Assembly: GCA_038046605.1 (NCBI GenBank) | Contig: JBBSVW010000043.1 | Coordinates: 1-53,613 of the forward strand | Direction: 5' to 3' | DNA length: 53,613 bases | Origin: Candidatus Micrarchaeota archaeon | Lineage (GTDB): Archaea; Micrarchaeota; Micrarchaeia; Norongarragalinales; SBBD01 | Part shown: positions 1 through 53,613 of the stretch, piece after piece | How positions within the stretch are numbered: position 1 is the first letter of the stretch | Layout: every line of letters starts with the position of its first letter | The notes under the pieces: generated by a model | What the model saw: the letters and a program-made list of their open reading frames with translations, nothing else | What the model was told of the DNA's origin: nothing | Databases searched by the model: none | Translations under genes and position numbers: made by a program

Positions 1-251
1 GCCGCTTAATTGGCGGCTTGCATGAATGGCGTAACGAGTGTCCCACTGTCCCTGCGTCAGACCTGGTGAACCTACTACTCAGTGAACATGCTGAGAACTT
101 CTAGGGGGAAACGAAGACCCCGTGGAGCTTAACCATAGCCTGTTGTTGATTCGCGGTTGGGTGTTCAAAGTGTAAGCAGGAGCCGTTATGTTGCACCTTC
201 TGGGGTGCAGATAGGCGAAATTGTGACACTGCTAATATTTGACTACGAGTC

Positions 252-935
252 TCATCTCGCAAGAGAAACAGCTGCAGGTGGGTGGTTTGACTGGGTGTCC
301 GAGGAGTTCAATATTTTGGCCAATACCTGGTTTTTCGCAATCCCGTAATATTTTGAAGTTGAATTGCAAACTATGCTTTCGTCAAGAAAGCGAATTTTGT
401 CTGCAAAAAGTCGTACGTTGGCTTTACCGCCGATCACGACGCCCTTCAAAGTTATTCGGTTGCGGATCTCGAGGCTTGAGAGTGCTTGTGAGAGTTGCTT
501 TCTAAGCAACGGATGAACGCAAGCTACTTCAACTCGATAATGGCTAGTCCTCTTATCAAGCAAAACGCTGCCATCGCAGGAAAAATAAGCTTGCAAAAAC
601 GGAACTAGTAATTCCGGATTTTCAAGAATTTCCACTGGAATTATTGCTGGAGGAAAAATACCTGTTGGGAAGCGCAGAGTTCGGTAAGTCGGCGAATACT
701 TCATCAGCTCAAGTGCGACTTTTTTCGAGAAAAATCGGATTGAGAGAGCATTGGAGCACTTGTTATAGGATGGATTATTCAAGCCAAAGCATTCTTGCAT
801 CAAATCTTTAAATTTTTCAAGCAAGGCATCAACCTTGTTTGTAAGCTGGATGCAATAAGTCTGCTTGCTTTTATCGAAATAAATAGAGCCGTCTGAGAGT
901 AAAAAACCAATAAGCATTGCCAAATTTTTGTCCAT
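252..935 (-). CDS. Double-motif LAGLIDADG homing endonuclease (227 aa), antisense to the rRNA intron
   Basis: Motifs LAMLIGFLLSDGS and LVPFLQAYFSCDGS with typical spacing. ATG 935 chosen because the longer track start (1052) lies in the exon and a TATA-like box precedes 935. Confidence 0.88.
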   Translation of the reverse strand: MDKNLAMLIGFLLSDGSIYFDKSKQTYCIQLTNKVDALLEKFKDLMQECFGLNNPSYNKCSNALSIRFFSKKVALELMKYSPTYRTLRFPTGIFPPAIIPVEILENPELLVPFLQAYFSCDGSVLLDKRTSHYRVEVACVHPLLRKQLSQALSSLEIRNRITLKGVVIGGKANVRLFADKIRFLDESIVCNSTSKYYGIAKNQVLAKILNSSDTQSNHPPAAVSLAR

Positions 936-1026
936 AATAAAATCATTTCGTAGAGCATATAAGGGCTTTGCAAGGGGTGATTTCGGGTGACAAATTTTAT
1001 TTTTTATGAACTCCTCAGACCAGTAA
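296..1026 (+). other. 23S rRNA intron 1 (archaeal BHB type, 731 nt), between G2252 and G2253 equivalents (P-loop)
   Basis: Canonical BHB: central helix ACTG(290-293)/CAGT(1021-1024), bulges GG|T and AA|G, intron stem GAGGAGTTCA(301-310)/TGAACTCCTC(1007-1016). Cutting after the second nucleotide of each bulge regenerates TTGACTGGGGCGGTAC. Confidence 0.92.
955..970 (-). promoter_or_regulatory. Putative BRE/TATA promoter for the antisense endonuclease
   Basis: Minus strand reads CAAAGCCC-TTATAT-GC, with TTATAT at -27 to -22 from ATG 935, as in leaderless archaeal promoters. Confidence 0.5.
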
Positions 1027-1227
1027 GCGGTACACCTTCGATAAGGAAACAAAGGTGCCCAAAGGTCAGCTCAGGAGCGTCAGAACCGCTCTGTAGAGGG
1101 TTAAACACAAATGCTGGCCTGACTGTGACTTTAAAAAAATGGGTCGCAGACACGAAAGTGGGGGTTAACGAACAACAATGGCCTTTTAATGAGGCCTTGT
1201 TCTGTCAGACAAGCTACCCCGGGGGTA

Positions 1228-1334
1228 ATTTCGTTCAATAAATATTTTTTCTAGAATTTTTTTGGCATTCACTAATTGTAATTATAGTTAGCGGATGCCT
1301 TTACGAATTCACCAATTATTGGACGGAACCTCAA
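1228..1334 (+). other. 23S rRNA intron 2 (BHB, 107 nt, no ORF), between A2450 and A2451 equivalents
   Basis: Central helix GGGG(1222-1225)/CCTC(1329-1332), bulges TA|A and AA|A, 13-bp intron stem TTTCGTTCAATAA/TTATTGGACGGAA, internal hairpin GGCATTC...GGATGCC. Splicing gives CCCCGGGGGTAACAGGCT. Confidence 0.88.
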
Positions 1335-1361
1335 ACAGGCTCGTCGCGTGCTAGAGTTCAT

Positions 1362-1558
1362 ATCTCCATTTTTTGATGACATGAGGAAAATGAAGGATTG
1401 GATTTTTAGCGCTTCGTTCGAGCAATTAGTTTTCGTTTCGGATTGCACTGGCATTGCTAGTGCATGGAGTTCTTTCTTAGTCTAGAGATGTCAGCGCAAG
1501 CTGAAGCCTGATTAATTGTTCGTACGATCGCTGGGGATTGCTTTCCGTGAGGGAAATA
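1362..1558 (+). other. 23S rRNA insertion 3 (197 nt, probable relaxed-BHB intron) in the helix 89 loop, ~U2477/A2478
   Basis: Removal restores GAGTTCATATCGACC. BHB-like fold: GTTC/GAAA helix with one G.A mismatch, bulges AT|A and TA|A, TCTC/GAGG stem. Boundary can slide up to 3 nt because ATC is repeated. Confidence 0.75.
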
Positions 1559-1967
1559 ATCGACCACGCGGTTTGGTACATCGCTATCGGCTCAGGTCAT
1601 CCTGGCGGTGCAGGAGCCGCCAAGGGTTGGGTTGTTCATCCATTAAAGACCTACGTTAGTTGGGTTCAGAACGTCGCGAGACAGTTCGGTGGCATCTCCT
1701 AGAAGTGCATTGCGGTTTGAGGGTAAGGTTCTCTGAGTACGAGAGGAACGGGGAACCGGCGCCGCTGGTATTGCAGCTGTCTTCCAAGGCAAGCTGCGTA
1801 GCTACGCGCTAACGGATAAGTCCTGAAGGCATCTAAGGACGAAGCCGTGCCTAAAACGAAACCGCATAGGCCGCTTAAAGCAGATAAGTTCGATAGGACG
1901 GGGATGTAAGAGGAAAGCGCAAGCGATCCTTGAGTCAACCGTTACTAAAGGCCGTAATCACACATTC

Positions 1968-2103
1968 TCTTAGCCATATTTTCATGGATTTTTATGAAAT
2001 GTTAAAATGGCTTAAGGGATATTCTCAGTGAAATTTCTTTCCAATACAGCGTAAAACACGGGTATGTGTCAGCATCTTGTTGATATATAGCACGTTCATA
2101 CGC
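1968..2103 (+). other. Structured 3' trailer of the pre-23S transcript; no linked 5S gene recognised
   Basis: Hairpins TAGCCAT-ATTTCAT...ATGAAAT..ATGGCT and TATGTGTCAGCA-TCT-TGTTGATATATA inside GCGTA...TACGC. Confidence 0.4.
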
Positions 2104-2238
2104 CGCATTTCCTTTATTTTTGTATCCCTAGCGATGCCCATGAATATTATTCTTACAAGTAGCCCTAGTTATAAAAATAATTAAACAGCTTGCCACAGCC
2201 ATATTATAAAATAGCATCCAATAAACATTCCGATAACA

Positions 2239-2631
2239 ATGCCAGAACCCGAAATCATTATCCACCCGACAATTGACCGGCGGGTTATACGCCATCCAAG
2301 CCAATGGTCAAACAGGTTTTGGCACGAATGGGCAACACCTGAAAAAGTCAAATTCGTGGGAATTGAGGACAATGGACGCAGGACAATTGTTATCGGGAGG
2401 GCGCATCATGGCGCATTGGTAAATTATTTATTCAGAAGGAAAAACTACCCCCCAGAAATACAGGCACGGTTCGTGGAAGATAGCGACGAAGTGCTTGCAA
2501 AAAGGGGCATCAGGACATTTTCAGGAAATTATTACCCTCACAGTAACGAGTTGGAACTGGACTTAGGGGATTCACCAGAAATTAGGCGGGATATTTGGAA
2601 AGCAGTTGAAAAAGCGCTCAAAGGCAAATAA
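2239..2631 (+). CDS. Hypothetical protein (130 aa)
   Basis: Clean ORF with protein-like composition, AT-rich upstream region; no recognisable motif. Confidence 0.65.
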   Translation: MPEPEIIIHPTIDRRVIRHPSQWSNRFWHEWATPEKVKFVGIEDNGRRTIVIGRAHHGALVNYLFRRKNYPPEIQARFVEDSDEVLAKRGIRTFSGNYYPHSNELELDLGDSPEIRRDIWKAVEKALKGK

Positions 2632-2682
2632 CTAAGCGATCCGCGCCTCCGTTTTATAAGCTTTTATCCTCTAGTGTACTCC

Positions 2683-3477
2683 ATGCAAGAGCCCCACGAG
2701 GTAAGAAGGTTTTTTTCCGAAAGCAGGCTTTTCCAGCCGGAGAGGATTTCCGGAGGGATACGATTTACTAGGCTCGGGATTAGCGAATCACCCTTTGGCG
2801 GTGAAACTTACGAGCAATTCCTCCAAAAAAGATTGGGGGAGGCCGGAATTAAGGCAATCATAAAAGAAGAGCCGCTCCAAAATGAGGTTAGGTTCGATCA
2901 CAAAGGAAATCCAATACCCGAACATAATCTGACACGCTATAGATCCATCGTAACAATTAAGGCAAAGGGAAATGATGGGGAAGCCCTAGCAGGTTTGGTA
3001 GAAAAAGCGCGAGTATTCCATCCGGATGCGCTAATGATATTCACGGGATTCCGCCATGATGCGGGACAGCTTATTGGAAAGGTTAAATTCCATGAAACGA
3101 CGGTGCCGGTAATTCAAGAGGGAACGGACCGGATAATTGGAAGGGTTATTCCAAAAAAACCAAATGCGATTTTCGACACCCTGGCGCCCCGTTCCAAAAT
3201 ATTGGATCTGCTAGAGGATAAATTAGGGCACGCATGGGATATGGGCAGGCAGAATGCGGATGCCAAGCTTAACATACAAACACACGTAATGGAATGGGCA
3301 TCGAGGGATCTTGACGAATTTTTGATTGCTAATAATGCAAGGTTCGGATCAACCCCTAAGCAGCATCATGAAAATAGATTAAAGCTTCTCCGCAAATTGA
3401 AGATATCCTTAGTCGATATAATTAAGAAATCAAAAGATCATGCAATTGCAAGGGACCCTATTCGCGCGGAAGCATAA
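2683..3477 (+). CDS. Hypothetical protein (~264 aa)
   Basis: Long ORF; TTTATAAG about 25 nt upstream of ATG 2683. Confidence 0.75.
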   Translation: MQEPHEVRRFFSESRLFQPERISGGIRFTRLGISESPFGGETYEQFLQKRLGEAGIKAIIKEEPLQNEVRFDHKGNPIPEHNLTRYRSIVTIKAKGNDGEALAGLVEKARVFHPDALMIFTGFRHDAGQLIGKVKFHETTVPVIQEGTDRIIGRVIPKKPNAIFDTLAPRSKILDLLEDKLGHAWDMGRQNADAKLNIQTHVMEWASRDLDEFLIANNARFGSTPKQHHENRLKLLRKLKISLVDIIKKSKDHAIARDPIRAEA

Positions 3478-3529
3478 CATATCAGTTGCAGCTGAAATTA
3501 AAATGTTGCTGAAAAAGCGCTAAAAAATA

Positions 3530-3718
3530 TTATTTCTTCTTCTTCGCCGTGCTCGCGAACTTGTTTGTCCACTTGAAGTGCGCCGGGTTCCTCTTGAGGA
3601 GCATGGCGTTCTTTTGGCACTTCCTTGAGCAATAGCGGGTGGATGAGCCATCACGCTTGAAGTACATGAAGCCGGTTCCGGATTCAATTTCAAACCCGCA
3701 AAATGAGCATGCTGCCAT
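3530..3718 (-). CDS. rpl24e: 50S ribosomal protein L24e
   Basis: CSFCG...GTGFMYFKRDG...YCSRKC...RNP..FKWT zinc-finger signature; adjacent to rps28e and rpl7ae. Confidence 0.95.
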   Translation of the reverse strand: MAACSFCGFEIESGTGFMYFKRDGSSTRYCSRKCQKNAMLLKRNPAHFKWTNKFASTAKKKK

Positions 3719-3728
3719 ATTGATCAAC

Positions 3729-4031
3729 TTAGAATGAGCGCCTTAAATCCTTCTTGGGTTTCTTGTTTTTCAGGGGCTTGGCCTCCCGCTCCGTTTCAAG
3801 AAGCATCAAATAATCGCCAACCTTGACGGAGCCCTTTACGTTCCTTCGAATGACCCTGCCTTGGTCCCGCCCATCCATTACCTTGCAAAGCACCTGCAAA
3901 ATCTCGCCAAAAACGCCGGTCTTGCCGACTATTTCGACAATTTCCGCAAGGTGCCCATCAGCCGGGCGGAACTCCTTGTCGTCCTTGTTTTGCATCTGCA
4001 TGTCCTGGAATTTTTTCTTGACTGCGCCCAT
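3729..4031 (-). CDS. rps28e: 30S ribosomal protein S28e with terminal extensions
   Basis: AEIVEIVGKTGVFGEILQVLCKVMDG.DQGRVIRRNVKGSVKVGDYLMLLETEREA core. Confidence 0.95.
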   Translation of the reverse strand: MGAVKKKFQDMQMQNKDDKEFRPADGHLAEIVEIVGKTGVFGEILQVLCKVMDGRDQGRVIRRNVKGSVKVGDYLMLLETEREAKPLKNKKPKKDLRRSF

Positions 4032-4066
4032 AAGTAATCACTTGAATAAAATCAAAGGGAAGCGAA

Positions 4067-4579
4067 TCACGCCTTCACTTCCTCATTCTTTTCCTGGGCC
4101 TTTGGCTCCTCCTTCTTCTCTGCGGGCTTCTTTTCAGCCTTCTTTTTAGGAGCTGCCGCCTTCTTTTCCTCCTTTGCTTCGGGCTTCTTTTCATCACCCT
4201 TGAAATTGAGCTTGCCAGCCATCTTGGAAACGATGTCTTTTAACGTTGCCTCATTTGCGGCATTCCCGGCCTTCTGGATGGCCATCGCGGCGGATCCCAC
4301 ATTCAATCCTGCTGCCTTCCCAAGCGCGATCTTTTCCTTCACATAAATATATGGAACCTTCTTTTCGGAGCAAAGCTGCGGCAGGTGCATTACAATTTCA
4401 GCAGGGTCCACATCCTCGGCTATTACAACAAGCGCCGCCTCGCCGCGCTCGATAGCCTTGGTGCTTTCATTAGTCCCCTTCCGGATGATGCCATTTGCGG
4501 TGCGCACATCCGTTAGGAGGTCAAGAGCCTTCTTTTGGATATCTGACGGAGTCTCGAACTTAACATATTCCTTGGCCAT
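4067..4579 (-). CDS. rpl7ae: 50S ribosomal protein L7Ae with K/E/A-rich C-terminal tail
   Basis: YVKFETP...IRKGTNESTKAIERGEAALVVIAEDVDPAEIVMHLP.LC.EK.VPY signature. Confidence 0.96.
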   Translation of the reverse strand: MAKEYVKFETPSDIQKKALDLLTDVRTANGIIRKGTNESTKAIERGEAALVVIAEDVDPAEIVMHLPQLCSEKKVPYIYVKEKIALGKAAGLNVGSAAMAIQKAGNAANEATLKDIVSKMAGKLNFKGDEKKPEAKEEKKAAAPKKKAEKKPAEKKEEPKAQEKNEEVKA

Positions 4580-4761
4580 AACAATCTCACCTTTTTCATC
4601 GATTGTTCTAATTGCATGTGCAATAGAAAATCAGCATTCTTAGTTAGAGGAATGAAGGTTTATATATCTTCTTTTGGGACGATTGGATTAGGCAAGGATA
4701 GGCATGATAGAAGGAGCGGGCCAGCAATGGAAGGGATAAATTTGTGCATTGGATATCTGCG

Positions 4762-6555
4762 TTAAGCAGGCCTAATCAGATATATTGAGGTGCCGCCTGA
4801 AGAGTAAATTTTTTCTAGGTTTCTGCGCAGGTTATCCGAAATTTTCCCCTCAAGACCTCCCGCACTAAAAATGTGGGTAATTCCGTTTGTTTTTGCCAAA
4901 TCAAGGTCGCCGCCTAGAATGGAGGATTGGATTTGCGCATATTTCGCCTCATCAAATCCGTGAGTTGCAACAAAGTAGGGAATTGAGAGGAATGCGCGCC
5001 TTCCAGCAATTGCATAGATGCAAGCGCTATTTTCAGCTGCCGGATCTGCAATGAAGGTCGAGTTTTTTGGCGTATTTTGGGAAGCCCATTCACATGCGGA
5101 TACAACCGATTTGCCCCCAAGGCTAACTGGAGCGTGCACTGATCCGGGGCTTAGGTAAATGAAAAACTGATTGTAGGATGATATCAAGCCAATTGCAATA
5201 ATTGCAATTGCCAAAAGCCTCAAAGCGGCTCCTTTTTGCACAAAAGATGCCAATGCACCAGCAGCGTAGATGCATGCAATTGCAAGGAATGGGAGGAATA
5301 GCTTGGATGCTTCCAGCTCATATGGGGCAATCCGGAAGAAATTCCCAAATATGAAAAGCGCAAGTGCGCCAAGGGATAGGATCGCAAAATCCCGGCTTAT
5401 CTTCCGTAGAATTATCACCCCAATTGCTGCAAGGGCAATGTGGACACCGGCATTTTGGAGCCAAAAAAGAAGAAGGTCGTTGGGCGCATTTCCCCCATAC
5501 AATTCGAATCTGAAATATTGCATAATTCCGGCTGTTTTTTGCGAAAGCATGATTAGGAATTGAGGGATTGAAATGATTGCAGCAAGCACAAGTGGCCTTG
5601 GATCATACTTTCGGGCAATTGTCAGAAAACCAAACATCACAAAAAATGCCGCAAAGAAGAATGCGTTAAACATGGGAAGAATGCCAAGTAAAACTGCCGC
5701 CTCATAAAGGCGGTTTTTCCTGCTAGATGAAAGCAGCCTAATAAAGACCACAAGGAACAGGAGGGCAAAGGCGGTTGTGAATTGTATGAACGCCAAGGTG
5801 ATTGGGGTGGGACCAAATGGGAAGCCTTTGGAAGCCATCCCTAAAGCAGCACTGCCAATCTGTGGGGAAAAAACTGAAAGGAAGGCGCTGCCGCCCATCT
5901 GGCAACCTGTGCATGGAGATGCAAAAAACAAAAGCGCTACGGATATGAAAGCAAAAAGCCTGCTCCCCAGGATTTCCCTTGCAAGCACATAAAAACCCGC
6001 TAGGAAGGAAACGATGAGGAGGGTTTGCACTAATTGGTATGCAAATATCGTGCTTAAACCTCCAGTAACCAGGCTTGATGCGAAAAGATGGAGGAAATAA
6101 TAATAGGACAGCAGCTCTGAAGAAAGGTTTGGATATGCAGGAGGGAAATTTCCTTGCGAAATGGATGAGATAATTCCCAGATGAAATGCGGTATCCCAGC
6201 TTGCGGATGCTAGGCCGTCTGATTGGTCGATTGCAAGCATGGAGGAGTAGCCGATGAGGAGGAATGAAACCAAAAAAACGGCAAACGAATCCCTGCTAAA
6301 TATTTTTAAATGGGAAAACGCGAATCCTTTGGCTTTCCTTGAAATCGCATAGACTAAAACCACAAGCAAGATGGATGCAGCAAGGACTAAATTGGAATTG
6401 AACCCTAAAACTAGGGAAGCAATGAAAACCAGCCATGAAAATGCTAGGGTTCCGATAAGAAGTGAGGGCGCAAAAAGCTCAACATCAAAAAGCTTTTTTG
6501 CAATCTCGTAGCCAAAAAGAAAGGATGAAGCCAATGCGATTAATGCCAATAACAT
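4762..6555 (-). CDS. Polytopic membrane protein, probable GT-C-fold glycosyltransferase
   Basis: Many TM segments; WD..FH...I.SI..GNFPP.YP...L.YYY first-loop motif; C-terminal W...NTP..S.F domain; next to a GT2 gene. Confidence 0.7.
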   Translation of the reverse strand: MLLALIALASSFLFGYEIAKKLFDVELFAPSLLIGTLAFSWLVFIASLVLGFNSNLVLAASILLVVLVYAISRKAKGFAFSHLKIFSRDSFAVFLVSFLLIGYSSMLAIDQSDGLASASWDTAFHLGIISSISQGNFPPAYPNLSSELLSYYYFLHLFASSLVTGGLSTIFAYQLVQTLLIVSFLAGFYVLAREILGSRLFAFISVALLFFASPCTGCQMGGSAFLSVFSPQIGSAALGMASKGFPFGPTPITLAFIQFTTAFALLFLVVFIRLLSSSRKNRLYEAAVLLGILPMFNAFFFAAFFVMFGFLTIARKYDPRPLVLAAIISIPQFLIMLSQKTAGIMQYFRFELYGGNAPNDLLLFWLQNAGVHIALAAIGVIILRKISRDFAILSLGALALFIFGNFFRIAPYELEASKLFLPFLAIACIYAAGALASFVQKGAALRLLAIAIIAIGLISSYNQFFIYLSPGSVHAPVSLGGKSVVSACEWASQNTPKNSTFIADPAAENSACIYAIAGRRAFLSIPYFVATHGFDEAKYAQIQSSILGGDLDLAKTNGITHIFSAGGLEGKISDNLRRNLEKIYSSGGTSIYLIRPA

Positions 6556-6563
6556 TCGATCGC

Positions 6564-7268
6564 CTACTTGAACAGTGATTTTCCATAAATTGCAATATGC
6601 CGCAGATTGATCTTAGAGCTGCCGCCCTCCCTTTCACCAAAGCTGTAGGGGATTTCCATAATACTAATTCCGGCGGGCGCAGCCTTAAGAAAATCGAATA
6701 ATGCCTTATAGCCTTCCAATGAAAAACGACCACGATATTTTTTGATCAGTTTTTTTGCAAAATCCACGCGAATCCCAAAAAAGCCGGATAGAATGTCATT
6801 GCACATATTGCCGGAAGGCAAAAGCCTCATAAAACCAAGGCCGGATGCAGCAACAGACATCAAACGCCTATGCATGGGCCAATTGTCGGCAACGGAAACC
6901 CTCACGCCAACAACTATTTCATTCCCCTCCCCCAACCCCGCAACAATGCTGCGTATTTTCTCTGGCGGATGCTGCAAATCGCCATCCATAATTACGGCAT
7001 ATTTTGCCCGGGTTTGCTCCAAACCTACAATAACGCTCGCGGTTAGGCCGTGGATTTTTTCCTTGCGCCTATCAATTACCCGGATGCGACTTTTTTTCCT
7101 GCCAATTTTCGAAACTATTGAAACAGTGCCATCGCTAGAGCCATCATCAACAACAATTACGGATATGCCAGGGTACAAATTCGAAATCAGCCTTATGAGT
7201 TTTCCTATGCTGCGGGCCTCATTCAAGGTGGGAATAATTACAGTTGTGCCGGAATAATCCTTTGCCAT
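6564..7268 (-). CDS. Polyprenol-phosphate hexose synthase (GT2, DPM1-like)
   Basis: IIPTLNE, VVDDGSSDGT, MDGDLQHPPE, DILSGFF and REGGSSK motifs. Confidence 0.9.
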   Translation of the reverse strand: MAKDYSGTTVIIPTLNEARSIGKLIRLISNLYPGISVIVVDDGSSDGTVSIVSKIGRKKSRIRVIDRRKEKIHGLTASVIVGLEQTRAKYAVIMDGDLQHPPEKIRSIVAGLGEGNEIVVGVRVSVADNWPMHRRLMSVAASGLGFMRLLPSGNMCNDILSGFFGIRVDFAKKLIKKYRGRFSLEGYKALFDFLKAAPAGISIMEIPYSFGEREGGSSKINLRHIAIYGKSLFK

Positions 7269-7309
7269 GAGGAAAATTTGGCGTAGGGCGCTTAATTAAT
7301 CGATTGCAA

Positions 7310-9097
7310 TTACCGCACATCCAACTGGTAAACGGTAACTCCCTCATTCGAATACACCAGGGTTAGCAATTTCCTTAGAGATTCGCCAATTTTCCCCTCC
7401 AATTCGCGGTTTGCAAACACATAATTAATGCGATATTTTGCAAGCAACGAGGTATCCCCGGCAAGCATTTGCTTTTGCTCGCTTTCCAATTGGTCCTTAT
7501 CAAACCCTTGCGACCAAATCCAGTAGGGGTTAGAATAAGCCGCAAGCCTTCCGGCATACGCATAGATGCAGCCGCTCTCTTCCAAACTCTCGGGAGTAAG
7601 GAATACGGAATTTTGGGGGGTGTTTTCCTTTATCCATTTGCAAGCCTCAAAAGTTTGCGCATCTCCGAGTGATTGCTGTGCGATTGTAGGCGAAGGGGGA
7701 AGGAAAAATTTGAATTGATGGGCAGTTGACAGGAGTGCGATCAATAAAATTGCAAATCCTGCGTATCGGATAATTGGCTTGAGCGAAATTATATGCAATA
7801 CAAATGCAGCTGCGAAAACGCCTAGCAAAATAAAGAAGGGCATGAAAAACTTCTCATTCGCCCACATATCCGGAAAGACGATGATGAAGCTCGAAAGTGC
7901 GTAAAGCAAGCCGGATGTTAGCAGGAGGTTTTTCAGATCGGCCCTTATTTTTACAAAATAGAGCGCGAGCAATGCGAAGGCGATGTGGCCGCCTGCATTT
8001 TGCAACCAGAAGAGCAGCAGGTCGGGGATGCTTTCCAGATGGGCGTATAGCTCAAAATGAATAAATCTCAAAATGGAGGGGGTTGCTTTCTCGGAAAAGA
8101 AGAATAAGTATTGCAATGCACCGGCAAAAATCGCAATTGCACCGCCCACGTAAAACCGCCTATTCCTTTCAAATAGGATACCATATGTGATGAAAATGAA
8201 CATCAACGCATAAAAGAATGGGCCGAACATGGGAAGGAGTGCGATCAAGGTGCCCAGGATTAAGAATTTCTTTTCCCCCTCCAATTCCAAGAATGCTTTT
8301 AGGAAAACTGCGAAAAACAGGAATGACAAGGCCATGGGGAGCTGGTTGAATGCGAATGAAAGCACTATTGGCCTTAGGGGAAAACCGCTGTTTGCTGAAA
8401 ATGAAAAGAAAGGCGAAAACCATGCAGCATCATTTATGAGGCATGCGGCACATGCGGAGCTGAAGAATGCAAGGAAAATTGCAAGCACGCCGCCCAGTTT
8501 GCTTTTCAGCAAATTACGAGAAGTGGAATAGATTGAAGTTATGATAGAAGAAATGAGTAAAACGATTACAAGAGGATACGCAGTTAGGGAATCCAGCCCG
8601 CCTTTAACCAAACTCGAAATAAACAGGTGGCTGAAATAATAGTAGCTGAGGGGCGCTTGTGAAAGATACGGATATTGCGGCGGGAAATTGCCTTCCGCAA
8701 GTGAGTTTGTAATCCCAAGGTGCACCGCCCAATCCTGCGAAATGACTGCAAAGCCGTCGGAATAGCCCAATGCATGGGATGCCACATACCCCATAAGCAA
8801 AAAGGCCAGTAGGAAAATTGCAAATGAATCTGGAGAAAATAAGGAGGTAGTAATTGATTTGAACCGTATTTTTTCATCCTTCAAAATGAATGCGAAAATC
8901 AGGAGGGAAATGAGAATTGCGCCGGAAATGGAAATAGTTGAATAACCCAAGAGGGATGAAAGCGCGAATAGGAAATAGCTGAATGCGACAATACCAAACA
9001 GGAATGAAGGCGCAAATAGCTCCGCCTTGAAGAATTTCCTGGAGATCGAATAACCTGCAAGAAATGCGGAGATTAAAACCAGAAACGCGAGCAGCAT
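7310..9097 (-). CDS. Polytopic membrane protein, probable GT-C-fold glycosyltransferase (paralog of 4762-6555)
   Basis: DWAVHLGITNSLAEGNFPPQYP..LSYYY, DLLLFWLQNAG and ACKWIKENTP shared with the paralog. Confidence 0.7.
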   Translation of the reverse strand: MLLAFLVLISAFLAGYSISRKFFKAELFAPSFLFGIVAFSYFLFALSSLLGYSTISISGAILISLLIFAFILKDEKIRFKSITTSLFSPDSFAIFLLAFLLMGYVASHALGYSDGFAVISQDWAVHLGITNSLAEGNFPPQYPYLSQAPLSYYYFSHLFISSLVKGGLDSLTAYPLVIVLLISSIITSIYSTSRNLLKSKLGGVLAIFLAFFSSACAACLINDAAWFSPFFSFSANSGFPLRPIVLSFAFNQLPMALSFLFFAVFLKAFLELEGEKKFLILGTLIALLPMFGPFFYALMFIFITYGILFERNRRFYVGGAIAIFAGALQYLFFFSEKATPSILRFIHFELYAHLESIPDLLLFWLQNAGGHIAFALLALYFVKIRADLKNLLLTSGLLYALSSFIIVFPDMWANEKFFMPFFILLGVFAAAFVLHIISLKPIIRYAGFAILLIALLSTAHQFKFFLPPSPTIAQQSLGDAQTFEACKWIKENTPQNSVFLTPESLEESGCIYAYAGRLAAYSNPYWIWSQGFDKDQLESEQKQMLAGDTSLLAKYRINYVFANRELEGKIGESLRKLLTLVYSNEGVTVYQLDVR

Positions 9098-9109
9098 AAG
9101 CGCACCAAA

Positions 9110-9484
9110 TCAGCCCTTTTTTTCCTTCAATAGGTCCTTAACCTGGTCCAAGGTGGCATATTCCAGCGGATTAATTGAGTTCAGCACATAGCGCATCTCT
9201 GAAACGTCCTTGCGGAGATCCTCGATGTCTTTTTTTAGCGCAGAGATATCCGCCGTATTAGCGCTCCCAACAGCAATTTCCCTCTCGCCTCCCCCACCGC
9301 CGGTTGCCATCTCATCTAGTTCCTTAATTTTCTCGTTGTGGGCAACTATTGTCCTTCCGATTATCTCCTCGTTTTGCTCGATTGTGCGAAGTTTCTGGGC
9401 AATTAGGGATATTTTGGAATCTAGTGTGTGGATATCTTGCCTAACCGAATCAAAGACCTTTGCTTGGGGTTGGGGTGGAGCCAT
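9110..9484 (-). CDS. Coiled-coil hypothetical protein
   Basis: 124-aa ORF with heptad pattern and C-terminal INPLEYATLDQVKDLL. Confidence 0.75.
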   Translation of the reverse strand: MAPPQPQAKVFDSVRQDIHTLDSKISLIAQKLRTIEQNEEIIGRTIVAHNEKIKELDEMATGGGGGEREIAVGSANTADISALKKDIEDLRKDVSEMRYVLNSINPLEYATLDQVKDLLKEKKG

Positions 9485-9615
9485 GTCTTTTTCACTTGCA
9501 TGCCGGTTGCAAATATTAATAAAATGCCTTTAAATAAACTATGCTACCGAGTTAAAAGCCTTCATGGCGAAATTGATGAAATGGAGGTTTTCAAATAGGG
9601 CAATAATATTACACG

Positions 9616-9689
9616 ATTCGCCACTCAAATTAAGGGGGGAGGCGGCGACACGTGGTGGGGGGATATCCCCCCAGGGGGTGTCAAATGTT
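9616..9689 (+). repeat. Dispersed ~74-bp structured non-coding element, copy 1
   Basis: ATTCGC-N4-CAAATTAAGGGGGGAGGCGGCGACACGTGGTGGGGGGATATCCCCCCAGGGGGTGTCAAATGTT; matches the reverse complement of 24928-24999. Confidence 0.85.
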
Positions 9690-10380
9690 CCCGAAAATGG
9701 ACCCAAGGCAGATGGCGGCAATGATGAAGAAGCTGGGGATAAACAATGAGGAAATCCCAGCTACCAGAGTTGTTATTGAAACACCCTCCGGAAAAAAGAT
9801 CATCATCGATTCGCCCAGTGTTGTTGCGGTTGATATGCAGGGGCAAAAAAGCTTCCAGGTATCCGGAAGCATTCGGGAAATCGATTCAAAAATGGCGGAA
9901 GAAGAGCAATTTGAAATCGAAGCTGATGAACCAGTTTCCGACGAAAAGCTTGCCGAGAGCGATGTTGCAATGGTTGCGCAGCAGGCAAAGATCAGCAGGG
10001 AAAAGGCAAGGGCGCTTTTGGAGGAATCAAGCGGGGACATTGCTGAAGCGATCATGAAAGGAAGCAGCGCGGATTATTTGCAGGATAGGAAAGGGCATGT
10101 CGAACTGGCAAGCCTTATTGGGAATGTCAAAAGCAGGGAGCTCAAGGAAAAAATGCCGCTTCTATTCGAAAGCAATGAAAATGATCATTTGAAGGCTATT
10201 TCCGTCTGGCACCAGATGGGAAGGGAGAAATTTTCACAGATGATTAGGGCGGAGAGCCCGGAGGTCAGGGAGGCATTATTGGGAAAATTGGGAAAAATCA
10301 CAAATGCGCCGGAAGGGGAGAAGACGCTCGTGAGGCAGGAGCTTAGGAGGAAGGCTACGGAATTGAATGGATGGTTCTAA
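9685..10380 (+). CDS. nac: Nascent polypeptide-associated complex protein with extra C-terminal domain
   Basis: MDPRQMAAMMKKLGI..EEI.A.RVVIE..MQGQKSFQVSG NAC domain, then UBA-like DVAMVAQQA..SREKARALLEESSGDIAEAIMK, then ~105 extra residues. Confidence 0.88.
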   Translation: MFPKMDPRQMAAMMKKLGINNEEIPATRVVIETPSGKKIIIDSPSVVAVDMQGQKSFQVSGSIREIDSKMAEEEQFEIEADEPVSDEKLAESDVAMVAQQAKISREKARALLEESSGDIAEAIMKGSSADYLQDRKGHVELASLIGNVKSRELKEKMPLLFESNENDHLKAISVWHQMGREKFSQMIRAESPEVREALLGKLGKITNAPEGEKTLVRQELRRKATELNGWF

Positions 10381-10392
10381 AAAGGTGAGGAA

Positions 10393-10713
10393 ATGGCAAG
10401 AGGGAAAGGGATTAATTCACGCACGGGCATGACAAGGGAAGAGGCATTTGCTTTTGTTGCATCCCATTTGGTTAGGACCAGGGGAGGACCTATAGCCGGA
10501 GGGCACGTCGCATTTCACCTGCCTGAGGGAATAATAAGAAAGATAAACAAGCTCAATTTGGGGAAACGAATCACAACCCGCCAGCCACTTGAGCCAGATA
10601 GGGTAACTGGAAGGCTTGCAAGCACTAGAAATTCCAACAGCATTCCTGTTGGGGGAGGGCTTTTCGAGCCATCAATCAGGAATGAGGAAATAATGCGAAG
10701 AAAACGCAGGTAA
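10393..10713 (+). CDS. Basic hypothetical protein (106 aa)
   Basis: AGGTGAGG Shine-Dalgarno before the ATG; Arg/Gly-rich. Confidence 0.6.
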   Translation: MARGKGINSRTGMTREEAFAFVASHLVRTRGGPIAGGHVAFHLPEGIIRKINKLNLGKRITTRQPLEPDRVTGRLASTRNSNSIPVGGGLFEPSIRNEEIMRRKRR

Positions 10714-10753
10714 ACTTTGCCAAATATTCTTCTGCCCACATCAATTCATATTT

Positions 10754-11842
10754 ATGATCAAAATCAACGGCGACTATCTGGAAGGGGGCGGGCAAATATT
10801 GAGGACTAGCTTGAGCCTGTCAGCTATTCTGGGAAAGGAATTTGAGATCTCCAACATCAGGTCGAAGAGGAAAAAACCAGGGTTGCAGCCACAGCATCTT
10901 ACGGCAGTAAGGGCGATTGCTAAAATATGCGGGGCGGGAGTGAAAGGGGCTGAACTTCATTCCACAGAATTGAATTTTCACCCAACGGCCATTAAGGGCG
11001 GAAAATACATTTTCGATGTTTCGGAAGTGAAAGAATCTGCGGGTTCTGTGAGTTTAATTTTCCAAACAGTTGCGCTCCCTCTGGCATTTTCAGGAACTGA
11101 TTCCCACTTAATCCTTAGAGGGGGAACCCACGTCAACTGGAGCCCTTGCTTTGAATATCTGGATGAGATTTTCCTTCCGACTGTGGAGAGGATGGGCTTT
11201 GAGTGCGAATTGCAGATTAACAGGTACGGCTACTATCCCATCGGAGGGGGGGGAATTGAAGCGAGGATTGGAAAGATCGACAAATTGAAGGGGCTGCAAA
11301 TTGGGAACGGAGAAAATGCGGAAAACCAACTCGATGGAAATAGGGGAAAATTACTTAAAATTGAGGGTGTTTCAGTTGTTTCCAACCTTCCAGAAGATAT
11401 CGCAAAGAGGCAAAAGGAGGAGGCGCTGAAAATGCTCGTGAATTTCAATTGCGATAAGAAAATAGAGGTGAAAAATGCTGCTTCGCCTGGAAAAGGCACC
11501 ATGCTTTTTCTCAAAGCAGTTCACCAAAATTCAGTTGCTGGCTTCTTTTCGCTTGGGGAGATTGGAAAAAAGGCGGAAACGGTCGGGAAGGAGGCGGCGG
11601 TAAGGCTACTTGAGTTTGAAAGGAGCGGCGCGTCCGTGGATGAGCATTTGGCCGACCAGATTTTGCTTTTTGCTGCACTTGCGGAAGGAAAAACGGAGTT
11701 CACGGCGGCAAAAATCACCAACCACCTGAAAACCAATGCCTACACCATCAAGCAATTCCTTCCGGATGTAAAAATTGAGATGGATGAGAAAAACAGGTTG
11801 GTTCGTGTGGAAGGAACAGGGATTGGGATAAATTCCCCATGA
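10754..11842 (+). CDS. rtcA: RNA 3'-terminal phosphate cyclase
   Basis: GDYLEGGGQILRT, PGLQPQH, GGTHV, GYYPIGGG and VDEHLADQ (catalytic His) motifs. Confidence 0.96.
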   Translation: MIKINGDYLEGGGQILRTSLSLSAILGKEFEISNIRSKRKKPGLQPQHLTAVRAIAKICGAGVKGAELHSTELNFHPTAIKGGKYIFDVSEVKESAGSVSLIFQTVALPLAFSGTDSHLILRGGTHVNWSPCFEYLDEIFLPTVERMGFECELQINRYGYYPIGGGGIEARIGKIDKLKGLQIGNGENAENQLDGNRGKLLKIEGVSVVSNLPEDIAKRQKEEALKMLVNFNCDKKIEVKNAASPGKGTMLFLKAVHQNSVAGFFSLGEIGKKAETVGKEAAVRLLEFERSGASVDEHLADQILLFAALAEGKTEFTAAKITNHLKTNAYTIKQFLPDVKIEMDEKNRLVRVEGTGIGINSP

Positions 11843-11897
11843 TGTTAAGGACATCCAACCGTTTACGAATATAAACATGCTCGCGAAAGGATTACTT

Positions 11898-12233
11898 ATG
11901 CCTGAAATCAGCGAAAAGGAAAAATATAAGCAGGCGCACTCGGCAATTAGGGAAATTATTCGAGTTTATGGACCAATGGCCCAAAACAAACTGCGCGATC
12001 TTGTCAGGTATTCTAACATTCGAATTGGTTTTAGACCTGGAAGGTCGTCATTACACCCAGATTTCTGGGCGTTAAAAACGCTGCGTGATCGCGGCTGGTT
12101 AAGCGGAAGGAAAACCAACATCTCATTGAAGCCTGAATGGAAACCAGCCTTCACAGCTGCATGGCTTTCCTACCTGGAATTCAGGAAACCATACCTGAAG
12201 AAAACAGTTAAAAAGAAAACAACGGTTAGATAA
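11898..12233 (+). CDS. Basic hypothetical protein, possibly winged-helix-like
   Basis: ORF with AATATAAA about 25 nt upstream; the fold is a guess. Confidence 0.55.
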   Translation: MPEISEKEKYKQAHSAIREIIRVYGPMAQNKLRDLVRYSNIRIGFRPGRSSLHPDFWALKTLRDRGWLSGRKTNISLKPEWKPAFTAAWLSYLEFRKPYLKKTVKKKTTVR

Positions 12234-12353
12234 ATATGCAAAAACAACCGGAATTAACCAGAATTTTGCCTAAAGAAAGGTTTGGGCATTTGAAATCATT
12301 AGAGCAATTAAAGGGCAACGATAATTTTACTTTTTCCGCTTTTCCTTCCTACT

Positions 12354-13034
12354 TCAAAGCGCGCTTAGCATCTCATCAAGCAATTTAGCCGGATCCCTGC
12401 TTTTCACGAAAGCGCTTGCAAGAAGGACTCCATCTGCCCCCAACTGGATTGATTTTTTCACATCATGCGCATTGGAAACACCGGCCCCAACAAGCACCTT
12501 TATGTTCTTGTCAATTTTCCGGATTTCCCTAACGGAATCGCTCACAATTTCCGGCTTTGCGCTGGAAACGGAAATGCCGCTCCCGATCAGTTCCGGAGGC
12601 TCGACTGCGATGCAGGGAGGATGCAGTTTGGCGATGGCAATGGCTTCGTGTACATCATCTGCGCAGACGATGAGGTCAAGACCGATTTTCCTCGCATGGT
12701 AAACCAGATTGATAAGTTCGGCAACATTTACCTTCTTTTCAGAATGGTTAAGCAAGGTGCCGCTGCATCCGGATGAGAGCATTGATTCTGCAGGAACCGT
12801 GCCAGTGAACGCCCCCTGCGAATTGCTGTCAAAGTGCTGGGAGAACACGGAGAAATGGCCGGATCTGGGGTATTTTGAAGCGGTCAAGGCAAGGTCGGCA
12901 AATTGGGGCGCAACAACCACGCTTTTCTTGTGCTTGTTTGCTAGCTTGAAGGCAACATCGGAAAGATGCATCCCTTTTTCCCCGGCTGATTCCGCATACA
13001 CCTTGTAATTCAGCGCAATTACAGGAGTTTTCAT
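12354..13034 (-). CDS. tpiA: Triosephosphate isomerase (archaeal type)
   Basis: LNYKVY, QH, LLNHSEK, AVEPPELIGSG, VLVGAGV and GVLLAS motifs. Confidence 0.96.
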   Translation of the reverse strand: MKTPVIALNYKVYAESAGEKGMHLSDVAFKLANKHKKSVVVAPQFADLALTASKYPRSGHFSVFSQHFDSNSQGAFTGTVPAESMLSSGCSGTLLNHSEKKVNVAELINLVYHARKIGLDLIVCADDVHEAIAIAKLHPPCIAVEPPELIGSGISVSSAKPEIVSDSVREIRKIDKNIKVLVGAGVSNAHDVKKSIQLGADGVLLASAFVKSRDPAKLLDEMLSAL

Positions 13035-13090
13035 ATTAATCACTTGATTGGATTAAAATTCAAATAACGGCCCATGCCGTCAATTCAGGT

Positions 13091-13246
13091 TCAGCCGAAA
13101 AATACCTTAAACATCGCGCCAACGATGAGCGCAAAGAGGATTGCAACGAATAGGAGCGTCATGTAGCTGGTCGACCTTAAATCCCCCACTTTCCCTTCCA
13201 AGGATTGGAGCCTTTTTTCAATTGCGTCATTCCCGTTTTTTGCCAT
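13091..13246 (-). CDS. Small single-TM protein (51 aa)
   Basis: MAKNGNDAIEKRLQSLEGKV coiled segment followed by one hydrophobic helix. Confidence 0.55.
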   Translation of the reverse strand: MAKNGNDAIEKRLQSLEGKVGDLRSTSYMTLLFVAILFALIVGAMFKVFFG

Positions 13247-13392
13247 ATGCCCACGTTGTGATAATGTTACGTTATGATAAGAATACCATCTAAAGGCATA
13301 AAAAGAAGTCAAGCTGGCTCTTGGGAGGCTAAAAAAATAAATCAAAGGAGGACCTGATGGGGAAATAAGGGGAATGGGAACAGGGGGAAATC

Positions 13393-13439
13393 TAGGGGAT
13401 AAAAATAAAAGAAATAAAAAAGAGGGGAAAAATCCCCTA
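13393..13439 (-). terminator. Putative terminator after the pilin gene
   Basis: Inverted repeat TAGGGGAT/ATCCCCTA enclosing oligo-T tracts on the minus strand, just past the pilin stop. Confidence 0.4.
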
Positions 13440-13447
13440 AAAGGAAA

Positions 13448-13903
13448 TTACTGGCAAGTTCCAATCAGCGGCTTTGCACCCGTGAAGGTGTATGCCGTCA
13501 AGTAGGTCGCATCGGTATACGTAATTACGGCATTATACGAGTAAGATGCGGCGGCAGCGCAACCAGTAGTGAGTGTAAAAACGGTAATTTGGTCCGTTGC
13601 CTCGCCTGGCTGCAGTGTTTCAGTCAATGTGGCTACAATTCCGGTCCCGACATCAACGCCGGTTACAGTTACCGCGAAATTCTTGTTGTTCCTAAGGACC
13701 ATCTTCACATCGGTTCCGGAAACATATGTCCTAACAATCCCAACATCAGTTGTCGTCCAATATGCTAAGCTCTCCTTTTCTGAAATCCCCGAAGTTAGGG
13801 ATGGGAATCCGCCAAGCACGCCAACAACGACGAGAGCGATAATTATGACTACCGCTAAAATCATCAGGTATTCTACCGCAGCTTGCGCCCTTAATTTCAT
13901 CAT
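13448..13903 (-). CDS. Type IV pilin (class III signal peptide), probable major pilin
   Basis: MMKLRA|QAAVEYLMILAVVIIIALVVVGVL; Thr-rich beta domain with two Cys; AGGTGG SD and TATA-like TTTATATA upstream. Confidence 0.88.
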   Translation of the reverse strand: MMKLRAQAAVEYLMILAVVIIIALVVVGVLGGFPSLTSGISEKESLAYWTTTDVGIVRTYVSGTDVKMVLRNNKNFAVTVTGVDVGTGIVATLTETLQPGEATDQITVFTLTTGCAAAASYSYNAVITYTDATYLTAYTFTGAKPLIGTCQ

Positions 13904-13966
13904 ACCACCTTTCAAAATTTTTATTCATTAGCTTTTCGCGATATATAAATGTATCGAAATCGGCGC

Positions 13967-14392
13967 CTAGATTTGGCCATGTTTTTTTGGGAGCAATTGG
14001 TAGGCGCGCGACCAATTGGGGACTTTAAATGGCAAAAGAGCCAAGCCTGCCCTTTTGATCTGGGGTACCAGAACCCTCATTAATTGTTTAAACGGCATAT
14101 CCGGCAAAACAATTCCTCCACCAGCCCCACTATTCTTATACACAAACAGGGGGGATACTGCAGAGCTATATGTGTTAATGCCAAGTACTGCTTCCAAATC
14201 CTTTTCTCCTTTTGTCGTCGGAGGCCTAAAACCTCCCTCCAGAAGAGTTTTTGCAAAATTCTTATTCACGCTATGAAAAGAAAGCTGCATGCCGCTTTCC
14301 GGGTCCTTATGGTTGCGGATAGCCAAAACCAATGAACCATTAACCGCCCCATCTTCCACTAATTTTCTCAAGAGTTCTAAAGGCATATTCAT
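13967..14392 (-). CDS. Hypothetical protein within the pilus locus
   Basis: 141-aa ORF whose start overlaps the stop of the upstream gene (ATGA). Confidence 0.6.
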   Translation of the reverse strand: MNMPLELLRKLVEDGAVNGSLVLAIRNHKDPESGMQLSFHSVNKNFAKTLLEGGFRPPTTKGEKDLEAVLGINTYSSAVSPLFVYKNSGAGGGIVLPDMPFKQLMRVLVPQIKRAGLALLPFKVPNWSRAYQLLPKKHGQI

Positions 14393-15801
14393 CCCACCGG
14401 CAAAATCGACTTCAACACCAAATCCTTTATAATAAAGAATGAGAGCAGGGCTGCACCGGCGACGAAGGGCGAGTATTTCAGGCCCGAGGAGTAGGAGGCG
14501 CTGTTGATGACGCCAAGGAGGGCGGATGCAAGAATGGATGTGATTAGAATCACAATGATTGCTGAACCAAAGAGGAATTCGACGGATAGGGGCGTTGAAA
14601 CCAGCGGTATTGAGGAGATTTCGGATGCGATCCCTCCGCTTGTGGTTTGCGCCTGAAGGCTAGTTACCATGGTGCTGAATTGTATGGATACGGCAAGAAG
14701 AAGGGGGGTTCCGATTATAACTGTAAAAAGTATGAACATGGCATAAAGCCTCGTGTTTGCCGCTAGGTCCTTGCGAAGCTCCTGAGTTTGCCTAATGTCA
14801 GCTGCGGTGTTTTCCAAAAGCTGCGCCAGATGGCCGCCGGATTTGAGGCTTGCGGTAAAGAGGGACACGATCCTTCGGAAGAGCTCCGAATTCGTCTTCT
14901 GCGCCATTTCAGTTAGGGCAGATGTGAACGAATCCGTGCCAAGCGATTTGGTGGTTGCATACTTGATATCCTCCTGAATTGGGCCAAATTCGGGGCGGGC
15001 AGAAGCCCGAAGAGCAACAACAGGGGTCATGCCGGCACGTATATTTGCCGCAATAACCTGCATCGCATCCGGAAGCACGTCCTCAAGACGCCGCCTTCGG
15101 TCATCAATTTGCACGTTTAGGTGGACATAAGCGCTAAAAACCACAAGCAGGAATGCAAGGAATGCGTAGGCGAAAAGCGTAATGATTGAAATTTCCCGAA
15201 AGGCGACCCAAAATAGCATGAAGGCGGTTAAACCGCAAAGTTTTGCTAGAAGCAGGATTTGCCCAAGCCATATTTCCGGCTCTTGCTCCATTCCAGCAAA
15301 GGCCATCTTTTCGCGCACCATCCGGCGCTGGGTTTTGGAGGCGAACCGTGCAAGGAAAAGGTAGATTTTTTCTGAAAATGGCGCTTTAGGAAAAGAGGAA
15401 ATTGGCTTTTCGTTTTTTATATGTGGTTGATGGATTGGGAAACTCAATGGGATAATTTGCGCTTCGGGTGGGGAAAGCAATTTCCCCGCCAATTGAGGAT
15501 CTGCATTTTCAGGGGATTTTTTTGCCCCCCCAATCGATTGGATCCCCTTTTCCATTTTTACATGCTTTTTCCGCAATTTCTCGAGGCCCAATTTTGCCAA
15601 AGCGAGCTTTTTCCGATGCTTTCCGCTTTTCTTTTTCAGCTTGATTTGCCCAAGGGCAGCCACCTGGGCCTCAATGGCAGCTATCTCCTCCTTCAACTTC
15701 CCAATGCTTTGCCCCTTATTTTTTCCCACTCGAAGCGGGATGGGGTTACCTGCGGCATCCACAATGCTTTTGCCAAATTTTTGCGATTTGTTTTGATCCA
15801 T
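14389..15801 (-). CDS. Type II/IV secretion GspF/TadC-like membrane platform protein with basic N-terminal extension
   Basis: LPDAMQVIAANIRAGMTP..ALR..ARPEFG and SLKSGGHLAQLLE motifs plus TM helices. Confidence 0.9.
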   Translation of the reverse strand: MDQNKSQKFGKSIVDAAGNPIPLRVGKNKGQSIGKLKEEIAAIEAQVAALGQIKLKKKSGKHRKKLALAKLGLEKLRKKHVKMEKGIQSIGGAKKSPENADPQLAGKLLSPPEAQIIPLSFPIHQPHIKNEKPISSFPKAPFSEKIYLFLARFASKTQRRMVREKMAFAGMEQEPEIWLGQILLLAKLCGLTAFMLFWVAFREISIITLFAYAFLAFLLVVFSAYVHLNVQIDDRRRRLEDVLPDAMQVIAANIRAGMTPVVALRASARPEFGPIQEDIKYATTKSLGTDSFTSALTEMAQKTNSELFRRIVSLFTASLKSGGHLAQLLENTAADIRQTQELRKDLAANTRLYAMFILFTVIIGTPLLLAVSIQFSTMVTSLQAQTTSGGIASEISSIPLVSTPLSVEFLFGSAIIVILITSILASALLGVINSASYSSGLKYSPFVAGAALLSFFIIKDLVLKSILPVG

Positions 15802-15828
15802 TTTTTTATTCCCTGATTTTTCCGCAAA

Positions 15829-16755
15829 CTACGAATGAACCGCCGGACGCCTGTTTTTGATGAAGCCAATGATAATCATCTGGATGAAAAAGCATAGTGA
15901 GATGAGCGAAACATAGAAGAGCTCATTCACCTGAACCCCTCCAAAGGATGAGAGCACAATTAGCAAGGTTGAGCCAAGGCCCGGGATTGCAACTGCAAAA
16001 ATCATGTACACCAGGGTCAGCACATTAAGCTCTCCGGAAAATCCCTTGATTTGCGCCCTTTGGTAATTGTTAAGTGTTTCAATTGTGGAGCGAAGGGCGC
16101 CTTCGAGGCTGCTTCCGGCCCTAAGTGAAGTCAGCATTTGCCATATGGTTTTGCGCATGAATTCGGACTCCGTCCTTCCGGCCATTTTTTCAAGCGCCCT
16201 ATCCTCCGCCCCTCCGGCTGCTATTTCCCGAACGGTTATTTCAAATTCCTTTGAAACCCGCCCATAATCCGCCCTTGCAACATTTGCCATCGCATCATAA
16301 AGCGGCACTCCGGATGAAATCTGGAGCTCCATATCCTTCAATGCATAAATTAGGTCGCGATCCACATTATCCGCGATTTTTCGCGCCTCGACTTTTGGGT
16401 AGAAGAGGAAAAAGGAGAAGAATACGAAGAAAAACGTGATTCCGGCTGCAAATGCGGATCTAAGCGATTGGAGGAAAAGCAAAAGGCTGCCAATGCTCGG
16501 ATGACTTACAAAGCCGATATCCACACTGCCATTGAAAAGAAGGGGCAAAAAGAGCAGGATGAAAATGATAAGCCCGTAATAGAAGGAATTCGCAAGGGCA
16601 GCTGCAACGTATTCCCCAACTGCAACGGAATATCCGGCCTCCTGCAGGTCAAATTTGAGGCCTGGAATTGCGCCACCGATTTTATTTCCGATGCCAACGA
16701 AACGGCGCAGGTTTCCATTGAGGATTCCGCCGTATTTGAAAACGAAGAGGTTCAT
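15829..16755 (-). CDS. Type II/IV secretion GspF/TadC-like membrane platform protein
   Basis: DLIYALKDMELQISSGVPLYDAM..YGRVSKEF and SLRAGSSL motifs; GGTGA SD before ATG 16755. Confidence 0.9.
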   Translation of the reverse strand: MNLFVFKYGGILNGNLRRFVGIGNKIGGAIPGLKFDLQEAGYSVAVGEYVAAALANSFYYGLIIFILLFLPLLFNGSVDIGFVSHPSIGSLLLFLQSLRSAFAAGITFFFVFFSFFLFYPKVEARKIADNVDRDLIYALKDMELQISSGVPLYDAMANVARADYGRVSKEFEITVREIAAGGAEDRALEKMAGRTESEFMRKTIWQMLTSLRAGSSLEGALRSTIETLNNYQRAQIKGFSGELNVLTLVYMIFAVAIPGLGSTLLIVLSSFGGVQVNELFYVSLISLCFFIQMIIIGFIKNRRPAVHS

Positions 16756-16839
16756 GCTTTCACCAAGGTTGGCATTCCAAAATTTAGATTCTCCTTCCAA
16801 TCTATCCTAACAAACTTATTTTTGAAAAGTGGGTAAAAA

Positions 16840-18660
16840 TTATTCCAAAATATCCTTCAATTTTCTTCTTTTGGATGCCGCCTCAAAAACCGAATTTGGA
16901 TCCTTGTAATAAAAGTTCATGAGATCGCCAACCGAATCTGCTGAATTTACTCCCTGGCTCGACATCCAATCCAGAATGGTTTTTTTCTGCGCCAAATCCT
17001 CCTGGATCTCAGAAACCGTAAGGCCCGTATGCAAGTTGAGCTCACCGAAAATTCGAGTGCTTTCGTTGATTTTTTCAAATGTGTCAGTCCTGGGGCGCCA
17101 TTTGAAGAGGGTATTTAGGTTGACACCGGATGCCTCTGAAGCGATTTGAGTGAGTTCGGAGAGTTCATAGGTGCGGCGGATTCCTTTGCGGCGGTCGCGG
17201 TATTGCACTAATATGAGTTGCAGCGATTCGAGCTCCAATTTGGGGATTTCAATTGGCGGCTCGGTCAATCTCCTTACCACCTGTGCCGCGGAATCCGCAT
17301 GGATTGTGGCATAAACCGCATGGCCGGTGTGCATGGCTTCAAACATTACTTCCGCCTCGCGCTTCCTTCGAACTTCCCCAACAATTATCCGGTCTGGCCG
17401 CATGCGAAGGCTCTCCACCATCAAATCAAGCATGGAAACCCGCCCCTTTCCTTCGGGATTAGCGGCGCGCGTAAGGAGCGGCACCCAGTTCCAGTGCAAA
17501 TAGGATGGAAGCGAAAGCTCCCTCGTATCCTCTATGGAAACAACCCTATGGGAAGGAGGAATCATTGCAGCAATAGTATTGAGGGCGGATGTTTTTCCTG
17601 AAGCCGTGCCTCCTGCAACCAAAATGTTCATTTCATACTGGATGGAAAGCCAAAGGAAGGCCGCCATTTCCGAGGACATGGTATGCGTTTTTTCCTCGAT
17701 GAAAGTGGTTATCGTCCAGGGGTTCCTTGCAAATCTTCGGATGGTGATGGTGTTTCCGCTTGTTGATATGGGAAATAGTGTTGCGGAAACGCGGTCGCCC
17801 GAAACTAGGGCTGCGTCCAGGATGGGGTTAAGGAGGGATATTTCCCTTCCGCTCTTCCTGCCTATTTGGGCGGCAAAATTGTAGATTTCCTCCTCATTTT
17901 GCAAATTGAGGTTGGTTTTGAGCCAGCCGAACTTTCGGTGGTAGATCGCAATTGGGCTTGTTGCACCGTTTATTGCAACCTCCTCCAAATAGTCATCAGC
18001 CATGAGGAGCTCGATTACACCCAAACCATACATACGATGGAGCAAAAGACCTGCGAGTGTTTGCCCCACATTCTCCTCCGTTTGCGGAAGCTCCTTTTGG
18101 ATGATTTCCATTGCCGCCTTGTAAAATCTTTCTTTGAGGAGCCTGAATTTTGCCTGGTCGACAATCTCATCGGTTTCAACCGGCATTGCTTTAGCCAGCG
18201 AATCCCGAAGGTAGGAAATGAATTTTTCGGTGTAAACGCAAACCTGCGGGTAATGGAGGGCGTAAAGCGGCCGGCTGGCATCTTGCATCTGCCAGATTTC
18301 AACCTCAGCTGGCACGTTATTTGCCTGCATCGGATAGGAGAGCAAGAGCTTTTCGCCGGTGATTCTTTCGGAATGCGGCTGCGGGAGTTTTGCAAGCAGC
18401 CGGATTGTTGGTTTGCTTAGGATGTTGACGGAATAGTTGAGCTCAAGAAGCCCTTGAGATTGGAGAATTTTCCCAATGCGCTCTATTTCATTGGTGGATA
18501 GGCCCGTTTCCTTTGCAAGAGTCGAGAAATCCTCCTGCATCCCCTCCTTTTTTTCCAGCATCTCGCAAAAATCGGTTATCTGCGTCCGGATGAGATGGAA
18601 CCCCTTGGGGCGTTCTACGAACTCGGAGTGCTTCAAGCTTCGCTCGGATTCCTTCTTCAT
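16840..18660 (-). CDS. VirB11/TadA-family pilus assembly ATPase with N-terminal wHTH-like extension
   Basis: Walker A GGTASGKT, SIEDTREL, LRMRPDRIIVGEVR, and His box TGH...TIHA. Confidence 0.94.
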   Translation of the reverse strand: MKKESERSLKHSEFVERPKGFHLIRTQITDFCEMLEKKEGMQEDFSTLAKETGLSTNEIERIGKILQSQGLLELNYSVNILSKPTIRLLAKLPQPHSERITGEKLLLSYPMQANNVPAEVEIWQMQDASRPLYALHYPQVCVYTEKFISYLRDSLAKAMPVETDEIVDQAKFRLLKERFYKAAMEIIQKELPQTEENVGQTLAGLLLHRMYGLGVIELLMADDYLEEVAINGATSPIAIYHRKFGWLKTNLNLQNEEEIYNFAAQIGRKSGREISLLNPILDAALVSGDRVSATLFPISTSGNTITIRRFARNPWTITTFIEEKTHTMSSEMAAFLWLSIQYEMNILVAGGTASGKTSALNTIAAMIPPSHRVVSIEDTRELSLPSYLHWNWVPLLTRAANPEGKGRVSMLDLMVESLRMRPDRIIVGEVRRKREAEVMFEAMHTGHAVYATIHADSAAQVVRRLTEPPIEIPKLELESLQLILVQYRDRRKGIRRTYELSELTQIASEASGVNLNTLFKWRPRTDTFEKINESTRIFGELNLHTGLTVSEIQEDLAQKKTILDWMSSQGVNSADSVGDLMNFYYKDPNSVFEAASKRRKLKDILE

Positions 18661-18812
18661 GCTATCTACTACCGGTAAGCCTTTCCTGCTATAAAAAGGT
18701 ATAAGAAAGTGGCGAGCAATGAGGAAAAATTGACCGATATACAGAATAATTTGAAGCCAGCATATGCGAGCTGATTGAAAAACCTATTTAAACAGCCAGC
18801 CGTAATTGCATA

Positions 18813-19382
18813 ATGCCAGATCTCAAGCCCCTTCTCAAAAGGGAACTCTCGTCCCTTCCTCCGCACTACATCGTGATGCTCGTTGCGGATTCCTCCAAAT
18901 ACATGGATGCGAACCTTGCCGCCTTGAAATACCTGATGGAGCCAGGGGATGCTGCCGGAATATACGTAACTTTCAATCGCCCGTATGAGAATTTGACGCA
19001 GATGCTGAAAAAGGAAAAGCTCGATGTTGGAAGGCTTTACTTCCTGGATTTGATCACCAATACCACCGGAAAGCGCGGCCAGAGGACGGAAAACTGCATC
19101 TTCCTGCCCTCCCCCAAAAACCTCACGGAACTAAGCATCGCGCTCACGCAACTCATTGAAAGGATGGAGCAGAGAAATCGGTTTATATTCATGGATTCCC
19201 TTAGCACAATGCTGATCTACAATTCGGCAGGGACGGTTGCACAGTTCACGCATTTCCTTGTTTCCAAGATGAGGCTTTGGAAGGTTGGAATGGTGATTGT
19301 TTCACTTGAAAAGGAAACTGACCAAAAGCTCATAGATGATTTGAGCCAATTTTGCGATAAGGTGATAAAGATTGGAAAATAA
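18813..19382 (+). CDS. Degenerate RecA/KaiC-fold protein lacking Walker A
   Basis: GIYVTFNRPY, FIFMDSLSTMLIYN and QFCDKVI motifs; no GxxGxGK. Confidence 0.7.
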   Translation: MPDLKPLLKRELSSLPPHYIVMLVADSSKYMDANLAALKYLMEPGDAAGIYVTFNRPYENLTQMLKKEKLDVGRLYFLDLITNTTGKRGQRTENCIFLPSPKNLTELSIALTQLIERMEQRNRFIFMDSLSTMLIYNSAGTVAQFTHFLVSKMRLWKVGMVIVSLEKETDQKLIDDLSQFCDKVIKIGK

Positions 19383-19470
19383 TGAAATGGCATGAGAGTT
19401 TGGGATTTGGCAATTAGAATTTGATTTGGATTCGTTGTAATAAAAGTGTTTCAATTCGCGGTTGTTTATT

Positions 19471-19836
19471 ATGGCAAACGAGAGCGTCATTTTCTTCAAT
19501 GCGATCACGATAATCGTGACCTTCTTTGCGGCATATTTCGTATTCCGGGCAAAGCAGCGGTTTGAAAAGGGCGAATTCCGCCGGATTGTGGATTGGTTCT
19601 ATTTCACGGCGGTGCTGTTCTTCCTATTCCAGCTCATTTTCAATGGGCTGACCTACCTTGAAGGCATCGAGGTGTTCGACCAGGTGGGGCCCAATTTCCT
19701 CGCGAATTACCGCTCCTTATACACCACGGTGATTGCGCTATGCTTCATCAAGATCACATATGAGATAATGCGCTTTTCGAGAATCTACGGATTTGCAAAA
19801 GTGGAAAACGAGTTTTTTGGGAAGAAGGGCAAATAG
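19471..19836 (+). CDS. Small 3-TM membrane protein
   Basis: Three hydrophobic segments. Confidence 0.65.
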   Translation: MANESVIFFNAITIIVTFFAAYFVFRAKQRFEKGEFRRIVDWFYFTAVLFFLFQLIFNGLTYLEGIEVFDQVGPNFLANYRSLYTTVIALCFIKITYEIMRFSRIYGFAKVENEFFGKKGK

Positions 19837-19840
19837 GCGC

Positions 19841-20683
19841 CTAATTTTCTGCAATTACGAGAGTAGAAAGTGCATAATCCGGATTGAATTCCAACCCCAC
19901 CGGAAGCCATGCCGTTATTGGCTGGATGGTTGAAATTGTGGCATTGAGGAGAATGTTAAGTTTTATGCCATCTAAATTGGAAATTTTAATGGAGTTTGGG
20001 CTGCCATCGATGAATCCAATGCTGACATTCAGGTATTTTCCCGAAGTTGTGTTGGCAAAAAAGAGGCTATTGGGATTGGGATCAAGGAATACCTGCTGCG
20101 AGGGGCAGTTTGGCGATTGAATGCCGATTTCAAGTTCCAAGTCGCCTGCAATTTGGGTTGAAAAAGCGCAGGATGAAATTGGATCGGCAGGATCTGAGAG
20201 GATGAACACGGAATATTTTTCAATTGAATTACTTCCCTTAAAGGTCGCGGATGATTTATCCAAATCCGAGTGGGAATAATTCAAATTAACGCCATTGAAA
20301 TAAAGGAAGGGGGCGCCGTAGATTGAATTTAGGTCTATTTGGAGGTTTTCGGCAAGGTTTTGGCTTGCCGCATAGGGCCCTTCAAAATAACTTTCGTACG
20401 AAATCAGTTCATTTTGAGGGTTCGAATATGCAATAGGGAAATTATCATCAATCGAAATGATCGCATGGGTCGAATTCCGGTTTATGGAAATGGAATTAAT
20501 GCGCAAAATCCCAAGCAAATCCGTTTTAACATCATCAGCAATTGATGCAAACTTGCGCAATCTGGATCCTTCCTGCAGCAAAAGCGACCTATCAGCGCCA
20601 TATTGGGAATAATATGCAAGCATGGAGAAGAATAGCAGGAAGATAGCTCCATAAAGCAATGCGAAAAATATGCCTTTTTTCAT
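19841..20683 (-). CDS. Pilin-like protein (class III signal peptide)
   Basis: MKKG|IFFALLY followed by a hydrophobic helix; translationally coupled to neighbours. Confidence 0.7.
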   Translation of the reverse strand: MKKGIFFALLYGAIFLLFFSMLAYYSQYGADRSLLLQEGSRLRKFASIADDVKTDLLGILRINSISINRNSTHAIISIDDNFPIAYSNPQNELISYESYFEGPYAASQNLAENLQIDLNSIYGAPFLYFNGVNLNYSHSDLDKSSATFKGSNSIEKYSVFILSDPADPISSCAFSTQIAGDLELEIGIQSPNCPSQQVFLDPNPNSLFFANTTSGKYLNVSIGFIDGSPNSIKISNLDGIKLNILLNATISTIQPITAWLPVGLEFNPDYALSTLVIAEN

Positions 20684-21081
20684 TTTTTGTAGCACACCCT
20701 CATTTCAGCCAAGTAAATCGAAGTGGTTGAACCGGAAATAATGAAATTCCTCCTCGAAATCGAATAGGTTTTGCAGGCGCAATTCTCATCAGCTATTATT
20801 ACTCCCTCATTTTCACCTGAAATTTCAACCCGGTAGCATATGTTGGATGGGAAAACCCTTGCAAATTCCTTCAGGGGGATCGCTGATTTTGATTCCAGCG
20901 CATTTTTCAAAACGCCCGACTTATCCATCGAAATCAATGCATCATCCGCAAGTTTTTCTGGCTGCGAACTTGAGAGGGATGGATCTGGAAGGCCTGCGAT
21001 CGCATTCAGAATGAAGGCGGATAAGGAAAATGCGATCAGCAGGGCTAGTATAGCATCAATTGAAAAGAATATTCCCCTCAT
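20680..21081 (-). CDS. Minor pilin-like protein (class III signal peptide)
   Basis: MRG|IFFSIDAILALLI N-terminus. Confidence 0.78.
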   Translation of the reverse strand: MRGIFFSIDAILALLIAFSLSAFILNAIAGLPDPSLSSSQPEKLADDALISMDKSGVLKNALESKSAIPLKEFARVFPSNICYRVEISGENEGVIIADENCACKTYSISRRNFIISGSTTSIYLAEMRVCYKK

Positions 21082-21593
21082 TTTTCCACCCACATCCTCA
21101 AATTGACCAGAACCGGCTCGTTTTCAAATATGGCAATGCGGGAAAACGAATGGACGGATGCGGTTCCTGCAGGGGAAACCATGGTTTCAAATATTGCATA
21201 TTTTGACGCATTTGAAATTGCAATTGAAAAATTGCTTGAGGGCAAATCCAGGGCAAGAATCCGTTTAACGAGGGAATAATTCCCAAAATTCGAGTTGGCA
21301 ATAAAAAATAAGCGGCTGGTTTTATCAGGGTCAAGTTCATTTCTTGAGGCCGCAATCCCGATGGATTTTACATTCGCATCGGTGAAATCCGGGGTGTGCC
21401 AATTGGTGGGGTTGCCCGGTGTTTCCACAAGCTGCGAAAGGGCGCTATCGGCTGCCCTTTGAATGTCAAATTCGGCTTCGCGCCGGTTAATTGAACTTGC
21501 CGTGTTTTCCGAAACAAACATTGAGAGCGCAAAGATGAAAAGGATGATGGAAATGGCAAGGAGAAAATCGAAGGAGAAAAGCTGGCCGCGCAT
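21078..21593 (-). CDS. Minor pilin-like protein (class III signal peptide)
   Basis: MRG|QLFSFDFLLAI N-terminus and a TPGNPTNW motif. Confidence 0.8.
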   Translation of the reverse strand: MRGQLFSFDFLLAISIILFIFALSMFVSENTASSINRREAEFDIQRAADSALSQLVETPGNPTNWHTPDFTDANVKSIGIAASRNELDPDKTSRLFFIANSNFGNYSLVKRILALDLPSSNFSIAISNASKYAIFETMVSPAGTASVHSFSRIAIFENEPVLVNLRMWVEK

Positions 21594-21598
21594 TTTGA

Positions 21599-22003
21599 TC
21601 ACTTGAGGTAAATTTTTCCGCCTATGCTGGAAATTTCAATTTCTGTCCCTTTTCTTGCATTCAAATCAACGGATAGGAGATCGCTTGAGGATAAAAGTGA
21701 GGAAACCGATGCCCGATTGAAAACAACATCCACCCTCCTTCCAACAATTTCAATTGTGTAATTTTCGCCATCTGAGAGTGTTTGCGGCAAACTGAATTTG
21801 CTTTCAGTTCCGTTGCCCGCCTGCAAAACGGAGTCCATCCTTGAAGCAAGGGTGTCTGAGATCGACTTTGCCGATAATTTTTGCCTTGTGATTGAAGCTC
21901 CCTCGGCTTTGCCTATGTAGAATTGGAAGAGGCCAAGGAACAAGAGGAGCATGATGGAAATCACCACCATCAAATCGAAGCTGAATTGGGCTTTTTTGCT
22001 CAT
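21599..22003 (-). CDS. Minor pilin-like protein (class III signal peptide)
   Basis: MSKKA|QFSFDLMVVI N-terminus. Confidence 0.8.
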   Translation of the reverse strand: MSKKAQFSFDLMVVISIMLLLFLGLFQFYIGKAEGASITRQKLSAKSISDTLASRMDSVLQAGNGTESKFSLPQTLSDGENYTIEIVGRRVDVVFNRASVSSLLSSSDLLSVDLNARKGTEIEISSIGGKIYLK

Positions 22004-22055
22004 GGCGAAACATCACTTCAAAATTGGTTGATTCCAGGGGGAACATCACAGCAAA

Positions 22056-23765
22056 TCATGAAACATAAAACCCGATCTCCGAGGAAATGCCAAGGCTTCC
22101 GGAATTTGCGATGGCGACTAGTTTATGGGGCGCGCCTTGTGATAGCGATGCGAAATCCAAATTGAAGGAATAGGTGCCATTGCCATGGGATGTTACAGCA
22201 GGAGCATAAGGCGCGGCATCGCGGTAAAAGAGCAGGCTAACTCCCGGAACAAGCCCTGTTACCCCAATTCCTTTGAGGTTAATCACGTTGATGGATACCG
22301 GCACGGATTCTCCTGAAGAATATGCTCCCTTGATTATAGAGGGGAGTATCTCAATTTTCCATACATCGGAGTTCCCGGTGCGCACAAAAAACTGCTTTTT
22401 CCCTAATGCACCTGCAAGCGCCTTGATTAGCCAGTTTCCGGAATTTGCATTTGCAGGGAGCGCAAAGCTGCCTTGGTATATCCCGCCAGATACCAAAACA
22501 GGCATTTCAGAAACCATTCCAGAAGAATTCAGGATTGTGATGTTGGCATTTGTTTGGGGGGTGAATAGCGCCTCGCTTTTGTCATAGAAGCGCGCCTCGT
22601 AAAAGACAATGCCGCATGAAGAATAGGAGGGTTTGGATGCGGACACGTATGGCTCGGTTGAAACGTAGGTCACATTATAGGATAAGTAATCCTCGGAGAT
22701 GTTGAATTGGGTTGCGTATGATGTGGGAGAATAAAGGCGCACCAATATCCGCCTAAACCCATCCGCACTTATGAAATCGGCAGGGGAGGAGGAAATTGCG
22801 CATTCCCACGAATACCAGGTATTAGCCAAAATACCCCCTGAGGGTGTGCAACCCGAACTTGACCAGCTTGATGAGGCAAAATTATATATCTGGAAAGATG
22901 GAGTAAAGGTGAAATCGCTTCTGAACCTCAAGGTTGCATTTATGGAAATGAGATTATTCAGGTTGGCTGGCATTGATATTTGGGTGGAATTGTGCAAAAC
23001 CCCAACCGCATAATTGTTTAGGGGCTTTTTCAGGACGAGTGAAATTTGGTCCCAATAATCCTCAATTGTTGACCTTCCTGCAACGGGCGTAACTGCGCGG
23101 TTGAATAGGCGGATTGAATAGGTGCCAGGAAGATTGAAATTAACTGCAGGAACTGAAATGCTTATCCGGGAATAGGCGGGCATATCTGAAAGGGCCAAAT
23201 CCTGCCATAGGAGAAATTGGGAACCATCCGGCCTAAGCAAATAAACCGACATTTCATGCGATGTGGGGCCGCTTGTGCCCGTAAAGGACTTGATGAAGGA
23301 AAAATTAAGGGTCGCTTCGGCTGGCAAGGAGCCATCCCAATTCACGCCGGAGTTGGTGAGGTTCCCATTCGCGGTAAAGCTTCGGGAATTGCTGCCATCA
23401 GTCAATCTGAAGCGCCACCTACCTGCCTCAATATCCCCGCCTGTTGCCAGGAATGCTGATGTCGCCCTTCCGGATGGGTCGTTTTCCGCATAAGACCAGC
23501 TAGTGCCGCTACCTCCGGTGAAATTGCCATTCAAAACAAGATTGGGAAAGGAATAAACCACATTGGTGAATGCGGAAGTAATGTTGAATGGGGTATCATC
23601 AAGTGCATCGATAAAAGTTATTGGGGTTGTTGCAGACCCATTTGAAATATAGGGCGAGCCGTCCTGCAGGTAAATCTGCGAAGAGGAATTTGCCATGTTT
23701 GCAAGGATGAGCACGGCTAGCAAAACCATACCTGATTTCCTAAATTTATTTTCCATAATAATCAT
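22056..23765 (-). CDS. Secreted beta-rich protein, possible pilus-associated adhesin
   Basis: Sec-type signal peptide; NLVLNGNF carbohydrate-binding-like motif; many NxS/T sequons. Confidence 0.7.
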   Translation of the reverse strand: MIIMENKFRKSGMVLLAVLILANMANSSSQIYLQDGSPYISNGSATTPITFIDALDDTPFNITSAFTNVVYSFPNLVLNGNFTGGSGTSWSYAENDPSGRATSAFLATGGDIEAGRWRFRLTDGSNSRSFTANGNLTNSGVNWDGSLPAEATLNFSFIKSFTGTSGPTSHEMSVYLLRPDGSQFLLWQDLALSDMPAYSRISISVPAVNFNLPGTYSIRLFNRAVTPVAGRSTIEDYWDQISLVLKKPLNNYAVGVLHNSTQISMPANLNNLISINATLRFRSDFTFTPSFQIYNFASSSWSSSGCTPSGGILANTWYSWECAISSSPADFISADGFRRILVRLYSPTSYATQFNISEDYLSYNVTYVSTEPYVSASKPSYSSCGIVFYEARFYDKSEALFTPQTNANITILNSSGMVSEMPVLVSGGIYQGSFALPANANSGNWLIKALAGALGKKQFFVRTGNSDVWKIEILPSIIKGAYSSGESVPVSINVINLKGIGVTGLVPGVSLLFYRDAAPYAPAVTSHGNGTYSFNLDFASLSQGAPHKLVAIANSGSLGISSEIGFYVS

Positions 23766-23784
23766 TCAATCAATAATTCTGCGA

Positions 23785-24900
23785 TCAATTGCAAGATGTG
23801 ATGTCAAAATTTGCAGTTCGTATTTCAGGTGAGCCTGCGCTGATGCCGCTTGCGCGGACAATGTAGCCGGTAAGGCCTGTTAGGCCGCCCGCGGAAAGGG
23901 TGCCGTTGAAACCACCAGAGGAATTTGTAACAAGTGATTTTGGATAGCCGGAAAATGAAAATGCATCTGTTGGATCACGCACATCCAGATTAAGGCTGCT
24001 AAATGCATCCCAATTGCCACCCTCAAGCAAGATATCTTCCGGCGGATCAAAAATATCCTTTAACTGCGAGTACGAATTTGAGGAATAAGTTTTGATCTCA
24101 ATTAGCGATACATTTGCGCCGCCTCCAGCGCATGTTTGCTGCTGGCAGGTTTGGCCAAATACCTCGATGAAAATGCTTGTCGTAAGGTTAGTGCCCTCCG
24201 ATCCGTTTGCATATAGGGCGCCGGAATTTGAGCCAAGCGCTGAATTGGATGTCGTGAAATTGATAAGAACATCCTTTTCCCCTAGGGCAGGAAGAGTGAA
24301 TAAAACATCAGCCGGATCGATAAATTCAGCCAACACGTCAGGGGAAACAAAATCCAAAGACAAATCAACCTGGATTGGCGAATTCCCCAAATTGGAATAT
24401 TTGAGTGTTCGCACGAACGATTGCCCGGAAGCTGCGGATTCCGAAATCAATGTCGAACTCACAATCAATTTGGAATTTGCGCCAAGGGCAACGCAGCCAT
24501 CAAGGCCTTCTACGACAATGTAATAGGTTCCAGGAGCCGTTGGCAAAAATGAATTTCCGCAAAGAAGCGCCCTTGTGTTAGCAGCAGCATCACTGCCCCC
24601 ATTTTGGGAGGCAACTTTCATGGATATGGAATGCTGTGCTATGGAAGTTGAAAGGACCCCATCGGGGATAACGAATTTTACCTCGCGCCGGGCGCCTGCG
24701 CCCTCCAAATAAACGGCATCTGCTGCCTGCGCAAGGAGGCTTACGGATGATTTTGCCTGCGAAAATGAAAGCGCCTGCGAGGAACTTGCGATGCGCTGCT
24801 GCGATGTTGAAATGACTAGCCCCAGGACAACAAGGCCGATGGCTAGGATGATAAGCAACTCCAAGGAAGATTGGCCTTTGGAACTACGAGGAAGCCGCAT
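23785..24900 (-). CDS. Large pilin-like protein (class III signal peptide) with Ig-like C-terminal region
   Basis: SSKG|QSSLELLIILAIGLVVL and AADAVYLEGAG. Confidence 0.82.
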   Translation of the reverse strand: MRLPRSSKGQSSLELLIILAIGLVVLGLVISTSQQRIASSSQALSFSQAKSSVSLLAQAADAVYLEGAGARREVKFVIPDGVLSTSIAQHSISMKVASQNGGSDAAANTRALLCGNSFLPTAPGTYYIVVEGLDGCVALGANSKLIVSSTLISESAASGQSFVRTLKYSNLGNSPIQVDLSLDFVSPDVLAEFIDPADVLFTLPALGEKDVLINFTTSNSALGSNSGALYANGSEGTNLTTSIFIEVFGQTCQQQTCAGGGANVSLIEIKTYSSNSYSQLKDIFDPPEDILLEGGNWDAFSSLNLDVRDPTDAFSFSGYPKSLVTNSSGGFNGTLSAGGLTGLTGYIVRASGISAGSPEIRTANFDITSCN

Positions 24901-24927
24901 GCTAAGGGAACAATTTGCGCTTATTTA

Positions 24928-24999
24928 AACATTAACACCCCATGGGGGATAATCCCCTACCACGTGTTGCCGCCTCCCCCCTTATTTTGCTCTGCGAAT
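24928..24999 (-). repeat. Dispersed ~74-bp structured non-coding element, copy 2
   Basis: Minus strand ATTCGC-AGAG-CAAAATAAGGGGGGAGGCGGCAACACGTGGTAGGGGATTATCCCCCATGGGGTGTTAATGTT. Confidence 0.85.
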
Positions 25000-25006
25000 T
25001 AGTCAA

Positions 25007-25816
25007 CTACTTGCTCTCCAACCCCCCAAACACTGGCTGGTTGGGATAGAGCTCGATCCCTTTCCTCTTGAACTCGAATGGCACGATCAGGTTGCTATGC
25101 GAAATCCCACGCATCTTGACAATTTCAAGCGCTTTTAGCCTCTGGTCGCCTTGCCGGATGTTGTATAGATGGATCAGCCCATCTGCAAGGTAGCCAAGCC
25201 CGAATTTGGCACGGATTTCGCCCGCATCAGTGGTATTTGCCTCGGAGGTAAGCATGGTGGTAGTCCCCCATTTCTTCAAAAGCTCAAGCACCTTTACAAT
25301 CCCCAGCTTGCGCTTGTATTTGGAATCGAAAATGAGCGCAAAGGAGGTGATTGAATCAATGACAAGCCGTTTTGCACCCATGTCCTTTATTGTATCCTCG
25401 ATGATCTCACCTTCCAGAATGAACCGGTCGATGTCGTGGGGAGGATATTGCAAAATCAGGAGCTTTTTCTTCTTTTCCAGCTTTTCCAGGTCCCAGCCAT
25501 ACCTTCCCATGTGCCGGAACACATCCTCCCTTTTCTCCTCAAATGTGAGGTAAACCCCCGGCTCGTTGTATTTGTAAGCGCCATTATAGAGGTATTGCAT
25601 CGCAAATGTGCTCTTGCCAGTCCCGGTATCGCCAGCAACCAGGATTACGGCCCCCTTCTCAAAACCGCCTTCAATTAGTTCATCCAGGCCCGGGATTCCG
25701 GTTGGGACATGATGCGCCCTATCCTGCGAAAATGGCACATGCGCAATTTGCCTTCCTCCCTCGCCGAATATGTCGATCTTCCGAAGGTCCAATTTGCCCT
25801 TCATTTTCTTGTCCAT
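25007..25816 (-). CDS. Single-domain KaiC/RAD55-family ATPase
   Basis: TGIPGLDELIEGG, Walker A GDTGTGKS, YLTFEE, RLVIDSI and LEIVKMRG motifs. Confidence 0.92.
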   Translation of the reverse strand: MDKKMKGKLDLRKIDIFGEGGRQIAHVPFSQDRAHHVPTGIPGLDELIEGGFEKGAVILVAGDTGTGKSTFAMQYLYNGAYKYNEPGVYLTFEEKREDVFRHMGRYGWDLEKLEKKKKLLILQYPPHDIDRFILEGEIIEDTIKDMGAKRLVIDSITSFALIFDSKYKRKLGIVKVLELLKKWGTTTMLTSEANTTDAGEIRAKFGLGYLADGLIHLYNIRQGDQRLKALEIVKMRGISHSNLIVPFEFKRKGIELYPNQPVFGGLESK

Positions 25817-25957
25817 AATCCCACATTAGGTCAAAGCCCAAGCCCATATTTAAAACAGGCGTTTTTTGGTATTTTTTATTGGGTGCAAACAAGTCAGTTT
25901 TTTTAGGGGGGATGATTAGAGGAAAGCGATCTCATTTAGGAACTATTTAGCAAAAGT

Positions 25958-26467
25958 TCAAAGTGCCTTTTCCTTTCCCTCCTTTTTCCCATCCATCACT
26001 GCAATCTTGCCTTTGAGGTTGAGGATCAGGTATTTGCCCTGGAAAAATTCGATCCCCTTTGATGAGAACTTGCCCTCCAATGGGGATTGCGCATCCTCCT
26101 CTTTTGCTTCGAGGCCAAGGAGTGAAATCATTTTTTTCCCTTCAGCATCATGCGCAATCAATTTGATTGTGCTTGGGATCCTTGAAAGGCTTGCCCGATC
26201 CGGCTGGTTTATACCGGAAATCGCGATGATTTCAGGCAGCCATCCCAAATCCTCATCAAAAAACTGAATCGAGGAGGGGTTTCCCTTCTGTTCATAAATG
26301 AATGCAACTTTTTGGCAGCCGAAAGTTTCGGCGCGCTCGCAGATCTCATCAACGGAGCGCTTCCCCCTATTCTCATACTTGCAGTGCAAAATAAGGGACA
26401 AAAGCCTGCCTAATTTCCTTGTTGTTTGCGTTGGCTTCCTGCCGGTTGACAAATACAGTGAACTCAT
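25958..26467 (-). CDS. Archaeal Brix/Imp4-domain ribosome biogenesis protein
   Basis: LSTGRKPTQTTR..GR.L, YENRGKRS and IYEQKGNPSSIQF motifs. Confidence 0.8.
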   Translation of the reverse strand: MSSLYLSTGRKPTQTTRKLGRLLSLILHCKYENRGKRSVDEICERAETFGCQKVAFIYEQKGNPSSIQFFDEDLGWLPEIIAISGINQPDRASLSRIPSTIKLIAHDAEGKKMISLLGLEAKEEDAQSPLEGKFSSKGIEFFQGKYLILNLKGKIAVMDGKKEGKEKAL

Positions 26468-26525
26468 GCAGTAATTTGCGCACCTAGCCTTAAATAATTT
26501 GCATGCTTGGATTAACTTGGTATAA

Positions 26526-27119
26526 ATGAAGGGCATCACAAAAATCCACCCGGCCATAAAATCCGAGCTTAAGGTGTTTAGGGCAAGCCTTCCAGAAAGG
26601 CTCGATAAATTGGCCGACATAAGGGGGGTCATTGCCATAAGCGCACTCGAAAATGGCCTTGGCTTCATGTTGGGGAGCATGAAAGCAGCCAGGGTAAGGG
26701 GCATTGAAGTTAGGTCGTTATCAAAACGCAGGGGCTGGCCAGTGGACCTATTGGATGCCGTTGTGAAAGTCCAGCATGCGCATATTGAGCATAGATTAAT
26801 CGATCATGAATTGAACGCTGCCATAAATAACGGGGAGGAAGTTGCAAGGATAAAAAGAATGGTCCAGGATGTCAGCAAATCCGACCTCCCATTCCTTAAG
26901 CCCGAACATGGAAAGGCCCTAATGCTGGCAGTTGCTGCAGCCAGATCGAATGCCAAAACAATTGAAGAGCTTGCAAGGGCGCATAACAAAAACATTGTCG
27001 TAAAAATGCTAGGAATAACTGCATCGCCCCATACAATCCGGGATATGATTTCAGAATATAGGGATGCGATTGGTTTTATTGCCGGAAGGAAACCAAGCAG
27101 GGAAAAAACAGGTCAGTAA
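26526..27119 (+). CDS. Hypothetical protein (paralog of the next gene)
   Basis: 197-aa ORF sharing HP, GWP and H..AL.L blocks with 27121-27822. Confidence 0.72.
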   Translation: MKGITKIHPAIKSELKVFRASLPERLDKLADIRGVIAISALENGLGFMLGSMKAARVRGIEVRSLSKRRGWPVDLLDAVVKVQHAHIEHRLIDHELNAAINNGEEVARIKRMVQDVSKSDLPFLKPEHGKALMLAVAAARSNAKTIEELARAHNKNIVVKMLGITASPHTIRDMISEYRDAIGFIAGRKPSREKTGQ

Positions 27120-27120
27120 C

Positions 27121-27822
27121 ATGCCAAGCGAGAACGAAAAGCTGCATAAGGATATTGCCGTCCATTTGGGGCCAAAGGGCGCAAAAGGCATGCATCCAAA
27201 CGCAGCGCTACGCCTAAACGAATGGTATTTGGGATCGGAAAATGAGCCGGGGCTAATTGGCAAACTCGATGAAATAACCGATGAAAAAAGCCTGGTGCCT
27301 GCTTCCAGGCTGCCTACGCAACTGGGAATTCCCTTAAGGCTCATTAAGGAGATGGGCATAACTGCAAGCACGATAAAAAGGGGAAAGGGGGGTTGGCCAA
27401 ATCAAATTATTAAAAACCTTGTCCAGGCAAAAGGCGCAATGATCAACCATGAGGAATTATTGATTGCAGCCCGGGGTATCATCGAAGCTGGATTGGCGCC
27501 GGATAAAAAACCAGATCCGTTGGCTGCCGCAAACCTAAATGCCGCATTGCATTATAGGTACAGAACCACTGTCCCGGAAATAATGCCATTAAAGCACAAG
27601 CGGGCGCTTATCCTGGGCTCCATCATGCACGGCAGGGAACCCGTATCTTTCAAAGAGCTTTGGAGGGAATACCATAAACAGGAAATTGTTGCAAAGATGG
27701 GACTTGCTTTTGAAAATGAAAAATTATTCCACGATGAGCTAAGGAATCTCGAAGGCGGGGTGCCATATGCTAAAATGATGCAATTGGAAAGGGGAAATAA
27801 AACATGGATTACGCATTCATAG
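27121..27822 (+). CDS. Hypothetical protein (paralog of the previous gene)
   Basis: ATG lies 1 nt after the upstream stop; shared sequence blocks. Confidence 0.72.
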   Translation: MPSENEKLHKDIAVHLGPKGAKGMHPNAALRLNEWYLGSENEPGLIGKLDEITDEKSLVPASRLPTQLGIPLRLIKEMGITASTIKRGKGGWPNQIIKNLVQAKGAMINHEELLIAARGIIEAGLAPDKKPDPLAAANLNAALHYRYRTTVPEIMPLKHKRALILGSIMHGREPVSFKELWREYHKQEIVAKMGLAFENEKLFHDELRNLEGGVPYAKMMQLERGNKTWITHS

Positions 27823-28793
27823 GAAAGGCATTCTTGCAGGTGCTACTTGTAGGCATTGCAGGCTACTTTGCAGGGAAGCTGCTTTTTTGGTTCGTTGCAA
27901 ACATTGCAAGGAAGGCAACTGCAAAAACCAAATCAACGCTCGATGACCTTTTGATGGATTACGTGCAATCGCCCCTAAAGGCGGTTATGGTAATCCTCTT
28001 TATTTACGTCTTTTCCGGATATTTGGCGGATCTTAATTACCTGCAATCGGTAATGACCAGGTATTCGTTTGCAATCCTTGTTTTGATCGGATCATATGTG
28101 CTCTCGGAAGCAGTTGGCGCCTCCTTAAGATGGTATTACCTGGAGGGAAGCCAGAAAAGCAAGTTCAAGATGGATGTTACACTTATCCCATTCCTTAGGA
28201 AAATTACACGCATCATCATACTTCTCGGAGGGCTGATTGCGGCGCTTTCAACAATTGGTTTTGATGTAAGCGGCCTGCTCACCCTAACAAGCATCCTTGT
28301 GCTCATTTTGGGACTTGCCTCGCAGGAATCGCTTGCGAATATTTTTGCGGGCCTTGCTTTGCAGCTCGATAGGCCCTATATTTATGGGGAGTATTTACGG
28401 TTCCCAACCGGGGAAGTTGCGATGCTGCAAAAAATAGGCCTTCGAAGCAGCAAGCTTGCAGATTTGAGTGGAAATATCATGGTTATTTCCAACAGCGAGC
28501 TTGCAAAGCAGCGGGTTGTGAACCTATCCCGGCCATCGCAGGGCTTTGAGGCAAAATTCGACCTGTCCCTCCCCGTTAAGGCGGATCTTGGAGAGTTTGA
28601 AAAATTCATAATAAAGCAAATTGAGGGGGCGAAGATACAGGGGATAAAGCAGGATTCGGGCAAGGTTTTGGTCCAGAAGGTGGATAATGACAAATATAAT
28701 TTGCAGGTGAGCGTCTACATCACGCATTACCAGAACTTTGAAGCTGCCAAGGATTTCATTAATAGGAAGGCGCTCGAGTTCATAAGGAAATGA
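27804..28793 (+). CDS. mscS: Small-conductance mechanosensitive channel
   Basis: LGLASQESLANIFAGLAL.LDRPY..GE and IGLRSS...ISNS motifs after TM helices. Confidence 0.92.
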   Translation: MDYAFIGKAFLQVLLVGIAGYFAGKLLFWFVANIARKATAKTKSTLDDLLMDYVQSPLKAVMVILFIYVFSGYLADLNYLQSVMTRYSFAILVLIGSYVLSEAVGASLRWYYLEGSQKSKFKMDVTLIPFLRKITRIIILLGGLIAALSTIGFDVSGLLTLTSILVLILGLASQESLANIFAGLALQLDRPYIYGEYLRFPTGEVAMLQKIGLRSSKLADLSGNIMVISNSELAKQRVVNLSRPSQGFEAKFDLSLPVKADLGEFEKFIIKQIEGAKIQGIKQDSGKVLVQKVDNDKYNLQVSVYITHYQNFEAAKDFINRKALEFIRK

Positions 28794-28845
28794 GCCCTAG
28801 GCTACCTTTTTTATTACCAATAAGCCATATTCCTTCCCAATTTAT

Positions 28846-29053
28846 GCAGGGATGCCGGAGCTCGGTCAAACGGGATAGACTCAAGGGACCTCTTTTCTTT
28901 CAAAGAAAAGACCTCCACGAGAAAAGAAGCGCTCATGAAAAATCTTTGATTTTACATTCGCGCAGCAGCTTAGCTGTTCTTTCTTTTGCGGAGCAATCGC
29001 TGAGAGATCTATTAGCCTCAGGGCTTGCGTGGGTTCAAATCCCTCTCCCTGCA
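28846..29053 (+). tRNA. tRNA-Leu(CAA) with a 121-nt intron at 37/38; CCA not encoded
   Basis: Acceptor stem GCAGGGA/TCCCTGC plus discriminator A; anticodon arm ATAGA-CT-CAA-G|A-TCTAT; long variable arm; GGGTTCAAATCCC T-arm. Confidence 0.95.
28886..29006 (+). other. tRNA-Leu intron (121 nt)
   Basis: Central helix CTCA/TGAG with bulges AG|G and AG|A; intron-side helix is weak (relaxed BHB). Confidence 0.9.
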
Positions 29054-30233
29054 TTGTCTCCACGTCTCAGAGCACTAGCCATCTTGGCACGTTTGTGCTG
29101 AATTTGGCACTAAACCCAATTAGACCCTTCCACGCTTCCGCAAACCCCTAACCGGAACAGTTCTCTGTTTATTTCGGTATATACTTAAAGTCCAGCATTA
29201 CGAAATTAATCTTTCCGGACTTCGGATCAAATCTTTCCACAAGGAGATTCGTCAGCGCCTCCTCATGCTTGATAGTTGAATTTATACGGTATCTCTTGTA
29301 TAATTGTATTTGCGCATCCAAGGCCAGGCGTCCGATTACCTCTTTATGCTCTGGATGCTCCTCCTGAACCTCCCTGACTGTTTTCAGCCCGGAAACGTCC
29401 TCCATGACTATAGGCCAGTAGCTCGCGCCTGAAGGGTGTATGCCTTGCAAGGAGAAAATTGGTTGCGGGGTTCTTATGGATATTTGCCTGCCTAATTTTA
29501 TCCCTCTGCTGAACTTAACCAACGAATCTAATTCGTGAAGCGGGCCAGACTTCATGAACAACTGCCTACCGCCGATGTTTGCAATAAAGCGCGTTTTTCC
29601 ACTATGGGCGACAATGCGCGCTCTCCAATTTGCCATGTTAACTAGATCAGACCAGTTTTCGGCTGCAAACTCGAATTCGTTTTTGGGAATGAATAGGTCT
29701 TCGTGCGTTGCTTTTCCTAAAAAAGCTCTGCGGACTTGCGGGCTTAACAGACCCCCGCCCTTTACGACCTTGACTAAACTAGAGCTATCCGAATGGACTT
29801 CAGTTCCTTCGCCGAATAGGTTAGCTGCACGGGTTTGAAATCTTAGCCGAACCAATCGTTCCTCAATCGCATGCCGTTGCCTTAGGGCGAATTCCCGAAT
29901 TCCTTTCGGCAAAATGCGCATCATGCTTTACATCAGCTAGGCTTGAAATAATAAACCCTACATGCCGGATTTTCTCCAACTCGGGATCCTGCTAACTTAT
30001 TCTCCTTCCTCGCTTCCGCAATCGCCCATTTTAGGCGCCCTCCGGACTCATCACTTCCTCGGAAACGCCCTCTGCCCAGAGCGTTATAATCTCAATCAAT
30101 CAACGAGCCTGCTCTCGTCAATGTACGAGGCGGTGCAGAGCTTATAAACGTCAAATGCAACATTGTAGTGCGTGAAAGGGCATTTCTATGAGGGTTCTGC
30201 TCTGAGACGAGGTCTCCCCTTGCTCTCCCTGCA
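29054..30233. mobile_element. Cassette A inserted at the tRNA-Leu 3' end (no integrase)
   Basis: Bounded by direct repeat CTCTCCCTGCA (29043-29053 and 30223-30233); sub-terminal inverted repeat CCACGTCTCAGAGCA (29060-29074) / TGCTCTGAGACGAGG (30198-30212), 14/15 match. Confidence 0.7.
29169..29924 (-). CDS. Orphan protein with protein-kinase-like (Kdo/RIO/APH-style) C-terminal motifs
   Basis: LFMK, IRTPQPI, IVMEDV, NLLV and VMLDF in kinase-fold order; the HxD catalytic loop is not canonical. Confidence 0.55.
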   Translation of the reverse strand: MMRILPKGIREFALRQRHAIEERLVRLRFQTRAANLFGEGTEVHSDSSSLVKVVKGGGLLSPQVRRAFLGKATHEDLFIPKNEFEFAAENWSDLVNMANWRARIVAHSGKTRFIANIGGRQLFMKSGPLHELDSLVKFSRGIKLGRQISIRTPQPIFSLQGIHPSGASYWPIVMEDVSGLKTVREVQEEHPEHKEVIGRLALDAQIQLYKRYRINSTIKHEEALTNLLVERFDPKSGKINFVMLDFKYIPK

Positions 30234-30277
30234 CTCCTATTGCGTCTGAGTGTGTACCCGAATCAAACCTACTCAAT

Positions 30278-31696
30278 TCACCCGTTTTCCGTTTTGGCGT
30301 CGAATAACTGCCGCATATCCTTGATGTCGAGAGTTAGGCACCCGAGTTCTTCCGCCTTTTTCTTGCAACTGGGTTCGAAGCCGTTCTTGCTGACCAAAAT
30401 AAAACGCCGTTTGCCCCCCTTGTTGACGAGTTCAGATTTTTTCAATAGCGCATCCAGCACTTCAACGCCCATTTGCTTGTTCGTCCATTTTACCTCCCCT
30501 AGCAGGAGCTCGTTTTTTCCATCGATCACCAAGTCAATTTCGTTCCCCTTCCGGTCCCACCATGCGCCCATCTTCTCAAAATCAAGCTTTACTCCCTTGA
30601 TTTCCTCCCCGTTGTATAGGATGAACAGTTCCCGTATGACGTCTTCGACGCACATTCCGATATGGGACGGAAGGTTTTCCCGGATGTCCTTGAGCGGGGC
30701 CTTAATGTTTTCGATCTCAAGGCTGGAGGAATGGGGGAGGATGAACGAATACCAGAACTTGAAAAAGTTATCCTTAAGCTCGTACCTCCCGAGGTTTTTC
30801 TTTCCGAACATCGGCTGCCTGCGCTCCACGAGGGCGAGCAATTCCTGCAATCCGTTCAGGTATGGGGGAAGGGTAGTGCGTTGTATTCCTACAACATCGC
30901 AAATCTCCTTCAGGCTCCGTTTGCCCTTGCCTATGGCGTAAAGCAGCGAGTTGTACCGTGCGATGACCTTAAGCTCGAATTCCAGGAGATTTTTAGGCTC
31001 TTCCCTTAGTGGCGCTTGTTTCGTCAAGACTTCTTCAATGATCGCCTCTTCAAGGTGCTTGTGCTTTTTAGCCAGTTCAAGGTAATACGGTGTTCCTCCG
31101 AACACGGAATGCCACGCGATCTTTTCCTCCTCGCTCTTGCCTGGGAACATTTCCCTGAAATCAATGTACCTGAAGGGGGCAAGCTGTATTTGCGCGGTCT
31201 TCCTGCCATAGAGGGCGCCGTGCGGGCTTATTGCAATCCTTTTCATCATTCCAATCGAGGAACCAACGAGAATCAACATCAAGGATGCGTTTTTCAGGCC
31301 GGAGTCCCATTGGTTTTGAAGCTCCGTGATGAAGCTTGGTGAGATCGTCTTGAGCCGCTGGAACTCGTCAATAACTACGACGGTTTTCCTTCCTTCGGAG
31401 GAAGCCTTGAGGTAAGAAAAGAAATCCTTCCAGGCAGCAATTGCAATGGTTTCCTTCCATTGCTCGAAAATGTCCCTTGCCATGAACTGCTTAAGCTCCT
31501 GCTCACCTTGGATGTTTATGTATAGGTAGAGTGATTTTGCATCTACCTTGTTGGTATCGAGGAATTTACGGATGAGGCTTGTCTTGCCAAGCCGCCTGCG
31601 TCCATAAAAGATTATCAGCTCCCCTGCCTTCAAGGATTTGAGCTTGTCGGAAAAAAATGCCAGTTCCCTGTGCCTGTCGTAAAATTCTCCCGTCAT
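30278..31696 (-). CDS. Archaeal P-loop ATPase with wHTH and C-terminal PD-(D/E)XK domain (DUF234-like)
   Basis: FYDR..EL, YGRRRLGKT, VVIDEFQ, GGTPYYL, DNFFKFW and WWDRKGNEIDLV...GEVKW motifs. Confidence 0.9.
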   Translation of the reverse strand: MTGEFYDRHRELAFFSDKLKSLKAGELIIFYGRRRLGKTSLIRKFLDTNKVDAKSLYLYINIQGEQELKQFMARDIFEQWKETIAIAAWKDFFSYLKASSEGRKTVVVIDEFQRLKTISPSFITELQNQWDSGLKNASLMLILVGSSIGMMKRIAISPHGALYGRKTAQIQLAPFRYIDFREMFPGKSEEEKIAWHSVFGGTPYYLELAKKHKHLEEAIIEEVLTKQAPLREEPKNLLEFELKVIARYNSLLYAIGKGKRSLKEICDVVGIQRTTLPPYLNGLQELLALVERRQPMFGKKNLGRYELKDNFFKFWYSFILPHSSSLEIENIKAPLKDIRENLPSHIGMCVEDVIRELFILYNGEEIKGVKLDFEKMGAWWDRKGNEIDLVIDGKNELLLGEVKWTNKQMGVEVLDALLKKSELVNKGGKRRFILVSKNGFEPSCKKKAEELGCLTLDIKDMRQLFDAKTENG

Positions 31697-31833
31697 ATTT
31701 ACACCATATTATTTCAATAATACTGGTTGTATTATTCATATAATACTATTTAAATGTTGCGGCAATGAAGCGATTTCCTAGGAATCGCCCTTCGCTTAAG
31801 TTATGCAAAACAGCCATGCGAGCGACCGAAAAC

Positions 31834-31864
31834 CTTATATATTTTGTATTACGAAACTATCGTA
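31834..31864 (+). promoter_or_regulatory. Putative TATA box and operator-like palindrome for the AbiE pair
   Basis: CTTATATA followed by TACGA-N5-TCGTA (31850-31864); AbiEi proteins are known autorepressors. Confidence 0.35.
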
Positions 31865-31880
31865 TAAAGGCAGTATCGTT

Positions 31881-32687
31881 ATGCAAAAAATAAGGAGCCT
31901 CGGCCGGATGGAGTTGCGGCTGATATTCGAGCTGGAGCATCGGAAGGACCAGGTGTTCAGCATAGCGGACGCCAAGCGCATCCTTAATTCTTCAGATTTT
32001 TCCGTATGGAATGTGTTAAAGCGCTTGATGAAAAAGAAGCGGGTGATTCGTTTGCAGAGGGGAGCATACCTTTTTGCGCCTTTGCGAAGCGGAGAAGAAG
32101 GGCTTTGGTCGGAAGATGCATTCCGCGTGGTTCCTTCGCTAGTGAATGGAAAAGAGTACTATATCGGGTTTGTTTCGGCAATGAATCATTGGGGAATGAC
32201 TGAACAGCTGCCAGTTGTGGTATACGTGGCATTACAGAGGCAAAAACGCGGGTTGGAAGCAGTGCAGGCAAAGTTCGTTTTCGTAAAAAAGAAGCATTTG
32301 GGCGAATTCGTTTCTGTTTCGTACGGCGATATGCCCGTCAACGTTTCTTCAATAGAACAAACGATACTGGACGGGCTGTCCTTCCCTGAGTACTGCCTGG
32401 GCGTTGCTGGCATTGCCAAGGCCATTTGGGTCACTCGAAAAAAAATAGATTGGCAAAAACTGCTTTTGCTTGCAAAGAACGATAAGGGCGCAGTACGGCA
32501 ACGCTTGGGGTATTTGCTGGAATTGCTTGAGCTCAAGAAATACGCCAGGAAGCTGGAAGGCAAGTTTGCAGGATACGCATGGCTTGACCCCACCGCACAA
32601 AAAAAAGAGTTCAAGTACGACAAGAAATGGGGGCTTAAAATAAACGAAGAAGAACGTAAGCTGCTCGAATTCCAAGAGGGATACTGA
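31881..32687 (+). CDS. AbiEi-family type IV antitoxin / transcriptional regulator
   Basis: N-terminal wHTH (RL.KK..VIRLQRGAY), YYIGF.SAMNHWGMTEQLP, SS.EQTILD and RLGYLLE motifs. Confidence 0.88.
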   Translation: MQKIRSLGRMELRLIFELEHRKDQVFSIADAKRILNSSDFSVWNVLKRLMKKKRVIRLQRGAYLFAPLRSGEEGLWSEDAFRVVPSLVNGKEYYIGFVSAMNHWGMTEQLPVVVYVALQRQKRGLEAVQAKFVFVKKKHLGEFVSVSYGDMPVNVSSIEQTILDGLSFPEYCLGVAGIAKAIWVTRKKIDWQKLLLLAKNDKGAVRQRLGYLLELLELKKYARKLEGKFAGYAWLDPTAQKKEFKYDKKWGLKINEEERKLLEFQEGY

Positions 32688-33439
32688 TGGATGCGCAAGA
32701 ATTGAACCACCGGTCGATAATCGCGGGCGTTCCCCGTGCTATTATCGAGAAGGACTTTGCGCTATCGGTAGTGCTCTTGGCAATTTCTGAATCCAAGCTC
32801 GTGGAAAGTATAGTCTTCAAGGGAGGCACTGCACTAAAGAAGATTTATTTTCCAGAAGCGAGGTTTTCCGAAGATTTGGATTTTGCGGCCTCGGATATCG
32901 GCGAGGGCAAGATATTGAAGGAACTGAAAACGCTATTCGAAGGCAGGGAATTGAACGGCGTCAAGTTTGGCGTGTTGGAAAAGGAAAAGACGCGCGCGGG
33001 GCTCCGTATTGCTCTGAAGTTCACTTCCATCCTTGGCCAGCCGCAGAGAATCCGCTTCGATTTCAGCTTCCGCGAAAACCTTGCGCTCACGCCAGAAGAG
33101 AAAGCTGTTGTGGACAACTATAGCTTGGGTGAAGCAAAACTGCTCGTTCTGCCACTTGAAGAGTTATTCGCCGAAAAAATCCATGCGCTCTTTTCGAGGA
33201 CTGCTGCACGAGACTTATACGACGTTTGGTATCTGTTCAAATGCGGAGTCAAGACGGAAAGGAAGCTCATTGACAGGAAATTCGCCTATTATAAAGAAAA
33301 GTTCGAGCTTTCGAAGCTCAAAGATGAAATCGAATCTTTCCGGCAGGACTGGAAGCGGGACCTTACTCAGTTCATGAAAAACGTCCCGGAGTTCGATCCG
33401 GTGGTACGCGAAGTCGATGGAAAATTGAGGGGGTTGTGA
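32687..33439 (+). CDS. AbiEii-family nucleotidyltransferase toxin
   Basis: IEKDF, VFKGGTALKK, RFSEDLDF, AEKIHAL and ARDLYD motifs; TGATG coupling to the antitoxin. Confidence 0.93.
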   Translation: MDAQELNHRSIIAGVPRAIIEKDFALSVVLLAISESKLVESIVFKGGTALKKIYFPEARFSEDLDFAASDIGEGKILKELKTLFEGRELNGVKFGVLEKEKTRAGLRIALKFTSILGQPQRIRFDFSFRENLALTPEEKAVVDNYSLGEAKLLVLPLEELFAEKIHALFSRTAARDLYDVWYLFKCGVKTERKLIDRKFAYYKEKFELSKLKDEIESFRQDWKRDLTQFMKNVPEFDPVVREVDGKLRGL

Positions 33440-33726
33440 TGGGGGATAAGAAGCCTGCAAGGTTCAAAGCTGTTGCAAATTGGTATTTTGGGAATTTCTG
33501 TGCGATGCGCTGCCTCCGTGAACCAGAAGATCTGGGGCGCCTTGAATGCCACGAGAAGATACTCGCCCTCGCAAATGAAAGGAAGGAAGAACTAATCACC
33601 CACAAGGAATTTCTGCGGCTGGTTAGGGAAGAACTCAAAATATGCGATAGGGGTAATTTCAAGAAGCGGGAAGCCATTGACTGCCCCATATGTACGGCAA
33701 CTGATATTCCTCAAAGAAAATGGTGA
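33439..33726 (+). CDS. Small Cys-containing hypothetical protein
   Basis: CAMRC and CPIC motifs; TGATG coupling to abiEii. Confidence 0.55.
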   Translation: MGDKKPARFKAVANWYFGNFCAMRCLREPEDLGRLECHEKILALANERKEELITHKEFLRLVREELKICDRGNFKKREAIDCPICTATDIPQRKW

Positions 33727-33730
33727 GAGA

Positions 33731-34732
33731 ATGCATTTACTAACACTGGCCGGCGTAACTTTGGAAGACATAGGTAAGCTGGTGGATTCAAAGATATTCC
33801 AGCGCGGTGTCGAATACTTCAAAGAAGGCGCGGTCCTGAATCCAGTGATTGATGGCAATCAAATAAGCGCAGAAGTAGAGGGTTCATCCAGCAGCAATTA
33901 CAGGACATCGGCAAAGCTTGTTGAAGGGAAGCTGAAAGGTGAGTGCGACTGTCCGTATGATTGGGGGGTATGCAAACACATTATTGCACTTCTGTTGCAC
34001 TGGATAAAAAGGAGGGATGAGTTCGAAGATGTTGGCAAAAAGGTGACTGAAATCGAAAATATGCAAAATTCCGATCTGGTAAAGATTGTGAAAACGCTTG
34101 CAAAAGAGGAGCCGCAGATATTTTCTCAAATGCTTGACTTGGCACTTCCGCATAAAGCGCAGCGCAATGCAAAAGCAAGGGATTACTCACAACAGATTAA
34201 ACGGGCAATCGAACGCGGAGCGGACTGGAGCGAAATGAACGGACTCTTGCGGCAATTGCGGGCTATTCGCAAACGCATTCTGGTATGGAGAAAAACTGGC
34301 GAGTATGATTACGTGGCTACCCAGCTTTTTGACGTTGTGCAGGCAGTATTAGAGAGCTATGGCCGCTGTGATGATTCTTCTGGAAACCTCTCCGTTTTTC
34401 ATGACGAATGCTTAGAGGAAATTTTGAAGAACTGGGAGGAATTGAATGAAAAAACTAAGGCCAAATTACTTATTGCCGCATGGGAAAGACTGTGTTCTGA
34501 TGAATACGGTTTTGAGGATACCCTAGAGATTTTCATTGAAAGGGTTTGTAAAGGACAATTTGAGCGTGAAGTGCTCAAAAAGCCCATAATAAATACGATC
34601 GTTAAGTTTGAGGAAGCGGGTGCAAAAAAGGCAAAAAATTCACATAGAGCGTACGAGTACAAAAGAGTGCTGCAATTGGCGAAAAGATTTGGGTATATCA
34701 ACAAACAGGGGGTTTATGTTAATAGGGATTGA
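33731..34732 (+). CDS. SWIM zinc-finger protein
   Basis: IFQRG.EYF..G.V and CDCPY...CKHI.ALLL motifs, then a helical C-terminal region. Confidence 0.88.
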   Translation: MHLLTLAGVTLEDIGKLVDSKIFQRGVEYFKEGAVLNPVIDGNQISAEVEGSSSSNYRTSAKLVEGKLKGECDCPYDWGVCKHIIALLLHWIKRRDEFEDVGKKVTEIENMQNSDLVKIVKTLAKEEPQIFSQMLDLALPHKAQRNAKARDYSQQIKRAIERGADWSEMNGLLRQLRAIRKRILVWRKTGEYDYVATQLFDVVQAVLESYGRCDDSSGNLSVFHDECLEEILKNWEELNEKTKAKLLIAAWERLCSDEYGFEDTLEIFIERVCKGQFEREVLKKPIINTIVKFEEAGAKKAKNSHRAYEYKRVLQLAKRFGYINKQGVYVNRD

Positions 34733-34849
34733 AGAATTATATTTCCGCGGAAACGACCGGTGCTCCGAAAGTCAGACTTAAGTATTATCCTTGAGCTGCT
34801 CTCCCTGCATCTTGTTTTATCCTATAGTCTTGTTAATGCTCCCGGTTGG

Positions 34850-35110
34850 TCATTTGAACGACTTGTACCATTTTTCGTATTCCTTGTGGAGGGCAAAGCA
34901 ACGAATTATATAAATTGTCCCCATCTTTACCTCGTAGACTAGCCTTGCCTGCCTAGTCACCTCCTCGACAAAAAAAGGCACCCCAAAGCGCATATGGCGC
35001 CTAGGGAGCTCTCCGCTTATTTTTTCAACATGCTTTATGAAAAAACGCCTAAGGGTAATTTCCATTGCCCCCAAATCTGATCCGGACACCTCAGTGAAAA
35101 CAACACGCAT
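34850..35110 (-). CDS. RelE/ParE-like toxin (divergent)
   Basis: 86 aa; RLVYE...IYIIRCF..HKEYEKWY; downstream of an RHH antitoxin. Confidence 0.62.
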   Translation of the reverse strand: MRVVFTEVSGSDLGAMEITLRRFFIKHVEKISGELPRRHMRFGVPFFVEEVTRQARLVYEVKMGTIYIIRCFALHKEYEKWYKSFK

Positions 35111-35116
35111 ACAAAA

Positions 35117-35353
35117 TCACTTTAGGTATTTGGCTTTTATTTTCTCAAACGGGATGGTTTTCATTTTCCCGCTCTCGATTAGCCCCATCTCCTGCTCAAC
35201 GGCCTTGCGCACAAGGAAAACCTCCTCCTCGTCAACCTGCCGTTCATAGGCAACCAATGCCTGCCGGATGATTTCAGTCTGGTTTCCGGCGTACCCTTTC
35301 TCAATTAGCCGCTCAATCAAGGATTCATATGGCGTACCCAAATTCACGTTCAT
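35117..35353 (-). CDS. Ribbon-helix-helix antitoxin (ParD/CopG-like)
   Basis: MNVNL...LI..LIEKGY..NQTEIIRQAL pattern. Confidence 0.72.
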   Translation of the reverse strand: MNVNLGTPYESLIERLIEKGYAGNQTEIIRQALVAYERQVDEEEVFLVRKAVEQEMGLIESGKMKTIPFEKIKAKYLK

Positions 35354-35469
35354 CTCCCCCACCTCCACTGCTCATCTAATGGGCATACAAGTATATAATC
35401 ATTGCGCATAGCTAGAGTAGAATATCATAAATGGAGTGCCCATTAACCATTGGGAGTTCGCCCCGCGCC

Positions 35470-35724
35470 CTATTGCCTCTTGTAAACCCTTTTCCGGTGG
35501 CCTATCAAGGTGACTTCTATTCGTTTTAAATTGTGGTCGATGTCAGCAATTAGTCTGTAATCGCCAACTCGCAACTTAAAATCGCTTCTTCCTTCCAACC
35601 CTTCGAAAAAATGCCTAGGATTTTCCTTGGCTGCGGCTAGCTTTTGGAATATCCTGCCCCTTATTTCATGCGGGAGGCTTTCAAGGTACTCTATTGCTTT
35701 CCTATCAAAATTCAGCTCATACAT
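35470..35724 (-). CDS. relE: RelE/StbE-family toxin
   Basis: MYEL.F.RKA..YL..L and FKLRVGDYRLI...IGHRKRVY motifs. Confidence 0.9.
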   Translation of the reverse strand: MYELNFDRKAIEYLESLPHEIRGRIFQKLAAAKENPRHFFEGLEGRSDFKLRVGDYRLIADIDHNLKRIEVTLIGHRKRVYKRQ

Positions 35725-35963
35725 TACAAGCCCAGCCTTTTCCTAGCCTCCGATTCAGTAATGAACGCGCCATCTTTTATGCGTTTCCTTGCCTCCTCAA
35801 TTCGGATGACTGCCTCTTTTGAGAGTTCTGGCCTATCCTTTGCAGTTTCAGCAATGCTGACAAGTTTCATTACAACTTCATCGTAGCTCTCGTTCCTATA
35901 TTCCCTAAACCCATCAAGGCGGGATTTGGTGTTTTTCCTGATTCGAATAGTCCCTATTTCCAT
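35724..35963 (-). CDS. Antitoxin paired with relE
   Basis: TIRI..NTK.RL......ESYDEVV..L N-terminus; TAATG coupling to relE. Confidence 0.8.
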   Translation of the reverse strand: MEIGTIRIRKNTKSRLDGFREYRNESYDEVVMKLVSIAETAKDRPELSKEAVIRIEEARKRIKDGAFITESEARKRLGL

Positions 35964-36084
35964 ATACATCACGCATACACAGGTATACCTTAATATATTT
36001 AAAGGCAACGAGCAAGGTGCGAAAAATAGGGTTTTGAAATGCACGAATACGAGTTTATGTTTTTAGTTTTTCAAACTGTTGATC

Positions 36085-36951
36085 TCAACTTGAGGAATTA
36101 AGGAGAGCGTCCAATAAATAACCCAAAAAGCTTTTTGCAAGCGTCCTGACATTGTGGGCTGCCGCCCACAACAGGCACGCGCAGCGCCGCGTGCCGATTC
36201 TCCGCTCAGAAATCCGCGAACCATATCGGTTGGCAAAGCCGCCGAATGCAGCTTCGATCCTGCCACGGTACTTCCGACGCTTCGCGTCGTCATAATTCCT
36301 CCAAATCACGCCGCGAATCCCGCGGCGGGAAGCCGTGTTCCTCCTTTGCTGCATGCAAGGCTCGAAGCCGAGCTGAAGCGCAAGCTTGAAAAGCTTCTTG
36401 TCATCGTAAGCTCGATCACCGTATAGCTCTGCAGGAGGCGCTTTTTCCAGCAGCTGCCTCCCCACGACTACGTCGTGCACAAAGCCGCGAGTGGCTTTTG
36501 CAGCCGCAAACCAGATTTTGTGCGCCCAGGGCGCATGCTCAACGAGCGCATGGAGCTTCCAATAGGGCTTGCGTTGGAATCTGCGCTTGTAGCCAAAGCC
36601 CCGAACCGCAATCCCTGTGGAATCGAGTATTGCGCCCTTCACTTTGAAAGTTGAGCGCAATTGCCTTGCTGCGCGTTCTACGAGCGCGGAGACCCAAGCG
36701 CTTTTCAGTTTGCAAAACGCCCACTGCAGGCAGCTTCTTGGGATTTTCAGCACTGCTGCGGCAGTGCGGTAGCTGAAGCCATAGAATGAGCGGACGAAAA
36801 GTGCCAAAGCATAGTCCCTAGGGCTCCGTTTTGGCTTCCTTCCGCGCTTTGCTGGCTTCCAAGGCGCTCCTACCGCTGCCAGCAGGCGGCGAAACGTTTT
36901 TTCAATTTGCGGTTCTAAAGGCAAATTGAGAGCTAGGACCATAGCTCTCAC
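36085..36951 (-). CDS. DDE transposase
   Basis: ILDSTG, YWKLH, YGDRAYD and YRGRIEAAF (DDE with YREK-like motif). Confidence 0.9.
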   Translation of the reverse strand: MRAMVLALNLPLEPQIEKTFRRLLAAVGAPWKPAKRGRKPKRSPRDYALALFVRSFYGFSYRTAAAVLKIPRSCLQWAFCKLKSAWVSALVERAARQLRSTFKVKGAILDSTGIAVRGFGYKRRFQRKPYWKLHALVEHAPWAHKIWFAAAKATRGFVHDVVVGRQLLEKAPPAELYGDRAYDDKKLFKLALQLGFEPCMQQRRNTASRRGIRGVIWRNYDDAKRRKYRGRIEAAFGGFANRYGSRISERRIGTRRCACLLWAAAHNVRTLAKSFLGYLLDALLNSSS

Positions 36952-37011
36952 CTCTCTGTGGGTTTACAAGAACCCACAGGGAGGCTTCAAATATAATTAT
37001 TGGACAGACTC
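36103..37011 (-). mobile_element. Complete 909-bp insertion sequence (DDE, IS5/IS4-like)
   Basis: TIRs GAGAGCGTCCAATAA (36103-36117) and TTATTGGACAGACTC (36997-37011), 12/15 match; perfect 9-bp target duplication GGAATTAAG at 36094-36102 and 37012-37020. Confidence 0.92.
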
Positions 37012-37077
37012 GGAATTAAGCAACGTTTAAAAGCCCTTATCGCCATCTAAAGAGTAATCTTTTTCCAAGGAGAGCAT

Positions 37078-40000
37078 ATGGAACGATTTTTCAAATATTC
37101 GCTGATGCTTCTATTTCTCCTAACACTTTCCACTTTTGTTTTTGCCGCCGAAACCAAGGCGCCAGCGGAAAAAGCAGCCACATACTATAATATAGGCGAC
37201 CAGCTTGATAGCCGGGTTTCTGAAATCGATTCTATTTCTATTCCGGAGAGCGCAGTTGCCTCTTATGTGAAGGATGGCAGCTCCTGCAAGGCAGGTGAGG
37301 ATAAATACTGCGAATTTGACTTTGGGAAATTTGTGGAGGTAATCTTCAATGGGAGGACAGCCATGGCTGGCGTCGATGACCTTTTCATGGATTCATTCAA
37401 GGTGAAAAAATTCAAGATCAGGCAGGAATTCTTCACTGATGGCATTTTCCTATTAAATGAGGGCAAACTCCGGTTCAACACCGCCAAACTCACAGAAAAG
37501 CAAAACAAATCCTTCGAATGCACAAAGGCCGCAAATGGGGAGGATGGGTATTGCAAGCTCTCATTCCGCAATGGCGATATTGAAAAGGCAATTCCAGATA
37601 GGTTTAAGGTAAAAGGAGAGGGTTGGAGGGACCTAAAGAAGCTTTTTGTGGAAATTGAATCTGTTGAAAAGCAGGAGGTTATTCCAAACGAGAGGCTGCG
37701 CATCCCAAGGCTTGATGACAAGGAATACAAATACCCATATTCAGACATCACGGTAAAAATCAACGGAGTTGAAATTTCGGAATATGAGGGCAAAATCACG
37801 CAAATCGACACCATCGAATACGACCTTGGAAAAAACGTTGCCCCGCTTGCCATATGGACAAGGAAAACCAGGAAGCTTTGGGGCTTTGAACTGATTACTG
37901 GTTTGATCGTGGAAAACCCGCTTGATTTGAAGGATCCAACTCACGGAAAAATCGCAAGTGAGATATACAAAATAACCGGCGACGGGACGGTTTCAAAGCA
38001 GGTTGAGAAGGTTCGCAACCTATTCATCCACTATCTGGATAACGGCTTTAACATCAAGAAGGGCTCCAAAACCAAGTTCTTTGCAATGGTTCCGGCATCC
38101 TTCAACCTCAAATTTGGGCTAAGGCCGACTAATATAGATATAGAAATTGGAAACAAGCCGGCAAAAGGCAACGGGCCGGAAACTAATGTCGATTTCACAG
38201 CAGAGGAAATAGCAAATGGAAGGCAAAAATTGAAAGTCACTGCTGATGCCTCCCTTAATTACTACCCAGAAATGCTTGCGTATGCGCAGGGGCTAAGGAA
38301 AGAGGGCCTCAAGCTCAATTCGGATGGCTCAATTGACCAAAAAATCCTAACATTGCCGGAGAAATTGGATGAGAAGGCATCTAGCAAGGAGATTGCCTTG
38401 AAGGAGGAGGAATTCGAATATACCGAAGGCGACATTCACGAAACAATAAAATTAACTGATGAAATTGGCAAACTAGAAAACGGCGATTACAACATTACAG
38501 TAAGCACCGGCAAGGAAAGGGAGGATATTACCGAGGTAAAAAGGCTCATAATCACCGACAGGGAAGGGGTTTCCCAATTCACTATGAAGCTATTTGATGA
38601 AGTAGATGTTGGCGGGACAAAAATAAGCATTCTGAACAAGGGAACCTATCAGGCATTGATTCGATTTGATAAAGAGGAATGCGAAATTGGCAGGGCATGC
38701 GACCTTTCCCTTGATTTTTCAAAGAAGCTCGATAACGCAGCAGGTTTAGATGTATTAACACCACCCTTTGCGCGCATTCTCGACAATCAATTCCTACTGA
38801 TCCCCTGGCAGGAGCCAACGGATAGGAGCCTAATTGTCATCACACTTATTCCACTTACGGATGGCGGAAAGAAAATAGAACGAAAGATTGAACCTGCAAC
38901 TCCGGGGAATATCATCATAAGGGCATGGATTGAACCAACTCCCGCATATAAGAGCAAGCCGTTTGAGCCGCCTTACCCAAGGGAGTACAAAGAAGGCAAT
39001 TTCTACCTCACCCAGGAAGTCGAAATGGTGAAAATGACCTTTAAGATGGATAAGGCAACCCAGTTCCACATCCTATCGGTCATCGATTCCAATGGAAAGG
39101 AATCAAGGATAGAATCGAGTAACTTGAAGGATAAATCAAGCGCGGCAATTGATGCGGCAAAGGGCGCTACTGCAAGCCTTAAGGAGTACGTTGCTACATG
39201 GCTTGGGTACGATAAATTCGAAGGGCCAGACAAGACGCCCGCCGGTGAATACACATTAAGGCTTAGGATATGCTCCAAGGTCGGCGAAAAGCTGTGCGCA
39301 ATCGAGGATAGGCGCCCAATTACAGTTAAAAAAATCATCACTAAAAACGTCGAGCCTGAAGGCAAGTTTGGAAAAGTCAACGCCAAATTCAAGGGGGATC
39401 CGAACCTGGTAGTACTGATGACCATTTCCTCGAGCAATGGCGGGTACGGCAAGATACTCACGTCAATTGGGGATTACGCAAAGGATGTATTGGTCGATGG
39501 GACCCAGATCCAAAGGATGCAGATCGACAGCAAGGTGGGCGCAACGATTTCTGCGCAAGTAGGCTCAACGCTCAATTTCCTGGCTTGGTCGCCAACATCC
39601 GAAGGCAAATATGAGACTAGGACCATTAAGGAAAGCGGCAATGAGGACGTAATATTTGATTTCACGCAGGATGGGGCAGGTGGCGGTGCCAACGAGGGAG
39701 GATCAACAGAGTGCCAAGGAATCCGCTGCATAGTTGTCCAGGGCCCAATTGACGAAGCTGGGAAATACTCCATCCATGAGGCATTGGGATCTGACACTGA
39801 TTTGCCCAAGACCAATTCGAAGAAGTTCACTGTGCCCATTACTGCCGGAGTAGGAAAAGAAGTCTATATAGACATGAAATATATGCGGGGAGGGCTCATC
39901 CGAACCACGACAAAGAGCAGGCAGGTAGATTTCAAATTGAAGGATTGGGTAGATAATGCAAAGAAGCCTAATTTCGTCGTTAAGGTGATCAACCTCAAGG

Positions 40001-42075
40001 GCGATGAGCAATTCACCATGAGGGCAGGCATGAATCGCGAGGAATTGTATTGGGGCTTCTGGCCGCCATCAAAAAATAAAGGAGTCGCTCTTGATCCATT
40101 TTTCTTCAGGGTAGGCTATGGGCCAGATCTTGCGCAGTATTCAACCCTATATGGCGATTATGGGCAAAACCTAAAGCTTGGGGACGACATTTCCCTCACA
40201 TTCTTCGATTCAAGCAACAGGATCGTTTTGTTCAAGGAATTTGAAGTGGGATTCCCGCATGAGATCGTGGAGGTCGATGCAAATGATTTTGATCCGAGCG
40301 GCAAATGGGCAACAAGCGGAAAGCCAAGCAGCCCATCCCTTCAGGTTAAATTGAAAAATGCGCCACCCGGATTGCAGCTAAGCATGCGGCTAGATGAAAT
40401 CGCATCCCCATCAGGCTTGTCATATTCATATGATAAATCGTTATTCACATACACGGATTCATCAACGGCAATATCCGAAGTCTTCCCAAAAAGCGGGATG
40501 GGCGACATTTCAGGTAAGAAATTCTACCTTAGGATATTCGAGGAAGGGGTAGAAATATTCAAGACGCAAGTTGAAGTCGACCCGAACAAGCCAATATACG
40601 AGTTTGATTACACAAAACTGGAAATCAACTCCTTCAAAGTCAAGATAATCAACGTCCCGCTTGGGGCAAAGCTATCAATGACATTGGACGAAACCGATTC
40701 GGCTAAAGCGTTAAGAAAATCTGATTTCAGCCTCCAGGGAAGCGACATGTACTCCGATGAATTCCCGTATTCGGGCATAATCGGCAAGGATGTAACGCTC
40801 CATGTTTTTGAAGGGGGAAGGGAGATTTACAAAGCAGACCTCCAGCTTAGCGGTAAGATCCCAGAAATTGTCTTGAATTACAGGAACATGAGGCAGCCAA
40901 TCGTGATTGACACACTGAACGCGTTCCATGTAAAAATCATCAACCTAAAGGGCAAGGAAAAGCTTACAATGAAGCTATTTGATTCGGAAACCGGCTCTAC
41001 CCTTGGGAATTCAGCATTCACAATAAAGGTGGATGGAGGGTATTCAGAAGAACTTGCTTATAGCGGCATAATCGGGAAGGATGTGACATTGAAGGTTTAC
41101 GAAGATGGCAGGGAAATTTACTCAACTAACCTGGAATTGTCCGGTAAATTGCCCGAAGTCACCCTCAATTATAGGAACATGAGGCAGCCAGTTGTAAGCG
41201 ATACCCTCCTTGGGTTCCATGTAAAAATCATCAACTTGAAAGGCACTGAAAAGCTCACAATGAAGCTGTTTGATTCGGATACCGGCTCTACCCTTGGGAA
41301 TTCAGCATTCACAATGAAGGGGCTCGAAGGATTCTCCACGGAGATGGCTTACCTTGGGATCATTGGTAAGGATGTGTCGCTTAGGGTATACGAGAATGAG
41401 AGGGAAATTTACTCTACCGGGCTTAAGCTATCAGGAAAATTAGGTGAAATCGTATTGAATTACAGGAACATGAGGCAGCCGGAAGTTAAGGAAAAAATAA
41501 TCCCGGAACCTGCGGAAGGCCAAAAAATAATCACCATTAAGGGCCCTATGCCAAAAGGGATCCGCTATGAAATGTCCTACGGGTCCGAGGGAGTTACTGA
41601 TGGGGATGACGTTGTCGTCCCCCTTAGGGAAAGCTTAAGCGGATCAGTTCTTGACATTTGGGTTGTGATGACGCCAGATGGTAGCACAGCAGACAAATAC
41701 AGGCTTGTTTCGGATAATACCAAGGGTTTGGATATCAAATTTGATTACGCCAATTTCGGGAGCAAAATTCCCACCTTTGCGGTAAAGTTGGTGAATGTGC
41801 CATCCAAAGAAAGCCTTAGCGGCATTCGGGTTATGCCCGTGATGTATGATGGTCCATTCCAAACCCCGATAATAATGGAATCTGAAAGGTTCGCTTATGA
41901 GGGCGGAATCGATAAGGCAGCATATTCCCCATATTTCATGCCGGACCACGATGATATGAGCGGAGTACTTAACTTCATCGATGGCGAAGGCAATGTACTG
42001 TTCACAAAAGACTTTCGGATAAAGTACCAGGACGGCTATGTTGTATTGGAAGTAGATTATAATGAAATTGCGTGA
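37078..42075 (+). CDS. Very large secreted/surface protein with internal 97-aa repeats (1665 aa)
   Basis: Signal peptide (...STFVFA|A); GGAG SD; beta-rich repeats in the C-terminal half. Confidence 0.85.
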   Translation: MERFFKYSLMLLFLLTLSTFVFAAETKAPAEKAATYYNIGDQLDSRVSEIDSISIPESAVASYVKDGSSCKAGEDKYCEFDFGKFVEVIFNGRTAMAGVDDLFMDSFKVKKFKIRQEFFTDGIFLLNEGKLRFNTAKLTEKQNKSFECTKAANGEDGYCKLSFRNGDIEKAIPDRFKVKGEGWRDLKKLFVEIESVEKQEVIPNERLRIPRLDDKEYKYPYSDITVKINGVEISEYEGKITQIDTIEYDLGKNVAPLAIWTRKTRKLWGFELITGLIVENPLDLKDPTHGKIASEIYKITGDGTVSKQVEKVRNLFIHYLDNGFNIKKGSKTKFFAMVPASFNLKFGLRPTNIDIEIGNKPAKGNGPETNVDFTAEEIANGRQKLKVTADASLNYYPEMLAYAQGLRKEGLKLNSDGSIDQKILTLPEKLDEKASSKEIALKEEEFEYTEGDIHETIKLTDEIGKLENGDYNITVSTGKEREDITEVKRLIITDREGVSQFTMKLFDEVDVGGTKISILNKGTYQALIRFDKEECEIGRACDLSLDFSKKLDNAAGLDVLTPPFARILDNQFLLIPWQEPTDRSLIVITLIPLTDGGKKIERKIEPATPGNIIIRAWIEPTPAYKSKPFEPPYPREYKEGNFYLTQEVEMVKMTFKMDKATQFHILSVIDSNGKESRIESSNLKDKSSAAIDAAKGATASLKEYVATWLGYDKFEGPDKTPAGEYTLRLRICSKVGEKLCAIEDRRPITVKKIITKNVEPEGKFGKVNAKFKGDPNLVVLMTISSSNGGYGKILTSIGDYAKDVLVDGTQIQRMQIDSKVGATISAQVGSTLNFLAWSPTSEGKYETRTIKESGNEDVIFDFTQDGAGGGANEGGSTECQGIRCIVVQGPIDEAGKYSIHEALGSDTDLPKTNSKKFTVPITAGVGKEVYIDMKYMRGGLIRTTTKSRQVDFKLKDWVDNAKKPNFVVKVINLKGDEQFTMRAGMNREELYWGFWPPSKNKGVALDPFFFRVGYGPDLAQYSTLYGDYGQNLKLGDDISLTFFDSSNRIVLFKEFEVGFPHEIVEVDANDFDPSGKWATSGKPSSPSLQVKLKNAPPGLQLSMRLDEIASPSGLSYSYDKSLFTYTDSSTAISEVFPKSGMGDISGKKFYLRIFEEGVEIFKTQVEVDPNKPIYEFDYTKLEINSFKVKIINVPLGAKLSMTLDETDSAKALRKSDFSLQGSDMYSDEFPYSGIIGKDVTLHVFEGGREIYKADLQLSGKIPEIVLNYRNMRQPIVIDTLNAFHVKIINLKGKEKLTMKLFDSETGSTLGNSAFTIKVDGGYSEELAYSGIIGKDVTLKVYEDGREIYSTNLELSGKLPEVTLNYRNMRQPVVSDTLLGFHVKIINLKGTEKLTMKLFDSDTGSTLGNSAFTMKGLEGFSTEMAYLGIIGKDVSLRVYENEREIYSTGLKLSGKLGEIVLNYRNMRQPEVKEKIIPEPAEGQKIITIKGPMPKGIRYEMSYGSEGVTDGDDVVVPLRESLSGSVLDIWVVMTPDGSTADKYRLVSDNTKGLDIKFDYANFGSKIPTFAVKLVNVPSKESLSGIRVMPVMYDGPFQTPIIMESERFAYEGGIDKAAYSPYFMPDHDDMSGVLNFIDGEGNVLFTKDFRIKYQDGYVVLEVDYNEIA
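40633..41480 (+). repeat. Three tandem 291-bp intragenic repeats
   Basis: AGGAACATGAGGCAGCC at 40882, 41173 and 41464; FxVKIIN starts at 40633, 40924 and 41215. Confidence 0.9.
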
Positions 42076-42083
42076 TTTGAACT

Positions 42084-42611
42084 ATGAATAAGGCCGCTAT
42101 AACTATCGTATTTTCGCTTATTCTCCTTGGCTGCACCCAGCCCAGCCCTGAACAGGCGGCAACTCCGGCGGCAAAAGCGTTCATGGGCATCAAGCTTGCA
42201 AGCATTTCATCCGAAATACCTTCAGGCTGGACGAAGGGGACGGATGATGGAATCGATTTGGCGTATAGCAACGGCAAGGGGGCGTCATATCTTTTCTCAT
42301 CCATACCTATGGACGGGGATACGCTAGATGTTTTTGGAGGCAAAGAGCTCAATGGATTTGATCTGGAAAGCAAGCTTACACCACTTGAAATCTCATTTGC
42401 GCAGAATGGCAAGGTTAGCAAAATAGGAGGGAAAGATTGGTATGTTGGCTGCTACTCCCTAATCGACGAAAGCGGAACTGCATTCGAGCAGTGCACCTCT
42501 TTTACAGCATGCGGCGATAACGCGGGTTCCGTGCTGATTACTGCAGGACAAGGAAAGCTAGAAGCGCTGCTCCCCGGATACCAGCATGCGCTTGAGACAT
42601 TCAAGTGCTGA
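42084..42611 (+). CDS. Putative lipoprotein
   Basis: Lipobox ILLGC after a short signal; 8 nt downstream of the giant protein. Confidence 0.75.
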   Translation: MNKAAITIVFSLILLGCTQPSPEQAATPAAKAFMGIKLASISSEIPSGWTKGTDDGIDLAYSNGKGASYLFSSIPMDGDTLDVFGGKELNGFDLESKLTPLEISFAQNGKVSKIGGKDWYVGCYSLIDESGTAFEQCTSFTACGDNAGSVLITAGQGKLEALLPGYQHALETFKC

Positions 42612-42697
42612 AAAAATTAGGGGGTTTGGCTAATTTCGAGGATAGTATATTGCATTTAGCACTACTCCACAATCTTTCCTTACCGAGCTTTTTTTCC

Positions 42698-43333
42698 CTA
42701 ATACATCCCCCTTCTCATCCCCATTTGCCTTGGAGGGGCATTGGGATTTGCCGGCAACGCATATCCAAGCACTATTCCAATGATTATGGGAAGGAAATCC
42801 ATCTTTCCGTAAAGGATGATGTGCCCAATTGTAAGGAAGGCAAAAGCCATTATGGTGATCATCGGCAAGCCTTCCGTAACCGTAAGCTCCCAGGGGTGCC
42901 TTGCGATGTAGGCGCCAAAGACGCTAAATACACCGGCTGCAGCTCCAAAAAGAGGGATTGTTGGTTCAAGCCCAAAGGAAATGGAAAGAAGGCCCAGATT
43001 TCCGGCTATTGCACCTAGAAGGTAGGCGATTGCAAAGTTGTTGGTGCCGATTTCACGCTCAAAATCCTGGAGCATGACAATGTAGATGGATATGAGCAAA
43101 AGGAAATAGAAATTCGTGAAAAGGAAGAAAGTTGATAGGTAGGAGAAAGGTGGATTTGCAAAATCCGGGAAAATCAAGTAGGTGAAGTAGGCAAGCCAAT
43201 ATGCCTGGAGCAGGTAGTCTGAAAGCATGAAACTATTGAAGGAATCGGCGGAATAAAAATCTTTAAGGTGGCAAGGAGCGCCAAATGCGCCCGTATCGGA
43301 TAAAAGGCCGATATATAAGGATGGAACAACCAT
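42698..43333 (-). CDS. Rhomboid-like membrane protein, probably catalytically inactive
   Basis: FEREIG....AIAYLLGAIAGNL and LFGAAAGVFSVFG (GxSG serine replaced by Ala); no TM6 His. Confidence 0.72.
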   Translation of the reverse strand: MVVPSLYIGLLSDTGAFGAPCHLKDFYSADSFNSFMLSDYLLQAYWLAYFTYLIFPDFANPPFSYLSTFFLFTNFYFLLLISIYIVMLQDFEREIGTNNFAIAYLLGAIAGNLGLLSISFGLEPTIPLFGAAAGVFSVFGAYIARHPWELTVTEGLPMITIMAFAFLTIGHIILYGKMDFLPIIIGIVLGYALPANPNAPPRQMGMRRGMY

Positions 43334-43362
43334 AACCTATTAGTTAAGTAAGGTGGTAACAA

Positions 43363-43767
43363 ATGGCAAAACAAAAGCAAAGGAATGCGGCTAGGGGAAA
43401 TCCAAGAAATGCCCCAAAACGCAGCAACCATGGGGAAAAGGCAGGGTTCTTTGCCCCGACCATCGAAAAACTGCTTCTTTTATTGATTTTGGCGGGTATT
43501 TTCATGTTTTTCTTTGAATCCCCACTTATCAAAATGCAATGCTTTTCACAGGATTTGACCAAACCGGAAGGAATTTACGACACCCAGACAAATTGCCCCA
43601 AAACCATGGGCGCGCCTCTACCGCTATTCATGGGACCAACTACCAGCGACATTAAAGGGCCGGAAATTGGTTTTGTTCCAATGCTCCTCTATTTCGTAAT
43701 AGATGTGGCATTCTGGTACCTCATTGCATGCGCACTCATTTATGCAAAAAATAAGCGGATTAAGTAA
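43363..43767 (+). CDS. 2-TM membrane protein
   Basis: FFESP..C..C...GAPLP...D.AFWYLIAC; paralog of the next gene. Confidence 0.7.
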   Translation: MAKQKQRNAARGNPRNAPKRSNHGEKAGFFAPTIEKLLLLLILAGIFMFFFESPLIKMQCFSQDLTKPEGIYDTQTNCPKTMGAPLPLFMGPTTSDIKGPEIGFVPMLLYFVIDVAFWYLIACALIYAKNKRIK

Positions 43768-43890
43768 AGGGGGGAAGTGCACGATGAAAATTGCGCACAG
43801 CGTAGCTTTTAGAAGGATAAAACGCTCGACTGCCCTGCAAAATCACTCTTAAAAACCCCAAATGCCTATATTGTTGGGGGGGGAAGGGAA

Positions 43891-44211
43891 TTGCTTGATG
43901 AATACACTATTTATCTAAAGCCGAGCATACCGGTTATTGCGCTTTTTGCCATTATGGGGGGCTATTTCACCTTTTTCATCGAAACACCCTTCCAAAACGC
44001 CTGCACGCCTTGCTATGGGATGTTTTGCCCATACGAGGGGTTTTGCTACAAATTATTCGGAATGCCCCTTCCAACGCACGATACGCTAACGGGCCTTGCA
44101 ATGATCCAATATCCCCTTGCCTTTGGGTTCATGCTTTTTGACCTTGCAATATGGTATCTGCTCAGCTGCGGTTTGGTTTTTGGCTATTATAAATTTGGGA
44201 AAAAAAAGTGA
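43891..44211 (+). CDS. 2-TM membrane protein with Cys-rich loop
   Basis: FIETP..C..C..C..C...GMPLP...D.AIWYLLSC; TTG start after a G-rich SD. Confidence 0.65.
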   Translation: MLDEYTIYLKPSIPVIALFAIMGGYFTFFIETPFQNACTPCYGMFCPYEGFCYKLFGMPLPTHDTLTGLAMIQYPLAFGFMLFDLAIWYLLSCGLVFGYYKFGKKK

Positions 44212-44347
44212 ATGGATATTAGGTTAATTCAACTAAAAAGAAGTGAGCGGATTTCGGGTGGATGAAACTTAAAAGTTGTGAATGAATATTGGTCGATATA
44301 CGCTTTTGGCAAAAAAATCATCCCAAGAAAAAAATGAGGTGTCTTTT

Positions 44348-45778
44348 ATGGAACAGGACTTTTCGAACTATTTGAGCGTATTTTCCTGGCGTTATGGAAG
44401 CGCGGAGATGAGGAAGCTTTTTTCGGAGGTGGAAAACCGCAAGAAATGGCGGAAAGTATGGATGGCACTTGCCCGGGCGCAAGGCAAGGCGGGGCTGATT
44501 GATGAAAAGCACCTCAAAAAAATAGAGGAAAACATCGGGAATATTGATATTGCTGCAGCCCACAAAATCGAGCGGGAAATCAAGCACGATTTGATGGCGG
44601 AGCTCAAGGTGTTCGCGCAGCAAAGCGGGGAGGCCGGCGGAAAGCTCCATTTGGGCGCCACGAGCATGGATATTGAGGACAATGCAGAGGCGCTCAAACT
44701 GCACGAAGGGATAAAAATAATCAAGAGGGGAATTGGCGCATGCCTTATTGCTTACAGGAAGCAAATCAAGAAGTACAAGAATTTGCAAATAATTGCACAG
44801 ACGCATCTGCAAACAGCTGAACCATCAACATTGGGGTACAGGTTCACCATTTATGCGCAGGATCTGCTCCTGGATTTGGAGCTTTTGGAAACCGTTGAAA
44901 AGATGGTGAAGGGAAAGGGGTTCAAGGGCGCGGTTGGGACATCGGCGGCATATGAAAAACTGCTTAAGGGAAAGATGAAGCCGGAAGAGATGGAAAAGCT
45001 GGCGATGCAGGAATTGAAGCTTACTGCATTTGAGGCAACAACGCAAACCTACCCCAGGAAGATCGACTTTTTGGTTGTAAGCGCCCTGGCTAGTGTGGCG
45101 GCAAGCCTTCACAAGTTCGCATTTGATTTGCGCATTTTGCAATCCCCATTCATCTACGAATTGGCAGAGCCCTTTGGGGATAAGCAGGTTGGAAGCTCTG
45201 CAATGCCATTCAAGAGGAATCCCATCAAGGCGGAGAGGGTGTGCTCGCTGGGAAGGTTCGTGAGCGCGCTTCCGCAGGTGATGTGGGGGAATGCCGCCAA
45301 TTCATTGTTGGAGCGCACGCTTGATGATTCCGCAAACCGCAGAATCGTGATACCCGAAGCATTTTTTGGAGTGGATGAATCCCTTAGGATTTGCCAAGGG
45401 CTAATTGAAGGGATGGTGGTAAATGAGGTGCAAATTCGGCGCAACCTCGATAAGTATGCACCTTTTGCCATGACCGAAGTGCTCCTAGTTGAACTTGCAA
45501 AGAAGGGCGCCGATAGGCAAAAGATGCACGAACTCATACGGGAAATGAGCATGATGGCATGGAGGGTTGTGCAGGAGGGCAAGGAAAACCCGCTTAAAAA
45601 ATTGGCTATGGAAAATAAGGCAATTTCCAAATACCTCTCCGAAGCCGAAATCAAGGATGCCTTCAACACAAGATCACACATAGGGAATGCAATTGACAAG
45701 TGCGAACGGTTCGATTCGCTGATTGGATCCTCCATACGGCATGAGCTGTCGGTTGCTAGGAAGGGGACGGAATTTTAG
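44348..45778 (+). CDS. purB: Adenylosuccinate lyase
   Basis: RYGS.EM..LFS, HD, HLGATS.DI.DNA, TH.Q.A, GSSAMPFKRNP and ERTLDDSA motifs. Confidence 0.96.
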   Translation: MEQDFSNYLSVFSWRYGSAEMRKLFSEVENRKKWRKVWMALARAQGKAGLIDEKHLKKIEENIGNIDIAAAHKIEREIKHDLMAELKVFAQQSGEAGGKLHLGATSMDIEDNAEALKLHEGIKIIKRGIGACLIAYRKQIKKYKNLQIIAQTHLQTAEPSTLGYRFTIYAQDLLLDLELLETVEKMVKGKGFKGAVGTSAAYEKLLKGKMKPEEMEKLAMQELKLTAFEATTQTYPRKIDFLVVSALASVAASLHKFAFDLRILQSPFIYELAEPFGDKQVGSSAMPFKRNPIKAERVCSLGRFVSALPQVMWGNAANSLLERTLDDSANRRIVIPEAFFGVDESLRICQGLIEGMVVNEVQIRRNLDKYAPFAMTEVLLVELAKKGADRQKMHELIREMSMMAWRVVQEGKENPLKKLAMENKAISKYLSEAEIKDAFNTRSHIGNAIDKCERFDSLIGSSIRHELSVARKGTEF

Positions 45779-45872
45779 GATCTAAAATATCGAGGGATTG
45801 AAAGAATGGGAATATACCAATAAGCATAATCTTCCTCCATCGCTACACAATTATCGCTAAAGTGAAGTGCAT

Positions 45873-47753
45873 ATGATTTTGCTTTTGGCATTTTTGATGG
45901 CCAGCTTTTTTTTAGGCATAGCCATTGCAAAATTTGCGGGAATAAAGGAAGGGTTTGCGCAGGGCGCATTTGCGATTGCATCCGGTTTTGCCATATCCAC
46001 ATTCCTCACATTGGCAATTTCGTGGCTGGCCGGGGACCTTGCATGGATTTCCATTTGCATTTCAATCAGTTTGCTCCTAATCCCGATTTTCATTTTGAAA
46101 AAACAGGGCTTTTTGCCAGGCCCATTTGAATTTGGCGCAGACAACATTGCCGCGCTTGCAATTTTCCTGATTTTGTTCCTGCTAAATATTACATCCGTCC
46201 TTGCATACCAGCAGGATGGGAGGATTGCAACGCCCGAAGCAACCTACGTGGATTACCCATTCCATCTTTCCATAATCACGAATTTCGCCTATGGGGATAA
46301 CTTTCCGCCCACATACCCTATTTTTGCGCGCTCCCCGCTAACCTACCCGTTCATAATGGATTTCCTATCCGCAATTTTCATTGTTGGGGGCCTTGGCCTT
46401 CGGGAAGCGGTTATTTTGGGGAACCTGCTTTTTTCATTTGCCCTTGTTTTTGCATTTGTTGCGCTTGCAAGGAAAATTTCTGGGTCAAAAACGGCTGCGG
46501 CTTTCGCAATCATTCTTCTCCTCCTCAATGGAAACTTCGGGATAATTTACGCCCTGCAGGATGCATTTTCCAGCGGGGATCTGGGCAAATTCATCACGGT
46601 GCCTGCCAAATCATATGCCCACATGCCCCAAATGGAACTTCATTTCATGAGCATCCTCACATTCATTTTCATTGCCGAGCGCGGGGGGCTCATGGGGTTT
46701 GCAATTGCACTATTCTATTACTCCCTATTCTTTGAGATATTGAATTCGAAATTGCGGGCGGATGAGGAAAGGAGGAAAATGGCGCTCGCCGGCCTTTTAC
46801 TGGCATCACTTGTGATGATCTATCCGCATGCGTTCCTGGCGGCGGCAATCATTAGCGCCCTATCCGTCCTTCCAAGCCTGTTAAATGAGCCAAAAAAAAC
46901 AATAGGAAAATGGCTGCCGCTCATTGGCATTGCAACGCTGCTTTCAGTCCCGCAACTTCTTTGGGTATTCCGCAATATTGGCGCGGGCTTTGTTGGCTTC
47001 CAATACGGCTGGATGGATTCCAATAAGGATGCCTCTTTAGCGGACCTTGCCTCGTTTTGGCTAAAAAACATCTGGGTTGCGGGGATTTTGGCAATAATTG
47101 CGCTTTGGAAATATCCGGAGCACAGGAAATGGTTCGCACCATTTGGAGCCCTCTTCATCATCGCCAACCTGATTAAATTCCAGCCGCAGGATTGGGATAC
47201 GATCAAAATCCATTTGCACTGGTTCATGGCAATTTGCATCCTGGGCGGGATTTATCTGGCGAAACTTTGGGGAAAAAGTCGCGCCAGCAAGGCAATTGTG
47301 ACCGTCATTTTGATTGCCGCAACAGGAAGCGCTGCCCTGAATTTGCTTTGGTATGTTAATGACAAACCGACAATTTATGAGGCAAGGGAAATCCAGGTTG
47401 CCTCATGGATTAGGGATAACACGCCGGAGGATGCAGTGTTCATGACCGGAGGGGCGCATAACCACTTGGTTTCAAACCTTGCAGGAAGGCATGTTGTCAT
47501 GGGCTTTGGGGGCCATCTATGGACACAGGGGATCCGGACGGAAAAATACGGAATTAAGGGAGAGGATATAGGCAAATTTTATAGGAATGGCGATTGCAAC
47601 CTTGGAAGAAAGCTAGGGGCGGACTATGTATTTGTCAGCGAAAAGGAGCGGGAGCTAAAACCGGCGGATTTTGATGCAATAGATGGCTTCGAGAGGGTTT
47701 ATTCCGGAAAATTCGGAAATTCGGAATACAAAATTTACAGACTCGCGTGCTGA
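45873..47753 (+). CDS. Polytopic membrane protein, probable GT-C-fold glycosyltransferase (third paralog)
   Basis: DYPFHLSII..F..GDNFPP.YP....LTYPF..D, FWLKN, WIRDNTP.DAVF and LAGR motifs. Confidence 0.72.
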   Translation: MILLLAFLMASFFLGIAIAKFAGIKEGFAQGAFAIASGFAISTFLTLAISWLAGDLAWISICISISLLLIPIFILKKQGFLPGPFEFGADNIAALAIFLILFLLNITSVLAYQQDGRIATPEATYVDYPFHLSIITNFAYGDNFPPTYPIFARSPLTYPFIMDFLSAIFIVGGLGLREAVILGNLLFSFALVFAFVALARKISGSKTAAAFAIILLLLNGNFGIIYALQDAFSSGDLGKFITVPAKSYAHMPQMELHFMSILTFIFIAERGGLMGFAIALFYYSLFFEILNSKLRADEERRKMALAGLLLASLVMIYPHAFLAAAIISALSVLPSLLNEPKKTIGKWLPLIGIATLLSVPQLLWVFRNIGAGFVGFQYGWMDSNKDASLADLASFWLKNIWVAGILAIIALWKYPEHRKWFAPFGALFIIANLIKFQPQDWDTIKIHLHWFMAICILGGIYLAKLWGKSRASKAIVTVILIAATGSAALNLLWYVNDKPTIYEAREIQVASWIRDNTPEDAVFMTGGAHNHLVSNLAGRHVVMGFGGHLWTQGIRTEKYGIKGEDIGKFYRNGDCNLGRKLGADYVFVSEKERELKPADFDAIDGFERVYSGKFGNSEYKIYRLAC

Positions 47754-47832
47754 TTTGAAATGAATTGCAAAATTTTAAAATGCGGATTAAATTAGGGCCC
47801 AACTGGCAATCAAGAAAAATGAAGTTGAAAAA

Positions 47833-48279
47833 TCATTCCGTAACGATCAGCTTTCCCTTCATTGCCTGGTGGCCAGAGCCGCAATAAACCGAACAGCTAA
47901 AGACGAACTCGCCGGCCTTGTCTGGAATGAATTGCACAACCACGGTCTCACCCAAGTTCACGGACTTGGAAACGCCGAATTCGGGAAGCCCAAAACCATG
48001 GTTCCCTTTTGTGCTGGTAATTGTCAGCTTCACTGGAATCCCTTTCTTAACGGCAATAGTGGAAGGGGCCCATTCCCAGTTCTTGGCTTCGAGGCGAAAT
48101 TCCTGCATGGATGGCGTGCCTTGCGGGGTGGAAGTTGCAGGGGCAGACGCCTGAAGGGTTTGAATAGGCGTGGCAGTTTGAGCGCTTTGGGTGGGAGTTG
48201 CACTCGGCTGGGCTGAAGTGCAGCCGAAAAGCAAAATGCCTGAAAACAGCAAAATTGCCAGTACCGAAAAGAGTTTCAT
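47833..48279 (-). CDS. Cupredoxin lipoprotein with CuA-type motif
   Basis: Lipobox LLFGC, S/T/P linker, HGF...CSVYCGSGHQAM. Confidence 0.88.
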   Translation of the reverse strand: MKLFSVLAILLFSGILLFGCTSAQPSATPTQSAQTATPIQTLQASAPATSTPQGTPSMQEFRLEAKNWEWAPSTIAVKKGIPVKLTITSTKGNHGFGLPEFGVSKSVNLGETVVVQFIPDKAGEFVFSCSVYCGSGHQAMKGKLIVTE

Positions 48280-48425
48280 CAGCAGCCACCCCCCTGAATA
48301 GAAGTTTATTTTTGAGAGCGAAGATCACTTATAAATGTTTGCTTATGTGAATTTTTTTCCTGAAATGGCAGGCGGCAGGGATGTTATTATACATTTATTG
48401 CCAAATGTATCTCAGTGGAATACTT

Positions 48426-50231
48426 ATGCTAAGGCAACCAATAGTTTGCGTTCTGGGCCATGTGGACCATGGGAAAACCACTTTGCTAGATGCAATCAGG
48501 GAATCGGCGGTTGCTAGCAAGGAGGCGGGCGGGATCACACAGCATGTCTCCGCATCCGAAGTGCCGCTTTCCGCAATCAAGGAGCTTTGCGGGAATGTGC
48601 TTGAAAGGATGAAAATAAACCTCCAGCTTCCGGGGCTATTATTCATCGATACTCCGGGGCATGAGGCATTTGTGAATTTGAGGAAAAGGGGGGGAAGCAT
48701 TGCGGATATTGCAATTCTTGTTATTGACATAAACCAGGGGATGCAAAACCAGACCCGTGAGGCAATTGAGATATTGCGCGAATACAAAACACCCTTTGTT
48801 GTTGCCGCAACTAAAATTGATGTGCTCATGGGCTGGAAGCCGCAGCATACGACCAGTTTCATTGACGCTTTTGCGCCGCAGCGCAGCGAGGTAAAGGATT
48901 TTTTGGATACAAAACTCTACCAGCTGGTGGGGCAGCTTTCGGAATACGGCTTTTCCGCAGAGCGGTTTGATCGGGTTGAGGATTTCACTAAGCAAATAGC
49001 CATAGTGCCGGTGAGCGCAAAAACTACGGAAGGGATTGCTGAGCTTCTCTTGTTCGTTGGGGGGCTTGCCCAGCGCTTCCTTGAAGCATCCCTGACAAAA
49101 AAAGAGGAGGCGCTTGGGAAGGGTAGCATCCTTGAGGTCAAGGAGGTCAGGGGACTTGGGATGACGCTCGATGTCATTGTTTACGAAGGGACGCTCGTGG
49201 AAGGCAAGCAGATTGTTTTTCTTACCAAGGAGGGGAATGTCATTAAAACACGGATCAAGGGCCTTTTGCGGCCGAATAATTCCGAAGAGGTCAAGGCGAG
49301 CGGCGAGCGCTATAAAAAAGTGCACGAGGTAAGCGCAGCTAGCGGGGTCAAGATCTCCTGCGAGTATGCGCAGGAGGCAGTTGCAGGATCATCGCTCCTG
49401 GAATACGACAAGGAGCGGGAGGCGGAAATTGAAGAGACGCTGATCAAGGAATTTTCAGAAATCAAGATTGAAAACCCGCAAAATGGGGTCATCATTGAGG
49501 CAGACGCACTTGGAAGCCTTGAGGCAATTGTCAGGTTGTTTGCTGCAGCTAAAATCCCAATACGGCATGCGGGAATTGGGAAAGTGGCCAAGAAGGATAT
49601 TTTGGAGGCTTCAAGTGTGGCAAAAGCGGATAAATTCGCTGGAGTCGTGTTCGCGTTCCATAGCATAGTGGAGCCCGATGTTGCCGCAGTTGCAAAAATA
49701 GAGGGGGTAAAAATCTTCGAGGAAAAAATCATCTATAATCTCATAATCAATTACCAGAATTGGAAAACTGAATCCCTAAGCATAGAGAGGAAGGAGGCGT
49801 TTTCCAAATTGACCCTTCCGGCAAAAATTTACCTCATCCCAAACAACTGCTTTAGGGCAAGCAACCCGTGCATTTTCGGGGTAAGGGTTGAGGAGGGGCG
49901 CATTCGCAAGGAAAACCGGCTGATGGATGCCAATGGCGTAAGCATTGGCGAAATCCGGTCAATTCAGGTGGAAAAGGAATCCGTTGATGAGGCAAAGAAG
50001 GGGCAGGAGGTAGCCATAGCAGTAAGCGGGCCGTATTTTGGGCGGCAGATAAATTACAAGCAGATGCTTTACACGGACATGAGGAATGAGGAAATCGAGG
50101 CGGTGGAAAAGAAATACCTCCAAAGCCTAAGCGAGGGCGAGCGGGAGCTTTTGACGGAAATAAAGAAAATCAAGGGCGTCCTGAGCTTTTCTTTTGCAAA
50201 AAAGGAGGGCGTTGGGGATATTGAACAATAA
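48426..50231 (+). CDS. infB: Translation initiation factor aIF5B (IF-2)
   Basis: [33 protein letters not shown] and TKID motifs; no intein. Confidence 0.97.
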
Positions 50232-50264
50232 TCAACTATTCGGGATTATTTCCTTAACAGTTCA

Positions 50265-50362
50265 TTAGGAATACTTAAGCGGATCCACCCTATTTACGAA
50301 TTCAACCTTATCAAATTCCCGGTCTGCAGGGATTATCTTTTTGAGCAAACCAACTGAAAACG
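50265..50362 (-). pseudogene. 3' remnant of a second vapC-like gene
   Basis: Minus strand reads ...IIPADREFDKVEFVNRVDPLKYS*, versus LLSADKELDKVDFVRRIDPLDYK* in the adjacent intact gene. Confidence 0.7.
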
Positions 50363-50363
50363 A

Positions 50364-50789
50364 TCATTTGTAATCCAGCGGATCGATCCTTCGCACAAAA
50401 TCGACTTTGTCGAGTTCCTTGTCGGCGGAAAGCAGGAGCTTGACGGAAAAAAGCTCCATGGAGGCGATATGGATGTAATCGGGCCCCGAAATCCTGAAAT
50501 CGTAAGTCGCGGCTTTTTTTATTACCGGAAAACTCAAGTCGATCCAATTGATTGGGAGTGCCAAAACCGCTGCAACATTATCACCCAGGTTTAGCTTTGT
50601 TTTCCCATCCTTTTCCAATATCCTATTGAACTTGACAAGCACATTCAGGAATTCCGACAGCACTTGGATTGACGCAAATGCCTTGATTTTCTTAAGCTCG
50701 ATATCGAATAATATGCGCTTGCAGTCCTTGCCATAAAGCTGATGGTTCTCGGTTGCATAGGCAAGCACGTTGGTGTCCAAATAATACAT
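50364..50789 (-). CDS. vapC: VapC PIN-domain toxin
   Basis: YLDTNV, VLSE, DYIH.A and SADKELD acidic residues. Confidence 0.9.
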   Translation of the reverse strand: MYYLDTNVLAYATENHQLYGKDCKRILFDIELKKIKAFASIQVLSEFLNVLVKFNRILEKDGKTKLNLGDNVAAVLALPINWIDLSFPVIKKAATYDFRISGPDYIHIASMELFSVKLLLSADKELDKVDFVRRIDPLDYK

Positions 50790-51022
50790 CAGAAATCCTC
50801 CCTGATTTCCCTCACAAGCTTGACCGCATCAATATTAAGCCGCATCTGGGAGGTGAGAAATTTGGTGGGGCTTTTCACATGCCGCGCTGGGTTGATAACC
50901 ACCATGCTTTTTGAAATTTCCCAATCCACATCATCTCCCGGCTTTAGCCCGAGATGGCCCCTGATATGCCTTGGAATGGAGGTCTGGTTCTTCCTGGTTA
51001 TGCGCGTGCGCCATGTTTCCAT
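50789..51022 (-). CDS. AbrB/MazE-type antitoxin
   Basis: RITRKNQTSIPRHIR..LGLKPGD.V.W; TGATG coupling to vapC. Confidence 0.88.
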   Translation of the reverse strand: METWRTRITRKNQTSIPRHIRGHLGLKPGDDVDWEISKSMVVINPARHVKSPTKFLTSQMRLNIDAVKLVREIREDF

Positions 51023-51235
51023 GCAATGGTATTACCGGTAATACTTTTTAAGTGTTTTGATTGATGATGAAATGAAGGCATGGAAATCAAAAAACCCAAA
51101 GGGGGGCTTGGACTATCGTTTGCTTAAAATAATCAAGGCGGGAGCCAGGGGGAATTTCTAATTTTGTGTTTAAAGTATTTTTTCCAAACCGCTAAGGTTA
51201 TTAGGCACGTAAGGGAAACATTTAAGGTGGTTTTG

Positions 51236-53311
51236 ATGAATCGCATAGGCTACATTGCAAGTCTTTCCCTGCTTCTTGTTTTCCTGCTTCCACTAATAGC
51301 AAATGCCGAGGATGATAAAACAGGATCGTCCCTGCCAGCGGTTCCCTCATTATTTGCCAACCCGGTTGAATGCAAAACATATTCGGAGGGCAACTGCATG
51401 ATCAAGGCATGCACGGATGGCCAAATTTACAAAAGCTGCTCGGATCCAACTGCAAACCCGACCACCATGGTGAATTGCAAAACCTACATAGAGGGAGATT
51501 GCACATTCAAGGTGTGCACCGATGGCTATTACTCAAAGAGCTGCGATAAGCCCCAGCCTAGGGAATGCAAAACCTACGAAGATGGGAAAAATTGCAAAAT
51601 CACCGTTTGCACCGATGGCTCGCAAAGTGTGACTTGCCCGGATATTCCCCAAACGTGCATCGGCTCGGTGGATGCCAAGACAGGCTGCATAACAACAAGC
51701 TGCCCCAATGGGATGGTAAGCATTTCGTGCCCTGAAGTTACGGTCAAGCCGGATGAATGCACCGTAACAAGGGAGGGCGATTGCCTGATCAAGAAATGTT
51801 CCTCCGGCTATTACAATAAGGTATGCGAAGCTCCGGATAACAAGACCACTGAATGCAAATCATACATGGACGGGAACGGGTGCAAGGTTGTTGCATGCAC
51901 GAATGGCTATAATGAAATCTACTGCGAAAAGCCCCCGGAGTGCAAGCAGGAAATAAAGGATAACGGCTGCATAGTTTCGAGTTGCGGCCCGCTCACTTCG
52001 GAATCGTGCCCCAAGGACCCAGATTCGGTGACGTGCAAGGTCTACGAGGATGGGGATTGCAAGATCAAGGAATGCAGCGATGGCACCATTTCAAAGAGCT
52101 GCGATTTTGACCCCGGCTCCCGCACCTGCAAATCGTACATGGATGAAAAGGGATGCAAGGTGGTTGCATGCACGGATGGCTCTACGGAATATTACTGCGG
52201 CGATGCTTGCTCAAAGTCGGTGGATGAAAAAGGCTGCGTCACCACAATTTGCGGCGATGCGACTTCCTATTCATGCCCAACAAAGCCGGCAATCGATTTG
52301 GTGTGCAAGGAATATGAGCAAAATGGCTGCAAAATCAAGGAATGCTCGGATGGAAGCATTTCCAAGGGCTGCAAAATTGATGATGGCGGAATAAGCGTGC
52401 CGGTTGCCTGCAAGGTTTCAATAGACAAGGAGGGCTGCCAGTTGTCGGAGTGCCCGGGAGGCGCAATTTCAAGGACGTGCTACAATAATTGGTGCGAAAA
52501 CGTGGATTGCAAGGAAGGCTACACGTGCATGGGCGGAGCTTGCGTCCAGAAATGCAAGGAGGTCGTGACAGGCAGCTGCACATACAAATACTGCACGAAT
52601 GGGTATGAGGAAAAAACGTGCCAGGACATGCCGCCGCTGCCGGAGGATCCGGAGTGCAAAACCTACGAGGATGAGGGCGGCTGCAAAATCAAGGTATGCT
52701 CGGATGGGACAACCGATAAATCCTGCCCCAAGGAGGAGGATAACTGCAAGGTGTTCAAGGATGATTCGGGCTGCAAAGTGAAGGTTTGTGAGGATGGCAG
52801 GAAGAAATACTATTGCGAAGGCGGGAACGTATTGGTCGAGCCTGCTGTTGCCGTGCTTAAAATTGGCGAGGGAAAGCAACGGGCGGAAGTGGACATCGAA
52901 AAGACCGACTACCAGACAATGGTCACGGTAAACAACAAGAATTTTGAAATCACCATCCGGAAGGTTCCCGGAAGCCCCGCAATCGTGCTCAAGACGCCTA
53001 ATGCGCAGGCGACCACGACCGAGGAGGTGAAAGTCCAGGAAAGCAAGCTGCTTGTCAAGAATAAGGAAGTTGGCGTATCCCCGGAGGAGGCTGATGAAAA
53101 GTTCAAATCCGCCTTCAAAGTGAGCACACCTACTGCCGGGATTAGGCTCATCGACGAGGGCGGCGTTTTGAAATACGTAGGCTCCGGAAAGAAGAAGGGC
53201 AACTTGCTGTTCTTCATCCCGGTTGAATACGAGATCAGGGCGGAGGTGGATGCCTCGAATGGCAACGTCAGGACAAGCGGAGAGCCGTTCTATGCGTTCA
53301 TGGTCTCCTAG
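51236..53311 (+). CDS. Secreted cysteine-rich repeat protein (~691 aa)
   Basis: Signal peptide; 15 four-Cys repeats; C-terminal domain ending LLFFIPV...EVDASNG...PFYAFMVS; AAGGTGG SD. Confidence 0.88.
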   Translation: MNRIGYIASLSLLLVFLLPLIANAEDDKTGSSLPAVPSLFANPVECKTYSEGNCMIKACTDGQIYKSCSDPTANPTTMVNCKTYIEGDCTFKVCTDGYYSKSCDKPQPRECKTYEDGKNCKITVCTDGSQSVTCPDIPQTCIGSVDAKTGCITTSCPNGMVSISCPEVTVKPDECTVTREGDCLIKKCSSGYYNKVCEAPDNKTTECKSYMDGNGCKVVACTNGYNEIYCEKPPECKQEIKDNGCIVSSCGPLTSESCPKDPDSVTCKVYEDGDCKIKECSDGTISKSCDFDPGSRTCKSYMDEKGCKVVACTDGSTEYYCGDACSKSVDEKGCVTTICGDATSYSCPTKPAIDLVCKEYEQNGCKIKECSDGSISKGCKIDDGGISVPVACKVSIDKEGCQLSECPGGAISRTCYNNWCENVDCKEGYTCMGGACVQKCKEVVTGSCTYKYCTNGYEEKTCQDMPPLPEDPECKTYEDEGGCKIKVCSDGTTDKSCPKEEDNCKVFKDDSGCKVKVCEDGRKKYYCEGGNVLVEPAVAVLKIGEGKQRAEVDIEKTDYQTMVTVNNKNFEITIRKVPGSPAIVLKTPNAQATTTEEVKVQESKLLVKNKEVGVSPEEADEKFKSAFKVSTPTAGIRLIDEGGVLKYVGSGKKKGNLLFFIPVEYEIRAEVDASNGNVRTSGEPFYAFMVS

Positions 53312-53461
53312 GGGACCCACTTTCCTTTTTTTATTTCAGAACCGGCAATTTTTCCAAAAAGGAGGGTTTGGAAACAATAAAGGTAAACTTTTTACCCCAC
53401 TAATACAACCATTACCTACTGCGCAAAACCATAATCAATTTACGAGGGGGGTTTGGGCATT

Positions 53462-53502
53462 TGACCAAACTAAGGGGGGATCAGCCCCCCTTGGGTTGGT
53501 CA
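53462..53502. other. Strong intergenic hairpin
   Basis: TGACCAAACTAAGGGGGG-ATCAG-CCCCCCTTGGGTTGGTCA. Confidence 0.5.
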
Positions 53503-53613
53503 TTAAGTTAAGCTTTTTAACCCATCCTGATTAATCCTAAAATACCCAACTTGAGTGAAAACAAAAGATGCCGTTCCGCAAATTCCTAAGGTGGCTTTCA
53601 GGCCTATTTGGAA

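What the first reader, a model, noticed from the sequence alone, without database searches (positions are those of the whole stretch)
252..1026. Homing endonuclease encoded antisense in a P-loop rRNA intron, with its own promoter and a stop codon borrowed from the exon
Seen: a canonical BHB intron splits G2252/G2253, and its only long ORF, a two-motif LAGLIDADG protein, is on the opposite strand. TTATAT lies at -27 to -22 from ATG 935 inside the intron, and the ORF runs 44 nt past the 5' splice site to stop at 252 in the exon. Known: characterised archaeal intron endonucleases such as I-DmoI are sense-encoded and expressed from the excised intron RNA. Inferred: the excised RNA cannot be the mRNA here, so expression needs transcription head-on against the rRNA operon. 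That mRNA would be complementary to the intron, the splice junction and the P-loop 5' strand, which could couple homing to splicing or silence the nuclease during active rRNA synthesis.
Basis: partly seen in the sequence, partly recalled or inferred. Interest (0 to 1): 0.85.

Follow-up and report, generated by a model that had tools for sequence, protein, structure and literature searches.

The report
Backwards homing-endonuclease gene in rRNA intron
An archaeal 23S rRNA intron in the ribosome's P-loop carries an intact, conserved homing-endonuclease gene on the strand opposite the rRNA, with its own promoter-like box, a layout shared by dozens of related tiny archaea and apparently not described before for this intron type.

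Summary
Window 1-1967 is the 3' part of an archaeal 23S rRNA (+ strand). A 731-nt insert (296-1026) splits G2252|G2253 (numbering checked on E. coli rrlH) and is bounded by a canonical bulge-helix-bulge motif. Four sister genomes have the same site uninterrupted, and RNA-library contigs of window genotype join 295 to 1027 exactly. The only long ORF (935->252, minus strand, 227 aa) is a two-motif LAGLIDADG_3 protein with a confident I-DmoI-like predicted fold.

The layout is a family trait. In 40 of 42 related loci (Micrarchaeota, Aenigmatarchaeota) the homolog lies antisense at this site or 2 nt downstream; one is borderline and one distant relative is sense. The ORFs are intact, with dN/dS 0.06-0.21. 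A TATA-like box sits about 29 nt before the ATG in 21 of 30 loci, against 3.9 expected. More distant rRNA-embedded relatives, including one in this same 23S, are all sense.

The "borrowed" exon stop is incidental. 14 of 24 homologs stop inside the intron, and the exon-encoded tail is unconserved and predicted disordered. Antisense transcription, cleavage and any coupling to splicing remain untested. Nine literature searches found no archaeal precedent; the closest is antisense His-Cys genes in eukaryotic nuclear group I introns. I rate it a new variant of a known kind.

The parts
1..295 (+). 23S rRNA exon ending at G2252 (5' strand of helix 80 / P-loop). The window starts inside the gene; the 5' part lies on contig C1.
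   Evidence: Rfam alignment. E. coli numbering. Contiguous with the next exon in four sister genomes.
296..1026 (+). 731-nt bulge-helix-bulge intron.
   Evidence: 733 nt against 2 model positions. Absent from congeners. Joint 295->1027 in RNA-library contigs. No group I/II hit at E<=10.
287..310 (+). 5' half of the BHB: outer helix 287-289, central helix 290-293, bulge 294-296 with the cut after 295, inner helix 297-310.
   Evidence: The same geometry is seen in 20 of 20 class A loci.
1007..1030 (+). 3' half of the BHB: inner helix 1007-1020, central helix 1021-1024, bulge 1025-1027 with the cut after 1026, outer helix 1028-1030.
1027..1226 (+). 23S rRNA exon starting at G2253.
252..935 (-). 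LAGLIDADG_3 homing-endonuclease gene, 227 aa plus TGA, antisense to the rRNA. Motif 1 is around D15 and motif 2 around D121.
252..295 (-). Last 14 codons and the stop of the ORF, read from the complement of the exon. The tail is not conserved and is predicted disordered.
956..963 (-). TATA-like box (TTATAT at 962-957), -28..-21 from the ATG and inside the intron. It implies a leaderless or near-leaderless mRNA.

Best explanation
This is a mobile archaeal bulge-helix-bulge intron in the 23S P-loop (G2252|G2253) of a Micrarchaeota-type DPANN genome. Its two strands do different jobs. The rRNA-sense strand provides only the splicing substrate. The host EndA cuts in the two 3-nt bulges and RtcB joins the exons, which restores helix 80. 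The opposite strand carries an autonomous gene cassette. A TATA box 64-71 nt inside the 3' end of the intron probably drives a leaderless minus-strand mRNA that starts at or near ATG 935. That mRNA encodes a monomeric two-domain LAGLIDADG endonuclease. The enzyme most likely cuts intron-less P-loop rDNA so that repair copies the intron in (homing). The gene fills the intron to its 5' edge, and where the in-intron stop has been lost, as here, translation runs on into the antisense exon until the next stop. Shown: the intron boundaries, the BHB, the antisense intact gene, its family-wide conservation and purifying selection, the conserved TATA-like box, the fold, the splicing enzymes, and empty sites in congeners. 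Inferred: promoter use and transcription start, nuclease activity and target, and homing.
For: The boundaries are set by three results. Rfam shows the insertion. Four same-genus or same-family genomes have query 1-295 and 1027-1230 contiguous (read). Contigs in three RNA studies join 295->1027: X1 is a 317-nt record with 2 differences over 26-295, and X4 has 0 differences over 211-295. Their genotype fits the window, not the three intron-less congeners compared.

The BHB central helix is fully paired in 20 of 20 class A and 4 of 4 class B loci. The inner helices differ in sequence yet still pair. EndA and RtcB are present.

The protein matches PF14528 at E 2e-14. The model has pLDDT 91.6. Foldseek finds the TliVMA intein endonuclease (2.7e-9), I-Tsp061I (1.1e-7) and I-DmoI (7e-7). 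There are 39 invariant columns, including D15 and D121, in 10 sequences.

Of 42 loci with a relative (29-71% identity on the best segment), 40 show 23S exons on the opposite strand at the same junction; one is borderline and one is sense. All 27 unique full-length ORFs are intact. dN/dS is 0.055-0.212 in 16 unsaturated pairs, while shifted-frame controls give pN/pS of 0.79-3.42.

A TATA-like 8-mer with at least 6 of 8 matches starts at -36..-26 in 21 of 30 loci. Shuffles give 3.9 +/- 1.9, maximum 12 of 30 in 1000.
Against: No transcript of either strand of the intron was seen: bins 336-1005 have zero contig cover in all four runs laid, which were contigs only, with no strand information. The joined contigs could still come from an intron-less strain of the same species. 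Run X2, which is labelled probably DNA, also holds the joint. The TATA box is weak or absent in L006 and L007, and 9 of 30 loci miss the criterion. The loci are related, so the shuffle test overstates significance. The TATA consensus I scored against is recalled. The unconstrained fold prefers a shifted register by 4.2 kcal/mol over the fold with the six bulge bases kept unpaired. HE identity and exon identity correlate (Spearman 0.55 over 153 pairs), so much of the spread may be vertical rather than by homing. No cleavage data exist.
Confidence: 0.78

Rival explanations
1. The antisense LAGLIDADG protein is domesticated. It no longer promotes homing and is kept for a host function, for example binding rDNA or acting as a WhiA-like regulator. 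It is inherited vertically with the intron.
For: Purifying selection is strong across deep divergence. HE identity and exon identity correlate, rho 0.55. There is a weak Pfam hit to the WhiA LAGLIDADG-like domain (E 0.0064, below cut-off), and WhiA structures appear among the fold matches.
Against: Both catalytic aspartates are invariant in 10 of 10 sequences. The distribution is patchy: 11 of 401 sampled genomes of the phylum match at E<1e-50, and four sister genomes have empty sites. Degenerate copies exist (L019 is frameshifted; G116 has an in-frame TAA), as expected in a homing cycle. The best fold matches are active endonucleases.
Confidence: 0.1
2. The gene is real but has no promoter of its own. 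It is expressed from read-through antisense transcription that enters the rRNA operon from downstream, and the TATA-like box is only AT-rich sequence.
For: Intron sequence near the ATG is AT-rich in general (AT 0.62-0.77 from -20 to -1). One sense-encoded intron ORF in the same 23S also has a TATA-like string about 30-37 nt upstream. No transcript data exist.
Against: The AT peak (0.87) is focused at -28..-25, and 8-mer starts cluster at -29 and -31 (13 of 27 matches with at least 6 of 8). GC-richer sequence lies upstream of the peak. The box is kept even where only 57-61 nt separate the ATG from the splice site (L008, L009, L029). No long minus-strand ORF lies in 1967-2500; the longest there is 63 aa.
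Confidence: 0.08
3. The insert is not spliced and ligated. It is an intervening sequence that is cut out and leaves a fragmented 23S rRNA.
For: Fragmented rRNAs exist in other organisms (recalled). No read-level RNA data were available.
Against: The BHB is canonical and RtcB is present. RNA-library contigs of window genotype run across the exact joint in three studies.
Confidence: 0.03

Closest known systems
Archaeal rRNA BHB introns with LAGLIDADG genes (I-DmoI of Desulfurococcus mobilis 23S; I-Tsp061I)
   Same: The intron is a BHB intron in a conserved rRNA site. The protein is a monomeric two-motif LAGLIDADG endonuclease that nearly fills the intron. The predicted fold matches solved I-DmoI and I-Tsp061I (Foldseek E 7e-7 and 1.1e-7, TM to target 0.58-0.70).
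   Different: Those genes lie on the rRNA strand and are thought to be read from intron RNA (recalled, not checked here). Here the gene is on the opposite strand with a TATA-like box of its own. Sequence identity to the solved proteins is only 17-19%. The site, the P-loop at 2252/2253, is different.
Antisense His-Cys box homing endonuclease genes in eukaryotic nuclear group I introns (I-DsqI in Dsq.L2066; Dir.S956-2 of Didymium iridis), PMC9548176 (abstract and passages read)
   Same: The homing-endonuclease gene sits inside an rRNA intron on the strand opposite the rRNA. It is proposed to use an internal promoter. The same worry arises about antisense interference with pre-rRNA.
   Different: Those are self-splicing group I introns with His-Cys enzymes. 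Their mRNAs are made by RNA polymerase II, spliced and polyadenylated, and the proposed model separates them from pol I transcription by nucleolus versus nucleoplasm. Here there is one RNA polymerase, no compartments and, as far as assembled, one rRNA operon. Splicing is protein-dependent at a BHB, and the enzyme is a LAGLIDADG protein.
LAGLIDADG genes in rRNA insertion sequences of CPR bacteria (I-ShaI), PMC11270868 (passages read)
   Same: Small-genome uncultured organisms carry many rRNA insertions that encode LAGLIDADG proteins at conserved sites.
   Different: Those hosts are bacterial, the insertions are mostly group I-like, and the proteins are mostly single-domain. In the main text the words antisense, opposite, orientation, direction and sense have 0 occurrences. 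The supplements were closed and could hold orientation data.
Group I introns of Micrarchaeota and other DPANN rRNA genes, PMC6125680 (passages read)
   Same: The host lineages are the same, and contig MNVE01000016.1, which is my L013, is in that paper's table. 21 of their 39 introns carry LAGLIDADG ORFs.
   Different: The passages shown of that table list sites such as LSU/1923, 1931, 2500 and 2593, and none at 2252. The present intron has no group I hit at E<=10 and has a BHB instead.

Membership tests
LAGLIDADG homing endonuclease (Pfam PF14528 LAGLIDADG_3, monomeric two-motif type) | Profile match above the curated cut-off | tested here: met
   E 2e-14, 54 bits against a cut-off of 22.5, two stretches.
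LAGLIDADG homing endonuclease (Pfam PF14528 LAGLIDADG_3, monomeric two-motif type) | Two LAGLIDADG helices, each ending in a conserved acidic residue | tested here: met
   D15-G16 and D121-G122 are invariant in 10 of 10 aligned sequences. Assigning them as the catalytic residues is by analogy (recalled).
LAGLIDADG homing endonuclease (Pfam PF14528 LAGLIDADG_3, monomeric two-motif type) | Pseudo-symmetric two-domain alpha-beta fold like I-DmoI | tested here: met
   AF2 pLDDT 91.6, pTM 0.88. Foldseek gives 118 PDB chains at E<=0.001, led by intein and intron LAGLIDADG enzymes.
LAGLIDADG homing endonuclease (Pfam PF14528 LAGLIDADG_3, monomeric two-motif type) | Cleaves the intron-less allele at or near the insertion site | not testable with these tools
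   This needs an enzyme assay. Empty sites that could serve as substrate exist in G131, G172, G141 and G125.
Archaeal bulge-helix-bulge intron | Two 3-nt bulges separated by a 4-bp helix, with the splice sites at symmetric positions in the bulges | tested here: met
   In the window the bulges are 294-295|296 and 1025-1026|1027, and the central helix is 290-293/1021-1024. The geometry holds in 20 of 20 class A and 4 of 4 class B loci. The unconstrained MFE prefers a shifted register.
Archaeal bulge-helix-bulge intron | Precise removal restores the conserved mature RNA | tested here: met
   Removing 296-1026 gives the same sequence as the uninterrupted site read in congener L065. The joint 295->1027 appears in RNA-library contigs. 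The contigs could come from an intron-less strain.
Archaeal bulge-helix-bulge intron | Host encodes the splicing endonuclease and RtcB ligase | tested here: met
   PF01974 gives 75.5 bits plus a second domain in one 395-aa frame on C20. PF01139 gives 569 bits on C28.
Archaeal bulge-helix-bulge intron | No self-splicing ribozyme core | tested here: met
   No group I or II family is found at E<=10 in window 280-1600.
Archaeal TBP/TFB promoter | TATA box about 25-30 nt upstream of the transcription start | tested here: inconclusive
   A box lies at -28..-21 from the ATG, and 21 of 30 loci meet the criterion against 3.9 expected. The start site itself is unmapped, no clear BRE was seen, and the consensus used is recalled.
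Antisense HEGs of nuclear group I introns (I-DsqI type) | Group I ribozyme host intron and a His-Cys box enzyme | tested here: not met
   There is no group I hit and the protein is LAGLIDADG_3. It is an analogue in layout, not a member.

The most novel reading that the evidence does not exclude
A whole family of archaeal P-loop introns has become a two-strand element. Convergent transcription within the single rRNA operon ties endonuclease expression inversely to rRNA synthesis, so the enzyme is made in quiescent cells or on freshly transferred DNA. The mRNA is complementary to the intron and to the 5' half of the BHB, so it could block BHB formation and link homing to splicing. Because the target is a universally conserved P-loop sequence and these archaea live attached to other cells, the element might also cross between symbiont and host.
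Probability: 0.12. Interest if true: 0.85.

Novelty: new variant of a known kind. Interest (0 to 1): 0.6.

Why it matters
Archaeal rRNA introns are usually described as simple elements: a BHB plus a gene read from the intron RNA. Here a conserved family places the gene on the other strand with its own promoter-like box, inside the cell's most heavily transcribed operon and in the ribosome's P-loop. This raises questions that are now testable. How does an archaeon with one RNA polymerase express a gene head-on against rRNA transcription? Does mRNA pairing with pre-rRNA affect splicing? Why is this one intron family antisense when other rRNA-intron endonuclease genes in the same organisms are sense? 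It also matters for annotation. These genes are currently 'hypothetical proteins' overlapping rRNA, and rRNA callers see only an unexplained insertion. The enzyme would also be a new nuclease with a long, universally conserved target.

Tried and rejected
- Group I or II intron: rejected. No Rfam hit at E<=10 in 280-1600.
- Chance ORF: rejected by Pfam, homologs and dN/dS.
- Start at TTG 1052, in the exon: rejected. ATG 935 is the first ATG, and the homolog N-termini align to it.
- PDB by sequence: only E 0.23 to an intein endonuclease. The fold search was needed.
- 'Borrowed stop' as a designed feature: rejected.
- RNA evidence for the antisense mRNA: the only runs offered were contigs. No contig covers 336-1005 in X1, X2, X4 or X9. 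This says nothing about a rare mRNA.
- Shares of words in all 24 runs were at most 0.21, so no habitat is inferred.
- E. coli BLAST with exon 2 found nothing. I took numbering from the annotated K-12 rrlH instead.
- HE-versus-exon identity correlation (rho 0.55) does not separate vertical from horizontal spread.
- A BRE upstream of the TATA box was looked for by eye and was not convincing.
- A terminator after the ORF: I saw no run of five or more T on the minus strand downstream of 252 when reading. This was not analysed further.
- Supplements of PMC11270868 and PMC6125680 were not seen and might list ORF orientation.
- Not in print: searches found no paper on an antisense endonuclease gene in an archaeal BHB intron (one search was the search for the eukaryotic group I precedent). 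Find-queries in PMC11270868, PMC4496867 and PMC6125680 also found none. Subscription journals are not covered.

Full report
**What is there**

Window 1-1967 (+) is the 3' third of an archaeal 23S rRNA: Rfam LSU_rRNA_archaea, 654.9 bits, model positions 2048-2987. The genome is a 1.64-Mb, 106-contig assembly. The 5' part of the same gene lies at the end of contig C1, overlapping the window by 32 nt. Right after base 295 the Rfam alignment leaves 733 nt unaligned against 2 model positions. On E. coli K-12 rrlH the four G's of the P-loop are 2250-2253.

**It is an intron of the bulge-helix-bulge kind**

- Three same-genus genomes (G131, G172, G141) and one same-family genome (G125) have window 1-295 and 1027-1230 directly contiguous, with 88-97% and 87-99% identity. 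I read the uninterrupted site in L065.
- The junctions fold into a canonical motif: outer helix 287-289/1028-1030, central 4-bp helix 290-293/1021-1024, bulges 294-295|296 and 1025-1026|1027, and inner helix 297-299/1018-1020 plus 301-310/1007-1016.
- The unconstrained two-piece fold prefers a shifted register (-36.9 kcal/mol). With the six bulge bases unpaired, the fold returns the BHB at -32.7.
- No group I or II model hits at E<=10.
- The genome encodes a splicing endonuclease (two tRNA_int_endo domains in one 395-aa frame) and RtcB.
- In four public runs, laid as contigs only, one contig each joins 295 to 1027 exactly. Three runs are RNA libraries from three studies. The fourth is labelled probably DNA.
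- The X1 record covers 26-295 with 2 differences, and the X4 record covers 211-295 with none. The intron-less congeners differ from the window at 7-18 positions in that exon, including positions 258 and 263 (L065, L066) or 221 and 260 (L067), which lie within the X4 contig. The spliced form therefore belongs to the window's own kind of organism, though an intron-less strain cannot be excluded.

**The gene**

The only long ORF over the intron is on the minus strand; plus-strand ORFs there are at most 88 aa. From ATG 935 to TGA 254-252 it encodes 227 aa.

- It matches Pfam LAGLIDADG_3 at E 2e-14.
- AlphaFold2 on a 10-row alignment gives pLDDT 91.6.
- Foldseek against the PDB returns intein and intron LAGLIDADG endonucleases: TliVMA 2.7e-9, PI-PfuI 2.7e-8, I-Tsp061I 1.1e-7, I-DmoI 7e-7.
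- Residues 214-227 are the part translated from the complement of the exon, and they are the only segment with pLDDT below 50.

**The layout is a family trait**

A protein search found 9 relatives at 43-55% identity. The alignment has 39 invariant columns, including both motif aspartates. Pattern scans returned 15 genome loci, mostly MAGs titled Candidatus Micrarchaeota plus two Aenigmatarchaeota, and 43 metagenome loci.

- Of the 42 loci L006-L047 (29-71% identity on the best segment), 40 show 23S exon sequence on the strand opposite the ORF in the expected geometry.
- In that geometry, exon 2 ends 57-161 nt upstream of the ATG and exon 1 begins at or just after the ORF end.
- One locus is borderline (L036, score 28). 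One (L020, 29% identity) is sense-encoded at another place in the 23S.
- The 16 unrelated loci L048-L063 gave exon-alignment scores of at most 22.
- In four loci (L012, L032-L034) the intron sits 2 nt downstream, at C2254|G2255, with its own canonical BHB.
- Across 20 class A loci the central helix pairs in 20 of 20. Its first pair varies as A-U (4), G-C (14) and G-U (2). The inner helices differ in sequence yet still pair.

**Selection and decay**

All 27 unique full-length ORFs are intact. For the 20 pairs with at least 62% amino-acid identity, 16 are unsaturated and give dN/dS of 0.055-0.212. The same nucleotide alignments read in the two shifted frames give pN/pS of 0.79-3.42. Over all 351 pairs pN/pS has median 0.45 and maximum 0.60.

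Decayed copies also exist. L019 is split between two frames, G345 is in two pieces, and G116 has an in-frame TAA. In an even sample of 401 genomes of the phylum, 28 match at E<=1e-10, and 11 of those match at E<1e-50. None of the other sampled genomes of the window's family match. Many MAGs lack assembled rRNA, so these counts are not frequencies.

**Promoter**

TTATAT lies at 962-957, which is -27..-22 from the ATG and 64 nt inside the 3' end of the intron. I anchored 30 non-redundant upstream regions on the ATG and scored them against a recalled archaeal TATA consensus.

- A match of at least 6 of 8 starts at -36..-26 in 21 of 30. Mononucleotide shuffles give 3.9 +/- 1.9, with a maximum of 12 in 1000.
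- Match starts cluster at -29 (8 loci) and -31 (5 loci). AT content peaks at 0.87 in -28..-25.
- The box persists where only 57-61 nt separate the ATG from the splice site.
- It is weak in L006 and L007.
- The loci are related, so the test overstates independence.

The spacing implies a leaderless or near-leaderless mRNA. That step is inferred.

**The 'borrowed' stop**

Of 24 unique loci with a mapped junction, 14 stop 5-16 nt inside the intron. The other 10, the window among them, read 22-448 nt into the antisense exon, in different frames. Apparent tail similarity between some homologs comes from reading the same conserved rRNA complement. The feature is real but incidental.

**Is antisense unusual here?**

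More distant LAGLIDADG_3 relatives that lie in or beside rRNA genes are all on the rRNA strand:

- a 223-aa ORF in a roughly 746-nt insert of this same 23S on C1;
- L020 in an LSU and L055 in an SSU;
- one ORF beside an LSU in G294;
- one ORF inside an SSU and one in the spacer in G116.

That is six sense cases against none antisense outside the P-loop family. The other 14 weaker hits fetched were not in rRNA genes.

**Comparison with what is known**

The element belongs to two known kinds: archaeal BHB rRNA introns and LAGLIDADG homing endonucleases. The characterised archaeal examples are, by my recollection, sense-encoded.

Nine full-text searches and find-queries in three papers turned up no archaeal antisense case. 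Subscription journals and supplements were not covered.

The nearest precedent is antisense His-Cys genes in eukaryotic nuclear group I introns. The authors of PMC9548176 propose separate pol II transcription in the nucleoplasm to avoid interference with pol I (passages read). An archaeon has neither two polymerases nor compartments, so the problem is posed more sharply here.

**Verdict**

The core interpretation is supported by comparative evidence. The regulatory ideas are untested, and the stop-codon point is downgraded. This is a new variant of a known kind and is moderately to highly interesting. The decisive experiments are TSS mapping on the minus strand and a cleavage assay on the empty site.

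Noticed in passing
window 1227-1333 and 1362-1558: The second Rfam gap (336 nt against 29 model positions) is really two mini-introns of 107 and 197 nt around a 28-nt micro-exon (1334-1361). They lie in the peptidyl-transferase centre. Contig joints are 1226->1334 (ambiguous by 2 nt, between U2449 and C2452 in E. coli numbering) and 1361->1559 (ambiguous by 3 nt, at or after U2477).
   Followed up: partly
L001 2696-3367 (+) = G000:C1:4327-4998: The same 23S gene holds a second LAGLIDADG_3 ORF (223 aa, E 5.9e-7). This one is on the rRNA strand, in a roughly 746-nt insert at Rfam model positions about 1189-1203. Its frame seems to end about 10 nt past the insert, and a TATA-like string lies about 30-37 nt before its ATG.
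   Followed up: partly
G000:C1:3132-6279: The 5' two-thirds of the 23S takes 3148 nt for about 2063 model positions, so further inserts of roughly 300 and 120 nt lie between model 1423 and 1893. The gene is broken between contigs C1 and C43, which overlap by 32 nt.
   Followed up: no
L012, L032, L033, L034: Homologous antisense genes sit in an intron shifted 2 nt downstream (C2254|G2255). It has its own canonical BHB with a different central helix, which looks like a case of intron sliding or re-insertion.
   Followed up: partly
L006 4001-5083: In this Micrarchaeota MAG the antisense frame stays open for 448 nt into the complement of the 23S exon, giving a 360-aa ORF. Its close relative L007 (96% identical core) stops after 64 nt.
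   Followed up: no
L076 3209-7700 (G116:C29): An archaeal 16S gene spans 4492 nt for a 1478-position model, so about 3 kb is inserts. It has one LAGLIDADG relative inside it (with an in-frame TAA) and another in the spacer, both on the rRNA strand.
   Followed up: no
G000:C20:907-1386: The splicing endonuclease candidate has two tRNA_int_endo domain matches in one 395-aa open frame.
   Followed up: no
window 1-53613: Rfam at gathering thresholds finds only the 23S fragment in the whole 53.6-kb window. There is no 5S rRNA after the 23S and no tRNA.
   Followed up: no

Follow-up and report, generated by a model that had tools for sequence, protein, structure and literature searches.

The closest described counterparts of the introns analysed here are the BHB introns of crenarchaeal 23S rRNA genes, among them the I-DmoI intron of Desulfurococcus mobilis. 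The present locus, from a small groundwater archaeon of the Micrarchaeota (DPANN), has in common with them the BHB at the junctions and the insertion into the conserved 23S core, and cutting by the splicing endonuclease EndA followed by ligation would be the route of removal here too. As in the I-DmoI intron, a LAGLIDADG gene of the I-DmoI-like type is found at the corresponding site, although it is carried by the intron of relatives and not by that of the host. Nevertheless, the two settings differ, since the host is a mesophilic DPANN archaeon, its intron is 107 nt long and ORF-less and, in the sampled genomes, this intron always stands together with a second one located 22-27 nt downstream. 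A further counterpart is found in the pre-tRNAs of ARMAN-2 and Micrarchaeota, which contain several BHB introns spaced by a few nucleotides, at non-canonical positions, and in which relaxed BHBs are tolerated. The host encodes the same type of EndA, but here 23S rRNA is the predicted substrate and it is the catalytic adenine that is carried by a short exon.

Introns of a different class are known from almost the same place in the large subunit: the yeast mitochondrial omega intron, with its endonuclease I-SceI, is a group I intron at site L2449. Introns at this site resemble the one found in the relatives of our host in being mobile and endonuclease-bearing and share with it the GAUAACAGG stretch of the peptidyl-transferase loop as their location, but they are inserted one base upstream (U2449|A2450) and are ribozymes, not BHB introns. 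Group I introns at L2449 are described for Physarum LSU rDNA in the part of the source used here (PMC3511172). Several BHB introns within one rRNA gene, as in the present case, and with conserved cores at fixed sites, are reported for the 16S rRNA genes of Thermoproteales (PMC4496867), and the sections of that paper considered here do not describe very short exons or always-paired introns. For Micrarchaeota LSU genes, the consulted sections of a further study place BHB introns beside group I introns, the latter at L2593 (PMC6125680, Table 1), and, in CPR bacteria, insertions cluster round the peptidyl-transferase centre, according to the consulted part of PMC11270868. In the literature covered, neither an archaeal intron at A2450|A2451 nor an archaeal rRNA micro-exon was found. 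The inserts described below are of a known kind, namely classic archaeal BHB introns; what is new is the strict co-occurrence of the A2450|A2451 and helix-89-loop introns across the sampled Micrarchaeota.

The window (the whole stretch of DNA analysed, 53,613 nucleotides long) begins inside a 23S rRNA gene. Positions 1-1967 are the 3' part of the archaeal gene (Rfam RF02540, 654.9 bits, model positions 2048-2987), and the alignment leaves 733 bases unaligned after about position 295, which form one insert, as well as a 336-base block after about position 1234, standing in place of 29 model positions. In the 5' direction the gene continues on contig C1, which ends in 32 nt identical to window positions 1-32; the whole gene measures about 5.1 kb, against about 2.9 kb for the mature rRNA. 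It is the single LSU gene found in the host genome (1.64 Mb, 90.7% complete), split over the two contigs, and a second one was not found in this assembly. The features of the gene are collected in Table 1. GC content is 0.30 in intron 2 and 0.43 in insertion 3, and 0.50-0.56 in the exons. The break of the assembly at window position 1 corresponds to an estimated E. coli position of about 1940-1950, a region which we take to be an intron hot spot, and could reflect a population polymorphism (e.g. presence and absence of an intron) that splits the assembly graph. The 5' part on contig C1 contains three further inserts relative to three relatives; for the largest of them, a canonical BHB was not found within 12 nt of the borders. 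At window position 1225 (E. coli 2448), the base preceding U2449 is a G, where E. coli and the Rfam archaeal consensus have an A; G is found at this position in 65 of 65 exact junction-motif matches among the 90 loci L007-L096, in which some genomes occur twice.

Table 1. Features of the 23S rRNA gene of the host (window coordinates unless contig C1 is named; nucleotides of the rRNA in E. coli numbering).
Feature	Coordinates	Strand	Basis
23S rRNA exon	1..295	+	RF02540 alignment; 5' part on contig C1
Intron 1, BHB, 731 nt, P-loop between G2252 and G2253	296..1026	+	BHB geometry; relatives with exons adjacent; RNA contigs 295>1027
Two-motif LAGLIDADG ORF	255..938	-	PF14528, E 2e-14; ORF listed as 252..1052
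23S exon ending at A2450	1027..1227	+	RF02540 alignment, E. coli numbering
Intron 2, BHB mini-intron, 107 nt, A2450/A2451 junction	1228..1334	+	Intron-free relatives; BHB geometry; no credible ORF
Micro-exon, 27 nt, A2451 to U2477, 5' strand of helix 89	1335..1361	+	Colinear with 19 intron-free loci
Insertion 3, relaxed BHB intron, 197 nt, no ORF, helix-89 terminal loop, U2477/A2478	1362..1558	+	BHB geometry
23S exon to gene 3' end	1559..1967	+	RF02540 alignment
Insert of about 749 nt	contig C1, 4230-4978		Comparison with three relatives
Insert of about 300 nt, long inverted repeat and small ORF	contig C1, about 5313-5836		Comparison with three relatives
Insert of 98 nt, fits BHB	contig C1, 5979-6076		Comparison with three relatives

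The original prediction had placed the end of intron 2 at 1334, the equivalent of A2451 at 1335 and a 27-nt exon up to 1361, where insertion 3 begins, and these borders are borne out to the base by comparison with relatives. Thirty homologous loci were obtained, including the host's own, of which 28 were compared; L016 and L018 were set aside for a partial downstream match, and were later resolved as having both introns and neither, respectively. Nineteen of the 28 loci read GGGGGTA|ACAGG...GAGTTCAT|ATCGAC without interruption, the flanking exons being separated by exactly 27 nt, and the remaining nine have inserts in the same region. As intron-free relatives read through with 27 nt, 1228-1334 and 1362-1558 are inserts and 1335-1361 is a genuine exon. 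Joining 1227|1335 and 1361|1559 gives a sequence that is uninterrupted in 19/28 loci, and in 53 of the 92 loci of a larger set, and the exact 27-mer of the host is also uninterrupted in L018 (G027).

In E. coli terms, A1227 is A2450, A1335 is A2451, U1361 is U2477 and A1559 is A2478, so that the junctions are A2450|A2451 and U2477|A2478, in addition to G2252|G2253 for the insert at 296-1026. The numbering was derived from the annotated E. coli rrl (2906 nt) by subtracting 2, an offset anchored on AAAGA, which we take to be the standard E. coli positions 2058-2062. Because of the repeated A and ATC at the junctions, sequence alone leaves a register ambiguity of 1-3 nt; among the allowed registers, the BHB geometry fits only shift 0, which is the register originally proposed. 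Additionally, those relatives in which the intron ends ...AU|ACAGG show that the archaeal intron is not in the L2449 register.

Class membership was assessed with the hBHBh' motif, i.e. a 4-bp helix flanked on either side by a bulge of 3 nt, each bulge containing a splice site. Every allowed register was tried, and the motif was found at all three junctions, at the exact registers. In intron 2, all four pairs of the central helix are formed (G1222-G1225 with C1329-C1332), the bulges are UAA (1226-1228) and AAA (1333-1335) and an inner helix of 13 bp (1229-1241/1316-1328) follows, while the outer helix is short (G-C, a C.A mismatch, C-G and C-G). Insertion 3 has three of four central pairs (1357-1359/1553-1555, the outermost being a G1356.A1556 mismatch), bulges at 1360-1362 and 1557-1559 and an inner helix of 4 bp (1363-1366/1549-1552), and its outer helix is the native helix-89 stem (1348-1355/1560-1567). 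Intron 1 has 4/4 central pairs, with three inner and three outer pairs. Motifs of this quality arise by chance at a rate of about 5 in 10,000 (of 400,000 pairs of positions drawn at random from the window, 187 pass the strict and 204 the relaxed rules), and none of these pairs was as good as intron 2. The BHB of insertion 3 is not the local minimum-energy fold, since imposing it on 1205-1585 raises the energy by about 12 kcal/mol; the minimum-energy fold of this region contains the BHB of intron 2, displaced by one pair, but not that of insertion 3. At the 3' end of insertion 3 (1541-1556), a hairpin CUUUCC/GGGAAA is predicted from the alignment that would compete with the BHB pairing to the exon, and G055 and L103 have an equivalent hairpin, the 5' arm of which mimics the GUUC of the exon.

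The geometry is kept among relatives. For the A2450|A2451 intron, the central helix has 4/4 pairs in seven of eight distinct loci examined and 3/4 in L102; it is also 3/4 in G413, G244 and G216, and 4/4 in most relatives. The intron-side letters vary (CCUC, CUCC, CCCU and others) with the pairing kept. The central helix of the helix-89 intron has 3/4 pairs in the host genus and in G007 and 4/4 in seven relatives of other lineages (G013, G017, G023, G031, G089, L102 and L103), and its inner helices differ in sequence between relatives.

The host genome encodes both a splicing endonuclease and an RtcB-type ligase. Its EndA (contig C20, 388 aa, PF01974 and PF02778, two nuclease domains) aligns from end to end with PDB 4FZ2 (E 3.5e-126), an entry named only 'tRNA intron endonuclease' in the search output and which we take to be the three-unit epsilon2 endonuclease of ARMAN-2, of broad specificity. 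The RtcB is encoded on contig C28 (569.7 bits). With BHBs at all three junctions and both enzymes at hand, the sequence supports the earlier proposal that the active site would be assembled in three endonuclease/ligase steps, each exact to the nucleotide, of which one falls in the P-loop, one on the A2450/A2451 bond and one in the loop of helix 89. In the mechanism that we propose, each intron-exon pair of the pre-rRNA would fold into a BHB, the three-unit (4FZ2-like) EndA would cut in both 3-nt bulges and RtcB would join the exons, restoring ...GGGGGUA-ACAGG... and ...GAGUUCAU-AUCGAC.... The 27-nt exon, which needs ligation on both sides, would then begin with the catalytic A2451. We consider it very probable that 1228-1334 and 1362-1558 are archaeal BHB introns, with 296-1026 as a third, cut by EndA and joined by RtcB, in the single 23S gene. 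The inserts with their exact borders, the conserved BHB geometry and the two enzymes are there to be seen in the host, and we infer that the cutting and joining take place in this organism as well.

The gene is split over two contigs with a 32-nt overlap, i.e. the assembly graph branches within it, and this could raise the suspicion of an assembly chimera or of a dead, unused rRNA copy. This possibility is negligible in our estimate: in an independent assembly of the DNA run X1 (Logan), one 1549-nt contig spans 101-1649 unbroken and crosses all three inserts, which disposes of the concern, raised with the original prediction, that they might be chimeric; the two-intron layout recurs in 13 other sampled genomes (eight families, including that of the host) and in two GenBank records; and there is the failure to find any other LSU gene. 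The X1 contig has eight differences from the window, all in intron 2, and the same run also holds an intron-free relative, with a 1228>1559 joint and 26 other letters between. As to RNA, three metatranscriptome runs (X7, X12 and X20) contain 16-22% of the sampled words of the window. Depth is zero within all three introns in 3/3 runs, the joints 295>1027 and 1361>1559 are each present in contigs of all three runs, and the joint 1226>1334 (equal to 1227|1335, as two letters fit either side) is present in X12 only, all of them possibly from intron-free relatives; a joint expected of a circular intron was seen in none of the three runs. Since the exact 27-mer also occurs in the intron-free L018, these contigs are not assignable to the intron-bearing organism, and they are consistent with splicing without being proof of it. 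The inserts might alternatively be excised without rejoining, or retained, leaving a mature 23S rRNA that is fragmented or expanded at helix 89 and A2450/A2451. The helix-89 insert does lie in a terminal loop, where bacterial intervening sequences leave without ligation, and the RNA contigs at hand are not assignable to the host organism. However, the BHB geometry is kept at the exact registers in every relative examined, RtcB is encoded, the sites belong to the invariant core of the peptidyl-transferase centre and the metatranscriptome contigs, although of uncertain source, show continuous 1361>1559 and 1226>1334 joints, so that we regard a fragmented or expanded rRNA as very improbable.

Self-splicing by group I or group II introns, instead of splicing by enzymes, would find some precedent in the group I introns at L2593 in Micrarchaeota LSU genes (in the part of PMC6125680 consulted) and in L2449, one base away, as a group I intron site (PMC3511172, again in part). 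We give it next to no credence, as the region 280-1600 gave no Intron_gpI or gpII match, even with E allowed to reach 10, and L001 gave none at the gathering score; moreover, 107 nt are too short for a ribozyme core and the BHB fits exactly. Enzymatic removal of BHB introns being the preferred reading, it can be asked whether cutting of one intron has to wait until the other has been excised and its exons ligated, as the original prediction thought probable on the grounds that the 27-mer would be set free if both of its flanks were cut together. The modelling does not bear this out. The intron-2 BHB uses micro-exon nucleotides 1336-1339 and the insertion-3 BHB 1348-1359, with none in common, and both nest in one predicted fold. 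According to the pairing read from the sequence, the native helix-89 stem, with 11 of 13 positions paired and a predicted duplex energy of -13.8 kcal/mol, would keep the 27-mer annealed to the exon downstream, and therefore a doubly cut intermediate would not simply lose the 27-mer. Archaeal split and multi-intron tRNAs are spliced without covalent continuity. On the other side, forming both BHBs together costs more than forming either alone (-116.6 kcal/mol, against -129.2 and -121.8 when forced singly and -133.7 unconstrained), and the short outer helix of the intron-2 BHB leaves the 5' junction little hold. Taking both sides, an obligatory order appears unlikely: in these models a fixed order is possible and is not required by the structure.

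Intron 2 itself holds no intact homing-endonuclease gene. Among ORFs of at least 30 aa, only one overlaps 1228-1334, namely a frame of 60 aa on the minus strand (1272..1454), which crosses the micro-exon into insertion 3 and is not credible as a gene. Relatives have long versions of the A2450|A2451 intron (643-685 nt), and the four examined (L010, L021, L031 and L032) carry a sense-strand I-DmoI-like LAGLIDADG ORF, intact in L010 (185 aa), L021 (196 aa) and L032 (188 aa) and shortened to 142 aa in L031; a profile of the three full-length ORFs matches I-DmoI chains (E 2.5e-10). Mini versions of 45-107 nt occur in the host and in G005, G055, G145, G244, G020 and G045. The A2450|A2451 intron is a member of a homing-endonuclease intron family, of which the host has a mini version lacking an ORF. 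The suggestion that intron 2 is an ORF-less remnant fares well as regards the missing ORF and the long endonuclease-bearing introns at the homologous site, and less well as regards sequence, since the 107-nt intron and the 670-nt intron of G006, from the same genus, match in their first 7 nt and in nothing else above chance; an origin by deletion is therefore putative. Three states are found within this one genus: an endonuclease-bearing intron (G006), ORF-less mini-introns (host and G005) and an empty site (G003). In a search of genome contigs with patterns from the Micrarchaeota endonucleases, all records obtained were from Micrarchaeota (6 of 38 candidate stretches), including one same-genus contig 100% identical to the endonuclease query. 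In intron 1, the LAGLIDADG gene runs against the rRNA: it begins within the intron and ends in the upstream exon, which it covers in antisense with its final ~14 codons, a layout that is kept at this site in L032 (G031, of another family).

The distribution of the helix-89-loop intron was followed in 92 loci (90 from DNA-based sampling, plus L102 and L103, which were found through the endonuclease). Fifty-three have no intron at either site, 24 a single helix-89-loop insert and ten both introns, the anchor being missing in five; the helix-89-loop intron is therefore present in 24 of the 77 loci without the first intron, examples being G003, of the host genus, and G180, of the genus of G089. 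By crude register scoring, the 24 single inserts lie at 2472 (11), 2477 (10) and 2478-2479 (3). The same scoring put L009, L013, L032, L046 and L070 at other registers, and all of these except L046 fit 2477 better. Five nucleotides upstream of the host's site, after G2472, there is a second family of helix-89-loop introns, with long inner helices and a C.C mismatch as the outermost of the central pairs; the crude scoring assigns 11 loci to it (L038, L043, L047-L050, L053, L055, L058, L059 and L087). Within the host genus, the helix-89 intron is 76-92% identical, with flanking exons 98-100% identical. It is clearly similar to that of G055, of family f11 (z 12.5), and to that of L103 (z 7.3), with which it has conserved internal blocks in common, and not clearly similar to that of G007, of its own family (z 3.0). 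Its alignment contains conserved hairpins with weak covariation (a -0.97 kcal/mol term), from which no function is claimed. A C/D-box reading was discarded, as the UGAUGA and CUGA words of the host are not kept in G003, G006 and G055.

A pattern for an interrupted GGGGGTA junction, run on 401 sampled Micrarchaeota genomes (a count that includes G087 and G234, neither of which matched and from which no locus was taken), was found in 15 genomes. Fourteen of these, from eight families, resolve as having the A2450|A2451 intron; the match in G212 does not, and has no micro-exon within 1502 nt. In all 14 resolved genomes, a second insert starts 22-27 nt downstream of the first intron (in G045 the contig ends within it). 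The ORF-less helix-89-loop intron family thus always accompanies the A2450|A2451 intron in the resolved genomes, a 14/14 co-occurrence to which no P value is attached because related genomes are not independent. L102 and L103, from outside the 401 sample, also have both introns, having been selected for the first. In family f11, three genomes have both introns and none has one alone, and the eight other resolved loci (L011, L012, L014, L017, L020, L023, L024 and L026) have neither. In G145, a 45-nt first intron is combined, across a 22-nt micro-exon, with a second intron of the 2472 type, typical of its own family. In L016 (G055), the exon breaks again after ...CCATTAAA, downstream of the helix-89 intron, and there is therefore a further insert in domain V of this genome.

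We tentatively suggest, as one possibility among others, that the two introns form one genetic unit, through either obligate co-conversion or dependence of the first intron on an interrupted helix 89. With 22-27 nt of exon between them, homing by the I-DmoI-like endonuclease of the first intron would have to copy the ORF-less second intron along; alternatively, the first intron might be spliced or tolerated only where helix 89 is already interrupted. As the cause of the strict pairing, physical linkage appears the likeliest: gene conversion started by the endonuclease would copy both introns, and conversion from an intron-free allele would remove both. The pairing in G145, on the other hand, is a better fit to dependence or pre-existence than to joint import. 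Co-conversion of flanking markers and 'collaborative homing' are known from the F-CphI case, and the likeness lies in that an ORF-less intron beside the cut site of a homing endonuclease could be carried along. The site of an I-DmoI-like enzyme presumably spans about 22 bp, and the helix-89 intron would fall outside it. In contrast to the F-CphI case, both partners are here BHB introns of a single rRNA gene, separated by 27 nt, and the likeness concerns a pattern of co-occurrence, with no transfer observed.

These findings indicate that encoding in pieces is tolerated even at the catalytic centre of the ribosome: the only 23S rRNA of this organism would need three exact rounds of RNA cutting and joining in order to work, and two of these lie 27 nt from each other. 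The layout offers a compact natural substrate for studying how adjacent BHBs and very short rRNA exons are dealt with by EndA and RtcB, and the host genus provides a small model of the cycle of gain, decay and loss of homing introns. Finally, the strict pairing suggests a testable route for the movement of ORF-less archaeal introns and, if co-conversion holds true, ORF-less BHB introns would gain a way to spread.

Follow-up and report, generated by a model that had tools for sequence, protein, structure and literature searches.

Integrase-less units in tandem at an archaeal tRNA-Leu gene are very probably att-bounded derivatives of tRNA-Leu-specific integrative elements

Results

The tRNA-Leu(CAA) gene and the copies of its 3' end

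The DNA analysed here, a stretch of 53,613 nucleotides that we call the window, belongs to an uncultured ultrasmall archaeon, Candidatus Micrarchaeota, whose assembly of 1,635,789 bases (1.64 Mb) is 90.7% complete. The window carries a tRNA-Leu gene and two further copies of its 3' end:

28846..29053, + strand, tRNA-Leu(CAA) gene, the proposed integration target (attB); ARAGORN with introns allowed reports 28845-29054
29043..29053, + strand, core copy 1, CTCTCCCTGCA, the final 11 nt of tRNA-Leu(CAA), exact match
30223..30233, + strand, core copy 2, at the unit A/unit B junction, exact match
34799..34809, + strand, core copy 3, at the end of unit B, exact match

The acceptor stem GCAGGGA/TCCCTGC and the discriminator A were read from the sequence, and a 121-nt intron occupies the anticodon loop (about 28884-29004). 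Default ARAGORN, which has no intron option set, called no tRNA, and Rfam at the gathering threshold listed the LSU rRNA alone and no tRNA. Orthologues of the gene are present in four same-genus genomes; its upstream neighbours are a gene for an MscS-like channel and genes of no known function. The sequence count and the ORF positions bear out the original prediction that the 11-nt end recurs at 30223 and 34799 in intergenic DNA, with core-to-core spacings of 1180 and 4576 nt. Three + strand matches to CTCTCCCTGCA were present in the window against 0.02 expected, none of 100 shuffles reached three, and the analytic chance of two further same-strand copies inside 6 kb is about 1e-6. When the 11- and 13-mers were counted over the whole assembly, as had been proposed, CTCTCCCTGCA occurred three times, every time at the tRNA-Leu(CAA) locus, and TGCTCTCCCTGCA only at core copies 2 and 3. 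Base composition does not set the units apart (GC of 0.48 and 0.47 for units A and B versus 0.466 for the whole window). Other tRNAs with downstream copies of their 3' ends are tRNA-Glu (C73; +1310 and +2117), tRNA-Lys (+153) and tRNA-Leu(TAG) (+81); the tRNA-Glu array, in the same genome, is alike in having such copies downstream and differs in its tRNA, core and ends.

Ends and cargo of the two units

The cores delimit unit A (29054-30233) and unit B (30234-34809), which contain the following features:

29054..29134, + strand, unit A left end (attL arm), including CCACGTCTCAGAGCA and the palindrome GGCACGTTTGTGCTGAA, by homology to other left junctions
29060..29074, + strand, left arm of the unit A sub-terminal inverted repeat, 14/15 complementary to 30198-30212
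29169..29924, − strand, unit A cargo, a 251-aa orphan ORF with no family assigned
30055..30222, + strand, right end of unit A (attR arm), running from TTCCTCGGAAAC through ...TGCTCTGAGACGAGGTCTCCCCTTG, by homology to other right ends
30234..30290, + strand, unit B left end (B-type), by similarity to the tRNA-Leu(TAA) flank
30278..31696, − strand, unit B cargo, an ATPase_2 + DUF234 P-loop ATPase like the PADLOC candidate PDC-S27 (Pfam, PADLOC)
31803-32687, + strand, unit B cargo, AbiEi (Pfam, PADLOC)
32687-33439, + strand, unit B cargo, AbiEii (Pfam, PADLOC)
33436-33726, + strand, unit B cargo, a 96-aa ORF
33677-34732, + strand, unit B cargo, a 351-aa SWIM-finger protein (SWIM and DUF6880 under the Pfam cut-offs)
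34740..34798, + strand, unit B right end (B-type), TTCCGCGGAAAC ... GTCAGACTTAAGTATTATCCTTGAGCTG, by likeness to other right ends

The cargo agrees with the original prediction of a kinase-like orphan in unit A and defence-type genes in unit B. The unit A ORF had no Pfam, NCBIfam or PADLOC family, and a search of about 5.8 billion proteins returned the self-match alone. Its ESM Atlas model (pTM 0.76) resembles Kdo/WaaP-type kinases (TM 0.51-0.58), and a single-sequence AlphaFold2 model was too poor to use (pLDDT 36); a protein-kinase-like fold of the Kdo/WaaP type is possible and is offered as a lead only. In unit B, AbiEi and AbiEii make up an abortive-infection/type IV toxin-antitoxin pair, and the SWIM protein matches PADLOC PDC-S62 (E 2.3e-14). 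Elsewhere the AbiE pair lies behind a B-type left end, at C23 of the same genome and at G008:C3, and behind an A-type end in G017:C36. A 17-23-nt direct repeat flanks the cargo of unit A (29126-29148 and 30004-30026) and also occurs in intergenic spacers within the genus; some other recombination therefore shaped unit A.

The predicted 14/15 inverted repeat of unit A was recovered. Its perfect 12-mer, CGTCTCAGAGCA, has only two copies in the genome, inverted, one per unit A end, and the chance that two 45-nt flanks share a perfect inverted repeat of 12 nt is about 7e-5. The weaker GTCTGA/TCAGAC echo of unit B is likewise present. With inverted repeats near both ends of unit A, a flanking direct repeat and an IS-type DDE transposase gene nearby (36085-36951), one could envisage a transposon- or casposon-like insertion, in which a transposase or Cas1-type casposase acted on terminal inverted repeats and duplicated the 11-mer as its target site. 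However, the arms do not abut the direct repeat, from which they are 6 nt (left) and 10 nt (right) away, the genome lacks Cas1 (PF01867), and the autonomous relatives described below have a tyrosine integrase and no transposase. Moreover, in all the genomes examined a tRNA-Leu end forms the direct repeat; this means that insertion was site-specific and did not duplicate an arbitrary target. We regard a transposase or casposase origin as extremely improbable.

Conservation of the unit ends in other genomes

Elsewhere in the order, the unit A ends have homologues in the attL/attR junctions of elements that sit at tRNA-Leu genes of other families. The left end shares 90% identity across 92 nt with the tRNA-Leu(TAG)/element junction at G013:C27:125-216 and can be aligned with nine other left junctions (76 bits with the left-junction model, R1); the right end has 72-74% identity to element right ends in G024:C1, G012:C87, G012:C97 and G034:C68. 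As had been noted for this locus, a 9-nt spacer separates cores 1 and 2 from CGTCT, which begins at 29063 and 30243, respectively, and is absent behind core 3. When 10 left junctions of seven genomes were aligned, G22, C24 and T25 of this motif proved invariant, with no change in their distance from the core. The shared end motifs are conserved in other genomes and are real features of the recombination site. The left junction is widespread in the order: R1 detected 33 places, 8 of them training rows of the model, in 20 of the 68 genomes.

The ends of unit B are of a second type. The segment 30223-30290 matches the genome's own tRNA-Leu(TAA) at its 3' end and in the DNA just downstream (C23:44496-44563; 86.8% over 68 nt, E 3.5e-15), and a B-type left end also follows a free core in G008:C3. 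A B-type-like right end precedes the core in G009:C48 (82% over a 61-nt stretch that takes in the core), and others do so in G034:C68, G008:C3 and G011:C16. Natural attP-like junctions, in the order right end, core, left end, were present in G013:C27 (A-A), G008:C3 (B-B) and G034:C68 (B-A), with the inverted arms that flank the core 33 nt apart in this arrangement. Since such junctions occur in three genomes, tandem stacking is usual.

The likeness of the unit B left junction to the tRNA-Leu(TAA) flank, together with a tRNA orientation that differs between members of the genus, could also suggest that tRNA-Leu paralogues were duplicated or exchanged by homologous recombination and that the core copies are leftovers of partial tRNA duplications. 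Against this, the repeat is limited to 11 nt of the tRNA with sharp edges, the identical limit is observed in G024, G013, G034, G012 and G011, families have the ends in common but not the cargo, and the integrase genes of relatives lie at the predicted place. Paralogue exchange is thus very unlikely.

The locus in relatives

DNA homology to same-genus relatives ends at 29054/29055, the 3' end of the tRNA, in all four loci compared; with the same-family locus it extends to 29067. Two features lie beyond the last core:

34810..34835, + strand, stretch behind core 3, TCTTGTTTTATCCTATAGTCTTG, representing either a third type of left end or the former flank of the tRNA
34850..35368, − strand, two small ORFs of 86 and 83 aa, outside the two clean units, with no Pfam family

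A similar 25-nt stretch, resembling 34810..34835, follows the last core in G009, G011 and G034:C68. The original prediction expected relatives to show an empty site in which 29053 is joined to 34810. In G001 the sequence directly after the tRNA resembles that after core 3 for 38 nt, in partial agreement, and nothing beyond that stretch supports the join; the contig stops 145 nt further on. Homologues of the 86- and 83-aa ORFs (50% and 66% identity) lie behind the same junction in G009:C48, and the two are likely to be a toxin-antitoxin pair. In G002, of the same genus, the tRNA is about 690 bp from the o42605/rhomboid genes, and therefore the DNA from 34810 to about 42600 is variable as well. 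The mobile region thus extends past 34810, the right limit proposed for it.

Integrases in this genome and in relatives

Neither unit encodes a recombinase, as predicted: a Pfam search of the ORFs of 29169-36044 detected none, and the PF00589 profile gave no tyrosine recombinase candidate over the whole genome. The assembly also yielded no serine recombinase (PF00239), no Cas1 and no member of the integrase family found in relatives (see below), and neither the window nor the genome contains an integrase fragment of the int(N)/int(C) kind that marks SSV-type (type I, self-splitting) elements.

The search for a tyrosine recombinase was successful in relatives. A XerA-like tyrosine integrase is encoded directly inside the left end in G013, G024 and G044, in elements of 4.1, 11.9 and 6.5 kb, respectively, and as a pseudogene in G034. 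An integrase gene that stays intact beside attL, as in type II elements, is found in relatives and not in the window; in G013:C27 it is an open 402-aa ORF (L070:230-1438) that begins 14 nt past the left end. The G024 element, at tRNA-Leu(TAA), has its integrase fused to a HerA/TraG-type ATPase and also carries a Cdc6-like ATPase and a type I R-M system. The family matches PF00589 (E 1.9e-20) and has XerA as its best NCBIfam match (106 bits, under the cut-off of 220). In the printed alignment to PDB 4a8e (labelled XerC-like tyrosine recombinase), which does not reach the catalytic Tyr, the box I Arg and HxxR are kept, and as a family the integrase looks functional. It was detected in 34 of the 68 genomes of the order (E<=1e-5). 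The B-type ends never lie beside an integrase in the loci examined (the window, C23, G008:C3, G009:C48, G034:C68 and G011:C16). We tentatively assign them to the same integrase family because they share the core, have the C-K-TCT-S-AG motif at the same offset and occur in mixed arrays.

Integrase-free units are common in this material. Eight of 11 complete core-bounded units examined have no integrase, a figure biased by the collection of the sample through likeness to the window's ends. The 13 left junctions that scored best with R1 (E<1e-7) divide into three with an integrase next to them (a pseudogene in one case), seven with none in the available sequence of at least 3.9 kb, and three at a contig edge. 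Cores are uniform inside arrays (3/3 in the window, 4/4 in G011:C16), single-gene units of 0.7-1.2 kb occur as unit A, twice in G011 and in G012:C97, and two G034 units have left ends that are 100% identical over the first 66 nt, followed by different cargo. These observations favor a reading in which movement is mainly that of the small integrase-less units, as circles of 1-5 kb with a compact attP, for which a few autonomous elements supply in trans the integrases that re-insert them at any tRNA-Leu core, so that the arrays would act as an integron-like site of gene capture. In contrast, no unit was found twice in differing contexts, the unit A ORF is known from its own population only, the window's own assembly has no integrase, and some units hold broken genes, namely a C-terminal helicase fragment in G012:C87 and, in G034:C25, a left end followed by an integrase pseudogene with internal stops, where decay of the integrase is seen directly. 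We consider it rather doubtful that the units are live cassettes of this kind.

Discussion

The ends of unit A are homologous to those of integrase-bearing elements, the breakpoint in relatives lies at the tRNA and no recombinase is encoded; we therefore conclude that units A and B, which are bounded by att sites and lack an integrase, very probably derive from tRNA-Leu-specific integrative elements circulating in the order. The prediction of a tandem stack of discrete, recombinase-free units bounded by a tRNA-derived core, and not of one classic island, is supported. It had also set the units apart from deletion remnants of large integrase-bearing elements, and this distinction is partly lost, as the unit A ends are the ends of the G013, G024 and G044 elements.

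We infer the following recombination chemistry, order of insertion and loss of the integrase. In autonomous members, the gene just within the left end is that of the XerA-like tyrosine integrase, a protein of some 400 aa that ends in a zinc ribbon at its C-terminus, and their attP would consist of right end, 11-nt core and left end. Crossover would fall inside the 11 nt common to attP and the 3' end of the tRNA-Leu gene, restoring the tRNA and leaving one core copy at either end of the insert. An attP/attB identity of 11 nt is short for archaeal elements. The next unit would be stacked by a second integration into a resident core, and later loss or replacement of the integrase module would leave small cargo units that keep both ends. 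Because the assembly encodes no recombinase, the units would be stranded in this genome, and any movement would need a recombinase in trans, supplied when a related integrase comes in on another element. Thus, the trans-acting recombinase of the original prediction remains a requirement for movement, but not as part of an integron-like array (see below).

Several observations count against this reading, among them the B-type ends seen beside no integrase, the short 11-nt identity, the direct repeat around the unit A cargo and a GC content that does not set the units apart. In addition, the integrase link of the units leans on relatives, as their own assembly has none, and most of the units examined are integrase-free with cores and ends intact, which passive decay does not predict and which fits the live-cassette reading better.

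Integron arrays are rows of small, mostly single-gene units, each with a recombination site, whose tyrosine recombinase is encoded outside the unit; their attC sites are imperfect palindromes. The likeness lies in the row of small units, each with a recombination site; the difference is that here the units go back to autonomous integrative elements. A tRNA gene, and no resident intI and attI, heads the array, and the array's junctions read as attP-like composites of the tRNA-derived core CTCTCCCTGCA with left and right arms, not as folded attC sites. The integron-like reading is therefore abandoned.

Tycheposons and tRNA-side islands of Prochlorococcus are described, in the accessible part of the report (10.1101/2020.12.28.424599), as site-specific tyrosine-recombinase elements with cargo and partial-tRNA flanks, in which repeated integration at one tRNA pushes older elements inward and degenerate remnants and extra partial tRNAs are scattered inside. 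Those elements have bacterial hosts and are about 10 kb or more, and their remnants are described as lacking clear boundaries, whereas the units here are smaller, archaeal and have both ends. Archaeal type II (pNOB8-type, lambda-like) elements share with the present family an integrase gene left intact after integration and a tRNA target. The available portion of the archaeal integrase review (PMC8371274) also reports tandem integration and post-integration loss of the integrase, and names tRNA-Leu(TAA) as the target of pT26-2-related plasmids of Methanococcales; the term 'DPANN' has no occurrence in the text of that review. Unlike the type II elements, the ends and the integrase here form a family of their own, given the XerA score under cut-off, and one member (G024) has the integrase fused to an ATPase.

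The units match the cis-mobilizable elements (CIMEs) and tandem accretion of bacteria (ICESt1-type, Streptococcus), in which tandems form when an att site already present at the 3' end of the target gene receives a further element, and they fit the definition as given in the consulted part of PMC5704250. They have no integration genes of their own, the attL and attR of unit A are related to integrase elements (for the ends of unit B, integrase-less relatives alone were found), and in G013:C27 an integrase-bearing unit adjoins an integrase-less one. They differ in the archaeal host, the lack of conjugation genes, the 11-nt identity segment and the occurrence of single-gene units of only 0.7-1.2 kb. 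The event is thus of a familiar kind, in the unfamiliar lineage of an ultrasmall archaeon.

The tRNA-Leu target and the repeats at its 3' end

The genome under study (G000) is a metagenome assembly of archaeal origin comprising 1.64 Mb in 106 contigs, 90.7% complete; the window is its contig C43, and the sequencing runs in which the locus occurs are catalogued as groundwater metagenomes. ARAGORN at its default settings reported no tRNA in the window; with introns allowed, it placed a tRNA-Leu(CAA) gene with a 121-nt intron at 28845-29054, and the limits were adjusted after reading the acceptor stem. The elements of the locus are as follows.

28846-29053, tRNA-Leu(CAA) gene
29043, 30223 and 34799, starts of cores 1, 2 and 3, CTCTCCCTGCA, the 11-nt end of the tRNA
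29054-30233, unit A
30234-34809, unit B
29060-29074 and 30198-30212, arms of the unit A inverted repeat
29126-29148 and 30004-30026, direct repeat flanking the unit A ORF

At the start of the window lies the 3' portion of an archaeal 23S rRNA gene (1-1967). Compared with the archaeal model it has two large extra stretches, of 733 and 336 nt, which may be rRNA introns; a 266-aa ORF (252-1052, minus strand) overlaps the first of them.

The recurrence of the core described in the original prediction was borne out: the window has three copies of CTCTCCCTGCA against 0.02 expected, none of 100 shuffles reached three, and a genome-wide count gave no copy outside this locus. Cores 2 and 3 are both preceded by TG and intergenic, CGTCT lies 10 nt beyond cores 1 and 2 and is absent at core 3, and the arms of the unit A inverted repeat pair at 14 of 15 positions, all as had been described. 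The perfect 12-mer CGTCTCAGAGCA within this repeat occurs twice in the genome, as the two arms. Simple estimates of chance occurrence are 1e-6 for the core repeats and 7e-5 for the inverted repeat and, with the counts of the core and the 12-mer, they rule out a chance origin. Degenerate cores with up to three mismatches numbered 10 against 6.5 expected, and hence give no sign of older scars; a search of 34810-43400 found no recognisable right end (preceding a core) or left end (following one). GC content does not set the units apart.

Cargo of the units and the search for a recombinase

In agreement with the sequence-based expectation, no recombinase was found among the ORFs of either unit. 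The whole of G000 likewise gave no match to PF00589, PF00239 or PF01867, for which 14, 12 and 7 of 14 control genomes, respectively, were positive. Because this is an incomplete metagenome assembly, an unbinned plasmid or virus could conceivably carry an integrase.

Unit A contains a single 251-aa ORF without a Pfam, NCBIfam or PADLOC family. Among 500 candidates scored it had no relative but itself, and its cluster comprises 3 sequences from 2 contigs, of which the longest measures 204,642 bases. An AlphaFold2 model made without an alignment was unusable (pLDDT 36). The kinase-like character ascribed to this cargo is a fair lead, no more, since it comes from the resemblance of an ESM Atlas model (pTM 0.76) to Kdo/WaaP-type kinase clusters at TM 0.51-0.58. 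The defence-type cargo proposed for unit B was confirmed by an AbiE pair and by PADLOC candidate matches.

Genes of unit B
ATPase: ATPase_2/DUF234; PADLOC PDC-S27, E 8e-43
AbiEi and AbiEii: pair
Small ORF: 96 aa
SWIM-finger protein: PADLOC PDC-S62, E 2e-14

The direct repeat around the unit A ORF is 23 nt long, CTTCC[A/T]CGCTTCCGCAA, its two copies being alike at 20 of 23 nt. Its 17-mer pattern has three copies in G000, including one on contig C2 at about 25064 (minus strand), and a version of about 40 nt is present in the same-genus genome G001 (contig C75, locus L085) at 3990, 8074 and 8832 (minus strand), two of these three copies being intergenic and 40-90 nt upstream of gene starts. The repeat may be a promoter or leader element typical of the genus, and may mark the site where the integrase module gave way to host-type cargo.

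The ends of unit A belong to a family of elements with an integrase

When unit A was compared with 41 related genomes at the DNA level, only its two ends matched, in 9 of the 41 at E<=0.01, G000 itself included. In G013:C27, a left end that is 90% identical over 92 nt to that of unit A follows tRNA-Leu(TAG), and an open 402-aa integrase gene begins 14 nt beyond it. An 11.9-kb element with A-type ends (those resembling unit A's) on both sides and a second core follows tRNA-Leu(TAA) in G024:C1; one of its genes specifies a 1032-aa protein that combines a Phage_integrase domain (E 1.9e-20) with a zinc ribbon and a HerA/TraG-type ATPase domain. The element also has hsdM/S/R and genes for a Cdc6-like ATPase and a YgjP-like peptidase. 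The ORF for the large protein (L040:3216-6314) is apparently fused, as read, the parts being mostly separate genes of about 400 and 780 aa elsewhere. A 6.5-kb element in G044:C6 combines the integrase with a 1424-aa beta-helix protein, and in G034:C25 the gene behind the left end is an integrase with internal stops. The integrase aligns to the PDB tyrosine recombinase 4a8e (labelled XerC-like) at E 1.4e-15, with the box I Arg and HxxR kept; its top NCBIfam match, XerA, scores 106 bits where the cut-off is 220. The integrase is present in 34 of the 68 genomes that represent the order in the searched collection (E<=1e-5) and absent from G000. The cargo of the element family includes AbiE, type I and type III restriction-modification, candidate ATPases, surface proteins and orphans.

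In ten aligned left junctions, the core bases CCTGCA and the G, C and T of CGTCT were invariant and at a fixed offset, indicating that the motif, originally noted as a shared end feature of the two units, is a conserved site feature. When the ends are placed as in attP, with the core between the right end and the left end, the 12-nt arms become an inverted pair around the core, as would be expected of recombinase-binding sites, and we regard them as putative sites of this kind. A casposon or other transposon was considered and rejected: the genome has no PF01867 (Cas1), the repeat arms do not abut the core, and the relatives carry a tyrosine integrase. A degenerate 22-nt left-end pattern gave two matches in metagenomes, both in unrelated coding sequence. 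Several contigs of related assemblies (L076, L078 and L083, from G041:C5, G054:C40 and G042:C71) stop at an A-type left junction or no more than a few hundred nt beyond. The elements seem to break short-read assemblies and so are probably under-counted.

Complete units, with two bounding cores and A- or B-type ends (the latter resembling those of unit B), numbered 11 among the loci examined, two gene-less inter-core stretches in G011 (32 and about 104 nt) being left out.

Complete units (location; size; integrase; other content)
G013:C27; 4.1 kb; present
G024:C1; 11.9 kb; present
G044:C6; 6.5 kb; present
Window unit A; 1.18 kb; absent
Window unit B; 4.58 kb; absent
G034:C68; 2.7 kb; absent; sucrose-phosphate synthase/phosphatase fusion
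G012:C97; 0.86 kb; absent; Yip1-domain protein
G012:C87; 2.4 kb; absent; unknown ORF and helicase C-terminal fragment
G011:C16; 0.74 kb; absent
G011:C16; 1.04 kb; absent; nucleotidyltransferase
G008:C3; 2.0 kb; absent; AbiE

An integrase was present in 3 and absent from 8 of the 11. The best 13 matches of R1, our sequence model of left junctions (E<1e-7; 8 of the 13 were training rows), comprised three with an integrase behind them (a pseudogene in one case), seven without one within the at least 3.9 kb available, and three at contig ends. Both sets of fractions are biased, because loci entered the sample through their resemblance to this window. The small units may still move. In favour of movement, the cores and ends are intact, the integrase-less form is the majority of complete units, the units are of one-gene size, and two units of G034 have identical 66-nt left ends in front of different cargo. 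Speaking against it, no unit was met in two contexts, the unit A gene is an orphan, some units contain broken genes, and G000 is without an integrase. Logan contigs from four of eight runs containing part of the window (X2, X3, X5 and X6) list no joint linking 29053, 30233 or 34809, rare forms being invisible in contigs; those of X3, X5 and X6 leave 29338-30339 uncovered, gaps that carry no meaning for presence.

The ends of unit B

Over 68 nt, the left junction of unit B (30223-30290) shares 86.8% identity with the tRNA-Leu(TAA) 3' end and its flank on contig C23 of the same genome, where AbiEi/AbiEii homologues lie 2-4 kb downstream of the junction. G008:C3 shows the order B-type right end, core, B-type left end, AbiEi/AbiEii and a second core-like 11-mer that differs from the core at two positions. 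Cores in G009:C48, G034:C68 and G011:C16 also have a B-type right end before them, and in G034:C68 an A-type unit comes next. No B-type end was seen beside an integrase in the loci examined. Because the core is identical, a related motif, C-K-TCT-S-AG, stands at the same offset and the arrays are mixed, we infer that B-type ends are served by the same integrase family.

The locus in related genomes

The genes that flank the locus (KaiC-like, the window ORF o25958, rhomboid, adenylosuccinate lyase and aIF5B) are conserved in four same-genus genomes, and in all four loci DNA homology to the window ends at 29054/29055; in G007, of the same family, it extends to 29067. The sequence 3' of the tRNA-Leu(CAA) orthologues is different in each of these genomes. 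In G002, where the tRNA is oriented as in the window, only some 690 bp separate it from the o42605/rhomboid genes; the variable stretch therefore runs from 29054 to about 42600, beyond units A and B. The anticipated empty site, 29053 joined to 34810, was seen only as a resemblance: the 38 nt directly 3' of the tRNA in G001 are like the sequence after core 3, on a contig that stops 145 nt past the tRNA.

Beyond the array, and before the conserved rhomboid gene is reached, the variable stretch contains an IS-type DDE transposase gene (36085-36951, 288 aa), whose terminal sequence matches contig ends in C4 and C17, and a 1665-aa ORF (37078-42075) without a Pfam family, with an internal repeat of about 290 nt (40774-41189 versus 41065-41480, 73% identity). 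Relative to its conserved neighbours, tRNA-Leu(CAA) is window-like in G002 (locus L023) and inverted in G003 (L024) and G004 (L022); in G006 (L021) it is inverted jointly with the adjoining o25958 gene. Inverted core copies, sought as the cause of the flip in G003 and G004, yielded only 8-mers, at chance level.

Repeats were also observed beside other tRNA genes of G000. tRNA-Glu (C73) is followed by 12-13-nt copies of its own 3' end at +1310 and +2117, and 19-nt copies of their own 3' ends follow tRNA-Lys CTT (C57) at +153 and tRNA-Leu TAG (C26) at +81. Directly 3' of several tRNA genes in this genus is a palindromic element, GACA..GGGGG-loop-CCCCC..TGTC, which could be a trailer/terminator hairpin or a small mobile hairpin. 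It follows the tRNA-Leu(CAA) orthologues in G002 and G006, and unit A occupies that place in the window.

Sites of the palindromic element
G000:C26, about 10950-11010
G000:C57, about 10095-10140
G000:C23, about 53636-53680
L021, about 6768-6810
L023, about 16360-16407

Accretion, mobility and comparison with known systems

To our knowledge, little is known of gene gain in DPANN-type archaea with 1-Mb genomes, and among the papers listed in a literature search, judged by title and opening of the abstract, none dealt with arrays of this kind in Micrarchaeota or elsewhere in DPANN. In its anatomy the locus corresponds to site-specific integration at the 3' end of a tRNA, after which units accreted in tandem and the integrase module was lost or replaced. 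Together with its relatives, it defines a family of integrative elements with an integrase, an 11-nt crossover core and two or three conserved end types, and these ends are a practical marker of mobile DNA in genomes whose assemblies often break at such junctions.

A further-reaching proposal, which we consider rather unlikely, is that the tRNA-Leu genes of these ultrasmall archaea are gene-capture platforms through whose arrays mini-circles are shuffled by the XerA-like integrases of a minority of elements. The mini-circles would carry one to a few genes and a compact attP made of the 11-nt core and arms of about 35-170 nt. Were this so, even genomes that encode no recombinase would go on acquiring genes for defence and surface functions, and in function the system would be an archaeal equivalent of the integron that arose from integrative plasmids. 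Integrons are defined by a resident integrase, attI and attC sites; the integron-like array of the original prediction is not upheld, because the locus has no resident integrase, no attI and no attC sites. Tandem integration and integrase loss after integration are on record for archaea in PMC8371274, and Prochlorococcus islands, according to bioRxiv 10.1101/2020.12.28.424599, show repeated integration into one tRNA with partial tRNAs and remnants. In the bacterial literature (PMC5704250), the cis-mobilizable element is defined as a state of exactly this kind, and units A and B match it in their tandem accretion without an integrase.
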